From a virus (lineage: Duplodnaviria > Caudoviricetes): a stretch of DNA of 64,000 nt. Made by a program: the position numbers and the translations under genes. The stretch is taken from positions 1-64,000 of the IMG/VR virus record IMGVR_UViG_3300014205_000214; one strand, written 5' to 3'. Below the pieces are notes generated by a model. The model was not told the origin of the DNA and made no database searches. It worked only from the letters and a program-made list of their open reading frames with translations. Below, piece after piece: positions 1 to 64,000 of this stretch. Positions within the stretch are counted from its first letter, which is position 1. Every line of letters starts with the position of its first letter.

Positions 1-481
1 ATCCTTCTGGTTGGTATATTACACCTACATGATAAGCTCGTTTAACATCCCATCTATTTAAAAGATTTCTAACTTCTTTTGGAAACTTAGGGAAGTTACC
101 AGTTGGAGTGTATGTTACACTATTAGAAGTTTTCAATTCAAATTTTATTTCGTAAGAAGAAAATATTCCACACTTTATAAAAAAGATTCTTTCATCTTCT
201 CTCCAACTATCTATTACCATTCCGTTACTACTATTAATTTTATAAAAAGGGTTAACAATAGCAAATAATGGTTGTTTATTACTTCTAGACATAGCTAATA
301 AACCAATATTAATATCTACTCCTTTTTCTTCAAGAATTCTAATTTTATTAGATACCCTTTTCTTTTCCTGTTTTTCTGGCGGAGTTAATCTACCATTAAA
401 TAATTCAAGTTCTTCCTTTAGGGATTCTACTTGGGTTTTGTTTATGCTTACGGATTCTAAATTTAAATATTCTTTAATCAT
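1..481 (-). CDS. hypothetical protein, partial (runs off window start)
   Basis: Manual translation from ATG at 481 (MIKEYLNLESVSINKTQVESLKEEL...) stays open to base 1. Confidence 0.55.
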   Translation of the reverse strand, partial: MIKEYLNLESVSINKTQVESLKEELELFNGRLTPPEKQEKKRVSNKIRILEEKGVDINIGLLAMSRSNKQPLFAIVNPFYKINSSNGMVIDSWREDERIFFIKCGIFSSYEIKFELKTSNSVTYTPTGNFPKFPKEVRNLLNRWDVKRAYHVGVIYQPEG

Positions 482-911
482 TTCATGTCCTCTATAATAA
501 ATTCCATATTTTCAATATATCCATTAAAAATATCTTCTAGTTCTTCTTTTGTAAGATACTTTGGTTGACCGTTTTCTAAGTACCTCCAACGTTTTACGCC
601 CTTGTGATCTATATTAACTTCGCCATTTAAAATTTCAATAATATTCATTACAGATCTCTCAAATTAGCTTCCATTATTTAATCTCTCTAAGATACCTTCA
701 GCTTCTTCTAAGGCTCTTGAAAACTGGCTTTTATCAGTTGTTCCTTCGTATAATCCATATCTAACCCAAGGAATACCGATAACATATTTTGGTCTTTCGC
801 TAATCATTCTAGGTTGAGTCCCATTAGTTTCAATAATAGCGATATTTTTACGTCTATGTTGCCATTTCCAAGAAGATTTGTTACGGAAAGCTGATACTTT
901 TATAAAATACA

Positions 912-1379
912 TTAAAAATCTCCGCGTAAGATATACTCAGCGAATCTATATTTATCTTTCATAGATCCCTCTTGAAGATCTTTCATATTACATTCTAAGT
1001 CTGCTAATTTAATAGCCTTTGCAGCCAAATTACTAGTAGAAATTCTCATAATGTAATCAAAATACGTTTCATTATTCCTGGTCAAATCTAAAACTATCTT
1101 ATGTACCGCAGTTGGAAAACTGTTAAGATTATAACCAGTGTCCTCTAGAACATCATGTAAATAAGCAGCGGCAATTATTATTTCTAAATTAGTCGGCATT
1201 AAGAATGCTTTCCAATATTCTGGCGGACAATACTTATGTGGATTACTTTCAATTGATTCAGCAACTACTTTACAATGTTCCTCAAAATAATCTCCGCCAG
1301 AAAACTTTCGCTTTTGTCCTCTGTGGGCCATTATAGCATAGTTTTTAGCCTTGTCAATTAAATCACTTTGTATATTCAT
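912..1379 (-). CDS. HD-domain protein, RelA/SpoT-hydrolase (Mesh1/small alarmone hydrolase)-like
   Basis: Motifs HRGQKRK..YFEEH, AAAYLHDVLEDT, IKLADLECN. Confidence 0.8.
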   Translation of the reverse strand: MNIQSDLIDKAKNYAIMAHRGQKRKFSGGDYFEEHCKVVAESIESNPHKYCPPEYWKAFLMPTNLEIIIAAAYLHDVLEDTGYNLNSFPTAVHKIVLDLTRNNETYFDYIMRISTSNLAAKAIKLADLECNMKDLQEGSMKDKYRFAEYILRGDF

Positions 1380-1772
1380 TCTTTTTCCCTAATAAATTTT
1401 ATCTCAATTTCAACTTGTTCGGCTAAATAATCAAGCTTATTCCAGTATTGTCTATCTTTCCCAACTAAGGCCAGGAAATTCTTCCAAGCCTCTTTAGATG
1501 AAGATCCATAATCTTTTAGCCTACATAATTGCAGAGCTACATCAGTATCATACTTACCGCGACAATTAACTATCCAAGCCTTGAATTTCATAACATTGCC
1601 AGCAAAGAATGATAAACAGCAGTTAAACAATCTTCTGCGTTTTTGAATAATTCGTCTAATTCTTGTTTAGAAGAACACTCTTGCATTTCTTCTAAAATAC
1701 ATTCTAGTTCACATACAGAAATTCTAGTTACGTCCATTCCGTTCATATTAGTTTCTCAAACTTTCTTAAAAA

Positions 1773-1782
1773 GAGTATTTAT
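1773..1782 (+). promoter_or_regulatory. GAGTATTTAT motif (putative phage late promoter), upstream of HTH/GIY-YIG cassette 1
   Basis: Exact motif 45 nt before ATG 1827; one of 8 equivalent sites. Confidence 0.7.
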
Positions 1783-1797
1783 ATACAGAGCATAATT

Positions 1798-1826
1798 ATT
1801 ATACGTCATATAAAGGATTTTGTCAA
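1798..1826 (-). promoter_or_regulatory. sigma70-type promoter
   Basis: TTGACA-N17-TATAAT on minus strand. Confidence 0.8.
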
Positions 1827-1982
1827 ATGAAAAAATTAAGCGATCAGGAAAAAATTGATGTTGTATCTCGCTACCAAAAAGGTGAGTCTATGACTAAGCT
1901 AGGTCAAGTCTATGGTATAGCTCGTCAATCTATAGCATCTATACTAAAAGTTCGTAAAGTGGAGATTCGTAATGGAAAATAA
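1827..1982 (+). CDS. small helix-turn-helix protein (51 aa), not in ORF track
   Basis: MKKLSDQEKIDVVSRYQKGESMTKLGQVYGIARQSIASILKVRKVEIRNGK; paralogous to 9197..9358 and 28303..28464; overlaps GIY-YIG start by 11 nt. Confidence 0.8.
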   Translation: MKKLSDQEKIDVVSRYQKGESMTKLGQVYGIARQSIASILKVRKVEIRNGK

Positions 1983-2763
1983 AGTTTATGGTTATATTTA
2001 CTTAATTACAAATTTAATAAACGGAAAACAATATACTGGTCAAACCGTTCTAACAATAGAAGAAAGGTTTAAAATACATTATGATGATTCAAGACGTAAA
2101 AATTGTAAAATGGTAATTTGTAGAGCTATTAAAAAATATGGTATTAAAAATTTTAAAATAGAAGAAATAGACGTGGCGTATAATCAAGAACAGTTAAATC
2201 TTATAGAGGGTGTTTATATGTCATGGTTTAATACGTTGACTCCGAACGGTTATAACATTAAAGAAATAATAAATGGAAAAGGTAGGCATTCTAAAGAAAC
2301 AAGAGAAAAACTTAAAAAGCTAGCTAATACTCCAGAAAGATTAAAATTACAATCTGATAAAGGTATTAAAACAAGAGGAATGGTTCATAGTAATTCTAAA
2401 TCAAAATACTGTGGAGTTCATCTTCGTAAGAAGAGATGGTATGCTCAATATTCTTTAAATGGAAAAAGATTTCATATAGGCTCATATTTACTAGAAATAG
2501 ATGCCGCCAAAGCTTATGATTTAGCAGCAATTAAGTATTTCGGTAATAATACAAGTTTAAACTTTCCTGAACTAAAACAAGATTATATTAATGGTATAAT
2601 TACTGTTAATAAAAGTACTAATAAAAAATATAATAGTAAAATAAAAGGAGTAAGCTTTAATAAGAATCAGAATAAGTGGTTCTTCCGTAAAAATAATAAA
2701 TATAAATATTTTCCAAACAAAGAAGAAGCAGAAAAATATGCTTTAAATTATTCTTCGTTATAA
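1972..2763 (+). CDS. GIY-YIG homing endonuclease with AP2 DNA-binding domain
   Basis: YGYIYLITNLINGKQYTGQT; AP2-like SKYCGVHLRKKRWYAQ...HIGSYLLEIDAAKAYDLAAIKYFG..LNFP. Confidence 0.85.
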   Translation: MENKVYGYIYLITNLINGKQYTGQTVLTIEERFKIHYDDSRRKNCKMVICRAIKKYGIKNFKIEEIDVAYNQEQLNLIEGVYMSWFNTLTPNGYNIKEIINGKGRHSKETREKLKKLANTPERLKLQSDKGIKTRGMVHSNSKSKYCGVHLRKKRWYAQYSLNGKRFHIGSYLLEIDAAKAYDLAAIKYFGNNTSLNFPELKQDYINGIITVNKSTNKKYNSKIKGVSFNKNQNKWFFRKNNKYKYFPNKEEAEKYALNYSSL

Positions 2764-3794
2764 TATTCTATATCCAACATACTATTTTTAGTAAAACGAC
2801 GAGATTCATTTCCGTCATCAAAAGATGGATCATTTGGTAACAATATTCCATAAACATAATCTATTCCAACTTCTTCAATAATCATATACCTACGATGTTG
2901 TGCCTTATCATTCTTACCTTTATAGAAAAAAGTAACTTGATCTAGTCTATTTAAGTCTTCAAACTTTAAATCTTTTGATTGTACTACTGGCTCAATACCC
3001 TCACAGCAATTATCTAACGGTGCAACATATTCACTAAGAACTTCATACTTACAAACTCTAACTTTTTGAGCATTATGATCCTTTGGTACAGAAACAACAT
3101 CCCTTGGATGAACTTTTACAATAACTACTTTATCTCCATGTTGATTAAAAGATCCTCCAGGACCGCTATAAGCTAATCCCCCAACATGTAAACCATAGGA
3201 ACATTCACGTTCTCGATCATCATCTACTTCGTTTCTACTACATTCAATAAGTTCTCCAACACCATTATAAATTCTACCATCAACTTCTTTACCAGATAAT
3301 AGTGTAATTTCACCATTACCTCTAGTTTTAGAATACCAATCTGATTGAACTGACTTATAAGCTAGAAAACAACCATCTTCAGTTAGCGGTAAGTTTCGAT
3401 TCATAAGAAAATCTGGAAGTTCACTAATACTTTTTGAGGACGGATTCTGTAAAAGATCTTCAAAAAACGAAACCATTAAAGTAATTGGAAAACCATTCTT
3501 TTTAGCTTCTAAAATCCTTTTAGCATAAGAATAATGAAGTTCTTTTCCCTTATATAGAACCTTATCATCATGAACAGAAATTCCAGTTCCAGAAACAAAC
3601 TTCTGAACAAGAATTGTCTCTTGCTTCTTCTTATGAGTATAAAGATCTAAAAAGTCTTCTGCGTTAGACTTCTTATACGATTCTAATAACAGGTCGTAAT
3701 TTGGGTGATTTTTATCAACAGTGAAAACTTTACCGTTAACTACTGCTGTTAAACTACCATTTGTACTATTAAACGTTCCGGCTAGCATTTGCAT
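2748..3794 (-). CDS. rIIB: rIIB-like protein
   Basis: FLAYKSV...RNEVDDDRERECSYGLHVG...VKVHPRDVVSVP motifs; directly downstream of rIIA-like gene. Confidence 0.8.
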   Translation of the reverse strand: MQMLAGTFNSTNGSLTAVVNGKVFTVDKNHPNYDLLLESYKKSNAEDFLDLYTHKKKQETILVQKFVSGTGISVHDDKVLYKGKELHYSYAKRILEAKKNGFPITLMVSFFEDLLQNPSSKSISELPDFLMNRNLPLTEDGCFLAYKSVQSDWYSKTRGNGEITLLSGKEVDGRIYNGVGELIECSRNEVDDDRERECSYGLHVGGLAYSGPGGSFNQHGDKVVIVKVHPRDVVSVPKDHNAQKVRVCKYEVLSEYVAPLDNCCEGIEPVVQSKDLKFEDLNRLDQVTFFYKGKNDKAQHRRYMIIEEVGIDYVYGILLPNDPSFDDGNESRRFTKNSMLDIEYYNEE

Positions 3795-5721
3795 AATCGA
3801 CTCCTAGGATATAAAAATATAAATCTTCTGGTGGTGAATAACTACTTAACAATTTAAACTTTTGCATAATATCTTTATGCTTTTTAACATAATCTCTTTC
3901 TGGCAACTCATACTTGTACCCCATTGTTCTTAAAGAATCTTGTTTGTCAAGAAAATTATTTAGCTTTTTCGGATGTAGTTTCAAAAACTGTTTCACCTTT
4001 AAAAGATTTAAACATTCAGAATCCTTAATGTCAAATTTCTTTTGAATAGCCATTAAGTTACTAAAGAAGCGTTCGTTTACGTTACAAAAAACATTATATT
4101 GATTTAGTTTAAGAAAGAGATATTTATTCTTGTCTAGCTCTTGAATCATTTTTTCTTGTTTTTCTTTAAAAACATCTTCAATGTTAACAAAACCCAACTT
4201 TTTAACTTTTTCCTCGTCTTCTTTTTTAACCCCATAAACATCTACGCTGATTTTAGCTTCAGACATAAATCTAAAAACTTCTTTAGGCTTATAACTTTTA
4301 CCGTTAAAGATTACTCTATATCTATCCCTAATAATGTAATACTTAGAAGTTATTTTATCAACATCTATATTATCTTCTTTCCAAGAATGAGTGACATAAT
4401 GATTGTTAACCATTTGTCTAAGAAAACCTAAAGAACATCGCTTATGGTTATTTTTAGGCGGTCTAGGTAAAGATGAAGCTAAAGTAAATTCTGGGTATGT
4501 TATCTTAAAATTAACTAGTTGGTCCTGATTAATTAAATAAACAGAAGTTCCACTAGAAGCAATCTCTCTACATCTTGAAATAGCCCCAATTTTTAAGTCG
4601 TTTACAACATATTTATAACTATTATTAATCAAAAGCTTATTATATAGAAATCTTCTTTTATTATAAGTGTTAAAATATTCACAATTTAAATCAATCTCTT
4701 TTGTGCTAAGCTCTTTATTATTCCAGGTAAATTTATCAGGAGTAGATATTCCCTTAATGTTTCTTTGGTATAAAACACGCAAATAATTATAGGCTGCAAT
4801 AGCTTCAAATTCGGTTTGTTTTGAAGTAATCTGATCAATAATATCTTTATCAATCTTTTCAAGTACTTTATCAAACTTAGCTTTAATATTCTTAATTGTA
4901 TAATCTGTATATTCTAAACTTTCCCTAGAAGGAGTAAAGGTTAGTTCACCAATATCAAAGAAAAGAATAATATTTGAATCTAAAAGATTTTTATACTTAT
5001 CTAGAATATAGTTTTTTGTAATAGGATAGGCTACATTACCCATAACAGCTAAACATCTTCTGCTTGGGTTAATTGCATAAATATCATTACCAAGAGTATA
5101 TATGTTCTCTAATTCAATTTCTTTTCCAATAAACTTAGGCTGTCTTTTGAAAAACTTATATACCTCTTTAGCTTCTTCTTCAAATTCATCTATATCATCT
5201 GGATCAACAGCAATTTGTACTTTAATACCTTCTGGGTCTTGAGAATATTCTTTATGAAGTTGTGAAAATTCCGGAACTCCAGATTGTCCAATACAACATG
5301 AATAAATATAATGATATCCACCCTTCCAGGATTCTACGGAAAAAGATTTAGTATTATACGATAGTCCAGATAGATTACCTAAACCTAAACAGCCATTAAA
5401 ATCATTGTTATTATCCTTAGTACTAGTAAAGACTGAAAAATAAATATCTTCAAGTTCTTTTTTTGTTAAACCGGTTCCATAATCTCTAACATAGAAATAG
5501 CACTCTTTCTCTGTAGGAAGATGTACTTCGAATGGTTCTGGATTATTAGCTTCTAAATGAGAATCAAGAGCGTTTGTCGAATACTCTCGGATAACAGCTT
5601 TAATCTTATTTTGATATATTCCGCTTGTTAATATAGAAAAACTTTTCGCATTAACCTCAAAAGAGAACTTTTTAGAAGTAGCGGTAGAAATTACAGTGTT
5701 CCTACTGGGTGTAAACTTCAT
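3769..5721 (-). CDS. rIIA: rIIA-like protein (N-terminal GHKL/HSP90-type ATPase domain)
   Basis: IYQNKIKAVIREYSTNALDSH, VRDYGTGL, STKDNNNDFNGCLGLG, FTPSRESLEY. Confidence 0.8.
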   Translation of the reverse strand: MKFTPSRNTVISTATSKKFSFEVNAKSFSILTSGIYQNKIKAVIREYSTNALDSHLEANNPEPFEVHLPTEKECYFYVRDYGTGLTKKELEDIYFSVFTSTKDNNNDFNGCLGLGNLSGLSYNTKSFSVESWKGGYHYIYSCCIGQSGVPEFSQLHKEYSQDPEGIKVQIAVDPDDIDEFEEEAKEVYKFFKRQPKFIGKEIELENIYTLGNDIYAINPSRRCLAVMGNVAYPITKNYILDKYKNLLDSNIILFFDIGELTFTPSRESLEYTDYTIKNIKAKFDKVLEKIDKDIIDQITSKQTEFEAIAAYNYLRVLYQRNIKGISTPDKFTWNNKELSTKEIDLNCEYFNTYNKRRFLYNKLLINNSYKYVVNDLKIGAISRCREIASSGTSVYLINQDQLVNFKITYPEFTLASSLPRPPKNNHKRCSLGFLRQMVNNHYVTHSWKEDNIDVDKITSKYYIIRDRYRVIFNGKSYKPKEVFRFMSEAKISVDVYGVKKEDEEKVKKLGFVNIEDVFKEKQEKMIQELDKNKYLFLKLNQYNVFCNVNERFFSNLMAIQKKFDIKDSECLNLLKVKQFLKLHPKKLNNFLDKQDSLRTMGYKYELPERDYVKKHKDIMQKFKLLSSYSPPEDLYFYILGVDYANASRNV

Positions 5722-5723
5722 AT

Positions 5724-6191
5724 TTAAAAACCTTTAAGTTTTTCTTCTAATTCTGGAAAATAACTCAAAATCAAAGTTTTATCAGATTTTAGCTTATATC
5801 TATTACTAATTTTTGTTAAAGCTTTTGTTAATAGTTTTGATCTATATTTATTTTTATCACATATTGGTATATAAAGAGCTATAGAACCAACATCATTATT
5901 ATCACCATACGCAATAATACCTATTGAAAAAGAATTATATGTATTGGTTCTGGTTATTTTACTAGAATAAGCATGAACAGCTTCTCCATATAAAGCATGG
6001 TTATTATATAAAGGTTTATCAACACCTTTTCTATTAATTAATAATCCGTTTTTTGGCACGATTACATCTTTCCAAGGTGTTCTAAGTACTCCGTCATAAT
6101 TATCTAACCATTTATAGCTTTTAACAACTAAACTATATTTATTAAAAGGAATTTCTTTAACATATAAACACATAATTAATCCTTTTCGCAA
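5724..6191 (-). CDS. hypothetical protein, distantly similar to the YYKV paralog family
   Basis: ORF in tight operon; YKWL..DGVLRTPW motif. Confidence 0.5.
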   Translation of the reverse strand: MRKGLIMCLYVKEIPFNKYSLVVKSYKWLDNYDGVLRTPWKDVIVPKNGLLINRKGVDKPLYNNHALYGEAVHAYSSKITRTNTYNSFSIGIIAYGDNNDVGSIALYIPICDKNKYRSKLLTKALTKISNRYKLKSDKTLILSYFPELEEKLKGF

Positions 6192-6868
6192 TGAACCAAG
6201 TTATAAATACTAGACTTAATACTATCATATTTAGGGAGAATATCACAGCTTATCCCATCAATAAAAACCATTGTACCATTCTTTTGTTGGTTTGTCAAAT
6301 CATTTGTCCAATTTTTTCCAATACCATGAAGCATTTCGTGTTGTTGTGATCTATTCTTTTTATTAAGTTGTTTATGAGAGAAAAAAGAACTACAATACAT
6401 TGATAGTGAATTTCTTTCCCAGTCTTTAGCTCTCCATAAAAAATAATTAATTACGTCTTCTCTTGGTACACTAAAGGCTCTACAGTCAAAATACGGAGTA
6501 GTATTAGTTTTTTCTTTAAATTTATCATTTTGAAAGTAAGAACTCATTAATCCCGCTGTTACAGATTCTATTTTAGATTTACTATAATTAAACCATCCGC
6601 AGGTTTCAATAGTATCATAATCCGTAATTAGAATAGAAACTTCGTCACTTTGAGTATAAGCACACTTAAAACCTTGAATTTTCTTAGCTATAGTTCTGGT
6701 AGTATTAACCATTGAATCCATTATTAATTGATCAAATGGTCTATCAAAACCTCTTGTAAAAGTATGAAAAGCTACCCCGTCAATTCGCAAGATAACAGGA
6801 ACACCTTTTGTTAAATATAATTTAGAACTATTTTCATAGCCCTTCATTCTATCTCCAAGATCGTTCAT
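6176..6868 (-). CDS. thg1: tRNA(His) guanylyltransferase, Thg1 family
   Basis: RMKGYE, ILRIDGVAFHTFT, AYTQSDEVSIL, FDCRAF, NYFLWR. Confidence 0.9.
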   Translation of the reverse strand: MNDLGDRMKGYENSSKLYLTKGVPVILRIDGVAFHTFTRGFDRPFDQLIMDSMVNTTRTIAKKIQGFKCAYTQSDEVSILITDYDTIETCGWFNYSKSKIESVTAGLMSSYFQNDKFKEKTNTTPYFDCRAFSVPREDVINYFLWRAKDWERNSLSMYCSSFFSHKQLNKKNRSQQHEMLHGIGKNWTNDLTNQQKNGTMVFIDGISCDILPKYDSIKSSIYNLVHCEKD

Positions 6869-7452
6869 TCCATATTTCCCTTATGATGATCTACAGTTAA
6901 AATATCTCTTTTACTTAAGATTTCAATAACTTCTTCAATATCTAAAGGACGACGATATTTACACCATCCAACATCCATACTTTTACCTATTTCTGGTAAT
7001 GAATGATGGGAATGTCCATAACAATGGAGAGATCCTCTATGAGATTTATTCCAAACCCTTAAAGCATAATGACACATAACAAACATTTTATTATTAATGT
7101 AAGTTTCTATAAAATTAGAAATACTTTTAAATAAATGTTTGTATTCATCTATACTTTTGTCGTGGTTCCCTCTAATAAAAATAATATTTTCAACTACTAA
7201 TTGTTCTCTTAGTTTCCAAACATTATCTTTACCACCAAAAGACCAATCTCCCAAGAAATATAAAGTATCTGATCTTTTTACATTAGCATTGACACTACCA
7301 ACAATAGCTTCGTTCATTTCTTTTACAGAATCAAAGTCTCGATAACCAGATCCCCAAGAAGATACTTTTGGGCCACATATATTAGTATGACCGTAATGAA
7401 AATCCGATGATATAAATATTGACATTATCGCCTTTCGGGTTCTAGAAACCAC
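6865..7452 (-). CDS. calcineurin-like metallophosphoesterase
   Basis: SDFHYGH, LGDWS, RGNHD, CHY, YGHSH. Confidence 0.85.
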   Translation of the reverse strand: MVSRTRKAIMSIFISSDFHYGHTNICGPKVSSWGSGYRDFDSVKEMNEAIVGSVNANVKRSDTLYFLGDWSFGGKDNVWKLREQLVVENIIFIRGNHDKSIDEYKHLFKSISNFIETYINNKMFVMCHYALRVWNKSHRGSLHCYGHSHHSLPEIGKSMDVGWCKYRRPLDIEEVIEILSKRDILTVDHHKGNME

Positions 7453-7868
7453 GCATTATCTTTTCGATAAACCCTTAACTTAGTATCTCTTCCAGAAGGA
7501 CTAATTTCAGTAGTAGCTACGGCCCTATTCTGATAAAGCACCTCTATTTTATTTTTAAAAATATTATTTAAATGATGCTTTAAAGTCTTGTTAATTCCAA
7601 GTTCTTCATAGTGATTTCTGACTTTTACTCGAACAACTTTACCAGATTCATTTTTTAGATATAAATCAGCAGCTATTGTTTGAGTAGATAGTAGAAAGAA
7701 TAAAATTAGAGTTTTCATTTTTCGCTCCCTGAAGTGTTATTTTTACCACAAACTGTACATCTATAAGTACTTGGTTTAGTGGTTTTATTATGAAGTCTCT
7801 TTCCTGCATAATTTTTGTCTTGATAAACGCTGTTACAACTACACTTTAAAACTTTTGTATCTGCCATT

Positions 7869-8396
7869 TTAATCCTCGTAAGTAGTACCGGGCCAATTAT
7901 CTTCTTTTCTATCATAAACTGTTACTGGAACAGTGATTGTTTTATTAATAATTTTTGCTACAGTTTCCCATGAAGCACCAGCTAAACCTGCTCCAATTCG
8001 TGGGATAATTAATCTTTCATATTCATTTGAAACCATATGATCATTTAGTTTACACATACATTCTCTAAAAGATTCATATCTAAAAGGAATATATCCCCAT
8101 TTGTCTTTTCCAATACCTCTTTGTGTAATAGCATTACAAACAGCAGAATAAATATATTTTACTGGAATTATTTGAATCTCACCTATTCTAGCTTTTACTG
8201 TACTATTACTAGGAGTATACCAATATGACCCATGTTTAAACCAGCTTTCATAACAATCATAAACAATCGGATACTGTTCCTTTATAGCTAAAATGACACC
8301 TGCGGAACCAAAACCTAAGTCGTTACAACCATGAGCTAACATTAGTTTCCCCTGTTCTACTGGGTCTATAACAGACCCCTTTCGATAAGTAATCAT
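7869..8396 (-). CDS. macrodomain (ADP-ribose binding/hydrolase) protein
   Basis: AHGCNDLGFGSAGVILAI, NAITQ, IPRIGAGLAGASWETV. Confidence 0.85.
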   Translation of the reverse strand: MITYRKGSVIDPVEQGKLMLAHGCNDLGFGSAGVILAIKEQYPIVYDCYESWFKHGSYWYTPSNSTVKARIGEIQIIPVKYIYSAVCNAITQRGIGKDKWGYIPFRYESFRECMCKLNDHMVSNEYERLIIPRIGAGLAGASWETVAKIINKTITVPVTVYDRKEDNWPGTTYED

Positions 8397-8697
8397 ACTG
8401 ATTTTTTACCCTTTTCTGTCAAAGTATAAACAAAGTCATTTTTTTCACTATCGTACATAGCGTCTATATAACCCATATTAGACAGTAACTCTATTTGTCT
8501 ATCAGTTATTAGAGCATTATATTTTTCATGTACGTCTGTTGTACAAGACGTTCTTCGACCAGACCTATAAAACAACTGTAAAATATACATTACAATCTTT
8601 TCTTGCTCGTCTTCTAAAACCTCTTCATTATCTATATATTTATCAAGAATGCTATCAATTTCTTCTAAAGAAATATTCTCATTCATGATAGCAGCTT

Positions 8698-9087
8698 CTA
8701 TTTTATAATTTTCATCTTTAGACATTTAAAACCCTCTTCCGTAGAGTAAACTACATTAGTGATATCGTGATGCAACAACAAGTTAGTACAGTGGCCACAA
8801 GGGCGAGACATAAGAAGATTATTATCTTTATCTATTCTAATGTTTATCATAAATGACCTTTTATCAATTTTGGAACAGTTTAACAAACAGGCTAGCTCAC
8901 TATGAATTGCTTGTGAACTATAATTAAATTTTAAACACAAGGGGTGCGTTTTAAGTGTTTTATTATACCCAAAGCTAATAATTTTATTTTTTCTAACCAA
9001 AAAGCTAAAATGTTTTGACCTGTTTGGTACAAGATGTTTTAGATTAATAGCTGTTTGGACTGTTTTATTTATGATTTTTTGATTCAT
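8698..9087 (-). CDS. zinc-dependent cytidine/dCMP deaminase-like protein
   Basis: IHSELAC and SRPCGHC Zn ligands. Confidence 0.8.
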   Translation of the reverse strand: MNQKIINKTVQTAINLKHLVPNRSKHFSFLVRKNKIISFGYNKTLKTHPLCLKFNYSSQAIHSELACLLNCSKIDKRSFMINIRIDKDNNLLMSRPCGHCTNLLLHHDITNVVYSTEEGFKCLKMKIIK

Positions 9088-9093
9088 GGTTTA

Positions 9094-9121
9094 ATTATAC
9101 TTCGTAAATAAAATTTGTCAA
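9094..9121 (-). promoter_or_regulatory. sigma70-type promoter
   Basis: TTGACA-N16-TATAAT. Confidence 0.8.
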
Positions 9122-9149
9122 TTAAAAACTTTATATTTTTTCTTAAAAA

Positions 9150-9159
9150 GAGTATTTAT
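9150..9159 (+). promoter_or_regulatory. GAGTATTTAT motif, upstream of cassette 2
   Basis: 38 nt before ATG 9197. Confidence 0.7.
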
Positions 9160-9196
9160 ATATAGGAACACTTACTATACCTTTAGGAGTTAAAGA

Positions 9197-9358
9197 ATGA
9201 GAAAGTTAACAGACCAACAAAAAATTGACATTGTAAACCGTTATATAAATGGTGAGTCATCAGTTAAATTAAGTAAAGAGTTTGAAGTATCTAAAAGATC
9301 TATTCTTAATATTTTAAACGTAAGAAATGTAGAAATGAGAAATAAAAATGGAAAATAA
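9197..9358 (+). CDS. small helix-turn-helix protein (53 aa), not in ORF track
   Basis: MRKLTDQQKIDIVNRYINGESSVKLSKEFEVSKRSILNILNVRNVEMRNKNGK. Confidence 0.8.
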   Translation: MRKLTDQQKIDIVNRYINGESSVKLSKEFEVSKRSILNILNVRNVEMRNKNGK

Positions 9359-10151
9359 AGAAATTTACGGTTATATTTATTTAATTACAAATTTAGTAAA
9401 CGGAAAACAATATGTAGGAAAAACCGTTCAAACTATTAAAGCAAGATTTGGCGGGCATTGTAATCCTGGAGAAATGAATAAAAAATGTTTAATATCTAAA
9501 GCCATTAAAAAATATGGAAAAGAGAATTTTAAAATTAAAGAAATAGCAGTAGCATATAATCAAAAACAATTAAAATTTTCTGAGGGGTTTTATATTTCAT
9601 CTTTTAATACTTTAACTCCAAATGGATATAATCTAACCAATATTATTAATGGGTACAGTAAACACTCAGAAGAAACTAAAGAAAAAATGAGAATAGCCAG
9701 AAATAAACCAAAAAATTTAAAAATATCATCTAGTGTTGGCATTAAAACCAGAGGTAAAAGTTTAGGAGGAACATCTAAATATTGTGGAGTTCATGTTAAT
9801 AACAATAAATATATATGTCAAATAATGTTTAATAATAAACCAATATATATTGGTTCTTATAACCTGGAATCTGATTCGGCAAAAGCCTATGATATCGCTG
9901 CGATAAGATATTTTGGTAATGGTACAATTTTAAATTTTCCAGAACTAAGAGAAGACTATATTAATGGTAAAATTACTGTAAATAAAAATACAAGACAAAA
10001 CTATTCAAAATCAGGAATAGAGGGCATATTGTTTAAAACGAAAAATAATAAATGGCAAACTAAATATTTTGATAAAACACTAAATAAAAATAGACATAAG
10101 TTTTTTAACACTCTAGAAGAGGCTATTAAATTTAAAAATACTAATTATTAA
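9348..10151 (+). CDS. GIY-YIG homing endonuclease with AP2 domain
   Basis: YGYIYLITNLVNGKQYVGKT; SKYCGVH...YIGSYNLESDSAKAYDIAAIRYFG..LNFP. Confidence 0.85.
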   Translation: MENKEIYGYIYLITNLVNGKQYVGKTVQTIKARFGGHCNPGEMNKKCLISKAIKKYGKENFKIKEIAVAYNQKQLKFSEGFYISSFNTLTPNGYNLTNIINGYSKHSEETKEKMRIARNKPKNLKISSSVGIKTRGKSLGGTSKYCGVHVNNNKYICQIMFNNKPIYIGSYNLESDSAKAYDIAAIRYFGNGTILNFPELREDYINGKITVNKNTRQNYSKSGIEGILFKTKNNKWQTKYFDKTLNKNRHKFFNTLEEAIKFKNTNY

Positions 10152-10152
10152 A

Positions 10153-11052
10153 TTATTTTAAGTTTTCGACATATTTTTTCCCGTCTTTACTTAGAATTCT
10201 TCCACTAGTAATAATTTCAATAAGATTAAGTTTTAGTAAATAAGGTTCAATGATTTTACTAACAGATTCAACATCAACCTGTATTTTTGAAGCTATATTA
10301 GCTAGACTAATTCCGGATCTATTTTTATAAAGCGTTAATAAATAATTTCTGTCTTCAACCGTTAACCCGTTTTCATCAGTACCTTGTAAAGCTATTATTT
10401 CTTTAACTTTATCAGCATTAATAGATTTAAGTTTATTCCCTACCATAAACATATAAATGAATTCTGTTCTTGTTACCATAAGTCTTGGTATACCTCTGCA
10501 AGTCTTAGCAATTATAGTAGCTAATTTATCATTTAATTTAAAACCCCGTTCTTCACAGATACCTTTACAGACTAATACTAATTCATCTTCTGAATATTCT
10601 TCTAAAGCTGCAATATATCTAAAGCGATTTTTAAAAGGAATTTTTAAGCTTCCTGGATTAGTCGTTGCTCCAATAAATGTAACTTTTGGTATCTCTTCTC
10701 TATATCCGCTATTAAATACGCAATGTTCTTCAATAGCGGAATAAAGATTCTCTTGTATTTTATTTTTTAAAGCATGACACTCTTCAAGAAAAATTAAATC
10801 TTTATCACTAGCATCTGATATAACTTGATATATTTCTTTAAATGATGCACTAGAACAATCTAATGTATAAAGCTTGCTATTAATTTCTGATGCTATAACA
10901 TTAGCAATAGTTGTCTTTCCAAACCCACTAGGGGCCGTTAAAAGAAAGGAAGGTATTGGTAAATCCTTTTCATTAGAGAAATTAATCAGGGTTTTTATAA
11001 TAGCTTTAGCTTTCTTTTGCCCAACTATATCCTTAAGCTTTCCAACACGCAT
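10153..11052 (-). CDS. ruvB: RuvB-like Holliday junction branch-migration ATPase
   Basis: DIVGQ, APSGFGKTT, FLEECH, IGATT, NRF, CRGIPR, IEPYLLKLNLIE..SGR. Confidence 0.85.
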   Translation of the reverse strand: MRVGKLKDIVGQKKAKAIIKTLINFSNEKDLPIPSFLLTAPSGFGKTTIANVIASEINSKLYTLDCSSASFKEIYQVISDASDKDLIFLEECHALKNKIQENLYSAIEEHCVFNSGYREEIPKVTFIGATTNPGSLKIPFKNRFRYIAALEEYSEDELVLVCKGICEERGFKLNDKLATIIAKTCRGIPRLMVTRTEFIYMFMVGNKLKSINADKVKEIIALQGTDENGLTVEDRNYLLTLYKNRSGISLANIASKIQVDVESVSKIIEPYLLKLNLIEIITSGRILSKDGKKYVENLK

Positions 11053-11525
11053 TAATCAGTCCTCATTTAATCTACCCATTCACCATCTGCTCTTAGTACA
11101 TTAAGAATACGATTAGTAGCAATTTTAGTAGCAAGCTTCCTATTAAATTGATCTTTATCAGAACAAATAGATTCTGCAAAATATTCTTTACCACTAGGAG
11201 TAGTTACTTCAACAGTAGTAAAACCACCCTTTGGCAAAGCATATCTTAAACTAGGAGATTCGTGACTTGGTAATTCTACAATATCTGCTGCAACAAAATC
11301 TGTTCTCATTAACGATGGAACGTTTAAACTAGTAAGTAGCTTAAGCTTATTTTCCCAGCTAATATATCGTCGGTAATGAGTTACCTTGACGCCAAAGTTG
11401 CGGTCACGAAGTTTTTGGACTAGATTTAAATTTTTCATACTGATCTCCTAAAAATTTTCCAACGAATTGTTAATAACTTATCAAACACGAAAACTATCAA
11501 GGCTATACAGCCTAGCACTTCCAGC

Positions 11526-11553
11526 ATTATAGCACGCCTTTAAATTTTGTCAA
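11526..11553 (-). promoter_or_regulatory. sigma70-type promoter
   Basis: TTGACA-N16-TATAAT. Confidence 0.75.
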
Positions 11554-11557
11554 TTAA

Positions 11558-11941
11558 TTATTCTACAAATTCTATTAATTTAACAGCGTCACAAAATACA
11601 GTATTATTAGGGATATTACGCGATAATAAATATGTAAACCTCTTTTTTTGTTTTTTAAGTCTTAAAACATCTAATAAATCTTCTTTCATACCTTTACCGG
11701 TTTCTACAAAAATCCCATCTTCTGAAGGGTTTAAAATTTCACATTTAAAAATCTTTATTCCCCAGCTACATCTAAATAACCTAGCACTTGAAAGATCTGA
11801 GAACACCATTAATTTAGAACCTAAAATATTTGGATAAACAAATTGATTAATTTTATATTTTACAACAATATCTTCGGTATTAAAATATAAATTACTAATA
11901 TATGCAGAACTTAAATCACTGTTTAATACTTTATAATACAT
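11558..11941 (-). CDS. hypothetical protein, YYKV paralog family
   Basis: Clear similarity to 11951..12340 and 17696..18076. Confidence 0.7.
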   Translation of the reverse strand: MYYKVLNSDLSSAYISNLYFNTEDIVVKYKINQFVYPNILGSKLMVFSDLSSARLFRCSWGIKIFKCEILNPSEDGIFVETGKGMKEDLLDVLRLKKQKKRFTYLLSRNIPNNTVFCDAVKLIEFVE

Positions 11942-11950
11942 ATCTTCCCT

Positions 11951-12340
11951 TTATACCCTTTTAATAAGTTTAACAGATTTACAAAATACTGTTCCTTGCG
12001 GAGGAGTTAAACATCTATTCATAAATTTACTCTTTTTCTTTTTTAGATTAAGAATTTGTACAAGACTTTCTCTGAAACGATGCATGGAGGTATTAACGAA
12101 AATTCCTGTTTTTCTTGGATATTTAACTTCGCATTCATAAATATAAGTACCCCACATATTATCCCATGACCAAGTTTTAGCGTCTAAATGGGATTTAAAA
12201 ACCATTAAATAGGTTCCTTCAATAACTGGTTCAACCCATTCACCTTCTTTATAAATTACTTTAGCAAAGTGCATTGGTTTACGATCACTACTACCGACAT
12301 AAGCAGAACTCATATCACTATTAACAACTTTATAATACAT
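11951..12340 (-). CDS. hypothetical protein, YYKV paralog family
   Basis: MYYKVVNSDMSSAY...VFCKSVKL; tandem paralog of 11558..11941. Confidence 0.7.
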   Translation of the reverse strand: MYYKVVNSDMSSAYVGSSDRKPMHFAKVIYKEGEWVEPVIEGTYLMVFKSHLDAKTWSWDNMWGTYIYECEVKYPRKTGIFVNTSMHRFRESLVQILNLKKKKSKFMNRCLTPPQGTVFCKSVKLIKRV

Positions 12341-12349
12341 GTTATTTCC

Positions 12350-13027
12350 TTATAAAACAAAACCGGTTAAATCTTTTTTACCACGACCTTTTGGGGTTAA
12401 CCCAATAATTCTATTCTTAGGATCTAAAAATCTTAAATCTGTTTTATCTCCGTTATAAACTATGGTATCTAAATATCTTCGCGGTCTTTTGTTGAAAACT
12501 ACAGCAACATTACCACCCAATTTAACAATTTCGTCAACCTTTTTCTGGTTTGATTCACTTCTAGAGAAAGTTAAATGATAATTTTTAGGTAGTTTACCCT
12601 CAAGAAACTGTCTCATTTTACTAGCAACTTTAGTATAGTCATAATACTGAATATCTAAGTTGAAAATATCTGGACATAGAATATACCAATCTAAGTCACT
12701 TGTCCCATTTAACCTAGCGGCAGGCTTTAGACCGTTTTTCTTACAACTAGTCATAAATGATACAAGTTCTTTATATAACTGAGCTTTTGCTTCTAGTGGT
12801 TGCTCGAAAAAGAATTTTGTTTTATTAACTCTGGCGATTTGAACACTATTCATTTTTCCTCTACCAGAAGTATTTAAACAAGCAATTGTACAACCTTTAC
12901 TCCTGCCTCTACAAGTTTCATATCCAGATAAATTTGCTGGAGCTAGGTGCAAAATAGCGGTCTTAAAGACTCCTAATTTATCACCTTTAGCAACTTTATA
13001 ATTGCCACCAATATTTAATAGTTTCAT
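12350..13027 (-). CDS. phage GP88-like protein
   Basis: LHLAPA..SG..TC...SKGC..ACLNTSGRG, RLNGTSD, YYDYTK, YHLTFS, GDKTDLRFLDP. Confidence 0.75.
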   Translation of the reverse strand: MKLLNIGGNYKVAKGDKLGVFKTAILHLAPANLSGYETCRGRSKGCTIACLNTSGRGKMNSVQIARVNKTKFFFEQPLEAKAQLYKELVSFMTSCKKNGLKPAARLNGTSDLDWYILCPDIFNLDIQYYDYTKVASKMRQFLEGKLPKNYHLTFSRSESNQKKVDEIVKLGGNVAVVFNKRPRRYLDTIVYNGDKTDLRFLDPKNRIIGLTPKGRGKKDLTGFVL

Positions 13028-13051
13028 AACGAGTCCTTTTGGGTAGCTTTT

Positions 13052-13079
13052 ATTATAAGCCAGAGTTAATCTTTGTCAA
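13052..13079 (-). promoter_or_regulatory. sigma70-type promoter (-35 inside last codons LDK of upstream ORF)
   Basis: TTGACA-N16-TATAAT. Confidence 0.8.
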
Positions 13080-13332
13080 GCTTTTTATTAAAGCTATTTC
13101 CGAAATTATAACAATATAAAATAATATTAGTGATAATATATACTGGTAAAGCAACTATTATTAGTGCTAGTATTATCAAAGGCCAAAAAAAGAAAAGAAA
13201 AAGATATGTTGAAATCATAGAATCTTCTTCTGTGTCTTGATACCACTCAATTTTATAAAATCCATCAAAAAATCCTAAAATACATACTAGAATAATACTA
13301 ATAGTAAAATATAAAACGGGATATAATATCAT
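13066..13332 (-). CDS. small membrane protein
   Basis: Two hydrophobic stretches. Confidence 0.6.
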   Translation of the reverse strand: MILYPVLYFTISIILVCILGFFDGFYKIEWYQDTEEDSMISTYLFLFFFWPLIILALIIVALPVYIITNIILYCYNFGNSFNKKLDKD

Positions 13333-13351
13333 TGTAATAGCTTTCTAATTA

Positions 13352-13666
13352 TTAAGCTTTAATTTTATCGAGAGCTTCTTGTAAATCTTTTACTATTGAA
13401 TGTGGAAATAATTGACAGCCAACCTTAATATTATCCTTAGTAACTTCAGCGGTATATTCATTATTTAATACTACTGTAAATTTAGGATTATTAAAATCTA
13501 AATACTCTTTTTCTGTAATTTCTTTTATATTTTTAACATTTGTGACATGTATACTGTTTACGGTATATTTACGGCCCGCAAAAAACCCATCTATAAAATA
13601 TAGACTACAATTTTTAAATTCAATATTCTTGCAAACAAAATCGTCATTAATTTTATAATATTTCAT
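13352..13666 (-). CDS. hypothetical protein with shared C-terminal VGCQxF module
   Basis: C-terminus VLNNEYTAEVTKDNIKVGCQLF matches 38689..39249 and 42970..43359; frame extends upstream to 13888 across one TAA. Confidence 0.65.
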   Translation of the reverse strand: MKYYKINDDFVCKNIEFKNCSLYFIDGFFAGRKYTVNSIHVTNVKNIKEITEKEYLDFNNPKFTVVLNNEYTAEVTKDNIKVGCQLFPHSIVKDLQEALDKIKA

Positions 13667-13880
13667 AATATTTTCCCAATAAACCTGTTCTTTATTATCA
13701 TCATTTTCAAAGTTATACCACGAAGCTCTTAAAATCTTTTTTGGATTTGTTATATTTAAATAATTGTATGTTCCATCATGTCTTAATAAAAATTCTTGTT
13801 ATCTTTCTATAGATTCTCCAGATATTTTGCTTACATTTGAAATTAAAGTATCTAAAGATAGATTATCAACATAAACATAT

Positions 13881-14768
13881 TTATTCATTAAGAATTTTCC
13901 TTATTTGTTCCAACATTTGTTTTTCTTTATTTGGATTAACGAAACAGTTTTCAAGAGTTCTATAATGATGTTCCAAACAGTCAATAAGTAATTGTCTTAC
14001 TTCATCTTTTGCTGGAACTTGTCTTATTGTACTTTCTCGATAAAGTTTTTCAAGTGTTAATTGTTTTTCTGAGAACCAATTTCTAATATCTTTTTCAGAA
14101 ATTTCGCCGCGACGAATTGCTTTAAGATGTTCTCTATGTCTTTGTAAATCCATAGAACCTTCTGTTAATAACATTTCACACTCATAAGCTAATCTTACTA
14201 AGTGCATTGCATATTTAACATCAAATCCGAATTTATCAAATATTTCTTTTCTATTACCTTCTCGTTTTTGAGAAGCCATTTTATGAAGTTGGGATACGGC
14301 GTATCTAATCATTTTTTGATAACATCCTTTATGAATAAACAAATCTCTACTTTCTCTAACCATACTACCTACAGAATTTATGTAGATAACACAGTTTTGA
14401 GGAACATAGAGAGTATCTAACATATTAGGATTGTTCTCTAAACAAAGCTTAAAGTATTTAATAATAGAATACATCGTTAAATCGTATTCTACATCTTTAC
14501 CTTTATTAGATTTCTTATCTAGGATATGATGCTCTTGAAATTGTTCAAAGACCTTTATATCGTCAAACCCAGGAATTGACCCTTTTAAGTTGGGAAATAC
14601 ATCTTCTTTTCTAGGAATAGCAAAACCTAAAACGTCAATATCTGAAGTCTTGTTTGAAACTCCATAAGCAACGCTTCCAACCATCACTTCATACATAACA
14701 TTAGAGGATAACCAGTCAGGCGGACTAATTAGCCTCTTATTAATTAATTGAGTTGTTATTGAAGCCAT
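13881..14768 (-). CDS. DNA polymerase beta-superfamily nucleotidyltransferase (phage type)
   Basis: VGSVAYGVSNKTSDIDVLG, NNPNMLDTLY, KYAMHLVRL. Confidence 0.8.
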   Translation of the reverse strand: MASITTQLINKRLISPPDWLSSNVMYEVMVGSVAYGVSNKTSDIDVLGFAIPRKEDVFPNLKGSIPGFDDIKVFEQFQEHHILDKKSNKGKDVEYDLTMYSIIKYFKLCLENNPNMLDTLYVPQNCVIYINSVGSMVRESRDLFIHKGCYQKMIRYAVSQLHKMASQKREGNRKEIFDKFGFDVKYAMHLVRLAYECEMLLTEGSMDLQRHREHLKAIRRGEISEKDIRNWFSEKQLTLEKLYRESTIRQVPAKDEVRQLLIDCLEHHYRTLENCFVNPNKEKQMLEQIRKILNE

Positions 14769-15227
14769 TTTACTCCTATTTTAAAAGTGACTTATTGAAA
14801 TACTCATGAACCTTTTTATCTAATTCGGCTAGAATCTCTTTATTCTTTTCCATAAACAAGATTACTTCATTAAATTCCTGCTCTGATAAACAGATATTAT
14901 ACAATAAACAAGGAATCCTAACAAAGTTCTTATTTTGTTCATCAATAGAAATAGATCCAATAAGACTTTTAAAATTAACTAGATCATCTATTCTAAGATG
15001 AATTGGTCCAATATCTGTATATTCAAGCTCATAAACAATTTTAAAATTTGGAGAAGAATAAAGTAAACCCTTTTCTTCTTCTTGTATTGTAACATCTTCT
15101 TGATATTTGTCAATTAGATAATTTTTAACAACTTCTGCAACTTCTAAATTAGAACAATGATGTTGTTTAATATTAGATTCTTTAACTGGCTTTACAATAA
15201 ACATAATACAATCCCTTAAGATTAATT

Positions 15228-16511
15228 TTAATTTTCCTCATCTAATTCTCCTTGTTGTGATTCTAAGTCTTCAATACCAGCGTCTAAATCTTTAGATTCT
15301 TTTTCCAAAAACTTAAATGACTTCAGTTTAAAAGCAATTTTATTTTTAGATTCATTTCTAAAGCAAACCCCTTCGGAAAAAACTTTGTTTACGCAAAACT
15401 CACAATCTTTTTCAAGATACTTCTCTTTTAATTGTTCTAAAGTGAAATTAACTGGACCATAATAATACTCTGGAACATGTAAAATACTATGATGAACACA
15501 CCAGTTTTTAATACTAGCCCAATCCCATTCAAAAACGTCTCCGTTAGTATTAGTGCTAGTAATTCTATATATTAGAAACTTATATTGCCCTTCTTTACAG
15601 CCATAATCATAATCCTTTTGAACCATTCCACCACTTGGTAAGTATCCTACAATTTCTCCATAAACAGACATTCCGTTTTGAAGATGCTCTTTAATATCAT
15701 TGTGAACCAACTTCCAAATATCTTCTTTATAATAGTGCTCGTTAGAGTTTTCTTTTTCCCCAACAGCTTTAATTACTTTACGAGAAGAATAAACATAATC
15801 ATATACTGTTTCTTGGACTTTACAACCTAAAAACTTAGTTATTTTTTCTAATAGAGAAAGTTTACGATTTACAAGTAGTTTGGAAGATACAAAACTTGTA
15901 CCATGCCATTTGCTTGTAATTACACAAATATCATCTTTTTCAAGCATATAATCATGTACTGCCAACTTAGCAGTATCATAGTGTAACCTGAACTGATTCT
16001 CAACAAGATTTAAAGCTTTTCTCTTTTTCTTATTAGATCCTGGTCCTTGATTAGCATGAATATGGCGAATAACATATTTCTTACAGATTTGAAAATCTCC
16101 ATAAGAATCAAAGACTTGACCAATTTCGTAAGTTAAATCTTTGTTAAACTTATCTTTAATAAATTCTTGTAAAGCTTCTATTCTTAAAAGAAAGCCTTCT
16201 GATGGTGCTCCGCGTAATTTCAATGCTTTTACGCGACCCTTTAGTTCAAAGAATCCAGTAGCACTTTTATTTTGGTTATATTCAGACTTACGGAATAAAG
16301 ATAGGTAAGAAATTAATTCGCTAGAAATTTGAGATTCTAGTGGAAAAAATATACAAATATCACCTTCTTTATAATCTGAACTAGTCCAGACATTACATCC
16401 TTGAACGGTCCACCCAATAAGCCTATCTGCGTTAGGATGCTTTATTTGCTTATTTAAAGAAACTACTTGAGCAGAATAATTCAGATTGCAATTTTTAGAC
16501 TGGTTTAACAT
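15228..16511 (-). CDS. RNA ligase, Rnl2 family with N-terminal OB domain
   Basis: KHPNADRL, RVKALKLRGAPSEG, TSKWHGTS (motif I), YGEIVG, EGVCFR, FKLKS. Confidence 0.85.
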   Translation of the reverse strand: MLNQSKNCNLNYSAQVVSLNKQIKHPNADRLIGWTVQGCNVWTSSDYKEGDICIFFPLESQISSELISYLSLFRKSEYNQNKSATGFFELKGRVKALKLRGAPSEGFLLRIEALQEFIKDKFNKDLTYEIGQVFDSYGDFQICKKYVIRHIHANQGPGSNKKKRKALNLVENQFRLHYDTAKLAVHDYMLEKDDICVITSKWHGTSFVSSKLLVNRKLSLLEKITKFLGCKVQETVYDYVYSSRKVIKAVGEKENSNEHYYKEDIWKLVHNDIKEHLQNGMSVYGEIVGYLPSGGMVQKDYDYGCKEGQYKFLIYRITSTNTNGDVFEWDWASIKNWCVHHSILHVPEYYYGPVNFTLEQLKEKYLEKDCEFCVNKVFSEGVCFRNESKNKIAFKLKSFKFLEKESKDLDAGIEDLESQQGELDEEN

Positions 16512-17099
16512 AATATTCTTTTAACCTTTGTTTATCTTCTTCAATCCAAGTATCAATTTCTTCTTGTTTAAAGTTTTCTAACTTAACAAGCTCTTTCTTT
16601 TCTATTCTTAATGTCTTTTGTAAGTTTTTAATTTCGTTTTTAACCTTCTCAATTTTAGACAACTTATTATTATAAGTATCGTGGTTTTTAGAATTTAAAA
16701 GACTAATTAAAGTTTTACAATTTAAAGAATAAACCACGTCAGCTTTAATAGAATTATTTTTTCCATAAAATGGTATAATACCAGAGTCTTTCAATAATAA
16801 AATTAAAACAGTTTTATTTAATACCGTTTGATCAAGAACTTCTACTTTCTTGATTTTGTTATTACTATAAGCATAGATAAAGTCAAGTTTTGGAAAATTA
16901 TTAAAGTCTTTTTTGCTCATTTTCAATCTTTTTTCTAAGTTTAGTTAATGCTTCTTTAGGAGTTTTACCATAACAATAGAATTTAATAATTTTACTATCA
17001 GCAGCTTTAGCAATCCATTCTCTACCGCCCTCATAATCACAATGGATTAAATGAATATTAAAATCCCAAAACTTTGATAAGTCAACTATATAATCTGAA

Positions 17100-17474
17100 T
17101 TATTCATTTTTAGCATACTCTCCAAAAAATTCTAATTCATAAACATCTTTAAAAAGTCTTTTAAGCTTCTGTTCTTTTTGCTTTGGAGTTGTTTCTTGAT
17201 TGTCGTTAATCAGAACGGCTTCTTTTGCAAGATCAGTATTAACTAATCCACTATTACTTCTGACAGAAAGATGTTTAACAACAAATGTTAATTCATAAGG
17301 CATTCCACAACTATGTAGATCGTTAACTTTACAATGAGAAACTTGTTGAGCTATGAATCCTAAACAACATTTATAACCATCACTATTAATTAATAATGTA
17401 GGACCAATTCCGGTTTTATTATCTGAATACTTACCAGTTCGCCACTTAGCCCTATTAATTCTAATCTTTTTCAT
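17100..17474 (-). CDS. hypothetical protein (CCLG family, similar to 46938..47345)
   Basis: KW..G.....LL.....KCCLG pattern. Confidence 0.55.
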   Translation of the reverse strand: MKKIRINRAKWRTGKYSDNKTGIGPTLLINSDGYKCCLGFIAQQVSHCKVNDLHSCGMPYELTFVVKHLSVRSNSGLVNTDLAKEAVLINDNQETTPKQKEQKLKRLFKDVYELEFFGEYAKNE

Positions 17475-17695
17475 TGTTTTTCCTTAAAATAATCTTTGTT
17501 GAAGACTTGTGTTTTATCTTGAAACCTCTATACCAATTAGAAGGATCTTTAATTATCTCTTCATTTCTGATAAGAGTAACATTATAATCTGGTAGGTCTA
17601 CTGCTCTAAGTATATCAGAGTAATTTAAATTGTCAATAACAAACTCTAGAATATTATTTTCTATGTTAGACAGAATAAGTTCTTTAAGGTTCATT

Positions 17696-18076
17696 TTAAT
17701 AATAGCATACTTTTTGTGTTAATTTAATAGAGTCACAAAAAACATAACTAGCCTTATCAAGTAAGTGAGTAAATTTCTTTTTAGATTTTTTAAGTTTGCT
17801 AATTTTTTTAATAAAATCAAGAACATTATATGTATCTATATTACCTTTTAATAAGAATATAGGTATACTTTTTGTTTTAATAACTTCGCATTCCCAAATT
17901 TCACCATTCCAATTATCGGACCATCTTTTCGCTTCTATTAAACTATCAAGACAAATTAATTGAGTTCCTTCTAAAGGTTTAGTCCATTCATCAACTTTAT
18001 ATTCTACACCAATTGCTGGATGAACTAAAGGGAAAAGTTTACCACCATGATTTTGAACAACTTTATAATACTTCAT
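17696..18076 (-). CDS. hypothetical protein, YYKV paralog family
   Basis: MKYYKVV...IWECEV...YVFCDSIKL. Confidence 0.7.
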   Translation of the reverse strand: MKYYKVVQNHGGKLFPLVHPAIGVEYKVDEWTKPLEGTQLICLDSLIEAKRWSDNWNGEIWECEVIKTKSIPIFLLKGNIDTYNVLDFIKKISKLKKSKKKFTHLLDKASYVFCDSIKLTQKVCYY

Positions 18077-19498
18077 TTAGTCTACTCCGAATTTCTGAAA
18101 GGTTTGTTTCTCTCACCATTCTACCATCAACGAATACTTCTGTCAATAATCCCGTTTGTTCTTTTTCTGAAGAAACTTGATCTTCTACGAATAGTTCTCC
18201 ATTCTTTTCTCCGACATAGAGTAGACCTTTAAGGGATTTCTTTTTATGGTCTGTAACTGGATCTTTAAAAATTTCAGTTGGTAAACCATTCTTTTCTACC
18301 CAAACTGCTTTTATAGCTGCTCCAAGAGCGTCTCTACTGTAATTCCTAAGAATACCACCAACTCCAATCACAAGGTTTTCAGCAGAATATCCCATAGACA
18401 TTAATCGTCTTTGTGTTCTTTCGTATTTTTCATAGTACATCCCGTCACCATATATTAACCCGACAGATTCGTTTAATACTTTATAGCCTTTAGAATTAAT
18501 AGTATGACCAAAAACTTTATCTAATAATCTTAAACAACCTAACCATTGCGGAGAATTTAATTCCATATTTTCGTCGCCACAAATAACCGTTTCTTGGTCA
18601 CCACTATCTGGTCTAAATACAGTTTTACCTTTTCTAGCTAAAATTTTATCTTTAAGTCTAACAGTATATTCTGAAAATACTTTATAAACATCGTATTGAT
18701 CGGAAACAATACTAACTATTCCTTCTGGATAAACATTAAGCATATTTTCAAAATAATCAAACTCATTGTCTTTACCAAAGGAACAAGCTACTGAATGTTC
18801 CGATGCCGGGACAGATAACATAATTGGCTTACTAGTATCTGCATAATAATTTTTAATAGCTAATCCCAAAGCTGGTACAGTATCACTACCAGTAAAATTT
18901 AATAAATGAGATACACCAGATAAAGCCGCACCTTCTTCTGAAGAATCTCCGCGAAATCCGAAGTCGTGTACCATAAAATCTTTTAGAAAAAACTTATCTT
19001 CGTCAACAGATTCTTCAAAAAGCTTATTAACTAATTGTCTATACTTATATGAAGCCGTAGCTACAGTATTTAATACCAAATTTTTAAAAGTAAAGACTCA
19101 ACCATTCCAACAACCCAATGATATTCTGGAATTGTATTAGTAATAGTAAATAATGGTACGCCTTTAGTGGTTACTAACCCTTCTGGCAATGACTTAATTT
19201 TTAAAGGAAAATACCCAAGATTACATAGATTATTAATTTTTTCTACCACGCCTTTTTCTGGTTTTCCAAGAATTAAAGATCTATGATAAAGAAATTCCTC
19301 TCCCATTTCTTTTGTAATCTTAGTAGAAAGATATTCTTGGAGATAGTATTGTAGCCCAAAGAATATATGTTTATCAAAATATTTATCAGACCTATTACAA
19401 AAATAGCTTGAAACAAAAGTTGTTCCAGGAGCATATTGTGACATGTGGCCCATTTTATATACATCTAGGGCTAAAAGTGGATTGTTTTTAGTTATCAT
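18063..19498 (-). CDS. nadV: nicotinamide phosphoribosyltransferase-family protein (Nampt/Namat), split by a -1 frameshift near 19070-19088
   Basis: N-part 19070..19498 (LDVYKMGH, FFGLQY, IKSLPEG, ESLLLKIWY) and C-part 18063..19079 (TVAT, HDFGFRG, GSDTVP, PASEHSV, SIVSDQYD, FRPDSGD, YGDG, KKKSLKG) are colinear halves of one enzyme. Confidence 0.85.
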
Positions 19499-19524
19499 AA
19501 ACTATCTCCGGTTTTAGAAAAAAA

Positions 19525-19534
19525 GAGTATTTAT
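19525..19534 (+). promoter_or_regulatory. GAGTATTTAT motif, upstream of endonuclease 19578
   Basis: 44 nt before GTG start. Confidence 0.65.
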
Positions 19535-19577
19535 ATATACACCCTAATATTATAATACACATACAAGGATAATACAA

Positions 19578-20561
19578 GTGAATAAAAAAGAAAGATTTAA
19601 TTTATTTTTAAAAAGGGCAAATGAAAAACATGGTGATAGATTTGATTATTCTCTGGTTGAATATAAGACTCAAAAAGATCATATTAAAATCATATGTAAA
19701 AAACACGGAATTTTTCAACAAACACCTGATAAACATCTTCAATCTAAGTATTGTTGCGATAAATGCTCTAATTTAAATAAAGGTACATACGACAGATCTA
19801 ATATTAAAAAAATAAGTAAGTACAATTTGCAATACAGTAAAGAGTGTTTATTAAAAAAATTTAAAGATAGATTTACTTATGATTTTTCAAAATTTAATAA
19901 TACGCATGACGGTATTGTTATATGTCGTTGTAATATACATGGAATTTTTGAGCAAAGTTTAAAACGGTTACTTTTTCATAATAATAAAAGTGGTTGTATA
20001 AAATGTGCTAATAAAAAAAGATCTGAATCAAAAACTAAAAACTATCAAAATTTTATTAATAAAGCAAATACTATTTATGATAACCTATATGAATATCCAT
20101 ATAACGACTACTTTAATAGGAAAAGTATTATAACTATAATTTGTAAAAAACATGGAGAATTTCAAAAAAGAGCACAAAAACATTTATCTGGTCAAGGATG
20201 CTTTAAATGCTGTATTGAAAAACTCATAGAAGAAAATAAATTACCTGGAGGATATTGTGAGCAAAATTTTAAAAATAATGAAAAACTAAAAAATAAAAAT
20301 GGTTGTTTATATTATTTTAAAGTGGGAAATCTTTATAAGATTGGTATTACTACTAACTTAGATAAGCGAATAGAATCTATTAAATATAAATCTAAAAAAC
20401 AAATTATAAAAATATTTCTTAAAAACGACACATTATATGACTGCTATATTTTAGAACAGGAAATATTACAAAAGTTTAACTACTGTAGGGTATATAGATC
20501 TTGGAGTACCGAGCTATTTAATGAAAACATATTTCTAAATAAAAATTTGTGGAAATATTAA
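19578..20561 (+). CDS. putative homing endonuclease: three Zn-binding repeats plus C-terminal GIY-YIG-like (T5orf172/MUG113-type) domain
   Basis: Repeats of F...A...HG..FDYS...I.IICKKHG.F.Q...HL....C..C; C-terminal LYYFKVGNLYKIGITTNLDKRI; antisense to flanking operon. Confidence 0.75.
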   Translation: MNKKERFNLFLKRANEKHGDRFDYSLVEYKTQKDHIKIICKKHGIFQQTPDKHLQSKYCCDKCSNLNKGTYDRSNIKKISKYNLQYSKECLLKKFKDRFTYDFSKFNNTHDGIVICRCNIHGIFEQSLKRLLFHNNKSGCIKCANKKRSESKTKNYQNFINKANTIYDNLYEYPYNDYFNRKSIITIICKKHGEFQKRAQKHLSGQGCFKCCIEKLIEENKLPGGYCEQNFKNNEKLKNKNGCLYYFKVGNLYKIGITTNLDKRIESIKYKSKKQIIKIFLKNDTLYDCYILEQEILQKFNYCRVYRSWSTELFNENIFLNKNLWKY

Positions 20562-20613
20562 AATTTCTCTCCTGTTTTCTTATGAATACTACATATAATT
20601 AATCGGGAATAAT

Positions 20614-21018
20614 TTATCTACCTTCTCGGAAAGTAATAATACTTTTCCCGCCAATAACAAGATCATCACCATATATACCAAGCATTAGATCTTTTTTCAA
20701 AAGCATTTTCAGTAAAACAAATTTGACTTCTGGATAAGTTATTTTAAAACGATCTAGAAAATCAGTAGCAGCACTTTTTTCTATAAATCCGCAAGTTCTA
20801 CCAACCATATTTTCTATATAAGAATAACTATTTTTATCTAAGAGATCGTTAACAATATCATACGGAACATAATTTTTTTGAACCTCCGGAACTTTTATTT
20901 CCGAATCCATAGCATATTCAACACCAGTGGTTGGACTATAATATTTACCATCTTCTAATACAGCAACTTTATAAACGTGAACATAATCTAGGGTTATCTT
21001 ATCAACTAATTTACACAT
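20614..21018 (-). CDS. hypothetical protein, related to YYKV family
   Basis: VYKVAVLEDGKYYSPTTGVEY. Confidence 0.55.
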   Translation of the reverse strand: MCKLVDKITLDYVHVYKVAVLEDGKYYSPTTGVEYAMDSEIKVPEVQKNYVPYDIVNDLLDKNSYSYIENMVGRTCGFIEKSAATDFLDRFKITYPEVKFVLLKMLLKKDLMLGIYGDDLVIGGKSIITFREGR

Positions 21019-21028
21019 TTTTATCCCT

Positions 21029-21928
21029 TTAATAGTTTGCTAAAAATTGACTTGTATGAATTGCGTTTACACCAATCTTTTGAAGATCTAGTAAAATAGT
21101 ATGATCGTCATCAATCATTGTAACATTTGAAGGATGAATAGATTCCTTTTTTAAGATATTTCTAAGCATAACAGCCTTATATTTCTTGTTTCCGATAAAA
21201 TATCTATTTTTAACCTCAATATTAAAATGTTTATCTAGCCACTCGTTTTTATCATTTAAACAGAGATTATCAGGCATTGCTGACAAAACCCTCAACTCTG
21301 CCCCATTATACTGTAGCTCTAGAAGTTTGTCAATAATTGGTTTAACAGGTTTGGTATATTTAAAGTATTCTCCAGAAATAAAATCTATACAACCATTTTC
21401 ATCAATCGGTAATTGCTGGTAGGATGCAATAGTACCATCCATATCAACAAAAACATACTTATTGGTAAAATAATTAACAAATTCTACTTCGTCTACTTTA
21501 GAAACAAGATTATGTAAACATTTATTAAACTTAATAGCTTTATCAATAATGGCTTGTTCTGGTACTTTTCTAGCCCTTTCTCTATTCCTATTAAGGCAAA
21601 CTTGAGCAGGAGTATCTAGAACAACTAATTTAGTAAGATATTTATGATCCTTACAATGTTCTAAAAGTCTTAAATTATAAGAATTATTAATCCCTCCACC
21701 ATCAAAGATAATATCTTCTGTATTATACTCCATATAATTAATAAGTCTTGCTTCAGCTTGTTTTACACTCCATTCGTGAAGTATTTCTGGATTATTTGGA
21801 TTATAATCTTTATGAGATTCTTTAATAGAGTCAGCACTAATTACATGAGAATGAACCTGTTTATTATTAGCAATCCAGGTACTTTTACCACTTGCTGGTA
21901 AGCCAAACATAAAAGTTACTTTATTCAT
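21029..21928 (-). CDS. P-loop kinase (AAA_33) fused to HAD-family nucleotidase; polynucleotide kinase/phosphatase-like
   Basis: GLPASGKS, CLNRNRER, FVDMDGTIA, MIDDD. Confidence 0.8.
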   Translation of the reverse strand: MNKVTFMFGLPASGKSTWIANNKQVHSHVISADSIKESHKDYNPNNPEILHEWSVKQAEARLINYMEYNTEDIIFDGGGINNSYNLRLLEHCKDHKYLTKLVVLDTPAQVCLNRNRERARKVPEQAIIDKAIKFNKCLHNLVSKVDEVEFVNYFTNKYVFVDMDGTIASYQQLPIDENGCIDFISGEYFKYTKPVKPIIDKLLELQYNGAELRVLSAMPDNLCLNDKNEWLDKHFNIEVKNRYFIGNKKYKAVMLRNILKKESIHPSNVTMIDDDHTILLDLQKIGVNAIHTSQFLANY

Positions 21929-22172
21929 TCCTGTTTCCTAACATAAGGATCGTTACCAAAAAATATTACTGCTCCATCTTCTAAAACGTAAGAATTTGGT
22001 GGCCACTTATTAATCTTAGCATTATTATAAACTTTATCTTTATACTCAAGAGTATATTCTATATTAGCTTTTTTAGCGTTTATTTCTTTAAAGTGATAAT
22101 CTAGCCATATATGCAAACCAGTAAATAAGACTATAACCAGAATAACAAAAGTAATAAAAGTTTTAAAACCCA

Positions 22173-22934
22173 TTAAAATACCTTAAATTGAGTTACTATC
22201 TTATCTTCAATATCTTTAACAGAATTAGTACAATAAATACGGTCTAATCCCAGATCAAACCCATTTAAAAAATGTCCGTGAGAAACATATAAAAATACCT
22301 TATTAGCACCTTGTTCTCTCAATTTCTCAGCCAAAATCTTAAATGTTCGTCCTCCAAGTGCAATATCATCTACTATTAGACAATTAGAGCCTTTTACATT
22401 ACCTAAGACAACAAGGTTAATATTACCTTCTCTATCCCTAAACTTATTAGCAGCAACTAATTCATGATTCCATTTTTCTGCTAATTTAAAAACCTTCTTA
22501 TAAGCACCAGCATCAGGGCTAACAAGAGTAACTCTACTTCTATCTTCTTTGTCAATAATATCTGTTATACTGTTATATATAAAACTATCCGGCAACATTT
22601 TAACAAAGTTATTAAGCAAAGCTTCAGGAACATCTGAGTGTGGGTCAAATACTTCAACTTGAGAAAAATTACAAGAATTAATAAACTGACAAATATTCTT
22701 AAGATCAAAAGATTCTCCTACTGAAAACCTACGATCTGATAGTTGTCCAAACAAAGATGGAATAGTAACGCTGCAATTATATCCAAAATAATTTTTATGA
22801 GCGTCTGAAATACTTTTTAATAAAAATAAATCTTCATATGACGAAACTCTAACAGTAAATGCTGAGCTTGATTCTGGATCAATTTTAACACTAATTTGTC
22901 CATCTGGGTATCTAGTAACTTCATAACCTACCAT
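22173..22934 (-). CDS. prs: ribose-phosphate pyrophosphokinase-like protein (candidate ADPR-PP synthetase, Adps)
   Basis: RYPDGQISV, SDRRF, FDPHS, VSPDAGAYKK, IVDDIALGGRTF, YVSHG. Confidence 0.85.
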   Translation of the reverse strand: MVGYEVTRYPDGQISVKIDPESSSAFTVRVSSYEDLFLLKSISDAHKNYFGYNCSVTIPSLFGQLSDRRFSVGESFDLKNICQFINSCNFSQVEVFDPHSDVPEALLNNFVKMLPDSFIYNSITDIIDKEDRSRVTLVSPDAGAYKKVFKLAEKWNHELVAANKFRDREGNINLVVLGNVKGSNCLIVDDIALGGRTFKILAEKLREQGANKVFLYVSHGHFLNGFDLGLDRIYCTNSVKDIEDKIVTQFKVF

Positions 22935-23705
22935 ATTGGATTCCTAAATTCTTCTGGAAATAGTTTCTTGTTTTCACGTTCTAAATCTCTATCCATAGAA
23001 AAGGTTTCTTTAAAGATTTTAGTTTTAATAGTAATTTTCTTATCTATGTTTTTACCAATTGATTTATCAAAGACGCTAACAGAGAAAGTAAAAATATCAT
23101 ATCCACCAGACTTTCTATGAACCGTAATCATATCTCTTTCGGTTTCACCATTAACAAATAACCAATTTCTAACATGGTGTCTTTTATATTGATGATTGTA
23201 TTCATAAAAGATTAACTGATCAAATGAATGAACAGTTTCACCATTAACAGTTGAATATAAATGGTCATAAACAACCATATCGCAGTAAGTTGCAGCTTCC
23301 CCAATAAACATAAACAGTAATAGAAACATTTAATTATCACTTGGGGTAAGAGACTCTTGAAATCTATACTTTAAATATTCCATAATAGAGCAACAAAGAA
23401 TCATAATTGATCTATTTATTTCTGGGATAAAACCAATTAATAGTAGATATCTTGTTAAAAATTTCGTAACATCAATATCTAGATCATAGATCTTCTGAGA
23501 TAACTCAGATGCCGAAATATTTATATTATCATTAACAAAGTCTTTAAAGGTTTTGGTTGGACACATAAAGTTCAACTTCTTCTTGAGAAAATGTAATACC
23601 AGATTCTAAAACAATAAAAACTCCATCGTTCTTACTATTTAAGATTTGCTTTACAAAAGAACCCATCATTGGGGAATTAATACCAATTAGCAACATGTTA
23701 TAACC

Positions 23706-24119
23706 TTAATAAGAGTAATCCGCATAACCAAAATCTACCAGAACTAACTTACCGTTCTTAATACCAAAATTCTTCAAGTTTTCATCTACTACGAAATCAG
23801 AAGAATTATAAAGTTCGTCTACCAAGGAATCAATCTTTTTAGAAAACTTCTTATCAATTTCTTTGTGAGAATAAAGATTATGAAGCATTTCAACTGATTC
23901 TGTTACATATCCGTAAAACCCATCAGAATAAACATCTTCAAAAGCTTGTGGTGCTAATCCCGACAGGAAAGCTAAATGTTGATTTCTTTTTGAATAGTCT
24001 CTTTCCGATTTGTTTTTAAACCATTTAATTCCACGGTTTTCATTTATAGGATAAAAATAAGAGGATATACCATGTGGGCATCCCTTAATTTCAGAACTAG
24101 TAGGCAAAACTTTCAGCAT
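23706..24119 (-). CDS. minimal protein-kinase-like fold protein
   Basis: GIKWF, GLAPQAF, NFGIKNGKLVLVDFG; paralog of 49831..50388. Confidence 0.6.
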   Translation of the reverse strand: MLKVLPTSSEIKGCPHGISSYFYPINENRGIKWFKNKSERDYSKRNQHLAFLSGLAPQAFEDVYSDGFYGYVTESVEMLHNLYSHKEIDKKFSKKIDSLVDELYNSSDFVVDENLKNFGIKNGKLVLVDFGYADYSY

Positions 24120-24413
24120 TCTCTAATTTCCGGAAAGAATATGTTTTAAGTCCATAAGTTAAATTAGAAGCTTCTCCAACGACCAGATATTCACTGTCCA
24201 TGTCTGGTTCTAAAGCTTCAAGAACCGCTTGAACTTCAGCCATTGTATCACAACTAATAACCTTTTCAACTACTAAATAGTCATTTTGTACTACAACACA
24301 ATACATAGTATAATCCTTATAAGTTTTTTAGTTTAAGAAGAAAATGAATAACGAACATAAAGCCGCTACTAAGTAATATTACTGAGGCTTCAATAATCCC
24401 GAAACAAATACAA

Positions 24414-24896
24414 CTAAATAACATTATATTCATTTTTATTAATTGTTATCCTACTAATATTATCAATAGAATAATCTCGAAGAATTACTTCTTTACTAAC
24501 CTCTTGACGACTATTATTAGCATAGTAAAACGGTTTAATCTTCTCTGAGTCTACTCTTACATTATTATCAAAGTACTCTGAATCAGCAGACTGAACCTTA
24601 AGCTCCAGATAAAACTTATCATTATACTTTACTAAAGGACTATGAAGAATCCTTTCTCCCCAAGCTCTCTTTTCTGGTTCAAAATCTTTAGCTAAACCTT
24701 CACGTTCTCTTTGGTTATTTACAGAATTACCATAAATAAAACCAATAAGCCCAGCTACTTTAGAAACCTTCTTTAGACTAGTAAAAGGATTACCAGCCTT
24801 AATTTTAGGAACCGTAGTAGTTTCAATCGAAATTGTAGTAGTTCCCTTTACTTTACTTAGTAAATCAACCAGTTCTGTTTTAGTAAGTGTTTTCAT
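24414..24896 (-). CDS. conserved phage hypothetical protein
   Basis: Own promoter and SD; YGNSVNNQREREG...FEPEKRAWG. Confidence 0.6.
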   Translation of the reverse strand: MKTLTKTELVDLLSKVKGTTTISIETTTVPKIKAGNPFTSLKKVSKVAGLIGFIYGNSVNNQREREGLAKDFEPEKRAWGERILHSPLVKYNDKFYLELKVQSADSEYFDNNVRVDSEKIKPFYYANNSRQEVSKEVILRDYSIDNISRITINKNEYNVI

Positions 24897-24925
24897 AATA
24901 ATCCTTTTGGGTGAGTGATAGGTAT

Positions 24926-24953
24926 ATTATACTCTAGGCTTTAAGTTTGTCAA
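24926..24953 (-). promoter_or_regulatory. sigma70-type promoter (-35 in FDK codons of upstream ORF)
   Basis: TTGACA-N16-TATAAT. Confidence 0.8.
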
Positions 24954-25410
24954 ATTTCTTTTCTAGATCTTTTTCCATATCCTTTAAAGATTCTCGTTTA
25001 TCAAACATTCGCTGAATTGTGGCTAAAGGAACATTATGTGAATTTCTTTTAGCACATTCTTCTGGATCATTTCGCCATTTAGTTTTTGGTTCGATTAATT
25101 CGAATTCATAACCATTTTTAATAGCTAATTCCACATACTTATAAAGAGTCCAAGCATTAAGATTACAATTTCCAACGATTAATACATTCATTCCATTAAA
25201 CATTGCGAGAGCAAATCTACCAAAATTCCATTCATGAGCAGCGGTAAGATAATCAAACTTCCATTGATATTGTCCATCCTTAACAAAAAAATCATCAGTA
25301 GTGAAAATTTCACAGGTTAAACTGTTACCTAGATGTTCTTTTTTAAGCTTTTCTGCTAAAGTTGTCTTACCCGATCCTGGTAGCCCAACTGTAAATATTA
25401 CTTTTTTCAT
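24934..25410 (-). CDS. P-loop kinase, AAA_33/N4BP2-like polynucleotide kinase
   Basis: GLPGSGKTT, TTDDFF, CAKRNSHNVPLATIQRM. Confidence 0.8.
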   Translation of the reverse strand: MKKVIFTVGLPGSGKTTLAEKLKKEHLGNSLTCEIFTTDDFFVKDGQYQWKFDYLTAAHEWNFGRFALAMFNGMNVLIVGNCNLNAWTLYKYVELAIKNGYEFELIEPKTKWRNDPEECAKRNSHNVPLATIQRMFDKRESLKDMEKDLEKKFDKLKA

Positions 25411-25701
25411 GATACTTTTACTCTTTCTGATCCATTTTTGTTTATATTTACAACTACTGTATTAGTCTGATCTAGCGAAAAGATTTTTAAGAAAATATAA
25501 TTTAAAATTTGAATAATAAAATATACTCTGTAAGAATGTTCTATACCTAAATTATTCATATCTAGATAACATAGATTACCTAAATACGTAATGCCACAAA
25601 CAATAGAAATAACACTGAAGAATCTTTCAAGAAATCCTTTTGTTTTACATAATTGTGTAAGTAAGAGGATTAAAGAGCAAAATATAAAAGGTAGAATTAA
25701 A

Positions 25702-25905
25702 TTACTCATCGTCTTCCTTAAAAGTTTCTTCCCACTCTTCTTTAGTAACACCAGTTTTAATAAACTCTCGTTCATCTGCTGTTAAATTTGGCATAGCTAC
25801 TTGAATAAGTTCGCCTTTATTCCATTTGTCAAGTTGTTCTTGAGTTACTGGAATATCTAAAGTATGGGTTTTACCTGTAAACATCGAGGTTCTTGTTATT
25901 AACAT
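25702..25905 (-). CDS. small conserved phage protein
   Basis: RTSMFTGKTHTLDIPVT...LIQVAMPNLTADEREFIKTG. Confidence 0.65.
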   Translation of the reverse strand: MLITRTSMFTGKTHTLDIPVTQEQLDKWNKGELIQVAMPNLTADEREFIKTGVTKEEWEETFKEDDE

Positions 25906-26438
25906 AATTTTTCCTATTCTTCAATTACAGATTCTGGAAATACCATATAATACCATAGCGGTAAACCGTTATATTTTTCTAGTAAAACCGCATAGTCTAA
26001 CTCTGGATTGCCATCCTGAAATTGTTCAAGAGTTACATTTTTACTAGGATCTTTTAACTTAATCACATAAACAAATTTTTCAATCCATTTTGGATCTTCT
26101 TTATCCCAATTATTATAACTATAATTCGGATTTGTCATTGCATAAAAATTCCCAGAATACACAGCACAAACAGTTCCGTTAGAAACTTGTTGCCCTACTT
26201 CAAACTTTGGTTTTGTTTTTATCATTTATTCGCCTATATAAATTTCTATAACTTCATCTGTAATAGTGTCTACTTCAATAGTTTTAAGTAAATAAAAAAC
26301 ATATCCTAAACCAAATCTACTTTCAACTTGTTTCAATGCGTGTTCTTCATTCATAGAGACTATAGCAACAATTGTACTTAACCATTCATCTTGAGCTTCA
26401 TATATATAAACTTTTGGATAACTCATAGCATTTTCCCT

Positions 26439-26466
26439 ATTATAACATCATCTTTAATTTTGTCAA
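26439..26466 (-). promoter_or_regulatory. sigma70-type promoter (inside 3' end of ORF 26423..26656)
   Basis: TTGACA-N16-TATAAT. Confidence 0.7.
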
Positions 26467-28205
26467 GAAACTTTTTAGATTTACATTTGATCTTATTAGT
26501 TGTTTCAAACCAGAATATTGTAACCATGCCAAATTCAGATACTAAGAATATTCTATGAGAAGCTTCTGTATAATGATTCTTAATTTTATACACCGAAGGA
26601 AAACCAATAGAATACTTTTTAAGTTCTTTAATTACAATGGTTAAAGAATCACTCATTAAAATAACAAATCAATAATAATAGAGCAACAAAAACAAACAAA
26701 CCAAATAGGCCAGAATACAGGACCAATAAAACTATAAACAAAAAGTGCTATAAGAGCTAAAAGAGAACCTATCGTTGCTGGCATTCTACTAAATAATATA
26801 TTACATACAGACTTCATATTTAGCTTTCGTCAAAAGGAAATTTTCCATGTTCAATATATGGACTAATTTTTCTAATAGCTTGTAGTTGTCTTGTGGTTAG
26901 TTTCTTCCAAAAATTATGAATCCATTTTGCTTCAGCTAGATTGAGAACAATAATCATAGCTTCTTTTAAAGACATGTGTGGGTTTTTAGAAGCTATTTTA
27001 GACTCTTCTAAATGAATTTGTTTTAATCTACATTCTGTATTCATGAGAACATATCCGTTTTTCTAATATTACGAAAGCCACCACTAACAGCCCAAGTTAA
27101 ATCTGGTTGTTTTCCCTTTGGGTATCTTATTGGATAAGAAATAGAAAATATAGAATACTTATTAGTCTTTTCGCAATCAAATTCTTGAGTAGAAGGTTTA
27201 AATTTTAGAAAAGTATCTTTAATTAAACATTTTACCAAGTCTGGAACAGCATAATTCTTATACTTATCCTTAATAATCTTTCTAATAATTCTACATTTAT
27301 AGTCTGAAAATGGAATATCTTGTGGCCAAATAGACTTTAATTTATTATTCGTCCACAGCATGATCTTTTCTCCAAGATTTTTCTTGCTTTTCTCGCGTTC
27401 TTTCGCGCTTTGGTTTATCGCTATGAGTCCCGCTTCCAGAGCGATGCTCAATATGTCCATAAACAATTCTCTTTTTCTCTGTTTTACCCATCTTTCTAAC
27501 CTAGAATTGAAACTTGATCACTTGAAGCCATACTATTAACTACTCTTTTTTCGTTTGTAAGTTCATAACTAACTACAATAGAAATAGGCTTAGAGCATAA
27601 ATCATAGTTTTTAGCACATTTTTCACAAAGTAATCTTCGCACAGTTTTTGGATATTCTTTTCCAATATCAACTAAAGTACGATACTTTTGAGTCTGAGGA
27701 AAGCTACAATCTTCACATTTTGACATAGGATCAATAAATCCAAGTTCACTTTGAGCAACTAAACAGTCAGCTACTTTACAAGCTTCAATAAACTTATCAA
27801 GAGTTAAATGAGCACCGCTAAAAGTATATCCCTTTTCAAAAACTTTTGGGTCATCTGTTAAAGAAACATTAACAGACCTCATAAAGCCAGCTTGTTCCAT
27901 ACCTAGAGAATTACCTGACCAAGGCCCTTCTAATACTTTAGTAGAACCGTCTTTCATTATAATAGAAAATTTACTACCACCATATCCTTCACCTGGACTG
28001 GAATAATAATAAAAATCTACTAAACCATCCTTTTCAGCGAAATAACAACATCCCTTTTGTTCATATACTAAAGATTTATAATCAGGAATTTCATCTACTA
28101 ATACTTCAAGAGTAGGTAGATTATCAAATTCTGTACTATTTCGAACTTTTGCTTTAAGAATTTTCATTTTTAGATCCGTAAAAGACAACTGTGATTGATT
28201 CTTAT

Positions 28206-28233
28206 ATTATACTATGAGAACAAAATTTGTCAA
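28206..28233 (-). promoter_or_regulatory. sigma70-type promoter
   Basis: TTGACA-N16-TATAAT, back-to-back with late motif of cassette 3. Confidence 0.8.
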
Positions 28234-28251
28234 TTAAATTTTGTTTAAAAA

Positions 28252-28261
28252 GAGTATTTAT
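28252..28261 (+). promoter_or_regulatory. GAGTATTTAT motif, upstream of cassette 3
   Basis: 42 nt before ATG 28303. Confidence 0.7.
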
Positions 28262-28302
28262 ACTTAGAGACAAATTTAAATTAACTCTAACTAGGATTTT
28301 AA

Positions 28303-28464
28303 ATGCGAAAATTAAGTGATCAAGATAAAATTGATATTGTATTAGCATATCTTAAAGGTGAATCTTCTCTTAAACTAGGGCAAAAATATAACGTGTCGAA
28401 ACAGGCTATTTTAGCTATTTTACGAATAAGAAATATTGAAATCAGAGGTAAAAATGGAAAATAA
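28303..28464 (+). CDS. small helix-turn-helix protein (53 aa), not in ORF track
   Basis: MRKLSDQDKIDIVLAYLKGESSLKLGQKYNVSKQAILAILRIRNIEIRGKNGK. Confidence 0.8.
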   Translation: MRKLSDQDKIDIVLAYLKGESSLKLGQKYNVSKQAILAILRIRNIEIRGKNGK

Positions 28465-29302
28465 AATTTACGGTAGAATTTATCTTATTAAAAATTTAAC
28501 AAACGGGAAAATGTATATTGGGCAAACCGTTAAAAAAATAAGTTTGCGATTTTCAGAACATTGTAGTAATGCAAAAAAGGAGAAAGATCTTGGTATGATA
28601 ATAACAAGAGCTATTAAAAAGTATGGAAAAGAAAATTTTACTATTGAAGAAATTGACGTAGCTTATAATCAAAAACAATTAAATTTATTAGAAGGTATAT
28701 ATATTTCTTGGTTTAATACGTTAAAACCTAATGGATATAATCTAACGCATATAATTAACGGAAAAGGAAAACCAAATAAAACTATTATAGAAAAAATAAG
28801 AAAAACAGCAAATAAACCAGAAAATTTAATAAAATCTTCTGAAAATGGTAAAAAAAGACGCGGAAGAAAAACTAATTTTAAATCTAAATACGTCGGAATA
28901 TCTATTAGTGGTAGTAAATATAGAGCTATTATAGGACATAATCATAAAAATATTAAAATCGGAACTTATAATACTGAGATTGACGCTGCTAAAGCTAGAG
29001 ATATTGAAGCTATTAAATTATATGGTAACGATGCTATATTAAATTTTCCAGAGTTACGTGAAGATTATATAAACAATAAAATTTTTATAAAAAAGAATTC
29101 TATTAATCATCAAATAAAATCTGGAGAAAAAAATATTTATTATTGCAAAAGGGATAAACTATGGCAATATAAATGGTATGATAATATTGAAAGTAAAATG
29201 AAATCTAAAACATTTAAATTATTAAACGACGCCATTAAATTTAAATATAAAAGATGTTCCCTTGATAAAAATTTCCATTATGATCTAAACAAGCAGAATT
29301 AA
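28454..29302 (+). CDS. GIY-YIG homing endonuclease with AP2 domain (true start ATG 28454 by homology to the other two copies)
   Basis: YGRIYLIKNLTNGKMYIGQT; SKYVGIS...IGTYNTEIDAAKARDIEAIKLYG..LNFP. Confidence 0.85.
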   Translation: MENKIYGRIYLIKNLTNGKMYIGQTVKKISLRFSEHCSNAKKEKDLGMIITRAIKKYGKENFTIEEIDVAYNQKQLNLLEGIYISWFNTLKPNGYNLTHIINGKGKPNKTIIEKIRKTANKPENLIKSSENGKKRRGRKTNFKSKYVGISISGSKYRAIIGHNHKNIKIGTYNTEIDAAKARDIEAIKLYGNDAILNFPELREDYINNKIFIKKNSINHQIKSGEKNIYYCKRDKLWQYKWYDNIESKMKSKTFKLLNDAIKFKYKRCSLDKNFHYDLNKQN

Positions 29303-29912
29303 TAAAAGTAGTATCAAAACATGGACTACTAAAAGTTCCAAAATTAAAAAACCCTTTACTTGGATACGCATGAATGTGTCCATGTAGCATATACTTAGCC
29401 TTTACTTCTAAGACTCTATTAAGCAAACTTTTACAACCCGCTCTAACAATATTTCCAGTATCTACATCATCAGTAATATCTAAGATGTTTTTACAAGGCC
29501 CGTGAATAGCTAATATAGAAATATTTTCCGGTATCATATCCCAAATAACTTTCATTTTATTACGTTTTCTCATATAGGCCCATCCTTGACCATAAGAACA
29601 GGTCCACGGAGAACCATAAATTGAGACTCCTTCTACATTAGCTAATTCATCTATTAGGAATTTAATTCCTGGATAATCTTCCTTGCGAATTAAACCCTTT
29701 TCTATACTTAAATCGTGGTTTCCTGGAACATATATCTTGTGTTTAATAGGTAAAACCGAATACCATTCCATAAATCTTCGAACTTCGTGTTCGTTAATAT
29801 ATGGATTCTTATTATTAGAACAATCTCCAGTGTGGATAACTATATCGCATTCTGGAATATTAAATTCGTTATGTCTACAATGAGAATCAGATATATGCCA
29901 GACGGTTTTCAT
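29241..29912 (-). CDS. calcineurin-like metallophosphoesterase (MPPED-like)
   Basis: ISDSH, HTGD, PGNHD, YGSPW, HGP, HGHIH. Confidence 0.85.
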   Translation of the reverse strand: MKTVWHISDSHCRHNEFNIPECDIVIHTGDCSNNKNPYINEHEVRRFMEWYSVLPIKHKIYVPGNHDLSIEKGLIRKEDYPGIKFLIDELANVEGVSIYGSPWTCSYGQGWAYMRKRNKMKVIWDMIPENISILAIHGPCKNILDITDDVDTGNIVRAGCKSLLNRVLEVKAKYMLHGHIHAYPSKGFFNFGTFSSPCFDTTFINSACLDHNGNFYQGNIFYI

Positions 29913-31687
29913 TTTAAAAGTTCTCTAATCTCTTTTTCTCTAGCTTTAATTTGATCAAGTTCTTTTTTAAGTTCTTCTATTTTTTCTTGTGAAAGAACCT
30001 TATTATTTAATGGAACAGTCATATAACAATATCCATTATAATGATAAATTCCATCATAAGCATGACAAAATTTCTGTTCGCTACCCAAAATACCACTCTG
30101 AGACATAATATAATCATGAGCTAGGCTTCTAGAAAGAAAAGCTTTATGAAAAACATTAAAGCCATTACCTGTTTGAAAATCAGTATTCTGTAATACTACT
30201 ACTATATCCATATTAACTTGACCCTTGCTTAAAGATTTTATCTCTGCTACCGCCCAAGCTAATTCTTTCCAGGAATTTTCTGAAGCAACCACGAATGATT
30301 CTCCAAATTTTTCATAAACAGTAAAACTATTACCGGTTTCAACTATTAAGTAGTTTGGATTATTAGTTGTTCTGATAATCATTATACTTTTCCATTAGTT
30401 TTTCATAATGTCTCTCTCCTGTTGGAGTTAACCCATTATTATCCCAGTTTTGATAACGATCATGAAATTGTTGTAAATCTTGCCAAAAATAAATAGAATG
30501 GCCCTTATATTCATTTTTTAAATAATCTTCAATATTAAGTATCTGATGAACAAAAGCATGTTTTGGTAAAGTTTCTGGATTATTACAACATCTTCCAACA
30601 GCACACATATTACCTTTTCTATTGATATATTCGCAACCACCAGATGGGCTTAATGATCTTTTTGTGACATCTTGATAAGTGTTTTTTGTTTCGTTAATAA
30701 TTTGTACTTTTAGCATTACAATCTCCTAATTTTATTAATATCTATGCCATAAATCTTTAATAATTCAGCTACAACAGTTCCATAACATGGTAATCCAACA
30801 ACCGTACCATTTCTTCTATATTCTTCCCACATACAAATAAAACCAATAGCGTCTTTTAAAGATTCTTCATTTAAAGCTTCTTGAATAGCTTGGCTTAGGG
30901 TTTTTATTTCGTTAAGTGGTTTCATTATTTTCTTCAGTCAGGGTATGAGAAATCGAATCTCTACTACGACCACCAGCTATTTTAATATGTAGTAAATGCT
31001 TATAAGACATTTTGCTGGTAATACCCTGTTATACTAACACCTAGTAATAAAGCTACTACTTTCTGTTTTTTCACAAAAAGTAATTTCAATATATGGACCT
31101 GAATAAGCACCTTTAATCATATTGTAAAACTTTAGCCATTCAGGAGATTCTTGCAAATTAATATAATGACTAACATTTAGTTTTACTTCCATCCTAGCAA
31201 CAAGCTTATCAGCATTTCTTATATCAAAATTCTTATCACTAGTATCCCAAATTTCTACTTTAATATTCACTTTTTATTCCAAACCTTACGATTAATAATA
31301 TTATTAAAATGATCCTCGTTAAAACTAAGCTTTTCAGCCATATATGAAAAATATGTTCTAGGAGAACTACTACCCACATAAGAGTTCATATAGCCAACAT
31401 ATTTAACATTTTCTAAACAAACAGGAAGAATAATAAGATTCTTTTTAAGATTCCAATATTGATCTCCCCATCTATCTAAATCTTTAATTACTGATTCACA
31501 ATCTTCTTCAAGAGCAAGGGCATAAAAACACTCACTATTATTAATATTGTTGATTAAATAAGGAAGATTATTATCATTCAATGGGAACGTTTGAAACGCC
31601 GAATATAATTTCCCGTCATTAACATGAAAAATCTTCCAAGCATCTATTTTTTCAACTGATACTTTAAATTTTCTATATAAGCACATA

Positions 31688-32971
31688 TTATGCGTTCCAT
31701 TCCTTTACAAGTCTAACGGCAACATTAAAAGCGAACTCTTGAAAATCGCTACAAAAATCATCTGCTCCGGTAATATAATGAGATAATTCATGTAGTATTG
31801 TATTAAAATTACTAGAATCGTCTACGTTAATATAAACACAACCATCTTGATAATATCCGTGAGTATACCCACCATTTTGAGCAACACCAGTAAAATTCTT
31901 TACTTGCGGCTTAGGTTTATTCATTGTTAAGCCAATTCCTTCAAGCTTACGCCAAACCTTATTGAAATTCTTAATACAAGTATTACTGGCTTCTTGGATA
32001 GTATAACCAGAACTTTCTACTTTGGAAATAAAATTCTCTGCAACTGGTATATCAAGAGCCTTAACTAGATCAAGACACCTAACATATACAACTTGCTTAC
32101 CCTTAGCTTTTGCAGCATTCCCAATCTTTTCATTATCTGCTGCAACAGCATTACCGAAAATTTCTTCCCAAACTTCTTTTACTAGACTCTTATTAAAGGA
32201 CCAGTAGTAAAACTTATCTTCCCAATACTTAGTAGTAAGATCAGTAAAAGTATTGAAATACTTCTTAAGATATTCTTTATTACGACCAAGAATCTTTCCG
32301 CAATAGTCGACACAACTAGAGTCAGACATATTCCTGGACTCATCAATTTTAGTATCATCGCCAAGATTATAATTAAACATACTTTGGGGATTATATTTAT
32401 TAGCTTCTCGTACAAAGACTCCTTTTCTATAAATCTTTGCTAATCCATCATTATTCTCGAAAATATCCAAGTCTTGCTTATTAACAAAGTGAAGAAATTT
32501 CTGAGAAAGATTATTATAATACTTTTGAACTTCAGGTGTCAAAGGAATATAAATAGAGGTAGCATTATCATGAGCTTTTGGTGCTTCGACAATATCTAGA
32601 ACAACATTTTCAACACCAACAGCATCAATAGCATTGCTAATAAATTCTCGTAGAGTCATTTCTACAGAATCCCAGTCCATTTCTCCATATTCAAGAGAGA
32701 AACCTGTCTTTTCTATTTGACCCTTATAGGAGTAACAAACCCTATTATATTGTTTATCTCCCATAAAATCAGGCTTAGAGAAAAACTTTAACTCGTTTTC
32801 TCCAAGAAAAATAATAGGATTAAGACCAAATCTTAGTAAGATATTTACTCCATTTTTTGAACCCGTTCCAAACATTCCAATTTTTTCAGCGTTTCCCCTA
32901 GCAGTAGAAACACCCAAAACAGTAAAAGCTTCAACTGGAGCAATACTAGAATTTTGAATCAAAAGATACAT
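31688..32971 (-). CDS. GHKL-type ATPase with C-terminal HExxH zincin motif
   Basis: KIGMFGTGSK, LREFISNAID; C-terminal TILHELSHYITG. Confidence 0.65.
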   Translation of the reverse strand: MYLLIQNSSIAPVEAFTVLGVSTARGNAEKIGMFGTGSKNGVNILLRFGLNPIIFLGENELKFFSKPDFMGDKQYNRVCYSYKGQIEKTGFSLEYGEMDWDSVEMTLREFISNAIDAVGVENVVLDIVEAPKAHDNATSIYIPLTPEVQKYYNNLSQKFLHFVNKQDLDIFENNDGLAKIYRKGVFVREANKYNPQSMFNYNLGDDTKIDESRNMSDSSCVDYCGKILGRNKEYLKKYFNTFTDLTTKYWEDKFYYWSFNKSLVKEVWEEIFGNAVAADNEKIGNAAKAKGKQVVYVRCLDLVKALDIPVAENFISKVESSGYTIQEASNTCIKNFNKVWRKLEGIGLTMNKPKPQVKNFTGVAQNGGYTHGYYQDGCVYINVDDSSNFNTILHELSHYITGADDFCSDFQEFAFNVAVRLVKEWNA

Positions 32972-33008
32972 TTTTCAAACCTTAAAGAGTAACTGGCTAG
33001 ATGACTAA

Positions 33009-33036
33009 ATTATACCAGAAAGACTTAGTTTGTCAA
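33009..33036 (-). promoter_or_regulatory. sigma70-type promoter
   Basis: TTGACA-N16-TATAAT. Confidence 0.8.
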
Positions 33037-33703
33037 ATTAAACATCCATGTTTTCTAGTGCATATTCTTGACCATCACAATAAGCATTACACTGATCCCA
33101 GTTTTTATAAGGTGGATCATAAATACTATCTAAAAAATCGTCAATACCACGAAAATAACAACAATCAAGACAATCATAATCTTCTTCGTTATGCTGGCAC
33201 ATCTGTTACAAACCTATCATCAATAATATCTTGCATAATTTCTAGAAGTCTTTCTTTTTCATCTTCTGAATATTCTTTGACATAAAACTTTCGCAGTTCT
33301 TCAAGTCTTTCATATTCTCCAATTGGTGATTTACTGTTATAGGACCAGGAAAAAACTTCAAGCTCAAAAGCTATTTCAATTGCGTTTAGTAGTTTCTTTC
33401 CAAAAATATTTTTAATTTCTATTGGACATGAACCTTCATACTCAAGATCATAATTAAAATCTAAAACCTGTTTTGTGGTATATTTATTATTAGTCCCAAC
33501 CCAGCTTAAAAAGATAGAGCCTTTAGCACATACTTTACAAACATTATTATTAATAGTTTCCTTACAGGATTTGTTACTAACCATATTAGCAAAAATCTTT
33601 TCGGTATCTCCACAGAGAACACTTCCTCTGTTCGGAACTAAGCTACCAGAACGAACCCTATTAATAACATCTTGACAAACTTCTTTAACTTCTTTTGAAA
33701 ACA

Positions 33704-34837
33704 TTAGACTTTCTCCGCAATTACTTTGACACGATTAACAATAGTTTGACGAGTATCATTATAAACCTGATGCTCTATAATAGTAGCTTTTACTAGATAA
33801 TTTTCACCAATTTTAAAGTCTACTTCTCCAGAAGCAAACCACACAAGAACATTACCATTAGAGTTAAACCTTACCATTGTTTTAAGACCATAATCAGTCT
33901 CAAATTCTTTCTTGAAAGTACATTGAATAGGAATATCAATCCTTTTCTTTATTTCCCCAATAAATTCCGATTGAACAGTATTAGCCTTTTCTAGTTCAAC
34001 CGAAAGAGCTTTTTGATAACACGGAATAATAGCTGAAATATATCCGATTTGCTTATAAGTAACATAGGGTTGATTAACTATGTTCTTAATATTATTTTCA
34101 AAATCCGATTTTCCATCTAGATTTTTAGCCCATTCCATAGCTTTAACAGCTAATTCTTTATCAGAATCTTCTACATATAGTTCTTTTTCTTGAATAAACT
34201 TTTGAGTAAAATAATCCGGAAATGTAACTTGCCAAGCTGTTGATTTAGTAGGAATTAAACCTGGATCATCCCAAGCAGCTTTACTTGAAACATAACCAAT
34301 CTTACGAACAACTACAGAAACCCTTTGTAGAAAATATTCAATAGAACAAACCTTTTCTTCTCTTGGGCCATATTCTTCAGAATTACAATTCTCCATTAGT
34401 TCATAGATATAGGAAAATTGACTAACAAGATTTTCTAGACTTACACCTAAGTAGTCTTTAAGACATTGTTTACCTAATTGGATATACTTATCGCCTTCGC
34501 GGACAATAACAACTTCTTTTCGATATCTATTAGTATTACAATGATCACAATAAAATTCAGAATTTCTAAATTCTACTGGGGTTTCTTCTCCCGGTACACT
34601 ATTAATTAGATTAGTACCATCTGGAAGCTTGCTAATAACAGATACTAATTGATAGTTTCCAATCTTAGGAACACAACCAGAAACTTCAATATCTAATTTT
34701 TCTAGTCCGTTTTCTTCATAAAACTTTAAAATAGAAAAAGAAAGCTCTGGATTACCATATTTAATACATTTCTTATTAAGTTTATCAAACTCAGATTGAA
34801 GTAGATCTTTAAATTGAGCAAGAATAGTAAACAGCAT
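33704..34837 (-). CDS. conserved phage protein with CxxC zinc motif and probable C-terminal OB fold
   Basis: YCDHCNTNRYR, QLGKQCLKDY, FIGEIKKR...VKATIIEH. Confidence 0.6.
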   Translation of the reverse strand: MLFTILAQFKDLLQSEFDKLNKKCIKYGNPELSFSILKFYEENGLEKLDIEVSGCVPKIGNYQLVSVISKLPDGTNLINSVPGEETPVEFRNSEFYCDHCNTNRYRKEVVIVREGDKYIQLGKQCLKDYLGVSLENLVSQFSYIYELMENCNSEEYGPREEKVCSIEYFLQRVSVVVRKIGYVSSKAAWDDPGLIPTKSTAWQVTFPDYFTQKFIQEKELYVEDSDKELAVKAMEWAKNLDGKSDFENNIKNIVNQPYVTYKQIGYISAIIPCYQKALSVELEKANTVQSEFIGEIKKRIDIPIQCTFKKEFETDYGLKTMVRFNSNGNVLVWFASGEVDFKIGENYLVKATIIEHQVYNDTRQTIVNRVKVIAEKV

Positions 34838-34869
34838 CTTTTATTTTCCTTTGGTGAAGTGATGCCTCT

Positions 34870-34897
34870 ATTATAGCTTAAGAATCAATTTTGTCAA
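34870..34897 (-). promoter_or_regulatory. sigma70-type promoter (-35 in LDK codons)
   Basis: TTGACA-N16-TATAAT. Confidence 0.8.
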
Positions 34898-35366
34898 GAA
34901 CTTTTTTAACAACTATCGGACAATTAACATAAACTCTATTCGAATCTAGATTAACGACATAATTGATAGCATATGTAAAATTTACAAGGTAATTGTGAAG
35001 ATCAACTACTAAAACTCTATCTCCTACTGAATATTTCGGATTAAAACAATCTCTAACCACTTCATAAAGTCCTAGATCTACTTTATTTACAGAAAGATTA
35101 TAGGTTTCTTCTAAAACATTTAACCATTCTTGTGTAAGCTCTTTTGCTTCACGCCAATCATCAGGATCAATAAAACCATAATCTTCACAAAACTTTCGGC
35201 CTAATACTTTTTCAGCATTCTCATAATCATCAAACATTTGACCAAGAATACAACTATCGTACTCTGTCATATCTAAACGCGAAACATCTACTTCTTTTTT
35301 CCAGTTTGGATGATTCTCATTTAACCATCGAACACCTTTAGCAACTTTTTCTTTAAGAGTTAGCAT
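34878..35366 (-). CDS. hypothetical protein, CxLGQ paralog family
   Basis: GVRWLNENHPNW...LDM...CILGQMF. Confidence 0.7.
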   Translation of the reverse strand: MLTLKEKVAKGVRWLNENHPNWKKEVDVSRLDMTEYDSCILGQMFDDYENAEKVLGRKFCEDYGFIDPDDWREAKELTQEWLNVLEETYNLSVNKVDLGLYEVVRDCFNPKYSVGDRVLVVDLHNYLVNFTYAINYVVNLDSNRVYVNCPIVVKKVLDKIDS

Positions 35367-35808
35367 GTTTTTTACCTAGTGAATAAGCTTTTGCGAATAA
35401 GGAAGCGTTTTGATAACCAGTACAAGAATACACTTGCTGAACACCACGGAAAAAAGCATATTTAACACTTTTTTTAGTTTGTTTAGCTTTTACAAGCAAT
35501 CCAGTTTGAGTAGATAACGGAATACACTTTTTAGTTTTAATCCATCCAGGTTTTTTATTAAGACAAACTGTTTCTGGTAATAAACCTAAAAAAGCTAGTA
35601 AAGAACTATTAGCTTTTTTATTATTACATTTTGAACAACAAGCAATAATATTATTATTTAGTCCAGAATCAACATTAAAAAACAAATCTGAAAATCTTGG
35701 AATAACATGATCTCTAGTAAGATTTTCGCTTGTTAATATTGTTTCACAATAACAGCATTGTGTTCCAATAAATATTTCCCATTTTGGAAGATTAACGAAA
35801 ATATTCAA
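35353..35808 (-). CDS. HNH endonuclease-domain protein
   Basis: CCYC, TRDHVIPR, NIIACCSKCNNKK. Confidence 0.75.
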   Translation of the reverse strand: MNIFVNLPKWEIFIGTQCCYCETILTSENLTRDHVIPRFSDLFFNVDSGLNNNIIACCSKCNNKKANSSLLAFLGLLPETVCLNKKPGWIKTKKCIPLSTQTGLLVKAKQTKKSVKYAFFRGVQQVYSCTGYQNASLFAKAYSLGKKHANS

Positions 35809-36002
35809 TTACTTGCCCTGTTCCTTCTTAGCTTTCCTTCTAAGACCTCTTTTAGTAGATGGTTCTTTATTTTCTTGCGGTGCTGGATTGTAAACACTTT
35901 TACTTTGTTTTCCAGAGCTATCGCGGCCATGAATACTGTAGCTGGTTTTCTTTTCTTCTGACATTTTGTTTCCTTTAAGAGAACTGAGTAACAACATGAT
36001 TT

Positions 36003-36030
36003 ATTATACGTTAAGAGCTTAGTTTGTCAA
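36003..36030 (-). promoter_or_regulatory. sigma70-type promoter
   Basis: TTGACA-N16-TATAAT. Confidence 0.8.
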
Positions 36031-36325
36031 ATTATTTATTAACACTTTAACTTCTTTATAAGTTTTTGGTCTTTCGGATTTACTTAAAAACATCATATCA
36101 AAGATTATACTATGAGTATTATCAAATTTTAAAACCTGTTCTCTATTACCATTAACAGTAGAATAAACACCATTTAATCCACACGTAAAATTATCATAAC
36201 CTAGATCTTTTGCCATATGAACCATTAAACAACCGCAAGAATCTCTAGAAGAATTTTCTGAAAAGTTTACTTGTCGATCATCTGGTTGATTATTAATAAA
36301 ATCTAAAAGCTGTTGTTTTGAAATA

Positions 36326-36973
36326 CTAATCATGATTCGGTATATTCCTTGTTAATTTTCTTGGAAACATTTCCCAGTTATAATCTAGTTCGTAATTATG
36401 AGAATTTCCCTCTAAATTATATCTATTTTTACTAAAACTAACCTTAGCAAAACATCTTAAACCTTCTTCAATAGGTCCAACTTTATGAATAACATATTGA
36501 TCCAGCTTAAGAATAGTATTATTAGGATAGATTATGTCATTTTCTGGTTTAGCTTGTTCACTAAGTTCTTTTAAAGAACGGGTATCATCTTGAGATATAT
36601 TAAAGGGGCTATTATTAAAAATGGTTGGCTGTTTATTTGCCCAAATGTAATTAATATCTGAACTTAAAAAACCATCACTATGCCAGCCACTTCTATTAAA
36701 TCCATTACCATTTTTCTGATATAGATTTTTAGAAGTTAAATAAACATAAGTATACCACCATTCTCTTTCCGTGATATTCTTTTTATAATCTAGACAGCAA
36801 ATTCTGATTAATTCTCTAAAAGGTTCAAGTCTTGGTTCTATTTCAAATCTTTGTAAAGATCCTAAAGTTGTAGTATCAGGATACGCTAATTTAATAGGTA
36901 AGTATTGATAGTAGATATATTCTTTACAATTTACTTCAACTGAACTAATAACCTCGGGAAGTTTACCGTACAT
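36326..36973 (-). CDS. putative 2OG-Fe(II) oxygenase-like protein
   Basis: GWHSDG (HxD), distal VIHKV and RCFAKV. Confidence 0.55.
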   Translation of the reverse strand: MYGKLPEVISSVEVNCKEYIYYQYLPIKLAYPDTTTLGSLQRFEIEPRLEPFRELIRICCLDYKKNITEREWWYTYVYLTSKNLYQKNGNGFNRSGWHSDGFLSSDINYIWANKQPTIFNNSPFNISQDDTRSLKELSEQAKPENDIIYPNNTILKLDQYVIHKVGPIEEGLRCFAKVSFSKNRYNLEGNSHNYELDYNWEMFPRKLTRNIPNHD

Positions 36974-37454
36974 TACTTATTTACTCTAAAGAAATAAACA
37001 CCAAGTTCCTGAAGAATCCATAATTTACAAAATCCAATATACTCTAGATCATCTATATTATCAAGTATTTCCTGACCAGTTTTATAACCTTTAATGCAAA
37101 CTCTTTGTAATCCATAATCAGCTATTGGAGAAGTATAATCTAACCAGAACATTCCTTCGGCATCATAAACACGATTGATAGTACAATCAACAGGAAGAAG
37201 GATAAACTGCTTTTCAAGAACAGCAATTTGCTTATTATTTCCGGTTTGGACGGGAATATTATTAATCCACGCAATTTTTCTTTCTTTAATATCCTTATCT
37301 TCTGGGTCTACAATTATCCAAACAAAATGTCCTTTATAGTATCCGTCATCAACATAATCTGTACGAATTACTTTACCTTTTGGACAATGAGCAAAAAAAT
37401 ATTGATATTCACCAATATCGTGGATTAATAGCTCATATTTAAATATTTTACGCA

Positions 37455-37766
37455 TTAAATATTCTCTCCAAGAAAATTAAACTTCTTTTCTTTATAATAT
37501 TGCTCGATAAATTGTTCAAGATATTTTTCCAAGTCTTTATCATAACAGGAAACTCTAACATCCTGCTGTCCAGAACCATTACACCAATCACATTCTCTAT
37601 AACTAAAATGGTAATCGTAATCAGCTAATCTTCCATGACCTTTGCAATGAATACATTTGGTTTTCTTATTTTCTACTGGTTTAGGAAAACAATTAACAGA
37701 CCAAGTAAATTTATTACCTTCACTATCTTGAAAAATCATTTTACCACCAGACAACTTCATCAACAT
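37455..37766 (-). CDS. DnaJ-type zinc-finger protein
   Basis: CIHCKGHG and CDWCNGSG repeats. Confidence 0.65.
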   Translation of the reverse strand: MLMKLSGGKMIFQDSEGNKFTWSVNCFPKPVENKKTKCIHCKGHGRLADYDYHFSYRECDWCNGSGQQDVRVSCYDKDLEKYLEQFIEQYYKEKKFNFLGENI

Positions 37767-38091
37767 TTACATCTAGTTTCTTACCATTTCTTTTTACAAC
37801 TACTTCAACAGATAGTTCCATATCAGCATCAGTATCGTCGTCATAAAGATCTGGAATTTCAAATTCTTCAGTAACAATTCTAATTGATTTACAAACAGGG
37901 ACACCACAAATTTCAGATAGTGGCTTATTAAGATGTTTAGCTAAATCTTTTAGAACTTCTTTTCCATCGCTACAAAGTTCGTCATATAATCCGTTATTAG
38001 AAACTTCCTTAAAAATCTTTTCCAACATCAAACGATCTTTAGATTTAGCCATAATATATCCTAATAAGAAAACAATACAGAAATGTATAAG

Positions 38092-38165
38092 TGAAACCAG
38101 AAGGATTCGAACCTTCAACCTACAGAGTAGAAATCTGTGACTCTATCCATTTGAGTTATGGTTCC
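38092..38165 (-). tRNA. tRNA-Arg (anticodon UCU), CCA not encoded
   Basis: GGAACCA/TGGTTTC acceptor stem, D arm ACTC/GAGT, anticodon arm ACAGA-TTTCTAC-TCTGT, T arm GAAGG-TTCGAAT-CCTTC. Confidence 0.93.
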
Positions 38166-38169
38166 ATAA

Positions 38170-38285
38170 ATTAAGAGTATCTGGGAAAGATTCTATGAGT
38201 GACTGCTGAATAAACCCTTCCCGAGATACTCTTAATAATCTAGTTTTTAAGCTAAGTCTTTCGACCGGCGTATTCAGCTAGATTA
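38170..38285 (-). ncRNA. candidate structured RNA (two hairpins with loop-loop pairing) immediately 5' of tRNA-Arg
   Basis: 8-bp stem 38236-43/38278-85 with GAAA sub-hairpin; 13-bp perfect stem 38170-82/38224-36 extended by G-U pairs on minus strand; GCTGAATA/TATTCAGC complementarity between the two domains. Confidence 0.55.
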
Positions 38286-38671
38286 CAAACTTACAGTATC
38301 TTCAACAACCTTCTTTTCAGGCAAACTTAAGTTATTCTTCTTAAGAACTTCTAAGGCAAAGACAGTTCCCTCAAGAGAATTCCTTTTACCTTGAACAACA
38401 CTTGAAACAGGTGTCCCTTTTTCTGCCAATAGCTTAGCTACTGCTGAGAAAACCTTATTTTGACTCTTAAAACCAGATTGTTCGTGCATTTCCTTAAGAT
38501 TCTTAAAACCTCCCTGACCTAGCTTATCGAGAGCATCAAAGATATTTGAAACCTTGATATTTCTGCCAGCGTCCAAATCTAGAGCACTAGCAAATTGTTC
38601 CTTAACAGCCTTCAAATTTTCAGCAAACATAATTAAACCTCCAAAAAAGTAGTGAAACAAACTATACTAAT

Positions 38672-38699
38672 ATTATACACCGAAACTATCATTTGTCAA
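38672..38699 (-). promoter_or_regulatory. sigma70-type promoter (-35 in LDK codons)
   Basis: TTGACA-N16-TATAAT. Confidence 0.8.
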
Positions 38700-39249
38700 G
38701 AAACTTTTCTATCTCTTTTGCTAGATTTAGAATTGAATCATGAGTAAAGTGCTGACAACCAACCACAACATCATCTTTGTTAATTACTGCGGAATATTCT
38801 AAATTTAATTCAACAGTAACATTACCTTTTTTAAATTTATTAAATTCTTCTTCAGAAGATTCTTCAATACTTGTTATTTCTAACATTTTACCAAGCGGCT
38901 TAAGATCTTTATTACCTTTTGCTGTATAAGCTTCATCAGCGGTAATATGATCTCCATGAAATTTCACATTCTTTAAACACCAAACCAAACCAAAAGAAGT
39001 AACTTTGTGATATTTATCCATTTTATCCTCTATATCTAGCCTTGGATAACCTTTATTGATATAATAGTCATTATCACACCAACCAAAACGATCCTTTTCA
39101 TAACTAACAGCACCATTTTCTGGATATTTATTTACAGCAAAAGAATGCTGATTCATACAACGGTCATAATCTGGATAATACTTTTTAACCTTTTGAAAAG
39201 CTTCTTCTATAGTTAAACCACCAACAAAAACATAAGTATGCTCATTCAT
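38689..39249 (-). CDS. hypothetical protein with shared C-terminal VGCQxF module
   Basis: ELNLEYSAVINKDDVVVGCQHF. Confidence 0.65.
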   Translation of the reverse strand: MNEHTYVFVGGLTIEEAFQKVKKYYPDYDRCMNQHSFAVNKYPENGAVSYEKDRFGWCDNDYYINKGYPRLDIEDKMDKYHKVTSFGLVWCLKNVKFHGDHITADEAYTAKGNKDLKPLGKMLEITSIEESSEEEFNKFKKGNVTVELNLEYSAVINKDDVVVGCQHFTHDSILNLAKEIEKFLDK

Positions 39250-39413
39250 AACTTTTCACCCAATTAAAATCCTTATCATTAGTTTTATCTATCCATCTGA
39301 CAGATTTAGCAGACCAAGAACATTCTTCTATTATAGACACAATAGCAAATTTGTCAATTTTTTCTTCTAGAACTTTCCAAATGCTTCCAAACTGATTAAT
39401 TCTATTTTTAGCT

Positions 39414-39719
39414 TTAAGGGTTTTGGGTTTTAGCTTTAAGTTCATTAATTTTTTCTTTCCAAAGTTCTTCTACTTCATCACCACCCCAAAATTTATAAGT
39501 ACCATACCCAGAATCACCTTGAAGTTCTTCATAAACATCAACAGCATACTCATAATCACCAAAAACTTGATCTAAAATACAGTTCATAGTTAGATCAAAT
39601 TCTTTAAGATTAATCTTATTAAGCCAATTTGGATCTTTGCTGTTAAGCCACTCGACAGAATTATTAATTCGCTTATTAACTTCTTGAAGTTCTTCTTTAC
39701 TATAATTACTCATGTACAA
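39414..39719 (-). CDS. hypothetical protein, CxLGQ paralog family
   Basis: SVEWLNSKDPNWLNKINL...NCILDQVFG. Confidence 0.65.
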   Translation of the reverse strand: MYMSNYSKEELQEVNKRINNSVEWLNSKDPNWLNKINLKEFDLTMNCILDQVFGDYEYAVDVYEELQGDSGYGTYKFWGGDEVEELWKEKINELKAKTQNP

Positions 39720-40710
39720 CCCAACCTATTCCAGAAATAAATTGTTCTAATCCGCCACCACGGCCCTTTAAAACCATTAATTGATAATAGAATTCAGCCT
39801 CACATGACTCCAAATTATCAAATTCAGAAGAAGTTAAAGAATAATCTTGTAAATAAATCTTAAATCTATACATTCCAAGTAGCCCCGTTTTTCAAAACTT
39901 CTTTACCCAATTTAATAATAGTCTGTCGAGCTTCTTCAGCTTCTAAACATATATTATTATAATAGTATTCTTTAAAAGCTTCAATATCAAATTCTTTATT
40001 TTGAAACAATTGGATTGCCCCAAAATTAGCAATTTCGTCATAAACAGCACTAGAAAGACCTGCTAAACAGGCTACATAAGTACTCGATAAAGGAACGCCT
40101 TTATTTACCCATTCTATTTGCTGTTGTTCTAAAACCTTGGAAATAGCCTTAGCTATATGTTGACCCTCTAATAGGGTATCGAATTTTCCACTCATGCTGC
40201 AAACCCTTTTTGATTAGATTGTACGTGTTATGTACAACTGCAATGATAACAAAAGTTTTGATCTATCTTTCTACTACAATTTTCACAGAAAAATATCAGC
40301 TCTTTTTTACTTGTAAATATCAAACCCTTATCATAGTCTAATTGAATAGAATCTATTGGAACAAACCTCGAACTATTATTTTCCCATTCCTTAAAATAAG
40401 CTTCTTGTTCAAGGTCTGCTTCACTAATTATTTTAAGTAGAGTAGCAACAACTTCTTTTCCGGTCATACTTTAACCTTAACCTTCTTAGTCTTTTTAAGA
40501 ATAGCACCAAAAGATCTTAAATCGTTTGAGATATCTATGCCATGAGCCATATCTTCAATTAAATTCATAGCCTGTCGAGTTGTTATGGTACAGTTTTTAG
40601 TATCCATTCCGGACTTACCAAGACGAAACAATAACCTAGAACTTGCAGGAGAATTACGATCTACATTATTCATTTTTCTAACCTTTAAGGGATGGTGACT
40701 TAACTCTTTT

Positions 40711-40738
40711 ATTATACCAAGAGATATTAGTTTGTCAA
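40711..40738 (-). promoter_or_regulatory. sigma70-type promoter (-35 contains TGA stop of upstream ORF)
   Basis: TTGACA-N16-TATAAT. Confidence 0.8.
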
Positions 40739-41160
40739 ATCTTCTTTCTTAAATAAGATAGTAAATCATAAACAATTTGGTCCCTAGTTTCCCAAGAATA
40801 TTTATAATCAAGCTTCTCTAATGGTTTTACCGAGTCAACCAAAAACATTGAATAAGAACAATCTTCTGCTAATTTATGTAATGTTTGCAATGTTGATAAA
40901 TTAACCTTTTCGTTGCTACAAAATATATGAAAAAAATTCTTATATTCTTCTTTTAAGCCTCGATATTCACAAAGCCAAACCTCTCTATTTCTATCAAACT
41001 CATTTATATAATCTGATTTTTCTGTATAAACAAATAATCCAGTTCCTTCAGGAGCTTTATTCCATTGGTTTCGCCTGTAAGTAATTGGATAAACATTTGA
41101 TACAGAAGTTAATCTATTATTTACTTTTTCAAATACTTTTAAGCAATATTGAGTTTTCAT
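40735..41160 (-). CDS. hypothetical protein, related to YYKV family
   Basis: LKVFEKVNNRLTSV...APEGTGLFVY...VWLCEY...VDSVKPL. Confidence 0.6.
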   Translation of the reverse strand: MKTQYCLKVFEKVNNRLTSVSNVYPITYRRNQWNKAPEGTGLFVYTEKSDYINEFDRNREVWLCEYRGLKEEYKNFFHIFCSNEKVNLSTLQTLHKLAEDCSYSMFLVDSVKPLEKLDYKYSWETRDQIVYDLLSYLRKKI

Positions 41161-41928
41161 TACTTATTCCTAAACCACAACAAGGAGATTACAACATAAG
41201 ATGTTAACATTAAATATAGTGGCCAAAACTTTAAAAGAACCTGTGGAGCGGTTAGTTCTGGAAAACTAAACATCCATATTAAATTAATTAATAATACACC
41301 AATAACACCAACTATTAGTATTCCTTGGAAAAATCCATCAAGAAAAGCCTTGGATTTAAATAGTTTAAACATTAATTCTCCAAGCTTCTCCAACAGAATC
41401 CCAACCCCGCCAACCAACATTTAAAACACGATCTATTTCATTTTGATCTATATTAAGATCTTTGAGAAACTTTTCTAATCCGCGAGGACCAGTTCCGCTA
41501 TATCCCCAACTAAAATTACTAATTCTCATTGAACCTTTATCACCACGAAGTAAAACCGCTACATGATTTACTCCATATTTTCCCTTATAGCAGTACCCTT
41601 TAATATACTTAAGCCAGCCAATCTTTTGGATATGTTTAAAAGCTTTTAATGAACCAGAAGTAGAGCCGGAAGTATCTCTGTAGCGATACATTTTAAAATC
41701 TCGCAAAAGGTTTAATGTAATACTGATATCCGCCGCGTGTCCAAAAATAACAAAGTTTGTTTAGATCATAAAGAGCATCTTTAATCGTTCTTCCGTGAAC
41801 CCAAATTGTAGATTCTCTTTTGAAGTCGTTTTTAAAACAAATATATTGAACTTCGTGAAAGAATATGTCGTTAGGATTTTCTCTAGTATAGAAAACACCA
41901 TGTTCATCAAACATTTAAAAAGCCTTTA

Positions 41929-42225
41929 TTAGTCTTTGCTTCTAAGTTTTTCAATTTCTGATCGCCAAGTTTCTTTTAAATCATTGAAAGCTTGCGGCTT
42001 ATCACTTTCATTTAAGTAATAATAATCATCATTAATATCAAAACCAAGATCATATTCATAAGTACCAAAATATTCATCGTCGACCATTGATCGAATTTGA
42101 CCTAAAACACAGTCACCTAAACTTTTCATATTAAGACGATCTAAATCAATTTTGTTATACCAATCTTTTGGCACAACTTGTGAATCGTTAAGAAAATCAA
42201 TACCATTTTGTACTTGCTTCAACAT
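41929..42225 (-). CDS. hypothetical protein, CxLGQ paralog family
   Basis: NGIDFLN...WYNKIDLDRLNM...DCVLGQI. Confidence 0.7.
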   Translation of the reverse strand: MLKQVQNGIDFLNDSQVVPKDWYNKIDLDRLNMKSLGDCVLGQIRSMVDDEYFGTYEYDLGFDINDDYYYLNESDKPQAFNDLKETWRSEIEKLRSKD

Positions 42226-42260
42226 TTTGTTTCTTTCAAATTAACAAACTCATAACAACT

Positions 42261-42288
42261 ATTATACTCTAAGAATTTAATTTATCAA
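42261..42288 (-). promoter_or_regulatory. sigma70-type promoter
   Basis: TTGATA-N16-TATAAT. Confidence 0.7.
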
Positions 42289-42969
42289 GCATTTTATTAT
42301 GTTTATATATAAGCTTATAAATAGCTTTTAAACATTCTTTCCTATTAAAAGAAGGAATTACTTCGTTATCAATCAATTTTTGATTTAAAATACTAGATTT
42401 ATTATTACTGCCAGCACGATCACCATATTCTTCAAACATTTCTTCAGCAATCTTCTGAATTATATCCGCGTTTTTAAGTTTTTCTCTTTCTAGTATTTCT
42501 TCTTTACTAATACTAGTAATCTCTACTTGAAAATCATATCTAGATTGCATATTAGCAATAGCTAATTCTTTAGTAAGAACAGTAATAATAACACTATCTT
42601 CCAAAATGAAAACGCATCCAATATCTTCATTAAGCAACATTAACGATTTACCCTTTTGAATACCAAAGGGAATCGCTTTTTTATAAATATCTTCTACATC
42701 TTCTGGTAATAACTTAAATCTATTCCATAATTGATCTTTAGCGTGGTCAGTAAAAATCATTTAACAAGATCCAAATCTAAGAGAATAAAAACAATCATCA
42801 TCTTCGTAATATGGCTTAAAACTTAATTCTTCTAATCTTTTAATATCTTCTTTACTTACTAGGCTAGGACTAATAAATATATGTAAAATATCATGCTCGC
42901 AATAAATTGGGGAAAAGTCATTCTTATATTTTACGAATATTTGCAAAGCTTCAATAAGATCAGACATTT

Positions 42970-43359
42970 TTATACATCGCCCATTTCCTCTAAAACCATC
43001 TTAGCAAACTTAACCATAACGTCTTTTGAGAAAGTTTGGCAACCTACTACAACTTCTGTTTTTGAAATTTTCGCTACATAATTACTACTAAGAACACATT
43101 CTTTATAACGATTTGGAAGTTCTCCAGTTTGATACCATTTAATAAAATCTTCTAAAGAAATAACGGTCTTTTCCATACTTTTGGAAATAGAATCTCCATA
43201 ATAAATAAAACTATCACCATTTTCACTTACTGATATGAATTTGTAACGAGTATATTTAAACTCTTTTCTACCAGCCCAACTATAATCCTTTTCAAACAAT
43301 ATTGCTTGAACAAGTTTGCTCGTATCTTCATTAACTTCAATTGTAAATAAATAACTCAT
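42970..43359 (-). CDS. hypothetical protein with shared C-terminal VGCQxF module
   Basis: VLSSNYVAKISKTEVVVGCQTF. Confidence 0.65.
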   Translation of the reverse strand: MSYLFTIEVNEDTSKLVQAILFEKDYSWAGRKEFKYTRYKFISVSENGDSFIYYGDSISKSMEKTVISLEDFIKWYQTGELPNRYKECVLSSNYVAKISKTEVVVGCQTFSKDVMVKFAKMVLEEMGDV

Positions 43360-43508
43360 AATTGTCTTTCAAAGGTTAAAATTTCTTCGGCAAGCATATC
43401 AAGATGATTTTCAATAGCATTTACTAAGCCATAATCGGCATAATCCATAGCATTATCAAAATCACTTGTAGCTTGATCCCATAAGTCTAATAGTTTAGTT
43501 ATTGTCAT
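43356..43508 (-). CDS. small acidic protein (50 aa), not in ORF track
   Basis: MTITKLLDLWDQATSDFDNAMDYADYGLVNAIENHLDMLAEEILTFERQL; ATGA overlap with next gene. Confidence 0.6.
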   Translation of the reverse strand: MTITKLLDLWDQATSDFDNAMDYADYGLVNAIENHLDMLAEEILTFERQL

Positions 43509-43690
43509 ATTAATCCCGCTCTCTTTAAAATAATTTTGTGGGTGGTTTTCTGGAAAGAATTGTGCTTTCGTGGTATAATAACAGTATTATTGCCATCGCT
43601 CCATTTTTCGTGTTTCTGTGCAGAGACTAAAACATATCCCGCTTTAGATAGAATACTAATAACATCTTTTCTTGATTTGATCATTCTTTT

Positions 43691-43718
43691 ATTATACCAC
43701 TTAAATAGTATTTGTCAA
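43691..43718 (-). promoter_or_regulatory. sigma70-type promoter
   Basis: TTGACA-N16-TATAAT. Confidence 0.8.
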
Positions 43719-43862
43719 TTAAATTCTATTGTATATAGTATATAGGCAAATCTTAAAAAGACTGCTAATATAGTTAAATAGAATATTGAGATAAAAGTAC
43801 CTATTAATACTATGAAGAATTTTTCAATCATGGTTATTTTAACTTTAAGGTGTATTAATCAA

Positions 43863-44042
43863 TTATAAATCGTCTAAATCATCGCCTAAATCATTAAAAG
43901 AATCATAAACAGATTCCATAAGATCGTTAACAATTTCAGTTTGAGCATAAATATTTTCAGCCCAATCATTATCATCTGTATAAGTATTCCTACCATTGAT
44001 AATATCACGAAGTTGCTCAAATTGAAGATATAGTTCTTCCAC
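43863..44042 (-). CDS. small highly acidic protein (59 aa), not in ORF track
   Basis: GTG start; 17 D/E versus 2 R, no K. Confidence 0.6.
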   Translation of the reverse strand: MEELYLQFEQLRDIINGRNTYTDDNDWAENIYAQTEIVNDLMESVYDSFNDLGDDLDDL

Positions 44043-44905
44043 AATAATTAATTCCTATTAGTAGTCCTGGCCCAGCAAAGACAAATAGTAACATCTTCCA
44101 ATTCAACAAACCCATTATCTAATTCTTCAGAGTTTGTTTCTCGACCATAGTTTTTATTTTCTTGAACAAATAATTGCTCAGCATCTTCTTGGTTTTTACA
44201 TATAGTAACAGATTCTGTAACACCATTTTTGATTATTACAACAGTTGGAGTCATTATTCTCTTTCTATTAAACGAAGTTCTTGATTAAGTTTTTGAATCT
44301 TATCCTCAATTTGCTCATATTCTACAACGAAATAGCAATCTAGAATTCTTTTCTATAGAACTTCTATCTCAATTATGATCTGCTGGCGTCGATCCTTTTT
44401 CTTTTGCTTAGACATTAGATTGTCTAATCGCTTCAATAAAAGCATGAAGAATACCACCAAAGACAATTCCAAGAAGAAGAATTGGAAGAGACTTAATTTC
44501 TAGTCCCCATCCATAAATCATCATCATTAGTCCATTTAGGAAACCTAAAACAATAATAAACAGGATTGCAAGAAACTTTACAAACATTTTACTTTTCCTT
44601 ATTATCGAAACCGTCAAAAATTACTATATAAGCCATTATTGCAAAAACTAGAAGAAGAAAATTCATTCGTTTTGTTCCACGATTTGAACTGAATATTCTT
44701 TTACAGAACCATCACAAGAAATATCTCCTTCAAATTCAATTCCGTTTTGCTCACAAATCATTTTAGCCACGTTTTGAGCAAGATCATAAGCCAAAACTCC
44801 TGGACTATCCATAAAAGGAATAACTTGCTGAACAACACCTTCTTCTGTTTCAATAACAAATACCATTAGACTTAAGCCTTTTAAAGAGGTTGGTTAACTA
44901 CTTTA

Positions 44906-44933
44906 ATTATACAAGAGACTTAAAGTTTGTCAA
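44906..44933 (-). promoter_or_regulatory. sigma70-type promoter
   Basis: TTGACA-N16-TATAAT. Confidence 0.8.
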
Positions 44934-45807
44934 ATTATTCATTAGTTAGCTTTTCGTAAAGCTCTTTTCCAAGATTATAAAACTCTTGATTTTCACCGGG
45001 ATTACAAATACTATCAAAGCCACGATAAAGACTTTCCATATCTGAATTACTATACCTAGCTTTTATCATATTATAAATATCTTCATCATTCTTCAATGAG
45101 GAAAAATCAAAATCTGGATCATAATACTTAATAAGTGCTGGTAAAATACAACATCTACCATTAAGTACATTGTCTAAATTAGCTCCAGATGTTTGGTGAG
45201 GAGTCCAATTATTATCCTTAAAAACCTTAACTAGTTCATCAACAGTTGGAATATTCATCTTCTTCTAACTCCTCTTCATTTAAATAAAGATATTCTTCAA
45301 AAGAAACACTAGTACCAAACCTACCATTATAAGCTTCTTCTACTTCTTGAACAAACTCATAATCTAATTCGTAGCCTTCTTTAAGGAAGATTTCGAAAGC
45401 ATCTTTTAATCGTTGTAATTCAATATGTTCATCTACATAAACAGTACAGCCACTTTCATCATTTTGAGCATGTTCCATATCATGAATGGCCCAAAACGGA
45501 TTAGCATATTCAACATCTACTTCTACTTTTTCTCCGCTATCTAACAGCCAACTTAAATAAGCTATTAATAGGTCCGCACTACTAGTAGTATAACAGCCCA
45601 TTTCCTTATTTAAATAGATTTCGCCGTATTGATGTTCAAAAATATGTTCCAAATCATGACTTTTAAATTGTGTGTTTTTACTACTTCCACAATTATCCTT
45701 AAGAAACTCTTTATGCTTAAAAGGAATATAAAACTGACAGCTTCCGGTAAAGTCGCCATCAGTAATATCAATATTCAGAGTAACATTTTTGACTGTATAT
45801 TGCATAA

Positions 45808-46533
45808 TTACTCCTTTTCCTTTTCTTTCAATCCAGAATTAAGAATCGTATCAACAGCCTTAAAAACAGCTTTAATCTCTGTTTCTGTAGGTTTATTCTT
45901 TCCAAGCCAATTTTGAATATAACTTCTAGACTCAGAAGCATCAAAACAAGTTAGCTCTAACTCATTCATTAGAATATATGCTACAGATTCAGCTTGAAAC
46001 TCTTTAATTTCCCTTTTATCATCTGAACCAATATGGCCCATAACAATATGAGCCAATTCATGGAACATTACTTTTGTAGGATACTTTGCTACAGGATTAA
46101 TAGCATATCCTTCACTAGTAGCATAACCTTGAGCATTTCCATCAATATGCTCGAAGTTAATCTCTTTAATGTTTAACTTAGATAAAGCCTTAACCTTATC
46201 CCAAGTTTCAATTTCAAAATAAATTTCTTCACCTTCTGTTTGAGACAGTGAAAAAATACAATTAACTGGCTTAAAACCACCTAATATAGTTTTAGTAGGA
46301 TCTTTCTTATCCTTATAAAAGATTGGTCTAACAACATAATTAGACCTTTCACCTTTTCTAACCTGTCGGCCTAATTCTTGCCATTTTTTATACGTTGCAA
46401 CTGGTTCTTTAATTCCCTGAAGCATAAAATGCATACGATTAATTAACGAATAGTTATAAAAACGATTATAAGTATTACTTGTTGAACCAGGAGTGTTAAT
46501 TGCTTGAGACAGTAACTCAGTCCAATTTAACAT
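45808..46533 (-). CDS. ardC: ArdC-like antirestriction protein (ssDNA-binding domain + zincin)
   Basis: YNYSLIN, VATYKKWQELGRQVRKGE, VMFHELAHIVMGH, EFQAESVAY. Confidence 0.75.
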   Translation of the reverse strand: MLNWTELLSQAINTPGSTSNTYNRFYNYSLINRMHFMLQGIKEPVATYKKWQELGRQVRKGERSNYVVRPIFYKDKKDPTKTILGGFKPVNCIFSLSQTEGEEIYFEIETWDKVKALSKLNIKEINFEHIDGNAQGYATSEGYAINPVAKYPTKVMFHELAHIVMGHIGSDDKREIKEFQAESVAYILMNELELTCFDASESRSYIQNWLGKNKPTETEIKAVFKAVDTILNSGLKEKEKE

Positions 46534-46570
46534 TTTTCAAACCTAAAAGAGTGATTGGTGATATAGCTCT

Positions 46571-46598
46571 ATTATACTCAGTGGTATTCTTTTGTCAA
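46571..46598 (-). promoter_or_regulatory. sigma70-type promoter
   Basis: TTGACA-N16-TATAAT. Confidence 0.8.
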
Positions 46599-46937
46599 GT
46601 GAATTATTTGATAACCATGTTTATTACCATGCCGGGCGACTCGTTTTTGTTTAGCTTTTACCATGCCATTTCATTACAAACAATTTCACGAATCTTATTA
46701 GGACTAAGTTCTTTCAAAGCGTCACTCAATTCATCTTCGGAAAGATTATATAAATCAATATGTTTGAGTAATCCTTTTAATCCAGCTTCAGCATCTTTTT
46801 CTCTAGCAAATTGAACAGGAATAACTCCTCGTTTAGTTTCACATTCAATTAAAATTCTATAAGATGCTTTATTATCATCATTAAAACCTGAAATAGAATC
46901 TGAATCTCTATAAGATGTTCCAAATCTAATTGAGACT

Positions 46938-47345
46938 TTATTCATCAAAATCTCCTAAAGGTAGAAAAGGACTATTATCACCACCCTCAATTACTGATTC
47001 AAGATATTCCCCAATTTCTTTATGAGTCATATTTGTTTCATCATTCATTTCTGTTAGTTCAGTATAAACATTGTCCCCATCAAAATAACCTTGGGGGATA
47101 TTTCCCATATCGTCTCTTAAGCCTAATAATTCAATTAGTTTAGGAGGAGCACAGTAAATACTACCTTCATAAATAACTTGATTATCTACTTCTTTCTGTA
47201 GGTTAAAGACATAACAACCATGTCCTAAACAGCATCTTTCGCTTTGATTTTTAAAACTTTCTAACATACCTTTAATTTTTGGCGGATTAGTCTTTAGAAA
47301 AGTAATCCACTTTTTGCGATTTTCGAGAATTTCTTTACGATTCAT
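46938..47345 (-). CDS. hypothetical protein (CCLG family)
   Basis: KWITFL...KGML...RCCLG. Confidence 0.55.
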   Translation of the reverse strand: MNRKEILENRKKWITFLKTNPPKIKGMLESFKNQSERCCLGHGCYVFNLQKEVDNQVIYEGSIYCAPPKLIELLGLRDDMGNIPQGYFDGDNVYTELTEMNDETNMTHKEIGEYLESVIEGGDNSPFLPLGDFDE

Positions 47346-47585
47346 AATTAATATCCTATCATTGGTCTATTTTTACATTTTGGACACGAATAAGATTCAA
47401 AATCCTTCCATTTATATCTACATATAGAACATTTCTGTTCCTTAAACAAATCCAGGATTTTATTCCATTAGCTTTTTAAGCTCTTTGTTAACAGCTTCAA
47501 TAAATTCCTGATCAGAATTGAATTTTCCACGAACTTCTAGTAGTTTCATAGTTTTATCCTAGATAGAGTTGTTTTAACTTCTGTA

Positions 47586-47613
47586 ATTATACTCACGAAA
47601 TAAGATTTGTCAA
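47586..47613 (-). promoter_or_regulatory. sigma70-type promoter
   Basis: TTGACA-N16-TATAAT. Confidence 0.8.
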
Positions 47614-48103
47614 GCTAATCGCTTAAAACAATTCAAAATTATCAATAAAATCATGAATCTCATTCCAATCTGCTGGAATTTGTTTCCAATTATTAATACC
47701 ATCTTCAACAATAATTCCTGGAGTATCTAGTTCATATCGAGCCCGAGTAGGAATTGAAATTTTAATAAAATTCACCATTTTTTGGAGTCTATTAATTTTC
47801 TTTTTTTCTTTTAATTCTTCAATTGCTTCTTGAATAGCTGGAATAATTTGTCCAGTAAAACTAGAAACACACCAAGTAGAACTATTCATAGCTTTTTCAG
47901 TAACTTCTTTACCAAATTCTTTGATTAAGAGGTTTTTCAACGCTTGATAAGCACAACCATAAACTTGATCTAGTGATTGTCCACAACTATATCCAACCTT
48001 ATTGGAGATATAAAGAGTGTTAACAAGGTATTCGGCAATAGCTTGAACAGAAGCGGAAGAAAACATATTATATTCCTATATTGAAACTGGTTGAACTTCT
48101 AAC

Positions 48104-48131
48104 ATTATACGCTAAGAATATGTTTTGTCAA
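48104..48131 (-). promoter_or_regulatory. sigma70-type promoter
   Basis: TTGACA-N16-TATAAT. Confidence 0.8.
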
Positions 48132-48476
48132 GAGATTTTAATATCTTTATATAATTCTTCTTTTTGTTCATTAGATAGTTCTTCAAAATTCATTTTATTC
48201 ACCATTCTCCCTTATTAGCTTTATTTTGCTTTTCTCTAATTTCCCTAATCTTTTCCGCAACAACTTCTTGGCCCTTTTTCCACATTAAACCATCACGACA
48301 AAGTTCTTTAAACATCCAATAAGGAGTTTGCTCTTTTCCATTCTTAGAGAAAAAACCAATTTCATAGTTTCCAGATTCAGCAATATAAACACAAATATCT
48401 TCAATTACATATTCTTCAATAGTATTGTGAACAGTTAGTAAACAAAGAGTATCACCAATAGAAATTACTTTATTCA

Positions 48477-48932
48477 TTATAGAACTTTCTTAATAAATTC
48501 TTCTAATACTTCTCGACCAGATTTTCCACATTGACCATTTAATTGATTTTGACGTAGAGTCATTCCAAGATTCATTACTTCTAGAAGCAATTCCTTAACT
48601 TCATCCTTAGAATAAACCTTTTCAGGAATATTATCCAGGATATTATCTTGTCCAGAAGAAACCATTTGAAGGTTTTTAATTCTTTCTTTCCATTCTTGAT
48701 TGATTTGTTCTGTGAAGGGATATTTTTCACAGCTTGTAAAACAGTAGCTAATTCTTTGGTCATAATCAATATTTAAATTAGTTACAGCTTCAGAATATGA
48801 ACCATATACTTGACCAAGAACACAACAGGTATCACTATTTATACTAAATTTTTCCAGATTAATCTTGTTATACCAACCAGGATTAACCTTATTAAGGAAT
48901 TCGACACCATTAGAGATTTCTTTTTCAAACAT
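48477..48932 (-). CDS. hypothetical protein, CxLGQ paralog family
   Basis: NGVEFLNKVNPGWYNKINL...CCVLGQVYG. Confidence 0.7.
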   Translation of the reverse strand: MFEKEISNGVEFLNKVNPGWYNKINLEKFSINSDTCCVLGQVYGSYSEAVTNLNIDYDQRISYCFTSCEKYPFTEQINQEWKERIKNLQMVSSGQDNILDNIPEKVYSKDEVKELLLEVMNLGMTLRQNQLNGQCGKSGREVLEEFIKKVL

Positions 48933-49019
48933 AATAAGCTATTTTCATCTTTCTTTCCCTTTTTGTTTTCTTTAAAGGGTTTTAAGGGTCTTGAAGGAAC
49001 TTTGAACAGGAAATATTAC

Positions 49020-49048
49020 ATTATACGCCAACAACAATCAAATGTCAA
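49020..49048 (-). promoter_or_regulatory. sigma70-type promoter
   Basis: TTGACA-N17-TATAAT. Confidence 0.75.
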
Positions 49049-49126
49049 ATAATTTTCTGAATTTTCTTTTAACTATCGAGAATCACGTAAAACACTCCTT
49101 AAAACAGACCTAACTATCCTTAATTG

Positions 49127-49154
49127 AGTATAATTCGGTTTTCAATAATGTCAA
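49127..49154 (-). promoter_or_regulatory. sigma70-type promoter
   Basis: TTGACA-N16-TATACT. Confidence 0.65.
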
Positions 49155-49345
49155 TTACCTATTTTCTAATATAAATCCTGATAAATAAAGGTAATAAGAT
49201 AAAAATAGTTAGGATAGTTAAAACATCAATAAACAGATAAAGCAGGTAACTCTGCGGCGAACGCTTTTTGTTTAGCATTAACAATCCATTTTTAAGAGTA
49301 TTCAAAAGCAATCAGCTTTCAATTTCGTTTTTAAGGCCCTAGACT

Positions 49346-49415
49346 TCAATCCTAACGAGACTTTTTAATAGATAGGTGGTTTGAGTCGATCTAAAAGAAA
49401 ACTCGTTAGAATTGA
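49346..49415 (-). other. long irregular intergenic hairpin
   Basis: CTAACGAG/CTCGTTAG core extended to 14 bp with a G-U pair on the minus strand, plus inner stems. Confidence 0.55.
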
Positions 49416-49433
49416 TTTACTGAGATTTTAAGA

Positions 49434-49808
49434 CTAGTCAATTCTTCCAGCACAGATTGGGCCTATTCCACTAGAAATTGATTCAGGAGTGCTTAACGCT
49501 CTGTCACATACTCTACATTTTGTACTAAATTGGGAAACTAATCCTAACTCCTCAATCTTCAAAAGACAGTTAGCAGTTTTTTCGTACAAAGTTCCCTTGT
49601 GGCGATTCCAAATATTAATTCCGGATTCATCAACAAAACCAATTCCAAGATAATCTTCTTGGTTATTTGGCCCGATCAACATTGAAAGAATTCTTTTTCC
49701 AGCAAGCTTACCGGATTTGACTGTTTTGATTTGAAAAGTTCTATGATTTCCTGTTGCTGGATTACTAATTGTCAAAATACCATTGTGAGTCAAAATAGAA
49801 GTAGTCAT
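49434..49808 (-). CDS. DUF6011-like zinc-ribbon phage protein
   Basis: C-terminal CRVCDRALSTPESISSGIGPIC. Confidence 0.7.
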   Translation of the reverse strand: MTTSILTHNGILTISNPATGNHRTFQIKTVKSGKLAGKRILSMLIGPNNQEDYLGIGFVDESGINIWNRHKGTLYEKTANCLLKIEELGLVSQFSTKCRVCDRALSTPESISSGIGPICAGRID

Positions 49809-49830
49809 TAAAAACCCTTGATTTTATTGG

Positions 49831-50388
49831 TTAATATTGATAGGCAAACTGTATATATTCGCAGTTCGCGGCCTTATCAAAATCTATACAAACAATTTTT
49901 CCGTCTTTAATTCCAATGTTTCCGATATGATTATCAGTAAAACTATAGTCACATTTACTTTCAAGATCACTTACTAAGTCAGCAACATCTTCACAAATAG
50001 ATCTATACAAAAATTCAATAAGATTATTATCATAAGAATTTAGATTCTCAATAACATAAACAATTTCGGTAAAATATCCATAGTATTTCTTCCCGAGATA
50101 TTCAACTCCATCAATTTTTCCAAAAACTTCAGGGCCTAATCCAAATTTTGCTGCTTTTTCTTGGTTTTTATAGTTAGAGTCTCTTTGTTTTTCATTAGAA
50201 GAAAGCTTAATACCGATCTTATCATTCAATTTGAAGAATAGATTAAATGATCCATTCTTGCGGGGTGAACTTGAAATAATGTTTTGAACAGCTTCAACAT
50301 CAAATTTCATCAAATTATCCCGATATAAGTTAGTATAAAAAACAATCAATTTTTGTTGTAATAATAAGTCTTTATCAAGATTTGACAA
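49831..50388 (-). CDS. minimal protein-kinase-like fold protein
   Basis: IGIKL, GLGPEVFG, DNHIGNIGIKDGKIVCIDFD; paralog of 23706..24119. Confidence 0.6.
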   Translation of the reverse strand: MSNLDKDLLLQQKLIVFYTNLYRDNLMKFDVEAVQNIISSSPRKNGSFNLFFKLNDKIGIKLSSNEKQRDSNYKNQEKAAKFGLGPEVFGKIDGVEYLGKKYYGYFTEIVYVIENLNSYDNNLIEFLYRSICEDVADLVSDLESKCDYSFTDNHIGNIGIKDGKIVCIDFDKAANCEYIQFAYQY

Positions 50389-50803
50389 AATTGTATCAGA
50401 TTATTACCTACGACTTTTCAACCGTATGCTTATCTTGTGGTGCTTAATTTGTATTGATTGTTTTTAAGCGTGACAAAGTTCTTCAAGAATACCATTGAAA
50501 TAGATAGCTAACAAACCTTCTTTATCAAATTTCTTTTCAATTTTGTTAAGCATTGCTTTAGAAATTCCTTTATTACTATGACAAGTAATCAATCCTAAAT
50601 CTTCAGAATAATATCCGCGAACAGGATTTTGATAAGCATCATCACCCCAAATATCTGAATGATAATGTTCGTGGTTATAAGATTCTGCTATTTTAATTTT
50701 TCCGGCAATTTCAATCCAAATATGAGACATTTTTACAATGTTTTGATTGGTTTTCTCTAACATTTTAAATTATCCTGATTTAGAGGCTTGATTGAACTCT
50801 TTC

Positions 50804-50831
50804 ATTATACTGTAAAAGAGAAGTTTGTCAA
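50804..50831 (-). promoter_or_regulatory. sigma70-type promoter
   Basis: TTGACA-N16-TATAAT. Confidence 0.8.
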
Positions 50832-51475
50832 GCGTTTTAAAGAGTGATTTTTTAGAGGAAATACTTAGAATATTCAATAAATAGTAAAGCAAATCAAGTA
50901 AAGATTAAAAAGCTATTAGACAAAAACACCAAAGCAATAAAGCAAAACATAAAAAGGTTTAAAGATAAGGAAAATATTGGGAATATATGAGTGAGACAAA
51001 CAAAATACATATCTTTTCTCATCAAAATTCGTTCAAAACATCCAAAGATATCTCATATTACTTAACTAGATAACCTCAAAAACACCCTTTCAAACATAAA
51101 AATGAGAAAGACATGCAATAGACAACCTAACAGAAAACTTAAAATAATTTTACAATATTTCTTCGTGTGCAACACTCTAAGTCTTTATTTTTCAAGCACT
51201 TACAGCAATTTTCCAAAAACTCTTAAATCGCCTTACGGCTCCAATTCCCCCTTTAAGCATTTTTCCAAGCTACTTCTATTGAACTTAGCAAACCCTTATT
51301 TTAAAAGGACTTTTTTAATTTTTTCTAAAAGTGGTATCCTGTAGACGGGGGGTAGACCAAAACTACAAAAACACTCTAGTGGGGAAATTTACAACATTAA
51401 CAAAAGTATTATTTGTCACGCTACAAACATACTTTTCAACACATATTTTATCTAGAGATTCTTTAGAAATTAAAC

Positions 51476-51504
51476 TTGACAAAAGCTACAACGTCTGGTA
51501 AAAT
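51476..51504 (+). promoter_or_regulatory. antisense sigma70-type promoter with extended -10, no downstream ORF
   Basis: TTGACA-N17-TAAAAT with TGG before -10; paralog of 52875..52903. Confidence 0.6.
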
Positions 51505-51562
51505 CACCTTTTGATTTAGCTTTTACAACAAAATTTATAGTTAGAGATAGATAGCGATAAAT

Positions 51563-51590
51563 AGCCCGAACAAATTTCTTTGAACGGGCT
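51563..51590 (-). terminator. hairpin, probable terminator after ORF 51610..51966
   Basis: AGCCCG-TT-CAAA-GAAA-TTTG-TT-CGGGCT on minus strand. Confidence 0.55.
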
Positions 51591-52002
51591 TCAAAATTAC
51601 TTCCGTAGATTAGCTTAGACAGTGGCTTCCAAGTTCACCCTTCAAAACATCTTCGTGCATTCCGTGCATAATTTCAATCATATCATCCTCAGTAATATAT
51701 GATCGAGTAGAAGCATAAGAAAGACGTTCAGCCCTTATTAAGCTAATCCCAAAACCATATTCAATCTTCTCTACTGTTTTACGAGCACAGATATCCTTCA
51801 GGTTAAATCCTGAGAAATCCTTTGAAGATATCTGAAAATGCCACAATAATCGAGCCATTTGAACTGTATCAACCAAACCGTCTTCCCAGGCGTTAAACAG
51901 AAGATTCTTATGATTATCGTCATTAACTAGACTAACAGCAGTTTTCACAAAATCAAAAACACTCATGAAAATTCTCCAGGAAAGTGGTTGGGAACTTCTT
52001 AC

Positions 52003-52030
52003 ATTATACGCCGGGAATATCTTTTGTCAA
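52003..52030 (-). promoter_or_regulatory. sigma70-type promoter
   Basis: TTGACA-N16-TATAAT. Confidence 0.8.
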
Positions 52031-52561
52031 GCTCTTTTTCTACTTCGTTCATTTTGTGATCCCTTAAGAAAGTTTACAAACCTTCTTCTTTTGTGCTCTT
52101 TTGGACAATTTCAGAATCTGTTCAGCACTAATACGATCTTCATTAGTGAAAGTTATTTCCTCCCAATTAGCTGCCATTGACCTATATCGAGCAATTCGCT
52201 CTTTCTTTTCTTCACACAGTTTCCGCCAAAGATCTTTTCTAGCCTGTTCTTTAGCAGCTAATTTCTGAGCTTGAAAGTTATTTGGAGTAACTGGAGTAGT
52301 ACAAATATCAGGAACACGAACCCAATACTTTACAGTTTTTTTAGCACCTTTCCAAACAACTACTTCTTCACGTTCTTTTTTACCTACCAAATCGGGGTCA
52401 AAGTCATAATGATAAACAATCTTGATTCTTGGAGTTTTTCGTGGACGAAACTTCTTTTTTCCATTTTCATCAACTCCAGCATAGAAAGATAAACTGTAAG
52501 TCTCAATTACAACTTGCTTTGCCATTCTTATTTCCTTAAAAGTGTCTCAGAACCTACTCCC

Positions 52562-52589
52562 AGTATACACTAGGAATAGGGAATGTCAA
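52562..52589 (-). promoter_or_regulatory. sigma70-type promoter
   Basis: TTGACA-N16-TATACT. Confidence 0.7.
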
Positions 52590-52768
52590 ATCAATTCTCT
52601 GTGGAATTAAGAAGTTATTTTACCAGTTGGCAAGATACCACGACGAATAGCTTTAATAAGATACTCCTTACTTTCGTGATGAGTAAAGATTTTGTTTTTC
52701 TTACCAACTTTAACAATCAGAAAGTACATTTTGTTTCTTTCAAAGAGATTAACTTCTGAACTGCCTCT

Positions 52769-52796
52769 ATTGTACACCACGTTTAAGGAAAGTCAA
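52769..52796 (-). promoter_or_regulatory. sigma70-type promoter
   Basis: TTGACT-N16-TACAAT. Confidence 0.6.
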
Positions 52797-52874
52797 ATAC
52801 ATTATTTGTGGAATATAGAAGTTCATTTAGAAGCTTGAATAGGTGCTTATTTAGACTTTCTTTAGAGATTTAAC

Positions 52875-52903
52875 TTGACAAAGCTGGAAACGTGTGGTAT
52901 AAT
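52875..52903 (+). promoter_or_regulatory. antisense sigma70-type promoter with extended -10, no downstream ORF
   Basis: TTGACA-N17-TATAAT with TGG before -10. Confidence 0.7.
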
Positions 52904-53030
52904 CTGAATTTTTTGTTTAGATAGTACAAATATTCCCTTAAACATATCCTAAAACACTTCCTTAAACTTATCCCAAAAAATTGCTCAATACCCCGAAAAA
53001 AGCTAAAAATAAAAAATCGAAACTTCTGGG

Positions 53031-53513
53031 TTAGGAGAGACAGCTTATAACATCTTCACAAAGCTTTTTAAATTCGATTATTGTTAAGTCTCTTTTAGCC
53101 ATATTAGCATCTTTACAAACAATTTGACAGTTTTCAATAGAATTAGAACCATTTTTAGTTCTTGGAATAATATGATCTAATTGATAGCTTGAAGAATCTG
53201 TTAAATCAATTTTGCGATTAGTTAAAGCACATTTCGGGAAATCTCCTATTTTTAATAAAAGATCATCAACAGTAAAATTCATTTTAGAACCGTTTTTATC
53301 TTTTGAGAAATCTCTTATCTTATAACATAGAATCATCCTAATATTGCTTTTATATTTTTGATAGTAATCCCGAGAAATATCTTTAGTGTTTTCTCTAGTA
53401 TGATATTTAATAGTATTAAAACTAACTTGATATTCTCTTGATAAGCTCGCTAGGCTTTGTTTTTTAGATTTTTCTTTAATTTCTTTTATTTGTTCTTGAT
53501 TTAACTTTTTCAT
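53031..53513 (-). CDS. HTH-HNH endonuclease
   Basis: N-terminal MKKLNQEQIKEIK...SLASLSREYQVSFNTI HTH; CALT...YQLDHIIPR..GSNSIENCQIVCKDANMAK. Confidence 0.75.
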   Translation of the reverse strand: MKKLNQEQIKEIKEKSKKQSLASLSREYQVSFNTIKYHTRENTKDISRDYYQKYKSNIRMILCYKIRDFSKDKNGSKMNFTVDDLLLKIGDFPKCALTNRKIDLTDSSSYQLDHIIPRTKNGSNSIENCQIVCKDANMAKRDLTIIEFKKLCEDVISCLS

Positions 53514-53545
53514 AATCTCTCCAGTTTAATAGATTCTATACATAT

Positions 53546-53555
53546 ATAAATACTC
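53546..53555 (-). promoter_or_regulatory. GAGTATTTAT motif, upstream of HTH-HNH gene
   Basis: Reverse-oriented copy 33 nt before ATG 53513. Confidence 0.7.
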
Positions 53556-53665
53556 CAAAACGCTATTGATTACTAAATCATTATCAAAATCTAAAAATTG
53601 CACTTATATTGCACACTAACAGGGCTAAAACTGCCCTTTTGGGTGCGGTGTGACACCACACCTGG

Positions 53666-53740
53666 ATGGGTGGTTAGGTCAACTCTAGAGAGGTACTCAC
53701 AATGGGTGGTAGGGTCAACCCAAAGGAGTGGGTGAACGGG
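53666..53740 (+). repeat. G-rich direct repeats / G-run cluster
   Basis: ATGGGTGGTTAGGTCAAC (53666-83) and ATGGGTGGTAGGGTCAAC (53702-19), 16/18 identical, 36-nt period; GGG runs at 53704, 53712, 53730, 53738. Confidence 0.6.
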
Positions 53741-54143
53741 CGTACACTGGTTTTTTGTACACCTGTCAATTCGACCGCAGAGCAACTCGCGTGCCAATAT
53801 CAAATTGACTTCATTACAAAACATTAACTAAAGTCTACTGCGAAGGATGACGATAAGATACTCAGCGGTCAGCTCGACAGCTAAAACTAAGTGTCCCTGC
53901 CAAAATGGCAAAACGAAAATTCTTAAAAGTAATTGACGCCCTTAAAGGGCTCTAAGGGGAAAACATGCGACATAGACTACTGCCTGGCCCATTGTGGGGG
54001 TTGACTGGTTCGGATAATGTAAGTGTTAGAACGCGACGATTGATCGCAGCGGTTGGCTTGTTGCTGACCGCAGGCTGTGCGGGCGGACGGGTGAGCCTCA
54101 CAACAACCATTCAGAATCACCCGATAACAATTGGAGTAGAATT

Positions 54144-54422
54144 ATGGGAGTTAGAACCGTTGCCGCAAGGGACGAAGCTTTGCGACGTATCGTCGCCCAC
54201 GTCAAAGAGGGATTGACACGCCGCAAGGTGGTAGAAGTTAAACTCGCTCCGCAAGGTTCAATTACCGTTGCGGATGTTAGGCGGTGTTTGAACGCGGACG
54301 GTGTTATCGTCAAGCGTATCGCAGACTCGGAACGATACGTAGCCGCTAGCATGGCAGCTCAAGACGGCTTCGGAATCAACTTGGAGACCACATGGGAAGC
54401 AGACCTGTTAGCGGCTAAATAG
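54144..54422 (+). CDS. hypothetical protein in G+C-rich island
   Basis: GGAG SD upstream of ATG; natural-looking composition. Confidence 0.6.
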   Translation: MGVRTVAARDEALRRIVAHVKEGLTRRKVVEVKLAPQGSITVADVRRCLNADGVIVKRIADSERYVAASMAAQDGFGINLETTWEADLLAAK

Positions 54423-54506
54423 CTTGCTGGCAGTGCTGGTAATCGCGTTTTTTGTGGGCGTGTTGCTCACGAAACATTGAAGTAACTTTTTGAAAGAACT
54501 CTGATT

Positions 54507-55001
54507 ATGTCGAAGATAGCAATGGTTCCAGTAGCGTATGCTCAGAAACTCGGCTTGACCGTCACCACCGGCGAGAAGGGCAACGCAGTGCCTCACAACA
54601 CTGGGCGACCTGTAAAGAAGGTTGACAAGCTTTGGGTAGCCAAGCTTTTGAAGGCCAACCCGCACTTTGCCGACCTGCCTGTTAGTAAGAACGGAGAAAA
54701 CAAGGTGGGCGGGCGAGCCAAAACCGTCGCTCGTTTCGTGGTGGACGCATTCAAGCTTAGCGACGCGCAGGGATACTTGACAATTGGTGACTTGGCTGAG
54801 GTTGCCGGACTCAGTAGCGTCAATTATGGGGCTGGGGCCAAGGAGTTGTCAGCGATTATCGCCAAAATGTGCCTTGCCGATTGCCTGACCGTCACAGGAA
54901 AGGGTCGCACCGCCTCAGAAATGAGCGACGAAACGACCTTTAACCTTGACGATATCGAACTCGAAAACGCCGATGATATCGACCTTGACGACCTGTGCTA
55001 G
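54507..55001 (+). CDS. putative DNA-binding protein (HTH-like motif, acidic tail) in G+C-rich island
   Basis: YLTIGDLAEVAGLS resembles an HTH start; C-terminal DDIELENADDIDLDDLC; followed by terminator. Confidence 0.65.
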   Translation: MSKIAMVPVAYAQKLGLTVTTGEKGNAVPHNTGRPVKKVDKLWVAKLLKANPHFADLPVSKNGENKVGGRAKTVARFVVDAFKLSDAQGYLTIGDLAEVAGLSSVNYGAGAKELSAIIAKMCLADCLTVTGKGRTASEMSDETTFNLDDIELENADDIDLDDLC

Positions 55002-55031
55002 TGCTCGCTTGCAGTAACCGATAACGACCTA

Positions 55032-55066
55032 TTGGGCCAGCCTAAAAACTGGCCCAAAATTTTTTT
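55032..55066 (+). terminator. Rho-independent terminator
   Basis: TTGGGCCAG-CCTAAAAA-CTGGCCCAA (9 bp) followed by T7. Confidence 0.85.
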
Positions 55067-55116
55067 GAAAAAATGAGTACATTTTTTCCTACCGTGTAGA
55101 CATACTCGACAGGGGA

Positions 55117-55200
55117 TTGAAAAGGAATAAGCATAGCTTATCTGTTTATTTTTGCCCTTCGGGCGTTGAAAGGAATAGGCTAAAGCCTATCAGTTTTTTG
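55117..55200 (+). repeat. two covarying hairpin repeats (49-nt period)
   Basis: TTGAAAAGGA-ATAAGC-ATA-GCTTAT-CTGTTT and TTGAAAGGA-ATAGGC-TAAA-GCCTAT-CAGTTT. Confidence 0.65.
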
Positions 55201-55479
55201 TTTGTGATCCAGGCGGGTATTCTATTAGAGAAACTACACTAGTCCCGGCACTCCCTTTTCCTATACCTCATATACTTACAACTCCCACCAAAAATCCAAA
55301 TAGTCTCTCCCAAACCTTAAAGGTAATAAAAGCTAATAAACTTACTAGTCACTTATCAATTAACCTATTTAAGTTATCTTACAAGTTATACATCTAATAT
55401 ATTAAAAGAATAAACTATCCGAAAAAATTTAAAACTATGTTCATTAAGATCTAGGTACTCCTAGATATAATAGGTATAG

Positions 55480-55489
55480 GAGTATTTAT
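55480..55489 (+). promoter_or_regulatory. GAGTATTTAT motif at start of late module
   Basis: 38 nt before ATG 55527. Confidence 0.7.
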
Positions 55490-55526
55490 TAAATAGTCGC
55501 ATTTATTTTATTATACGGAGTAGATT

Positions 55527-55769
55527 ATGAAAAGAGAATTAAACAAACACAATAAATTTTACGTCGATAAGGCTGTAGCTAGCGTAAAAGAAACTGAAGA
55601 ACTAAAAAAGTCAGTTGAAGAAGACCTTCAAGAACAACCCAAAGAAGAAGTGGAGAAAGCTCAAGCAAAACTTCTAAAATTTCTAGAAACAGATGTTAAG
55701 CAACCAGACAAGAAAGAAGTTGTCCACAAGGACTTAAAAGATGTTGCCAAAGGTAGAGATGAAAAGTAA
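55527..55769 (+). CDS. hypothetical charged protein
   Basis: First ORF after late motif; GGAG SD. Confidence 0.6.
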   Translation: MKRELNKHNKFYVDKAVASVKETEELKKSVEEDLQEQPKEEVEKAQAKLLKFLETDVKQPDKKEVVHKDLKDVAKGRDEK

Positions 55770-56259
55770 ACCGTCTGAAGAACAACTTGAAACTATCTAT
55801 AAAATAGCTAAACAAATTTCTTCTGACAAATGGGTTCCCGGTTACACCAAGGAAGACATTCAACAAGAAGCTATCATTATTGCTCTTAAAGGCTTCTATA
55901 GATATAATGGCTCGATTCCCTTTGATAAATTCATTGGGAATCATATGAGAAATCGTTTAATTACTTTACGCCGGGATAAGTATGTTAAACCTGGATGTTC
56001 TTGCGGGAAATGTAAAAAATGTCTTCACAATACTTCCCGAATAAATATCATGAGTCCCTCTGATATATCTTCTGAAAATCCTAAACTAGAATATAATGTT
56101 GAGGATTCTGTTGCTTCTAAAGAATTAATGGAATATTTAGATGATTTTATTCCAGCAGAACTTAGAGACGAATATCTTAAACTTACTCAAGGGTGTTATG
56201 TTTCTAAGGAAAAAAAAGCAAAACTGAAAGTAATTATAACAGAAGCTCTTTATGGTTAA
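55741..56259 (+). CDS. phage-encoded sigma70-family factor-like protein (region 2, with CxCxxCxxC insert)
   Basis: EDIQQEAIIIALKGFYRYNGSIPFDKFIGNHMRNRLITLRR resembles sigma region 2.2-2.4. Confidence 0.6.
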   Translation: MLPKVEMKSKPSEEQLETIYKIAKQISSDKWVPGYTKEDIQQEAIIIALKGFYRYNGSIPFDKFIGNHMRNRLITLRRDKYVKPGCSCGKCKKCLHNTSRINIMSPSDISSENPKLEYNVEDSVASKELMEYLDDFIPAELRDEYLKLTQGCYVSKEKKAKLKVIITEALYG

Positions 56260-57139
56260 AAAAGCTATTAGTCACAATGGTCAGAAATCTGGACCATATT
56301 CTTCCGAAGAAAAGAACTATATTAGTGATCAAGCGGGGAAAATATCTCCAGAAATGATTGCTCAAAAACTTCTAAGAAATCCTAAAAAAATAAGAGATTA
56401 TATGACCAAGCAAGGTCTTATGAAATATTATTATAAGGAAGATCTAGAAAAAGATCAATTACAGAATATTAGAAAGAGTAAGTATTGGAATATCTTATGT
56501 GAACAATTTTCTAAAGAAGAACTAGATTCTTTTGAATATCACTGGCAAAATATAGTTAAGCAATTCCGCGATGATATTTTACATACAGAAGAACTTCAAA
56601 TAGTAGATGCTATTAAACTTCAATTAATGATGGATAGAAATCAGAAAAAGCAAAAACAAGCAATGGACCATATTGATTTTCTTCGAGCTGAAATTACTAA
56701 AGAAAGAAAAAGTCCTTCTCCGGATGATAAAAGAATACAAAGCTTTAGTCAAGATCTTGCTGCTTGTTACTCTGGAATAGAAGCTTTAGATAAAGATCAT
56801 ATTATGCTTCTTAAAGAAAAAAACAATACTCTTCAAAAGCTAAAAGCTTTAAGAGAACAAAGAGTAAGCCAAATAGAAAACTCTAAAGAAACATTAATTG
56901 GTTGGGTTAAACAACTTTATATGAATCCCAAACTAAGATACGAATTAGGATTAAAAATGGAAAAGATGAGAATAGCAACACAAGTAGAATATAATAGACT
57001 TTCTGCTCCTCATACTTTTGCTGATGGTGTTGTTGATAGACCTATTTTAAATCATGAAACAATATGTATGACTTTGACCCCGAACAATACAAAAGAAGAT
57101 ATCGAAGAGAAAGAACTGATTCCGGATTTGAACCAATAA
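56252..57139 (+). CDS. hypothetical coiled-coil protein, possible terminase small subunit
   Basis: Position upstream of terminase; N-terminal HTH-like segment; positional inference only. Confidence 0.4.
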   Translation: MVKKAISHNGQKSGPYSSEEKNYISDQAGKISPEMIAQKLLRNPKKIRDYMTKQGLMKYYYKEDLEKDQLQNIRKSKYWNILCEQFSKEELDSFEYHWQNIVKQFRDDILHTEELQIVDAIKLQLMMDRNQKKQKQAMDHIDFLRAEITKERKSPSPDDKRIQSFSQDLAACYSGIEALDKDHIMLLKEKNNTLQKLKALREQRVSQIENSKETLIGWVKQLYMNPKLRYELGLKMEKMRIATQVEYNRLSAPHTFADGVVDRPILNHETICMTLTPNNTKEDIEEKELIPDLNQ

Positions 57140-57348
57140 GGAAACAATGTCTTTCTCGGGATAAATATAAATGTAAAATGTGTGGCTCTAAAAAACCTCT
57201 ACAAGTTCATCATATTATTAGGTACGCTAATAGTATTGCTCTAAGAAATGAACTATCAAACCTAATTTCTCTCTGTAGAGAATGCCACACTAAAGTAACT
57301 GGTAACGAAAAGCATTATATAGAATATCTTCATGGATTGATTAAATGA
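57064..57348 (+). CDS. HNH endonuclease (packaging-module type)
   Basis: RDKYKCKMCG, LQVHHI, NLISLCRECH. Confidence 0.85.
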   Translation: MYDFDPEQYKRRYRRERTDSGFEPIRKQCLSRDKYKCKMCGSKKPLQVHHIIRYANSIALRNELSNLISLCRECHTKVTGNEKHYIEYLHGLIK

Positions 57349-57785
57349 AGGTTTTTATTGATTCCCGAGAACAATATCCATTAAGTTTCTCTTTTTATGG
57401 ATTTGAAGAAGAAGTCATAAAATTAGAAACTGGAGATTACTTCTTTGAAGATTATCCTGATCTAGTTATTGAAAGAAAAAGAACTACTGGGGAAATCTCA
57501 ATGAATCTAAGTCAAAAATGGAAACAGTTTGAAGCAGAACTAATAAGAATGTCTAAATATAAATATCCTTATCTAGTATGTGAATTTCCTCTTGAATATA
57601 TTGATATCTTTCCTGTTAAATCCGGAATACCAACAAATAGGTTTTCTAAAATAAGAATGCCTGGATGGGTTATTAAAAAGAAACTATTAGAAAATTGTGC
57701 TAAATATAATATTAAACTAGTTTTCTGTAATAATCCAGAAGAAGCTCAACAAAAAATTATTGGGATATTACAAGAATGCAATTAG
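57345..57785 (+). CDS. ERCC4-domain nuclease
   Basis: VFIDSREQ, LETGDY, VIERK, FEAELIRM. Confidence 0.8.
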   Translation: MKVFIDSREQYPLSFSFYGFEEEVIKLETGDYFFEDYPDLVIERKRTTGEISMNLSQKWKQFEAELIRMSKYKYPYLVCEFPLEYIDIFPVKSGIPTNRFSKIRMPGWVIKKKLLENCAKYNIKLVFCNNPEEAQQKIIGILQECN

Positions 57786-60700
57786 ACCTAAAGAATTCTT
57801 CTCCGGAATATATTGATAAGGTTAGAAATGATTATAAAAGATATTCTGGATTAATCTTTAATGATGATACAGTTTATAATCCCTTATTAGAAATTCCAAA
57901 AGAAGTAGAAGAACAGCCACACTTATATTATACTTGGCTTTTATCTAGACCAGAATATCTTAATTTCTTTTGTTCAGAATTTCTTAATGTTGAACCATTA
58001 TTCTATCAAGCATGTATTTTAGAAGAACTTTGGAATAGAAAATTTCCAATGTTAATTGGTAGTAGAGGTCTTGGTAAAACCTGGATGTTAGCTGTTTATA
58101 TTATGTTAAGAGCTACTATTCTTCAGGGTAGAAAGATTGTTGTTGCTGGGGCATCTTTTAGACAGTCTAAATTAGTATATGAATATTGTACTCAGATCTG
58201 GAATAATGCTCCTTTATTAAGAAATGCTGTTTCATCATATCCTGGTGATCAAGGTCCAAAGGGTGGTAATGACGCAGTTCACTTTAGAATAGGTGATTCT
58301 ACTGTTATTTTTATCCCTATTGGCTCTGGAGGAACTATTAGAGGTCTTAGAGCAAATGATATAATTGTCGATGAGTTTTCTTGTTTGGGAGAGACAACTC
58401 TAATAGAAACACAAAATGGTCTAGAAAGAATTTCTGATTGTATTGATAGCCCAAATTTAAAACTTTATAATAGATATGGTAATTTAGAAATTCCGGAAAA
58501 AAGAATTAAAACACCTCTAATAGATGTTTATAAAATAGAAGTCAGGAACGGTTATAGTTTTAAATGTTCTTCTATTCATAAAGTATTAACGTCTAATGGT
58601 TGGAAATTAGCCAAAGATTTAACAAATAAAGACTATCTAGTTTTTGAAAACAATTATAAATTCCCAATAAAAGAAATTCAAGGTTTGGATGAAGATATAG
58701 CTGAGTTAATGGGACTTTTAATTTCTGAAGGGTCTATTAATAATAGAAACTATATTTCTATAACAGGAACGTCTAAAGATTTAATGAGCTATTTAGATAA
58801 AAAATATAAATATTTAAATCCTAAAATATATACGAGAAAAGCAAAAATAGATTACAGAGGATGGAATTGTAAAGAGTCTTATAACTTTAATATTCATAAT
58901 ACTAAATTTAGAACAGATTTATTAAATTTAGGACTGGATTATTCAATAGTTTATAATAAAAAAATACCTTGGTCTATTTTACAATCCCCAAGAAATATAA
59001 TTATTAAGTTTTTAAACGGTTTATTTAATGGCGATGGTTCCTGTTTTATTTTTAATGCAAGAAATAAAAAAAGACTAGGAGTTGCTTATTATAGCGTTTC
59101 AGAACAGTTAATAGATGAACTTCAAGTTTTATTATTTAAGCTTGGATATTTATCCAATAAACAGGTTAGAAAAAGTAAAATTAGTAATAAGCCACAATGG
59201 ATGATCAGACTAAACGGAGAATATGCTTACGATCTAGCAAAAGAATTAAATATACCAAGATTTAATGACATTTTAGATAACGAAGAATACGATGTTCACA
59301 AAAGAACTAATTATGTAAATTTTAGAAATGGATATTATTGCGTAGATTTGTGTTATCTTAGTAAAAGCTATAATCTTGGAACTAAATTTAAAAATAAAGA
59401 AGATGCTTTAAAAGCCGTTGATAATTTTTTCGAAAACAATAAACAATGTCTTTTAGTTAAATCTGTTAAAAAACTTAAAGAAAAAGAGCATCTTTATGAT
59501 TTCGTATTACCAGAAACCCATTCTTTTATTGGTAATGGATTTGTTCAGCATAATTCACATAGTAAAGAAATCTTTGAAAATGTTATTGCTGGTTTCGCTG
59601 CTGTTCAAGGTTCTCCACAGGATAAAGTATCAGATAGACTAGAAGAAGACTTTAATAAAATGTTTGGGTTTGATATTTTAGAAAGAAAAGATGATCTAAA
59701 TATATCTAATCAAATTATTATTTCTGGAACAGCATATTACTACTTTAATCATTTTGCTGAATATTGGGAAAAATGGCATAAAATAATTGTTTCTAGAGGC
59801 GATCCTAACAAACTAGAAGAAATTTTTCCAGATGGTATAGAACCAGGTTTTAGCTGGAAAGATTATTCTGTTATTAGAATACCATATGATATTTTGCCTA
59901 GTCAGTATATGGATGAAGGTAACATTGCTAGATCTAAAGCAACATTAAATTCAACCTTATTCCTTATGGAAATGGGAGCAATTTTTTCTAAAGACTCTGA
60001 TGGTTTCTTTAAAGCTTCTCTAGTTGAGTCTTGCGTGGCTTCAGAAAACAATTTAATAGAAAAGTCTTCCGGAGTTGTTAATTTCTTTCCCAGACTAAGC
60101 GGGGATAATGATAAAAAATACTATATGGGTGTTGATACGGCTTCTCAAGTAGATAATTTTGCCATTGTTATTTTAGAAGCCCATAAAGACCACAGAAGAA
60201 TTGTTTATTGCTGGACAACTAATACTAAAGAATTTAAACAAGGTAGAAAATCTGGACAAATTGCTGAAACAGACTTTTTTAGATATTGTTCCGGAAAAAT
60301 TAGAGAACTACTTGTAAGATTTCAAATAGAAAAAATATCAATCGACTCTCAGGGTGGCGGTAGAACTATTTATGAGTCTTTACATGATAAATCTTCTCTT
60401 AAACCTGGAGAGCAAATGATTTGGGAAGCTCTTGAGCCAGGGAAACTTAAAGAAACAGATTCAGAAGAGGGTTTACATATTATTGAACTGGTTAACTTTA
60501 GAAAACAAGAATATACTGTTAGCGCTAATCATGGTCTTAAAAAAGACTTTGAAGATAAGAAATGTTTGTTTCCCGAATATAATCCAGCTATTTTAGCTAG
60601 TTATTCAGGCTTAGAAGGTAAATTTGCAGAGTACATGGAAGATAATATTATCAATATAGAAGAACTTAAAAGAGAATTAACTCTTATAGTTGTTACTTCT

Positions 60701-60949
60701 ACTGCAAATGGTAATGAAAGATTTGATACTCCAGAGAACAAAATAACTGGTACTGAAAAAGGTGCTTATAAAAAAGATAGATATTCAGCTTTAATCATGG
60801 CTAATATGGCAGCTAGACAAGATTATCATAATGAAAATGATTATTCTTCCCGCTCAATTGAACAAATGGCTAATAGATCTCTAGAAACAAGTCAAGCTAA
60901 TTTTATTGGTCCTTCTTGGATTGTTAGTAAACTCAATGATCTATATTAA
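57776..60949 (+). CDS. terL: terminase large subunit containing an intein
   Basis: Walker A GSRGLGKT, Walker B IIVDEF, coupling motif IIISGT, RNase H-like MGVDTA...IDSQGGG...KKDRYSA. Confidence 0.9.
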   Translation: MQLDLKNSSPEYIDKVRNDYKRYSGLIFNDDTVYNPLLEIPKEVEEQPHLYYTWLLSRPEYLNFFCSEFLNVEPLFYQACILEELWNRKFPMLIGSRGLGKTWMLAVYIMLRATILQGRKIVVAGASFRQSKLVYEYCTQIWNNAPLLRNAVSSYPGDQGPKGGNDAVHFRIGDSTVIFIPIGSGGTIRGLRANDIIVDEFSCLGETTLIETQNGLERISDCIDSPNLKLYNRYGNLEIPEKRIKTPLIDVYKIEVRNGYSFKCSSIHKVLTSNGWKLAKDLTNKDYLVFENNYKFPIKEIQGLDEDIAELMGLLISEGSINNRNYISITGTSKDLMSYLDKKYKYLNPKIYTRKAKIDYRGWNCKESYNFNIHNTKFRTDLLNLGLDYSIVYNKKIPWSILQSPRNIIIKFLNGLFNGDGSCFIFNARNKKRLGVAYYSVSEQLIDELQVLLFKLGYLSNKQVRKSKISNKPQWMIRLNGEYAYDLAKELNIPRFNDILDNEEYDVHKRTNYVNFRNGYYCVDLCYLSKSYNLGTKFKNKEDALKAVDNFFENNKQCLLVKSVKKLKEKEHLYDFVLPETHSFIGNGFVQHNSHSKEIFENVIAGFAAVQGSPQDKVSDRLEEDFNKMFGFDILERKDDLNISNQIIISGTAYYYFNHFAEYWEKWHKIIVSRGDPNKLEEIFPDGIEPGFSWKDYSVIRIPYDILPSQYMDEGNIARSKATLNSTLFLMEMGAIFSKDSDGFFKASLVESCVASENNLIEKSSGVVNFFPRLSGDNDKKYYMGVDTASQVDNFAIVILEAHKDHRRIVYCWTTNTKEFKQGRKSGQIAETDFFRYCSGKIRELLVRFQIEKISIDSQGGGRTIYESLHDKSSLKPGEQMIWEALEPGKLKETDSEEGLHIIELVNFRKQEYTVSANHGLKKDFEDKKCLFPEYNPAILASYSGLEGKFAEYMEDNIINIEELKRELTLIVVTSTANGNERFDTPENKITGTEKGAYKKDRYSALIMANMAARQDYHNENDYSSRSIEQMANRSLETSQANFIGPSWIVSKLNDLY
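58382..59554 (+). mobile_element. intein (391 aa) with LAGLIDADG homing endonuclease
   Basis: Starts CLGETTLIETQNG, ends FIGNGFVQHN followed by Ser; LAGLIDADG motifs ELMGLLISEGS and FLNGLFNGDGS; removal restores DEFSSHSKEIF just after Walker B. Confidence 0.92.
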
Positions 60950-60952
60950 AAA

Positions 60953-60962
60953 GAGTATTTAT
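60953..60962 (+). promoter_or_regulatory. GAGTATTTAT motif upstream of portal
   Basis: 33 nt before ATG 60995. Confidence 0.7.
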
Positions 60963-60994
60963 TAATAGTATTACCAATCCAATTAGGGAAAACC

Positions 60995-62971
60995 ATGTCT
61001 ATTCAAGTAACTCCTAAAGATTACATTCAACTTCCAGAAGATCTTTACCAAGAAGATGACGGTAATCTTATTATGAGATCTACCGCTTCAAGAGCTAGAA
61101 CTTTTGAAGGATGGAGTGGTGACACGTCTGTAAAAAGTACGTTTACCAGATCTGATTATGAATATTTCAGAGAACCAAACTCTTTAAAATCAAGAGCTTC
61201 AATAACAACTCTTTGTCAAGAAGCTTATGAAAAAATTGGTATCATTAAGAACGTTATTGATTTAATGTCTGATTTCGGTTCTAAAGGTATAAGAATAAGA
61301 CATTCTGATCCAGAAATTGATAAGTTTTGTCAAAAATGGGGAGACAAAGTTAATATTCAAGAGAGAAGTGAAAGATTTCTTAGTTCTCTTTATAAATCTG
61401 GTTCAGTTGTTATTTATGAAACAAGAGGTAGAGCCAAGAATAGTATAACTTCAAAATATATACCGGTTGGATATACATTTCTTAATCCTGCTGCTATAGA
61501 AATTGTTGGAGAAGATAAAGGAATTCTTCCATCTGATTTTAAATATGTAGTTAAATATTCTCAAAATACCTTAAGATTATTAAGTATGGAAGATAATATT
61601 AAGTCTGTTATTCCGGAAGATCTTAAAAAATATAAGAATACTACTAATCCACTTCCTTCTGATAAAGTATCTGTTTATAATTATAAAAAAGATGACTGGG
61701 CCTTTTGGGGAAACTCAATTATTTACGCTCTTTTGGATGATCTTAAAGTATTAGAAAAATTAAAGCTTTCTGATATTGCTGCATTAGATGGTGCTATTTC
61801 TTCTGTTAGATTATGGACTGTTGGTAAACTAACAGATAATCCACAAACAACAATTCTACCAACTAGAGCTATGCTTCAAAAGGTTGCAAGGATAATTGCA
61901 AATGGTGTTGGTGGTGGCTCTATGGATCTTGTTTTTGGTCCAGAACTAGACTTTAAAGAATCTGGAACTACTATTCACCAATTTTTAGGTGAAGCTAAAT
62001 ATAAACCAACACTAGATTCTATTTATGATGGTTTGGGTATTCCATCTCCTTTAAGAAGCTCTAATAAAACTAATGCTGCTGGAAACACGGTATCTCTTAA
62101 AACATTAGTTGAAAGACTTAATTACGGAAGAATATTACTTATTGACTTTTGGAAGAAGCAACTAAGAAAAATATTTGAAACCCTCGGATTTAAAACTGAT
62201 GAAGATCCAATTATTGATTTTGACCACATGGTTCTTACAGATGAAGCAGCAGAAAAGAAATTAATATTAGATATGGCTGATAGAGATATTATTGATGTTG
62301 AAACAGTAAGAGAAAGATTTAATCTTATTCCCAAAATTGTTAAAAGAAACCTTAAAAAGGAAACTTCTGAAAGAGGTAAATCTGAACCAATTAAAGCCGG
62401 ACCATTTCATAACGCAAATGTTAAAGATGATCTTAAAAAACAACTTCTACAATCTGGCGTGGTTTTCCCAAAAGAACTTGGATTAGATATTGGGGTCACT
62501 GATGAAGAAGTCCAAAAAAGAACAAAAGCTAAAGAAAAAGCTGCAAAACAAGCTAAAAGTCTTGGAAATAAACCATTTACAGATACTCCAGGTAGACCTA
62601 AAAATATTACAGAGACTAAAAAAAGACAGAAAAAGGCTTCTGCTATAGTTTGGGCTTCTAATGCTCAAAAAGAGATATCTGATATTTTTACTCCAATAGC
62701 TTTAAAAATTTATGGAAAGAAAAACGTAAGAAGCCTATCAGAAGATGAAACTAATAATCTTGAGATATCAAAGGCTAAAATTCTTCTTTCTATAGAACCT
62801 TTTTCAGAAATTAATGAAGAAGCTATATCTAAAGCTATTGCTATTAAAGTAGATATTTCTGATTTGATATCTTTCTGGAATGATACGGAAAAAGAATTAG
62901 GTGAACTTACAGTGGCTCAAAAAAGAGAAATTAACAGTATTTTTTATTCAGAAAGTAAAATAAATGGCTAA
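60995..62971 (+). CDS. probable portal protein
   Basis: 658 aa directly after terL; helical segment AYEKIGIIKNVIDLMSDFG; mainly synteny. Confidence 0.65.
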   Translation: MSIQVTPKDYIQLPEDLYQEDDGNLIMRSTASRARTFEGWSGDTSVKSTFTRSDYEYFREPNSLKSRASITTLCQEAYEKIGIIKNVIDLMSDFGSKGIRIRHSDPEIDKFCQKWGDKVNIQERSERFLSSLYKSGSVVIYETRGRAKNSITSKYIPVGYTFLNPAAIEIVGEDKGILPSDFKYVVKYSQNTLRLLSMEDNIKSVIPEDLKKYKNTTNPLPSDKVSVYNYKKDDWAFWGNSIIYALLDDLKVLEKLKLSDIAALDGAISSVRLWTVGKLTDNPQTTILPTRAMLQKVARIIANGVGGGSMDLVFGPELDFKESGTTIHQFLGEAKYKPTLDSIYDGLGIPSPLRSSNKTNAAGNTVSLKTLVERLNYGRILLIDFWKKQLRKIFETLGFKTDEDPIIDFDHMVLTDEAAEKKLILDMADRDIIDVETVRERFNLIPKIVKRNLKKETSERGKSEPIKAGPFHNANVKDDLKKQLLQSGVVFPKELGLDIGVTDEEVQKRTKAKEKAAKQAKSLGNKPFTDTPGRPKNITETKKRQKKASAIVWASNAQKEISDIFTPIALKIYGKKNVRSLSEDETNNLEISKAKILLSIEPFSEINEEAISKAIAIKVDISDLISFWNDTEKELGELTVAQKREINSIFYSESKING

Positions 62972-63233
62972 AGTAATAGTTACATATGACACAGATACAA
63001 AAGAACTTGGAATGACCATAGATGGAGAAGATAAAGGAGAGTTACAATCTTTTAATGTTTATACGGAAGGTGACGGAGAAGGTAAATATGGTTATTTCTC
63101 AGCAGATTTTAAGGGTTCTAAAGAGAATGGTGTTAGATATAGAATGTCTGCACATGGTTCAAAAATAGAAGAAACAGACCCTATACAAGACTTTGTTAGA
63201 AACAGTTTAGTTTTCGGTTCTAATAAAAAGTAG
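62964..63233 (+). CDS. hypothetical protein
   Basis: Overlapping start in head operon. Confidence 0.6.
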   Translation: MAKVIVTYDTDTKELGMTIDGEDKGELQSFNVYTEGDGEGKYGYFSADFKGSKENGVRYRMSAHGSKIEETDPIQDFVRNSLVFGSNKK

Positions 63234-63239
63234 AAATAA

Positions 63240-63249
63240 GAGTATTTAT
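63240..63249 (+). promoter_or_regulatory. GAGTATTTAT motif upstream of head gene
   Basis: 30 nt before ATG 63279. Confidence 0.7.
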
Positions 63250-63278
63250 TTTATAGATAAGTTTAGTTAAGGTTAAAT

Positions 63279-64000
63279 ATGATAATTTTTGATAAAGAAA
63301 AGAAGGATGGATTAGAAGAGATTCTTTTATCTAAAGCATCTGTTCATCTAGACTGTCAATTAAAACCCCAATTAAACATCTCAAAAGCATCCAAGAATGA
63401 AAGCTTAGATATTTATAATCTTGACTGCATTCTTGTTTCAATTGGTTGGAATGAAAATGACGATGTTTTTGATAAAGTTGAAACGTGGAAAGCAAGGGCG
63501 ACCCCAATTAATAAACGTTTTAATTTTATGCATAATGAAAAAGATATTATTGGACATATTACCAGAGCAGAAGTTATAGATACTGATGGTAATATAATTC
63601 CAGATGATACTAAAGAAGAAGATTTACCGGATTTTTTCGAAATTTCTGTTGGATCAGTTCTTTATTCATTTTGGGAAGATAAAGAATTACAAAGTAGAGC
63701 GAATTCACTTATTCAGGAAATTCCTGATGGTAAATGGTTTGTTTCAATGGAAGTTCTTTTTCCAAGCTTTGATTATGCATTAGCTAAAGGTAATGAACAT
63801 AAAATTATAGAAAGAAATCAGGAAACATCTTTCTTAACAAAATATCTTCGAATTTACAATGGTAAAGGCGAATATGAAGGATGGAAGGTCGGAAGGAAAT
63901 TAAAAAACATGTTTTTCAGCGGGAATGCTCTTGTGAACAACCCTGCTAATAAACGTTCATTAATCACTTCTTTTAATTTCAACGGAGCGCAAGCTTCTAC
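63279..64000 (+). CDS. probable prohead protease / head assembly protein, partial (runs off window end)
   Basis: Open frame from ATG 63279: WNENDDVF, NFMHNEKDIIGHI, WFVSMEVLF, FSGNALVNNPAN (H...S pattern of HK97/T4-type proteases); follows portal. Confidence 0.6.
   Translation, partial: MIIFDKEKKDGLEEILLSKASVHLDCQLKPQLNISKASKNESLDIYNLDCILVSIGWNENDDVFDKVETWKARATPINKRFNFMHNEKDIIGHITRAEVIDTDGNIIPDDTKEEDLPDFFEISVGSVLYSFWEDKELQSRANSLIQEIPDGKWFVSMEVLFPSFDYALAKGNEHKIIERNQETSFLTKYLRIYNGKGEYEGWKVGRKLKNMFFSGNALVNNPANKRSLITSFNFNGAQAS

Follow-up and report, generated by a model that had tools for sequence, protein, structure and literature searches.

A hairpin lying just upstream of a phage tRNA-Arg gene, here termed H2, is, judged by the base changes among six variants, a conserved RNA structure that is under selection on the sense strand and not as duplex DNA. 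We explain it best, with about even confidence, as a leaky 3'-end hairpin of the terminator or attenuator type that belongs to the mRNA of an ORFan gene and sits at the boundary of exchangeable gene modules. An eye-catching 'structured RNA fused to a tRNA' would with this reading become a testable and more ordinary object, namely a conserved 3'-end hairpin at a module boundary. Rfam lacks H2, a rare RNA element with support from covariation, and the locus hints at how a promoterless phage tRNA may be expressed by read-through.

The locus and its genomic setting

The DNA that we analysed, referred to as the window, comprises the first 64 kb of a 72.6-kb IMG/VR virus record with an estimated completeness of about one third. 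Its G+C content is ~30%, its genes are oriented along the minus strand up to about 54 kb, and it encodes rIIA, an RNA ligase, a nicotinamide phosphoribosyltransferase and a large terminase. Perfect TTGACA-N16-18-TATAAT promoters are found 25 times, 24 of them on the minus strand, where 0.12 would be expected by chance. Based on promoter density, strand bias and gene content, we therefore assign the region around the hairpins to the early part of a large T4-like phage genome, which is rich in ORFans. The 24 minus-strand promoters lie within positions 1-53000, mostly follow the form TTGACAAA...(G)TATAAT and for the most part sit in the end of the preceding ORF without a stem-loop; terminator candidates are nearly absent from the minus strand of the same stretch. 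When sequencing runs were searched for the locus no RNA run matched, and the sole match, DNA of a landfill metagenome, is the probable source.

The hairpins are located between two ORFan genes and are followed by a tRNA gene, with the following features:

38672..38699, minus strand: perfect sigma-70-type early promoter, TTGACA-16-TATAAT, driving the upstream ORFan
38283..38630, minus strand: upstream ORFan, 115 aa, without a Pfam or PHROG match
38235..38286, minus strand: hairpin H1, a 9-bp stem with the core TAATCTAG/CTAGATTA and a 34-nt interior
38266-38255, minus strand: mini-hairpin GGTC-GAAA-GACT inside H1, 4 bp with a GAAA cap
38172..38234, minus strand: hairpin H2 as the minimum-energy fold (38236-38170 when the 13-bp version is counted)
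38166..38172, minus strand: AAUUUAU, the tail and spacer linking the conserved H2 stem to the tRNA, 4 U in 8
38091..38165, minus strand: canonical tRNA-Arg(UCU) (ARAGORN; Rfam 64.7 bits)
37741..38052, minus strand: downstream ORFan, 103 aa, of a family that usually stands to the right of the tRNA slot in relatives

The stem of H1 starts in the TAA stop codon of the upstream ORFan (38285-38283), and its arms pair TAATCTAG (38285-38278) with CTAGATTA (38243-38236). H2 is built from a perfect lower stem of 11-13 bp, a bulged C (38223) and an upper stem GGGAAGGGTT/AATCTTTCCC that includes two G-U pairs, giving an A+U-rich stem of 22-24 bp in total with a loop at about 38212-38194. Depending on the number of terminal A-U pairs counted, the gap between H2 and the tRNA measures 4-7 nt. 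Both hairpins are thus present as an earlier note on this DNA had described them, including the stop codon in H1, the mini-hairpin with its GAAA cap, the 13-bp stem, the bulged C and the two G-U pairs.

The promoter at 38672..38699 is the last consensus promoter ahead of the hairpins and the tRNA, and a scan for consensus promoters found none between 38672 and 36030. The tRNA-Arg gene does not encode CCA and lacks its own promoter; neither inspection by eye nor the promoter scan revealed a hidden tRNA promoter inside H2 or in the gap that follows it. Pfam and PHROGs gave no informative match for the flanking ORFs.

Fold stability and database searches

The 125-nt stretch comprising H1 and H2 folds with a minimum free energy of -41.4 kcal/mol compared to -21.9 +/- 3.3 kcal/mol for shuffled sequences (z = -5.95; 0 of 200 shuffles as good), while the opposite strand folds more weakly (-37.5 kcal/mol). 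In a 211-nt fold H1, H2 and the tRNA form three independent domains. No inverted repeat in the window is longer than H2, which ranks second in stability among the 70-nt folds of the whole contig and first outside its G+C-rich parts, and in a minus-strand scan for hairpins with a T-rich tail it is the top candidate and the only convincing one. A covariance model of H2 detects a single copy in the 72.6-kb record; no H2-like stem was seen at the other 24 consensus promoters of the window, and no repeat of the H1 motif was found within it.

The only other fold of comparable strength in the A+T-rich part is a hairpin at 31411-31480 on the minus strand (18 bp with G-U pairs, -23.4 kcal/mol). It lies within a 139-aa ORF (31267-31686) and was set aside as a comparable element. 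The strongest local folds of the contig lie for the most part in a G+C-rich island at 53600-55100 (43% G+C versus 30%), in which a classic terminator is located at 55031-55100 on the minus strand.

Among the covariance models of Rfam 15, applied at gathering thresholds and at E values up to 10, the tRNA alone passes and no ribozyme family is matched, in agreement with the previous remark that the structure does not match the hammerhead, twister, pistol or HDV/theta cores. The next-best matches of the H1-H2 stretch are hairpins of the miRNA-precursor type, which score 24 bits against a cut-off of 88. Searches of cultured-phage DNA and tblastn with three neighbouring proteins returned tRNA-Arg matches only or none. 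Scans of IMG/VR with the neighbouring proteins, a protein alignment, the exact H2 arm and the 5' half of the tRNA gave no match, nor did a scan of JGI metagenomes with the protein alignment. A loose pattern of the H2 arms matched at least 113 IMG/VR loci, all of which score 31.6 bits or less, compared to 55-85 bits for true members, and most of which match on both strands; we rejected these loci as chance A+T-rich palindromes. A tighter pattern had 0 matches in IMG/VR and 2 in metagenomes, neither of which is recognised by the H2 model.

Homologues of the upstream ORFan are present in large protein collections, and their contigs, which are metagenomic, led to six distinct H2 variants. These are the window, L003, L004 (identical to L005), L006 (identical to L007, with the same H2 in L008), L130 and L131.

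Covariation and strand preference of H2

The alignment of the six variants contains 22 shared H2 pairs, and 95.4% of its cells are paired. Compensatory changes affecting both sides occur at 7 of the 22 pairs, one of which passes through G-C, G-U and A-U. None of 500 shuffles reached these pairing and covariation values, and sliding the 3' arm by 1-3 columns reduces pairing to 47-63%. A covariance model derived from four variants recovers the remaining two at 69.6 and 55.1 bits. The stretch had been called too ordered for a spacer, and both the z-score of -5.95 and the covariation in the six variants bear this out; the covariation between homologues that had been named as a check is there for H2.

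Over all H2 cells of the six variants 18 G-U pairs stand against 3 A-C combinations, and one G-U pair is invariant (6/6 variants). The excess of G-U over A-C together with the invariant G-U pair argues for selection acting on the sense-strand RNA. The G-U pairs had been proposed to favour the minus strand, and this preference holds both in these counts and in the weaker fold of the opposite strand. The bulged C is kept in five of the six variants. The conservation of this nucleotide and of the invariant G-U pair suggests, from the alignment, recognition by a factor and hence a role beyond that of a generic hairpin. The loop varies freely in length (5-20 nt) and sequence, and the G+C content of H2 is 26-36% with an A+U-rich base.

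In all six variants H2 starts 21 to 80 nt past the stop codon of the ORFan. The 8 nt that follow the stem contain 5-7 U in five variants, in which this U-tract is retained although the DNA beyond is unrelated; with 4 U the tract of the window is the weakest of the six.

H1 and the loop-loop complementarity

H1 is present, in two loop forms, in four of the six H2-bearing variants and absent from L130 and L131. The long form, found in the window and L006, encloses the mini-hairpin in its interior; between the two sequences the closing pair of the mini-hairpin changes from G-U to A-U and its loop from GAAA to TAAA. The short form of L003 and L004 has an 11-nt loop. Because two of the six H2-bearing variants lack H1, the two hairpins are, as far as these contigs tell, not one obligate unit.

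In L003 and L004 the short form is followed by a separate hairpin, H1b (L003:972-1005, L004:660-691), located between H1 and H2. H1b has a conserved A-rich loop of 16 nt, and its stem shows compensatory changes between the two variants (GTT/AAC versus GCT/AGC) as well as different outer pairs.

A pseudoknot between the two domains had been postulated from complementary loop sequences. In the window these letters exist: GCTGAATA (38278-38271) is complementary to TATTCAGC (38212-38205), although the first G of GCTGAATA forms the closing pair of H1, which leaves 7 nt free. Loop shuffling yields a 7-mer or better in 45 of 2000 cases, and the complementarity, a post-hoc observation, is suggestive at most. 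In L006, whose H1 is the closest to that of the window, the partner in H1 reads GCTTAATA without a compensating change in the H2 loop; the best pairing otherwise available there is a different 6-mer (215/2000). Loop-loop pairing in L003 and L004 is not above chance as judged by shuffles. On this comparison the pseudoknot is confined to the window and is not supported by its relatives, so that the complementary letters stand while the conserved interaction does not.

Neighbours of H2 in relatives

The left neighbour of H2 is constant, since the upstream ORFan family is found in all six variants. What follows H2 differs between them:

Window: tRNA-Arg directly
L004 (= L005): tRNA-Arg directly, without its own promoter
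L003: T-run, TTGACA-17-TATAAT, then tRNA-Arg
L131: T-run, TTGACA-17-TATAAT, then a tRNA-like cloverleaf
L006 (= L007): T-run, then a small membrane ORF
L008 (H2 of the L006 type): different DNA starting exactly past the T-run
L130: T-run, a reverse HNH gene, then a promoter and tRNA-Arg

The content thus changes directly after the T-run between relatives, which marks this position as a break point of gene shuffling. The abutment of the structure on the tRNA, to which weight had been given, is real in the window with its gap of 4-7 nt but incidental, as the right neighbour varies in L003, L006-L008, L130 and L131. In L009 the ORFan is present with a different intergenic region that has neither H1 nor H2. 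A distant member on a 183-kb contig, L132, carries in the H2 slot a classic G+C-rich terminator, AAAGCGGG...CCCGCTTT, followed by a T-run, and more distant relatives found via the downstream ORFan have terminator-like hairpins with T-runs ahead of the downstream ORFan gene.

H2 of L003 and L130 is 87% identical while their ORFan proteins share 59% identity, and the upper H2 stem is identical between the window and L131 at a protein identity of 46%. The H2 types thus do not follow the gene tree, a pattern that a recombination joint would produce. The re-use of the same hairpin before a tRNA, a promoter, a homing-endonuclease gene or an ORF offers a view of how the early region of T4-like phages is shuffled.

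Free-standing HNH_2 genes in reverse orientation occupy the H1-H2-tRNA slot in L130 (1326-1787, minus strand), L131 (2063-2578, minus strand) and the P0005 contig, and GIY-YIG genes are located near the slot in L003, L004 and L131. To judge from its gene content, this intergenic slot is a homing hot spot. L130 (1192-1262) and L009 (1331-1400) have, behind the same ORFan family and in place of H1, an alternative conserved 3'-UTR segment that comprises the hairpin GGTTCTAAC...GTTAGATAACC and, in L130, a second hairpin.

H2 as the proposed end of a transcription unit

A constant ORFan, a sense-strand hairpin and a U-rich tail with variable DNA beyond make up, as read from the compared contigs, the layout in which a transcription unit ends. 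In two relatives, L003 and L131, a promoter is found directly behind H2. In the window, transcription starting from the promoter at 38699 would read through H2 into tRNA-Arg and the next four or five genes; read-through is needed here because no consensus promoter lies between 38672 and 36030, and the U-tract is the weakest of the six. RNase P would then cut at the 5' end of the tRNA and leave an ORFan mRNA ending in H1-H2, an end that would shield the message from 3' exonucleases, with H1 acting as an accessory 3'-UTR hairpin of variable design. We infer termination or attenuation, read-through, release by RNase P and stabilisation from this anatomy.

The usual intrinsic terminator has a short G+C-rich stem and a small loop. 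Against a terminator, the H2 stem runs to 22-24 bp with a base rich in A+U, its loop measures 5-20 nt, its tail in the window holds 4 U in 8, and the early region is otherwise nearly free of terminators on the minus strand. An efficient terminator at H2 would moreover silence the tRNA in the window and in L004, because the tRNA has no promoter of its own there. A special role of H2 near the only canonical tRNA is conceivable. Together with the conserved bulged C and the invariant G-U pair, the long A+U-rich stem and the scarcity of other terminators on this strand give weight to an RNase III site as a rival and leave some room for an RNA that a protein recognises or that acts in trans.

RNase III is known to need a duplex of about two helical turns. 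The main and serious rival, which we nevertheless rate as rather unlikely, takes H2 for a processing site of the RNase III type that splits the ORFan mRNA from the tRNA and the downstream genes in a T7-like manner. The near-perfect duplex of about two helical turns with its single conserved bulge, a geometry kept in the six variants, is consistent with such a site, as are the read-through required in the window and L004 and the singularity of H2, which is not one of many terminators. However, the U-tract of five of the six variants and the promoter behind H2 in two are features of termination and not of cleavage, and the distant relative L132 has a plain terminator in the H2 slot. We regard it as improbable that H1-H2 is a discrete and stable small RNA, derived from the 3'-UTR or the tRNA leader, which receives its 3' end from RNase P and acts in trans or as a protein decoy, possibly via the pseudoknot. 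The structure is indeed very stable and modular, it matches no known family, RNase P would set a 3' end 4-7 nt past H2, and 7-8 nt of loop-loop complementarity are present in the window. Yet none of the single-stranded stretches that might act as a seed is conserved; the variants have wholly different H2 loops and H1 interiors, the pseudoknot lacks conservation, L130 and L131 have no H1, and the tRNA is not adjacent in every case. A specific version, to which we likewise attach a low probability, is an RNA of ~115 nt with a 3' end made by RNase P, in which the bulged C and the invariant G-U pair would dock a phage or host protein. If true, such a regulatory or decoy RNA derived from a tRNA leader would be of a kind not described for phages, and the hairpin would be of greater interest if it turned out to be a processing signal that a protein recognises, or a stable RNA from the leader, than as a 3'-end hairpin. 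Of the novel ncRNA suggested by the earlier note, a conserved and unclassified RNA structure survives, possibly a processing element in line with the RNase III or RNase P leader also proposed there, but not a pseudoknotted unit tied to the tRNA.

The inverted repeats, in particular the palindromic arms of H1, might also act as DNA, either as a recombination hot spot or as the target of an HNH homing endonuclease. A precedent for homing in a tRNA region is documented for SegB of phage T4 (PMC2330249). Reverse HNH_2 genes lie just behind the ORFan or H2 in three relatives, all four variants without an HNH gene have H1 while the two with one whose DNA was read (L130, L131) lack it, and the H2 types are at odds with the gene tree. 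The 18:3 ratio of G-U over A-C and the invariant G-U pair speak instead for selection on an RNA strand, the correlation of H1 with HNH genes is drawn from few and phylogenetically confounded cases, and L009 lacks H1 even though the 273 bp after its ORFan gene contain no HNH gene; we consider a function at the DNA level very unlikely. A self-cleaving ribozyme or other catalytic RNA in the tRNA leader is hardly credible. It would account for a compact and ordered fold beside a processing site, and this is the one point in its favour, whereas no family matches even at E values up to 10, no unpaired nucleotides are conserved, loops and junctions being the most variable parts, and the hairpins are separable in evolution. 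The proposed self-processing leader finds no sign of self-cleavage in any of this.

Comparison with known systems

H2 resembles intrinsic terminators and attenuators in being a gene-end hairpin on the transcribed strand with a U-rich tract in five of the six variants, a promoter after it in two and a textbook terminator in its place in L132. It differs from them by a stem two to three times longer with an A+U-rich base, by its large variable loop, by the eroded U-tract of the window and by the dependence of the tRNA and downstream genes on read-through. The RNase III hairpins of phage T7 early RNA (R-sites) are inter-cistronic processing sites. Like these, H2 is a long and near-perfect duplex with a small irregularity between cistrons that would leave a protective 3' hairpin; unlike them it has a U-tract and adjacent promoters.

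Species I and II of phage T4 are located downstream of tRNAs and are tRNA-like substrates of tRNA-processing enzymes. Both are stable small RNAs of the T4 tRNA cluster (PMC2330249). H1-H2 is likewise a structured non-tRNA RNA encoded next to a phage tRNA-Arg, where homing endonucleases have invaded the region, but it lies upstream of the tRNA, is not tRNA-like and is part of the preceding mRNA.

PeSLs are composite cassettes in which T4-like phages join a terminator to a promoter (Arbiol et al. 2010, PMC2839356; Comeau et al. 2014, PMC4122927). They form a repeated family within one genome, often with polyG/polyC stems that overlap a promoter (PMC2839356, PMC4122927). The setting of H2 is similar, with an early ORFan-rich region of a large T4-like phage, consensus sigma-70 promoters and, in L003 and L131, a stem-loop beside a promoter; H2 also lies at a break point of gene content, and its sequence type is exchanged across lineages. 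In contrast to PeSLs, H2 is single-copy in the 72.6-kb contig, A+U-rich and without a promoter after it in the window. It thus lacks two defining features of PeSLs, repetition in the genome and, in the window, the promoter.

A tRNA-like cloverleaf and a possible terminase insert

A tRNA-like cloverleaf is found in L131 (1995-2068), behind the consensus promoter, and in L009 (1411-1484), and it is missed by ARAGORN and by the Rfam tRNA model. Its acceptor stem has 7 bp, its anticodon loop reads CTTCTAA (UCU, Arg) and its T-stem has 5 bp; the T-loop is non-canonical (AGCGTAA / GGCAGTA), and four pairs covary between the L131 and L009 copies. The L131 copy adjoins the HNH endonuclease gene. As SegB of T4 recognises the canonical T-loop motif (PMC2330249), the altered T-loop could, by analogy and as speculation, represent a form that escapes a homing endonuclease.

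The large terminase subunit of the window (57776-60949, plus strand, 1057 aa) has endonuclease/HNH-like matches at residues 255-491, between terminase-like parts. These matches may reflect an intein or, alternatively, a homing endonuclease domain inserted into the terminase.

Follow-up and report, generated by a model that had tools for sequence, protein, structure and literature searches.

A conserved G+C-rich island in a large A+T-rich uncultured phage, a possible immediate-early operon in host-like codons

The DNA analyzed here (the window) is a 64-kb stretch of a phage genome, W, whose record is part of a contig of at least 179 kb. A G+C-rich island at 53,600-55,070 has ~52% G+C, versus ~30% in the rest of the window, and lies between the divergent early and late gene blocks, at the strand switch where the preliminary description had placed it. 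The island and its control region comprise a consensus promoter, a leader, a G-rich non-coding block, four small genes and a terminator (Table 1). Below, the 92-aa and 164-aa island proteins are called p92 and p164, and L002 to L015 denote metagenomic relatives.

Table 1. Features in and around the G+C-rich island of W, in coordinates of the window.
Feature	Position	Strand	Details
Sigma-70 consensus promoter with extended -10	52875..52903	+	TTGACA, 17-nt spacer ending TGTGG, TATAAT; faces the island
A+T-rich transcribed leader (predicted)	52904..53030	+	Aligns with the leaders of L002, L004 and L006
HNH homing-type endonuclease gene	53031..53513	-	Inserted antisense into the leader; outside the operon
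Motif TTGCACTTATATTGCAC	53598..53614	+	Two TTGCAC hexamers 11 nt apart, exactly at the G+C rise
G-rich non-coding block	53618..53735	+	Conserved; direct repeat
Small lipoprotein gene (predicted)	53965..54216	+	RTRR n-region, hydrophobic core, lipobox LTAG↓C with Cys38
92-aa basic orphan protein (p92), pI 9.4	54144..54422	+	Homologues in the same place in seven lineages
18-codon hydrophobic micro-ORF	54424..54480	+	TTG start 1 nt past the stop of the 92-aa gene; ...LAVLVIAFFVGVLLTKH
164-aa orphan protein (p164)	54507..55001	+	Basic body, disordered linker, acidic C-terminal tail
Intrinsic terminator closing the operon (predicted)	55032..55067	+	9-bp stem (55,032-55,057), 6 G-C pairs, then T7
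Conserved post-terminator spacer	55066..55200	+	Second terminator at 55,175-55,190

By 1-kb bins, G+C reaches 52.5% at 54,001-55,000 and is 24-34% in all other bins of the window. This bears out the island of the preliminary description and corrects its figure of ~25% G+C for typical coding lines, the true value being ~30%. The sharp boundary reported there holds at the left edge, where G+C steps from 22% (53,400-53,599) to 51.5% (53,600-53,799) across adjacent 200-nt windows; at the right edge it falls from 53.5% (54,800-54,999) through 40% (55,000-55,199) to 25% (55,300-55,499). Across the 72.6-kb record, 300-nt windows average 31.5% G+C (sd 5.8%) and those in the island range from 44 to 57%. 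Values above 40% G+C occur within the 64-kb window in the island stretch only, and two tail-fibre genes outside it (69.7-73.4 kb) are likewise G+C-rich. The first and second codon positions of the island (GC1 and GC2) are raised as well, giving Ala/Gly/Val-rich proteins, a feature that codon selection alone leaves unexplained. The CpG depletion of the backbone is also lost in the island (rho(CG) 1.06 vs 0.58), and this too codon selection does not explain.

The promoter facing the island is the sole zero-mismatch consensus match in the 64-kb window, which holds 10 promoter-type sites with two or fewer mismatches against 1.8 expected by chance. The same perfect promoter is conserved upstream of the island in five loci (L002, L003, L004, L006 and L009), and from there to 54,424 the terminator scan predicts none on the plus strand. 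At 29% G+C, the promoter and the initial ~190 nt of the leader remain A+T-rich. The non-conserved part of the leader is intermediate (37-46% G+C), a value that selection on codons leaves unaccounted for. The leftward early genes share this control region yet remain A+T-rich, which also counts against codon selection. Identification of the HNH gene rests on Pfam HNH_4 (5e-8) and several PHROG HNH families; the insertion is missing at this site in L002, L004 and L006 and is present at the same site in L009. Tandem repeats occur in the leaders of L006 and L009.

Motif TTGCACTTATATTGCAC occurs once in the window, is kept in L002 and L004, and is a possible operator or promoter element. The direct repeat in the G-rich block that follows consists of ATGGG(G/T)GGT-type units 36 nt apart (53,666-53,692 and 53,702-53,728). 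This block can be aligned in six lineages, though the island proteins are only 35-88% identical. Its minimum free energy z-score is about -2.1 in W, L002 and L004, and RNAalifold analysis of six sequences gave weak covariation (covariation term +0.7). Searches against Rfam 15 returned no match at E up to 1 for 52,500-56,000 and, at E up to 0.5 in six relatives, no match except tRNAs elsewhere.

Two of the four island ORFs, those of 92 and 164 aa, were already in the preliminary description, which missed the lipoprotein ORF and the 18-codon ORF. Homologues of the predicted lipoprotein occur in eight lineages, the L009 copy being a clean 46-aa ORF. Read by eye, the PROSITE PS51257-type lipobox pattern is satisfied in W (RTRR, LIAAVGLLL, TAG↓C), and equivalent lipoboxes are found in L002, L004, L005, L006, L009 and L011, with an imperfect one (CCG↓C) in L014. 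The Shine-Dalgarno sequence and ATG are conserved, as is a mature core of GRVxLTTxIxxHPITIGVELWE, and the 3' end of the gene overlaps the start of the p92 gene. Pfam and PHROG searches with the W and L009 lipoproteins gave no match, short peptides of this kind having little power. A spanin pair, in which the lipoprotein would be joined by a partner, was rejected because the downstream gene has no transmembrane segment and the gene order is wrong.

Identity of p92 across its seven lineages is 18-70%, and the protein is missing in L014 and L015. Its gene has a GC3 of 0.54, and the AF2 model, with a pLDDT of only 64, has a helix-strand-helix-strand-strand order. A hydrophobic frame of 18-23 codons begins at or beside the upstream stop in W, L002, L004, L005, L006, L009 and L011; the sequences differ, and the product is a putative single-pass membrane peptide. 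For all island proteins and their homologues in relatives, Pfam and PHROG searches gave nothing above noise.

The body of p164 (residues 1-130) has a pI of 9.6 and residues 131-164 carry a charge of -10, so the acidic tail noted earlier is real. The protein is under strong purifying selection, with a dN/dS of ~0.07-0.1 versus its nearest relatives; protein identity drops to 27% and nucleotide identity to 0.39-0.48 among relatives. The AF2 model has a pLDDT of 84 and a pTM of 0.81. By contrast with this model quality, p164 has no match by Pfam, PHROG, PDB profile or fold, and Foldseek searches against PDB and BFVD gave no credible match (E >0.2). Ribosomal L11 rows in the Foldseek output were dismissed at TM 0.14-0.18. 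The HTH-like motif of the preliminary description is reduced to winged-helix-like hints that are weak and non-significant: a wide VIA-align search gave a best Z of 3.0, with winged-helix rows (RecX, UFL1, APC2) at Z 2.2-2.9, and the ESM atlas offered weak MarR/HTH leads only (0.79-0.81). Only 14 cluster representatives of its family exist among 1.84 billion proteins.

Downstream of p164, the strong terminator of the preliminary description is present as a conserved stem and T run, and windows covering it (54,900-55,149) have minimum free energy z-scores of -2.5 to -2.8. In relatives L002, L004, L005, L006 and L014, a fourth gene (89-112 aa), not present in W, lies between the p164 gene and the post-terminator spacer.

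At least nine distinct relatives, all from metagenomes and drawn from different samples, carry the island at the same locus. In the syntenic relatives (L002/L003, L004, L005, L006, L009/L010, L011 and L014/L015), it measures ~1.5-1.9 kb, has 47-57% G+C in flanks of 28-40% and occupies the same syntenic place; the short contigs L007, L008 and L013 are G+C-rich throughout. All syntenic relatives found carry the island in the same slot and only single genes vary. DNA similarity searches with the island and late region against 50,697 phage records gave no match, nor did tblastn searches of the same records with the portal protein and p164, hence no cultured relatives. W belongs to a lineage of large uncultured A+T-rich phages that has not been described before.

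The composition of the island has been kept in every lineage, with a GC3 of 0.44-0.64 versus 0.17-0.24 in the backbone, while island pS has reached 0.64-0.82 (saturation), versus 0.49-0.55 in the flanks. Polarized changes number 52 from S to W and 30 from W to S, whereas by our own calculation a ratio of ~5:1 would be expected under neutral backbone mutation bias. Three of four recent branches have some net S-to-W drift, an observation that runs against selection for high G+C. The backbone of W is nearest L004/L005 and its island nearest L002; p92 of W, for example, is 70% identical to that of L002 and 25% identical to that of L004. This disagreement between island and backbone trees indicates that island modules have been exchanged between lineages, and it too counts against codon selection as the whole explanation.

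A survey of p164 contexts covered loci with visible flanks, outside the six distant representatives P0014-P0016 and P0018-P0020, and all of them are the same phage locus. Within this survey of the 1.84 billion representatives, and in IMG/VR and species genomes, no p164 homologue was found in a G+C-rich genome. Pattern-limited scans, which are weak negatives, confirmed no p164 locus in IMG/VR, JGI metagenome contigs and species genomes, and one of the same kind confirmed no fibre locus in species genomes. The captured host fragment offered in the preliminary description is disfavored by the small size of the p164 family, by its single context and by the scans of 185,579 species genomes without p164. 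Neither donor homologues nor a decay of composition with divergence was found, which argues against recently acquired, ameliorating DNA. A leftover of transfer is not the source of the high G+C, which has been kept through divergence that saturates synonymous sites. Homologues of the fibre protein (47% identity) and of its 183-aa neighbor (60%) occur in a phage contig of 55% G+C, which hints at a G+C-richer host.

Island codons avoid AGA, AGG, CGG and ATA, all of them read by minor tRNAs, far beyond what base composition predicts. In the pooled islands, AGA and AGG together make up 18 of 176 observed versus 41% expected (p=9e-20), CGG 7% versus 24% (p=3e-8) and ATA 6% versus 32% (p=2e-12), pooled counts that are not fully independent because the lineages are related. 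Avoidance of CGG and AGG goes together with a preference for CGA. Within W, the AGA share of Arg codons rises from 3/21 (14%) in the island through 84/184 (46%) in the leftward early block to 99/110 (90%) in the late block; the difference between the early and late blocks is significant (p=2e-15) and the two have similar GC3. ATA accounts for 62 of 395 Ile codons in the leftward early block versus 65 of 203 in the late block. W encodes a tRNA-Arg(TCT), i.e., Arg-UCU, at 38,091, and L002 and L004 encode a tRNA-Lys(TTT), i.e., Lys-UUU. Low-G+C cyanomyophages are known to rely on their own tRNAs in high-G+C hosts (PMC3152331), and codon usage may differ between early and late phage genes (PMC5683454).

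The reading that we favor, at a probability of about 45%, is that the island forms an immediate-early operon whose codon usage is kept host-like, the remainder of the genome relying on A+T-rich codons and phage tRNAs. "Host-like" here is relative to a presumed host whose G+C is deduced from the codons; we infer expression timing from the promoter consensus and position. Transcription by host sigma-70 RNA polymerase would begin at the region's strongest consensus promoter, pass the A+T-rich leader with its antisense HNH insertion and then the G-rich block. The transcript would next cover the lipoprotein, p92, the 18-aa membrane peptide and p164 and would end at the terminator. Naive host machinery would have to translate, and perhaps transcribe, these genes before phage factors act, and the preferred codons of that host would be G+C-richer than those of the phage; we propose that the high G+C of the island was selected for this reason. 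Later genes, which use A+T-rich codons, as in the rise of AGA from 46% to 90% of Arg, would rely on phage tRNAs (Arg-UCU, and Lys-UUU in relatives). The codon evidence fits the adaptation to a G+C-richer host suggested in the preliminary description. The lipoprotein and the membrane peptide probably act on the envelope, for example in exclusion of superinfecting phages, and the soluble orphans p92 and p164 probably act on nucleic acid or host proteins. A broader form of this reading, which we consider doubtful, has one genome written in two selected "dialects," a bootstrap operon in host composition and host-tRNA codons, ready for immediate transcription and translation by an unmodified, much G+C-richer cell, and an A+T-rich remainder for which phage tRNAs would take over decoding step by step, as AGA goes from 14% through 46% to 90% of Arg codons; the bootstrap operon might then also evade A+T-directed silencing or RNA attack.

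The most serious competitor, although an unlikely one, holds that a mobile cassette of moron type has been brought in again and again from a G+C-rich gene pool, be it the host or other phages infecting it; the composition would then mirror the cassette's usual home and not selection in place. The island does carry a promoter and terminators of its own, and its composition is foreign: its dinucleotide delta* is 162 versus the backbone (control 28+-8), closer to the fibre genes (86) and to the 55%-G+C phage (87). Its phylogeny conflicts with that of the backbone as described above, and fibre genes do cross G+C classes. On the other hand, wherever the flanks of a p164 homologue can be seen, it occupies this one slot in an A+T-rich relative. 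No copy turned up in a G+C-rich genome, in IMG/VR or in the 185,579 species genomes, and the 1.84 billion proteins yield only 14 clusters. Repeated entry into one fixed slot in each lineage is unparsimonious, and the avoidance of AGA is stronger in the island than in the 55%-G+C phage (RSCU 0.27 vs 0.38).

Selection could also have acted on the nucleic acid and not on its translation, a G+C-rich first operon escaping A+T-seeking silencers (H-NS, MvaT, Lsr2 or Rok types) or A/U-preferring RNases of the host or of abortive infection for as long as counter-measures take to be made; we give this rather long odds. It would account for G+C being raised at each of the three codon positions and over part of the non-coding leader, for the absence of CpG depletion and for the predicted stability of the island RNA (about -40 to -50 kcal/mol per 150 nt, versus -15 to -25 in the flanks). 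The phage also encodes RNA repair functions (RNA ligase, RlaP and kinase), suggesting RNA-targeting host defences. H-NS-antagonizing phage proteins are known (PMC8501957, PMC7827196), and p164, with its basic body and acidic tail, could be a candidate counter-silencer. However, the promoter and the first ~190 nt of leader, where silencers would nucleate, are A+T-rich, and the coding windows have z-scores of ~0, i.e., no structure beyond that set by composition. Neither p164 nor p92 has homology to known anti-silencers by Pfam and PHROG searches, nor p164 by fold and PDB profile searches, and the tRNA-specific codon pattern is not predicted by such selection.

Local hyper-recombination with G+C-biased repair, set off by module exchange, nearby homing endonucleases, or a position at genome termini or in a terminal repeat recombining each cycle, would make the composition a by-product, and we regard it as improbable. 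The phylogenetic incongruence and an island pS above that of the flanks agree with it, as do the homing endonuclease genes that flank the island in several relatives and the many short contigs that break within it. However, no G+C halo surrounds the other endonuclease cassettes of this genome, and no repeat was found at the ends of the 72.6-kb part of the 179-kb contig. Biased conversion does not foresee avoidance of CGG and AGG with CGA favored, and the island edges match a transcription unit.

That the island is mainly a structured RNA or DNA element, such as an origin or pac site, with incidental ORFs is largely refuted and highly improbable for the island as a whole. The conserved non-coding block with its direct repeats and z-scores of ~-2.1 in three lineages, together with the leader repeats of L006 and L009, would suit such an element, but the block makes up only ~120 of ~1,470 nt. 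The dN/dS of p164 (~0.1) and the conserved lipoprotein and micro-ORF frames speak for coding function, and the coding windows at z ~0, the lack of an Rfam match and the weak covariation speak against RNA; a large structured RNA over the coding part was rejected at z ~0. An assembly chimera or contaminant, a caveat of the preliminary description for which the composition jump alone could be cited, is refuted, as the island is in all relatives and both junctions recur in many independent assemblies (ENA, JGI and Logan samples).

If the immediate-early, host-codon reading is correct, intragenomic base composition would be a selected, gene-specific trait tied to expression timing and not only a fossil of transfer. 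It would provide a sequence-only marker for the first-expressed genes of an uncultured phage, where anti-defence and takeover functions concentrate, and would help in inferring the host's G+C content and tRNA pool. The island, with four or five tiny genes in 1.5 kb, would then be a natural test case for the interplay of codon usage, phage tRNAs and the infection clock. Its four or five new orphan families (mini-lipoprotein, 18-23-aa membrane peptide, p92, p164 and the fourth protein of the relatives) are candidates for exclusion or takeover functions. We found no description of conserved G+C-rich early phage islands in the open-access literature searched.

Several known systems resemble parts of the island. 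Early-expressed exclusion lipoproteins include Llp of T5, Cor of phi80 and N15, and Ltp of Streptococcus phage TP-J34. The island likewise encodes a small lipoprotein in a putative early unit, but its mature part is ~25-45 residues and this short query has no Pfam or PHROG homology. Early takeover modules include the T7 gene 0.3 region behind promoters A1-A3, the pre-early (first-step-transfer) genes of T5 and the SPO1 host-takeover module. Strong host-type promoters, small orphan proteins placed first and a position at a map boundary are shared with these, as judged here from sequence, whereas no sequence or fold similarity of the island proteins to theirs was found. None of these modules of T7, T5 and SPO1 is known to form a conserved compositional island.

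Morons of lambdoid phages, as reportedly described by Hendrix and colleagues, are transcription units that stand independently between phage genes and deviate from them in composition. They are typically present in some close relatives and absent from others, and their composition is read as recent acquisition. The island resembles them in its predicted promoter and terminators (stem at 55,032-55,057 and the second at 55,175-55,190), in a G+C that departs from that of its neighbors, at 52% versus ~30% overall and 0.54-0.64 versus 0.19-0.23 for GC3, and in its small accessory genes, including a lipoprotein. Unlike morons, it is fixed in one slot in every relative found, with no presence/absence pattern, and its composition outlasts synonymous saturation with no outside donor pool detectable.

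Temporal codon programs, tRNA-carrying low-G+C phages and GC3 "genome landscapes" (PMC5683454; PMC3152331; PMC2266997) share with W a codon usage that differs by temporal class, an A+T-rich genome with tRNAs for A-rich codons (AGA, AAA) and selection of host-preferred codons in a subset of genes. The published shifts are genome- or class-wide and modest, with host-preferred codons in structural genes (PMC5683454; PMC3152331; PMC2266997). In W, by contrast, a 20-point G+C step is limited to one 1.5-kb early operon, both strategies are combined within a single genome, and the least host-like genes are the structural ones.

The jump in G+C content claimed by the preliminary description is real and large. 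The 1-kb bin 54,001-55,000 contains 52.5% G+C, while all other 1-kb bins of the window contain 24-34%, and over every 300-nt window of the 72.6-kb record the island lies at 44-57% against a mean of 31.5% (sd 5.8%). In 200-nt windows, the left edge rises from 22% to 51.5% in a single step at 53,600, and the right edge is gradual, with G+C falling across ~400 nt past 55,000. The ORFs for the 92-aa and 164-aa proteins (p92 and p164) and the terminator were all found at the positions first reported. CpG is strongly depleted in the phage backbone (symmetrised rho 0.58; flanks 45000-52800 and 55500-64000, and relatives), and not in the island (rho 1.06); the island, two tail-fibre genes and a 55%-G+C phage contig span 0.98-1.07. 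Island and flanks differ by a dinucleotide delta* of 162, versus 28±8 for resampled flanks.

Six close homologues of p164 (60-88% identity) occur in metagenomes, and its family numbers only 14 clusters in a profile search over 1.84 billion representatives. These relatives were assembled from separate ENA, JGI and Logan samples, and their contigs share synteny with the window. No relatives were found among cultured phages or in pattern scans of IMG/VR and of 185,579 species genomes. All contigs with visible flanks carry the island, at 47-55% G+C inside 28-33% flanks; in the most distant pair (loci L014 and L015), where p164 is 27% identical, the island has 52-57% and the flanks 36-40%. The recurrence of a syntenic island in contigs from different samples rules out an artefact, and its presence in the contig of every relative with visible flanks rules out a one-off capture; the captured host fragment proposed earlier is not supported.

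The 72,627-bp record covers only the start of a 179,427-bp ENA contig (ERZ27247358 k141_634020), in which the late module continues past 72,627 bp with further tail genes, and with a tape-measure gene of 2,359 aa (L016, record 59,726-82,203). The phage is therefore large, and the island lies ~54 kb into a sequence of at least 179 kb. The shared gene order is leftward early genes, control region, island, sigma-like gene, ~295-aa gene and large terminase, and relatives carry an ERCC4 nuclease between the last two. The large terminase (1,057 aa) contains a mid-gene intein with a LAGLIDADG or HNH-type endonuclease; that of L014 has 662 aa and is intein-free.

An identical perfect promoter points toward the island in five relatives (L002, L003, L004, L006 and L009). 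In two lineages with just 30-39% identity between their island proteins, the HNH gene occupies one and the same site; L002, L004 and L006 lack it there. The G-rich block folds somewhat better than shuffled sequences (z ~-2.1, three lineages), with unconvincing covariation and no match in Rfam; we treat it as a putative regulatory element, which may act in cis as RNA or serve as an operator for proteins that the island itself encodes. Folding z is near zero in island windows other than this block and the terminators, and a large structured RNA is rejected on that basis. Two predicted terminators close the operon.

Features of the island region and of other parts of the phage and its relatives (window positions unless stated)
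Feature	Coordinates	Orientation	Remark
Near-consensus promoter, TTGACA ... TGGTAAAAT	51476-51504	plus strand	one mismatch; 1.4 kb upstream of perfect promoter; surrounding annotated ORFs on minus strand
Perfect promoter, TTGACA-N14-TGnTATAAT	52,875-52,903	faces island	sole zero-mismatch match in window
A+T-rich leader	downstream of 52,875-52,903		HNH gene inserted in this phage and L009
HNH endonuclease gene	53031-53513; L009 4117-4599	opposite strand	promoter-island interval
TTGCAC-N5-TTGCAC motif	53,598-53,614		exact point of G+C rise
G-rich block, ~120 nt	53,618-53,735		direct repeat spaced 36 nt; alignable in six lineages
Tandem repeats, ~15-nt units (TTCACTAGTAAACTA type) plus 26-nt GC-rich unit	L006 1640-2100; L009 4800-4900		right after conserved G-rich block; 26-nt unit interrupts L006 assembly with run of N
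Large terminase gene	57776-60949
tRNA-Arg(UCU) (TCT) gene	38,091-38,165	leftward block
Two tail-fibre genes	record 69,725-73,363 (L001 7725-10627; L016 10001-13638)		825 aa with Laminin_G_3; 386 aa
RNA-repair gene set	13881-16511; 21029-21928	leftward block
NAPRTase/NAMPT-like gene	18,063-19,079	leftward block
RuvB-like ATPase	10,153-11,052	leftward block
ArdC-N-like protein	45,808-46,533	leftward block

After the G-rich block come genes for a small lipoprotein, which has a conserved mature core and occurs in eight lineages, the basic protein p92, a micro-ORF and p164. The micro-ORF (18 codons) adjoins the stop of the p92 gene with its start, and its hydrophobic frame, not its sequence, is preserved in seven lineages. 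Relatives carry an extra gene (89-112 aa) 3' of p164 that this phage lacks, and L014 and L015 lack p92. The model of p164 is confident (pLDDT 84, pTM 0.81), with no credible structural neighbours (Foldseek E >0.2; best VIA Z 3.0), several winged-helix rows in VIA at Z 2.2-2.9, and no match in Pfam, PHROG, PDB-profile or atlas searches. The protein has a basic body (pI 9.6) and a charge of -10 over its final 34 residues, and may bind nucleic acid or a partner, with the tail in a regulatory role. The predicted lipoprotein and membrane peptide point to a role at the envelope, for which superinfection exclusion would be the obvious analogy, with T5 Llp, Cor and Ltp as comparison proteins.

Island composition is maintained. 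In all lineages, G+C at third codon positions (GC3) is 0.44-0.64 for island genes versus 0.17-0.24 for adjacent backbone genes, and synonymous differences are saturated (pS 0.64-0.82). By our calculation, neutral decay under the backbone mutation bias, with an equilibrium GC3 of ~0.2 and ~0.75 substitutions per synonymous site in each lineage, should have removed ~90% of the GC3 excess, which is still present. Parsimony-polarised changes in p164 number 52 from G/C to A/T versus 30 in the opposite direction, where free decay predicts ~5:1, and are balanced on this phage's own branch (13 versus 14). With dN/dS of ~0.07-0.1 against its nearest relatives, p164 is under strong purifying selection.

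Codon avoidance in the island exceeds what base composition gives. Pooled over ten lineages, AGA accounts for 8/176 Arg codons in island genes versus 106/132 in the backbone, and ATA for 8/129 Ile codons versus 95/267. Measured against the island's own position-specific base frequencies, AGA plus AGG reach 10% where 41% is expected (p=9e-20), CGG 7% of CGN where 24% is expected (p=3e-8), and ATA 6% where 32% is expected (p=2e-12). The Arg codons in use are CGA, CGC and CGT, which are those read by an inosine-bearing major tRNA-Arg. Within this phage, the AGA share of Arg codons changes in three steps: it is 3/21 in the island, climbs to 84/184 across the leftward early block and reaches 99/110 in the late one; the last two (46% vs 90%, p=2e-15; window 30000-64000) differ at nearly equal GC3, and ATA runs in the same order (16% of Ile codons in leftward early/middle genes, 32% in late genes). 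This phage encodes a tRNA-Arg(UCU), and relatives encode tRNA-Lys(UUU). The codon gradient and the phage tRNAs together form the pattern expected if the earliest genes are decoded by the host tRNA pool alone; later genes would be decoded by a pool with a phage supplement.

Apart from the island genes, only the tail-fibre genes stood out in GC3 (0.41-0.43 vs 0.08-0.28 for neighbouring late genes). Homologues of the fibre (47% identity) and of its 183-aa neighbour (60%) stand side by side in L017, the 55%-G+C IMG/VR phage contig, and the 183-aa gene is fully A+T-rich in our phage (GC3 0.13). The fibre pair hints at a G+C-richer host. Adaptation to such a host, as previously suggested, gains real though indirect support from the codon evidence. 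Low-G+C cyanomyophages bring tRNAs for infecting high-G+C hosts (PMC3152331), codon usage may differ between early and late phage genes (PMC5683454), and phage GC3 landscapes are non-random (PMC2266997). Unusual here is a large, sharp contrast that is limited to one small, putatively early operon and lasts across deep divergence. The island, made wholly of orphan genes, would best be filed alongside early operons, morons and temporal codon programmes.

Codon selection by itself leaves several features unexplained, namely the elevated GC1 and GC2 of the island, its normal CpG level and the 37-46% G+C found in the unconserved leader. The backbone of this phage is closest to L004 and L005 and its island to L002, and from this disagreement between trees we conclude that modules were exchanged among relatives; p92 occurs as at least three very different types. 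Gene flow out of an unseen G+C-rich pool is an unlikely source of the composition. Selection on the DNA or RNA itself, for instance to evade A+T-directed silencing or RNases, is somewhat less probable still as the explanation, and could act jointly with translational selection. Recombination-linked biased repair is the most doubtful.

The RNA-repair set comprises an RNA ligase with a PHA02142 OB domain, an RlaP nucleotidyltransferase and an AAA_33 kinase-like protein, and shares its leftward block with the NAPRTase/NAMPT-like, RuvB-like and ArdC-N-like genes.
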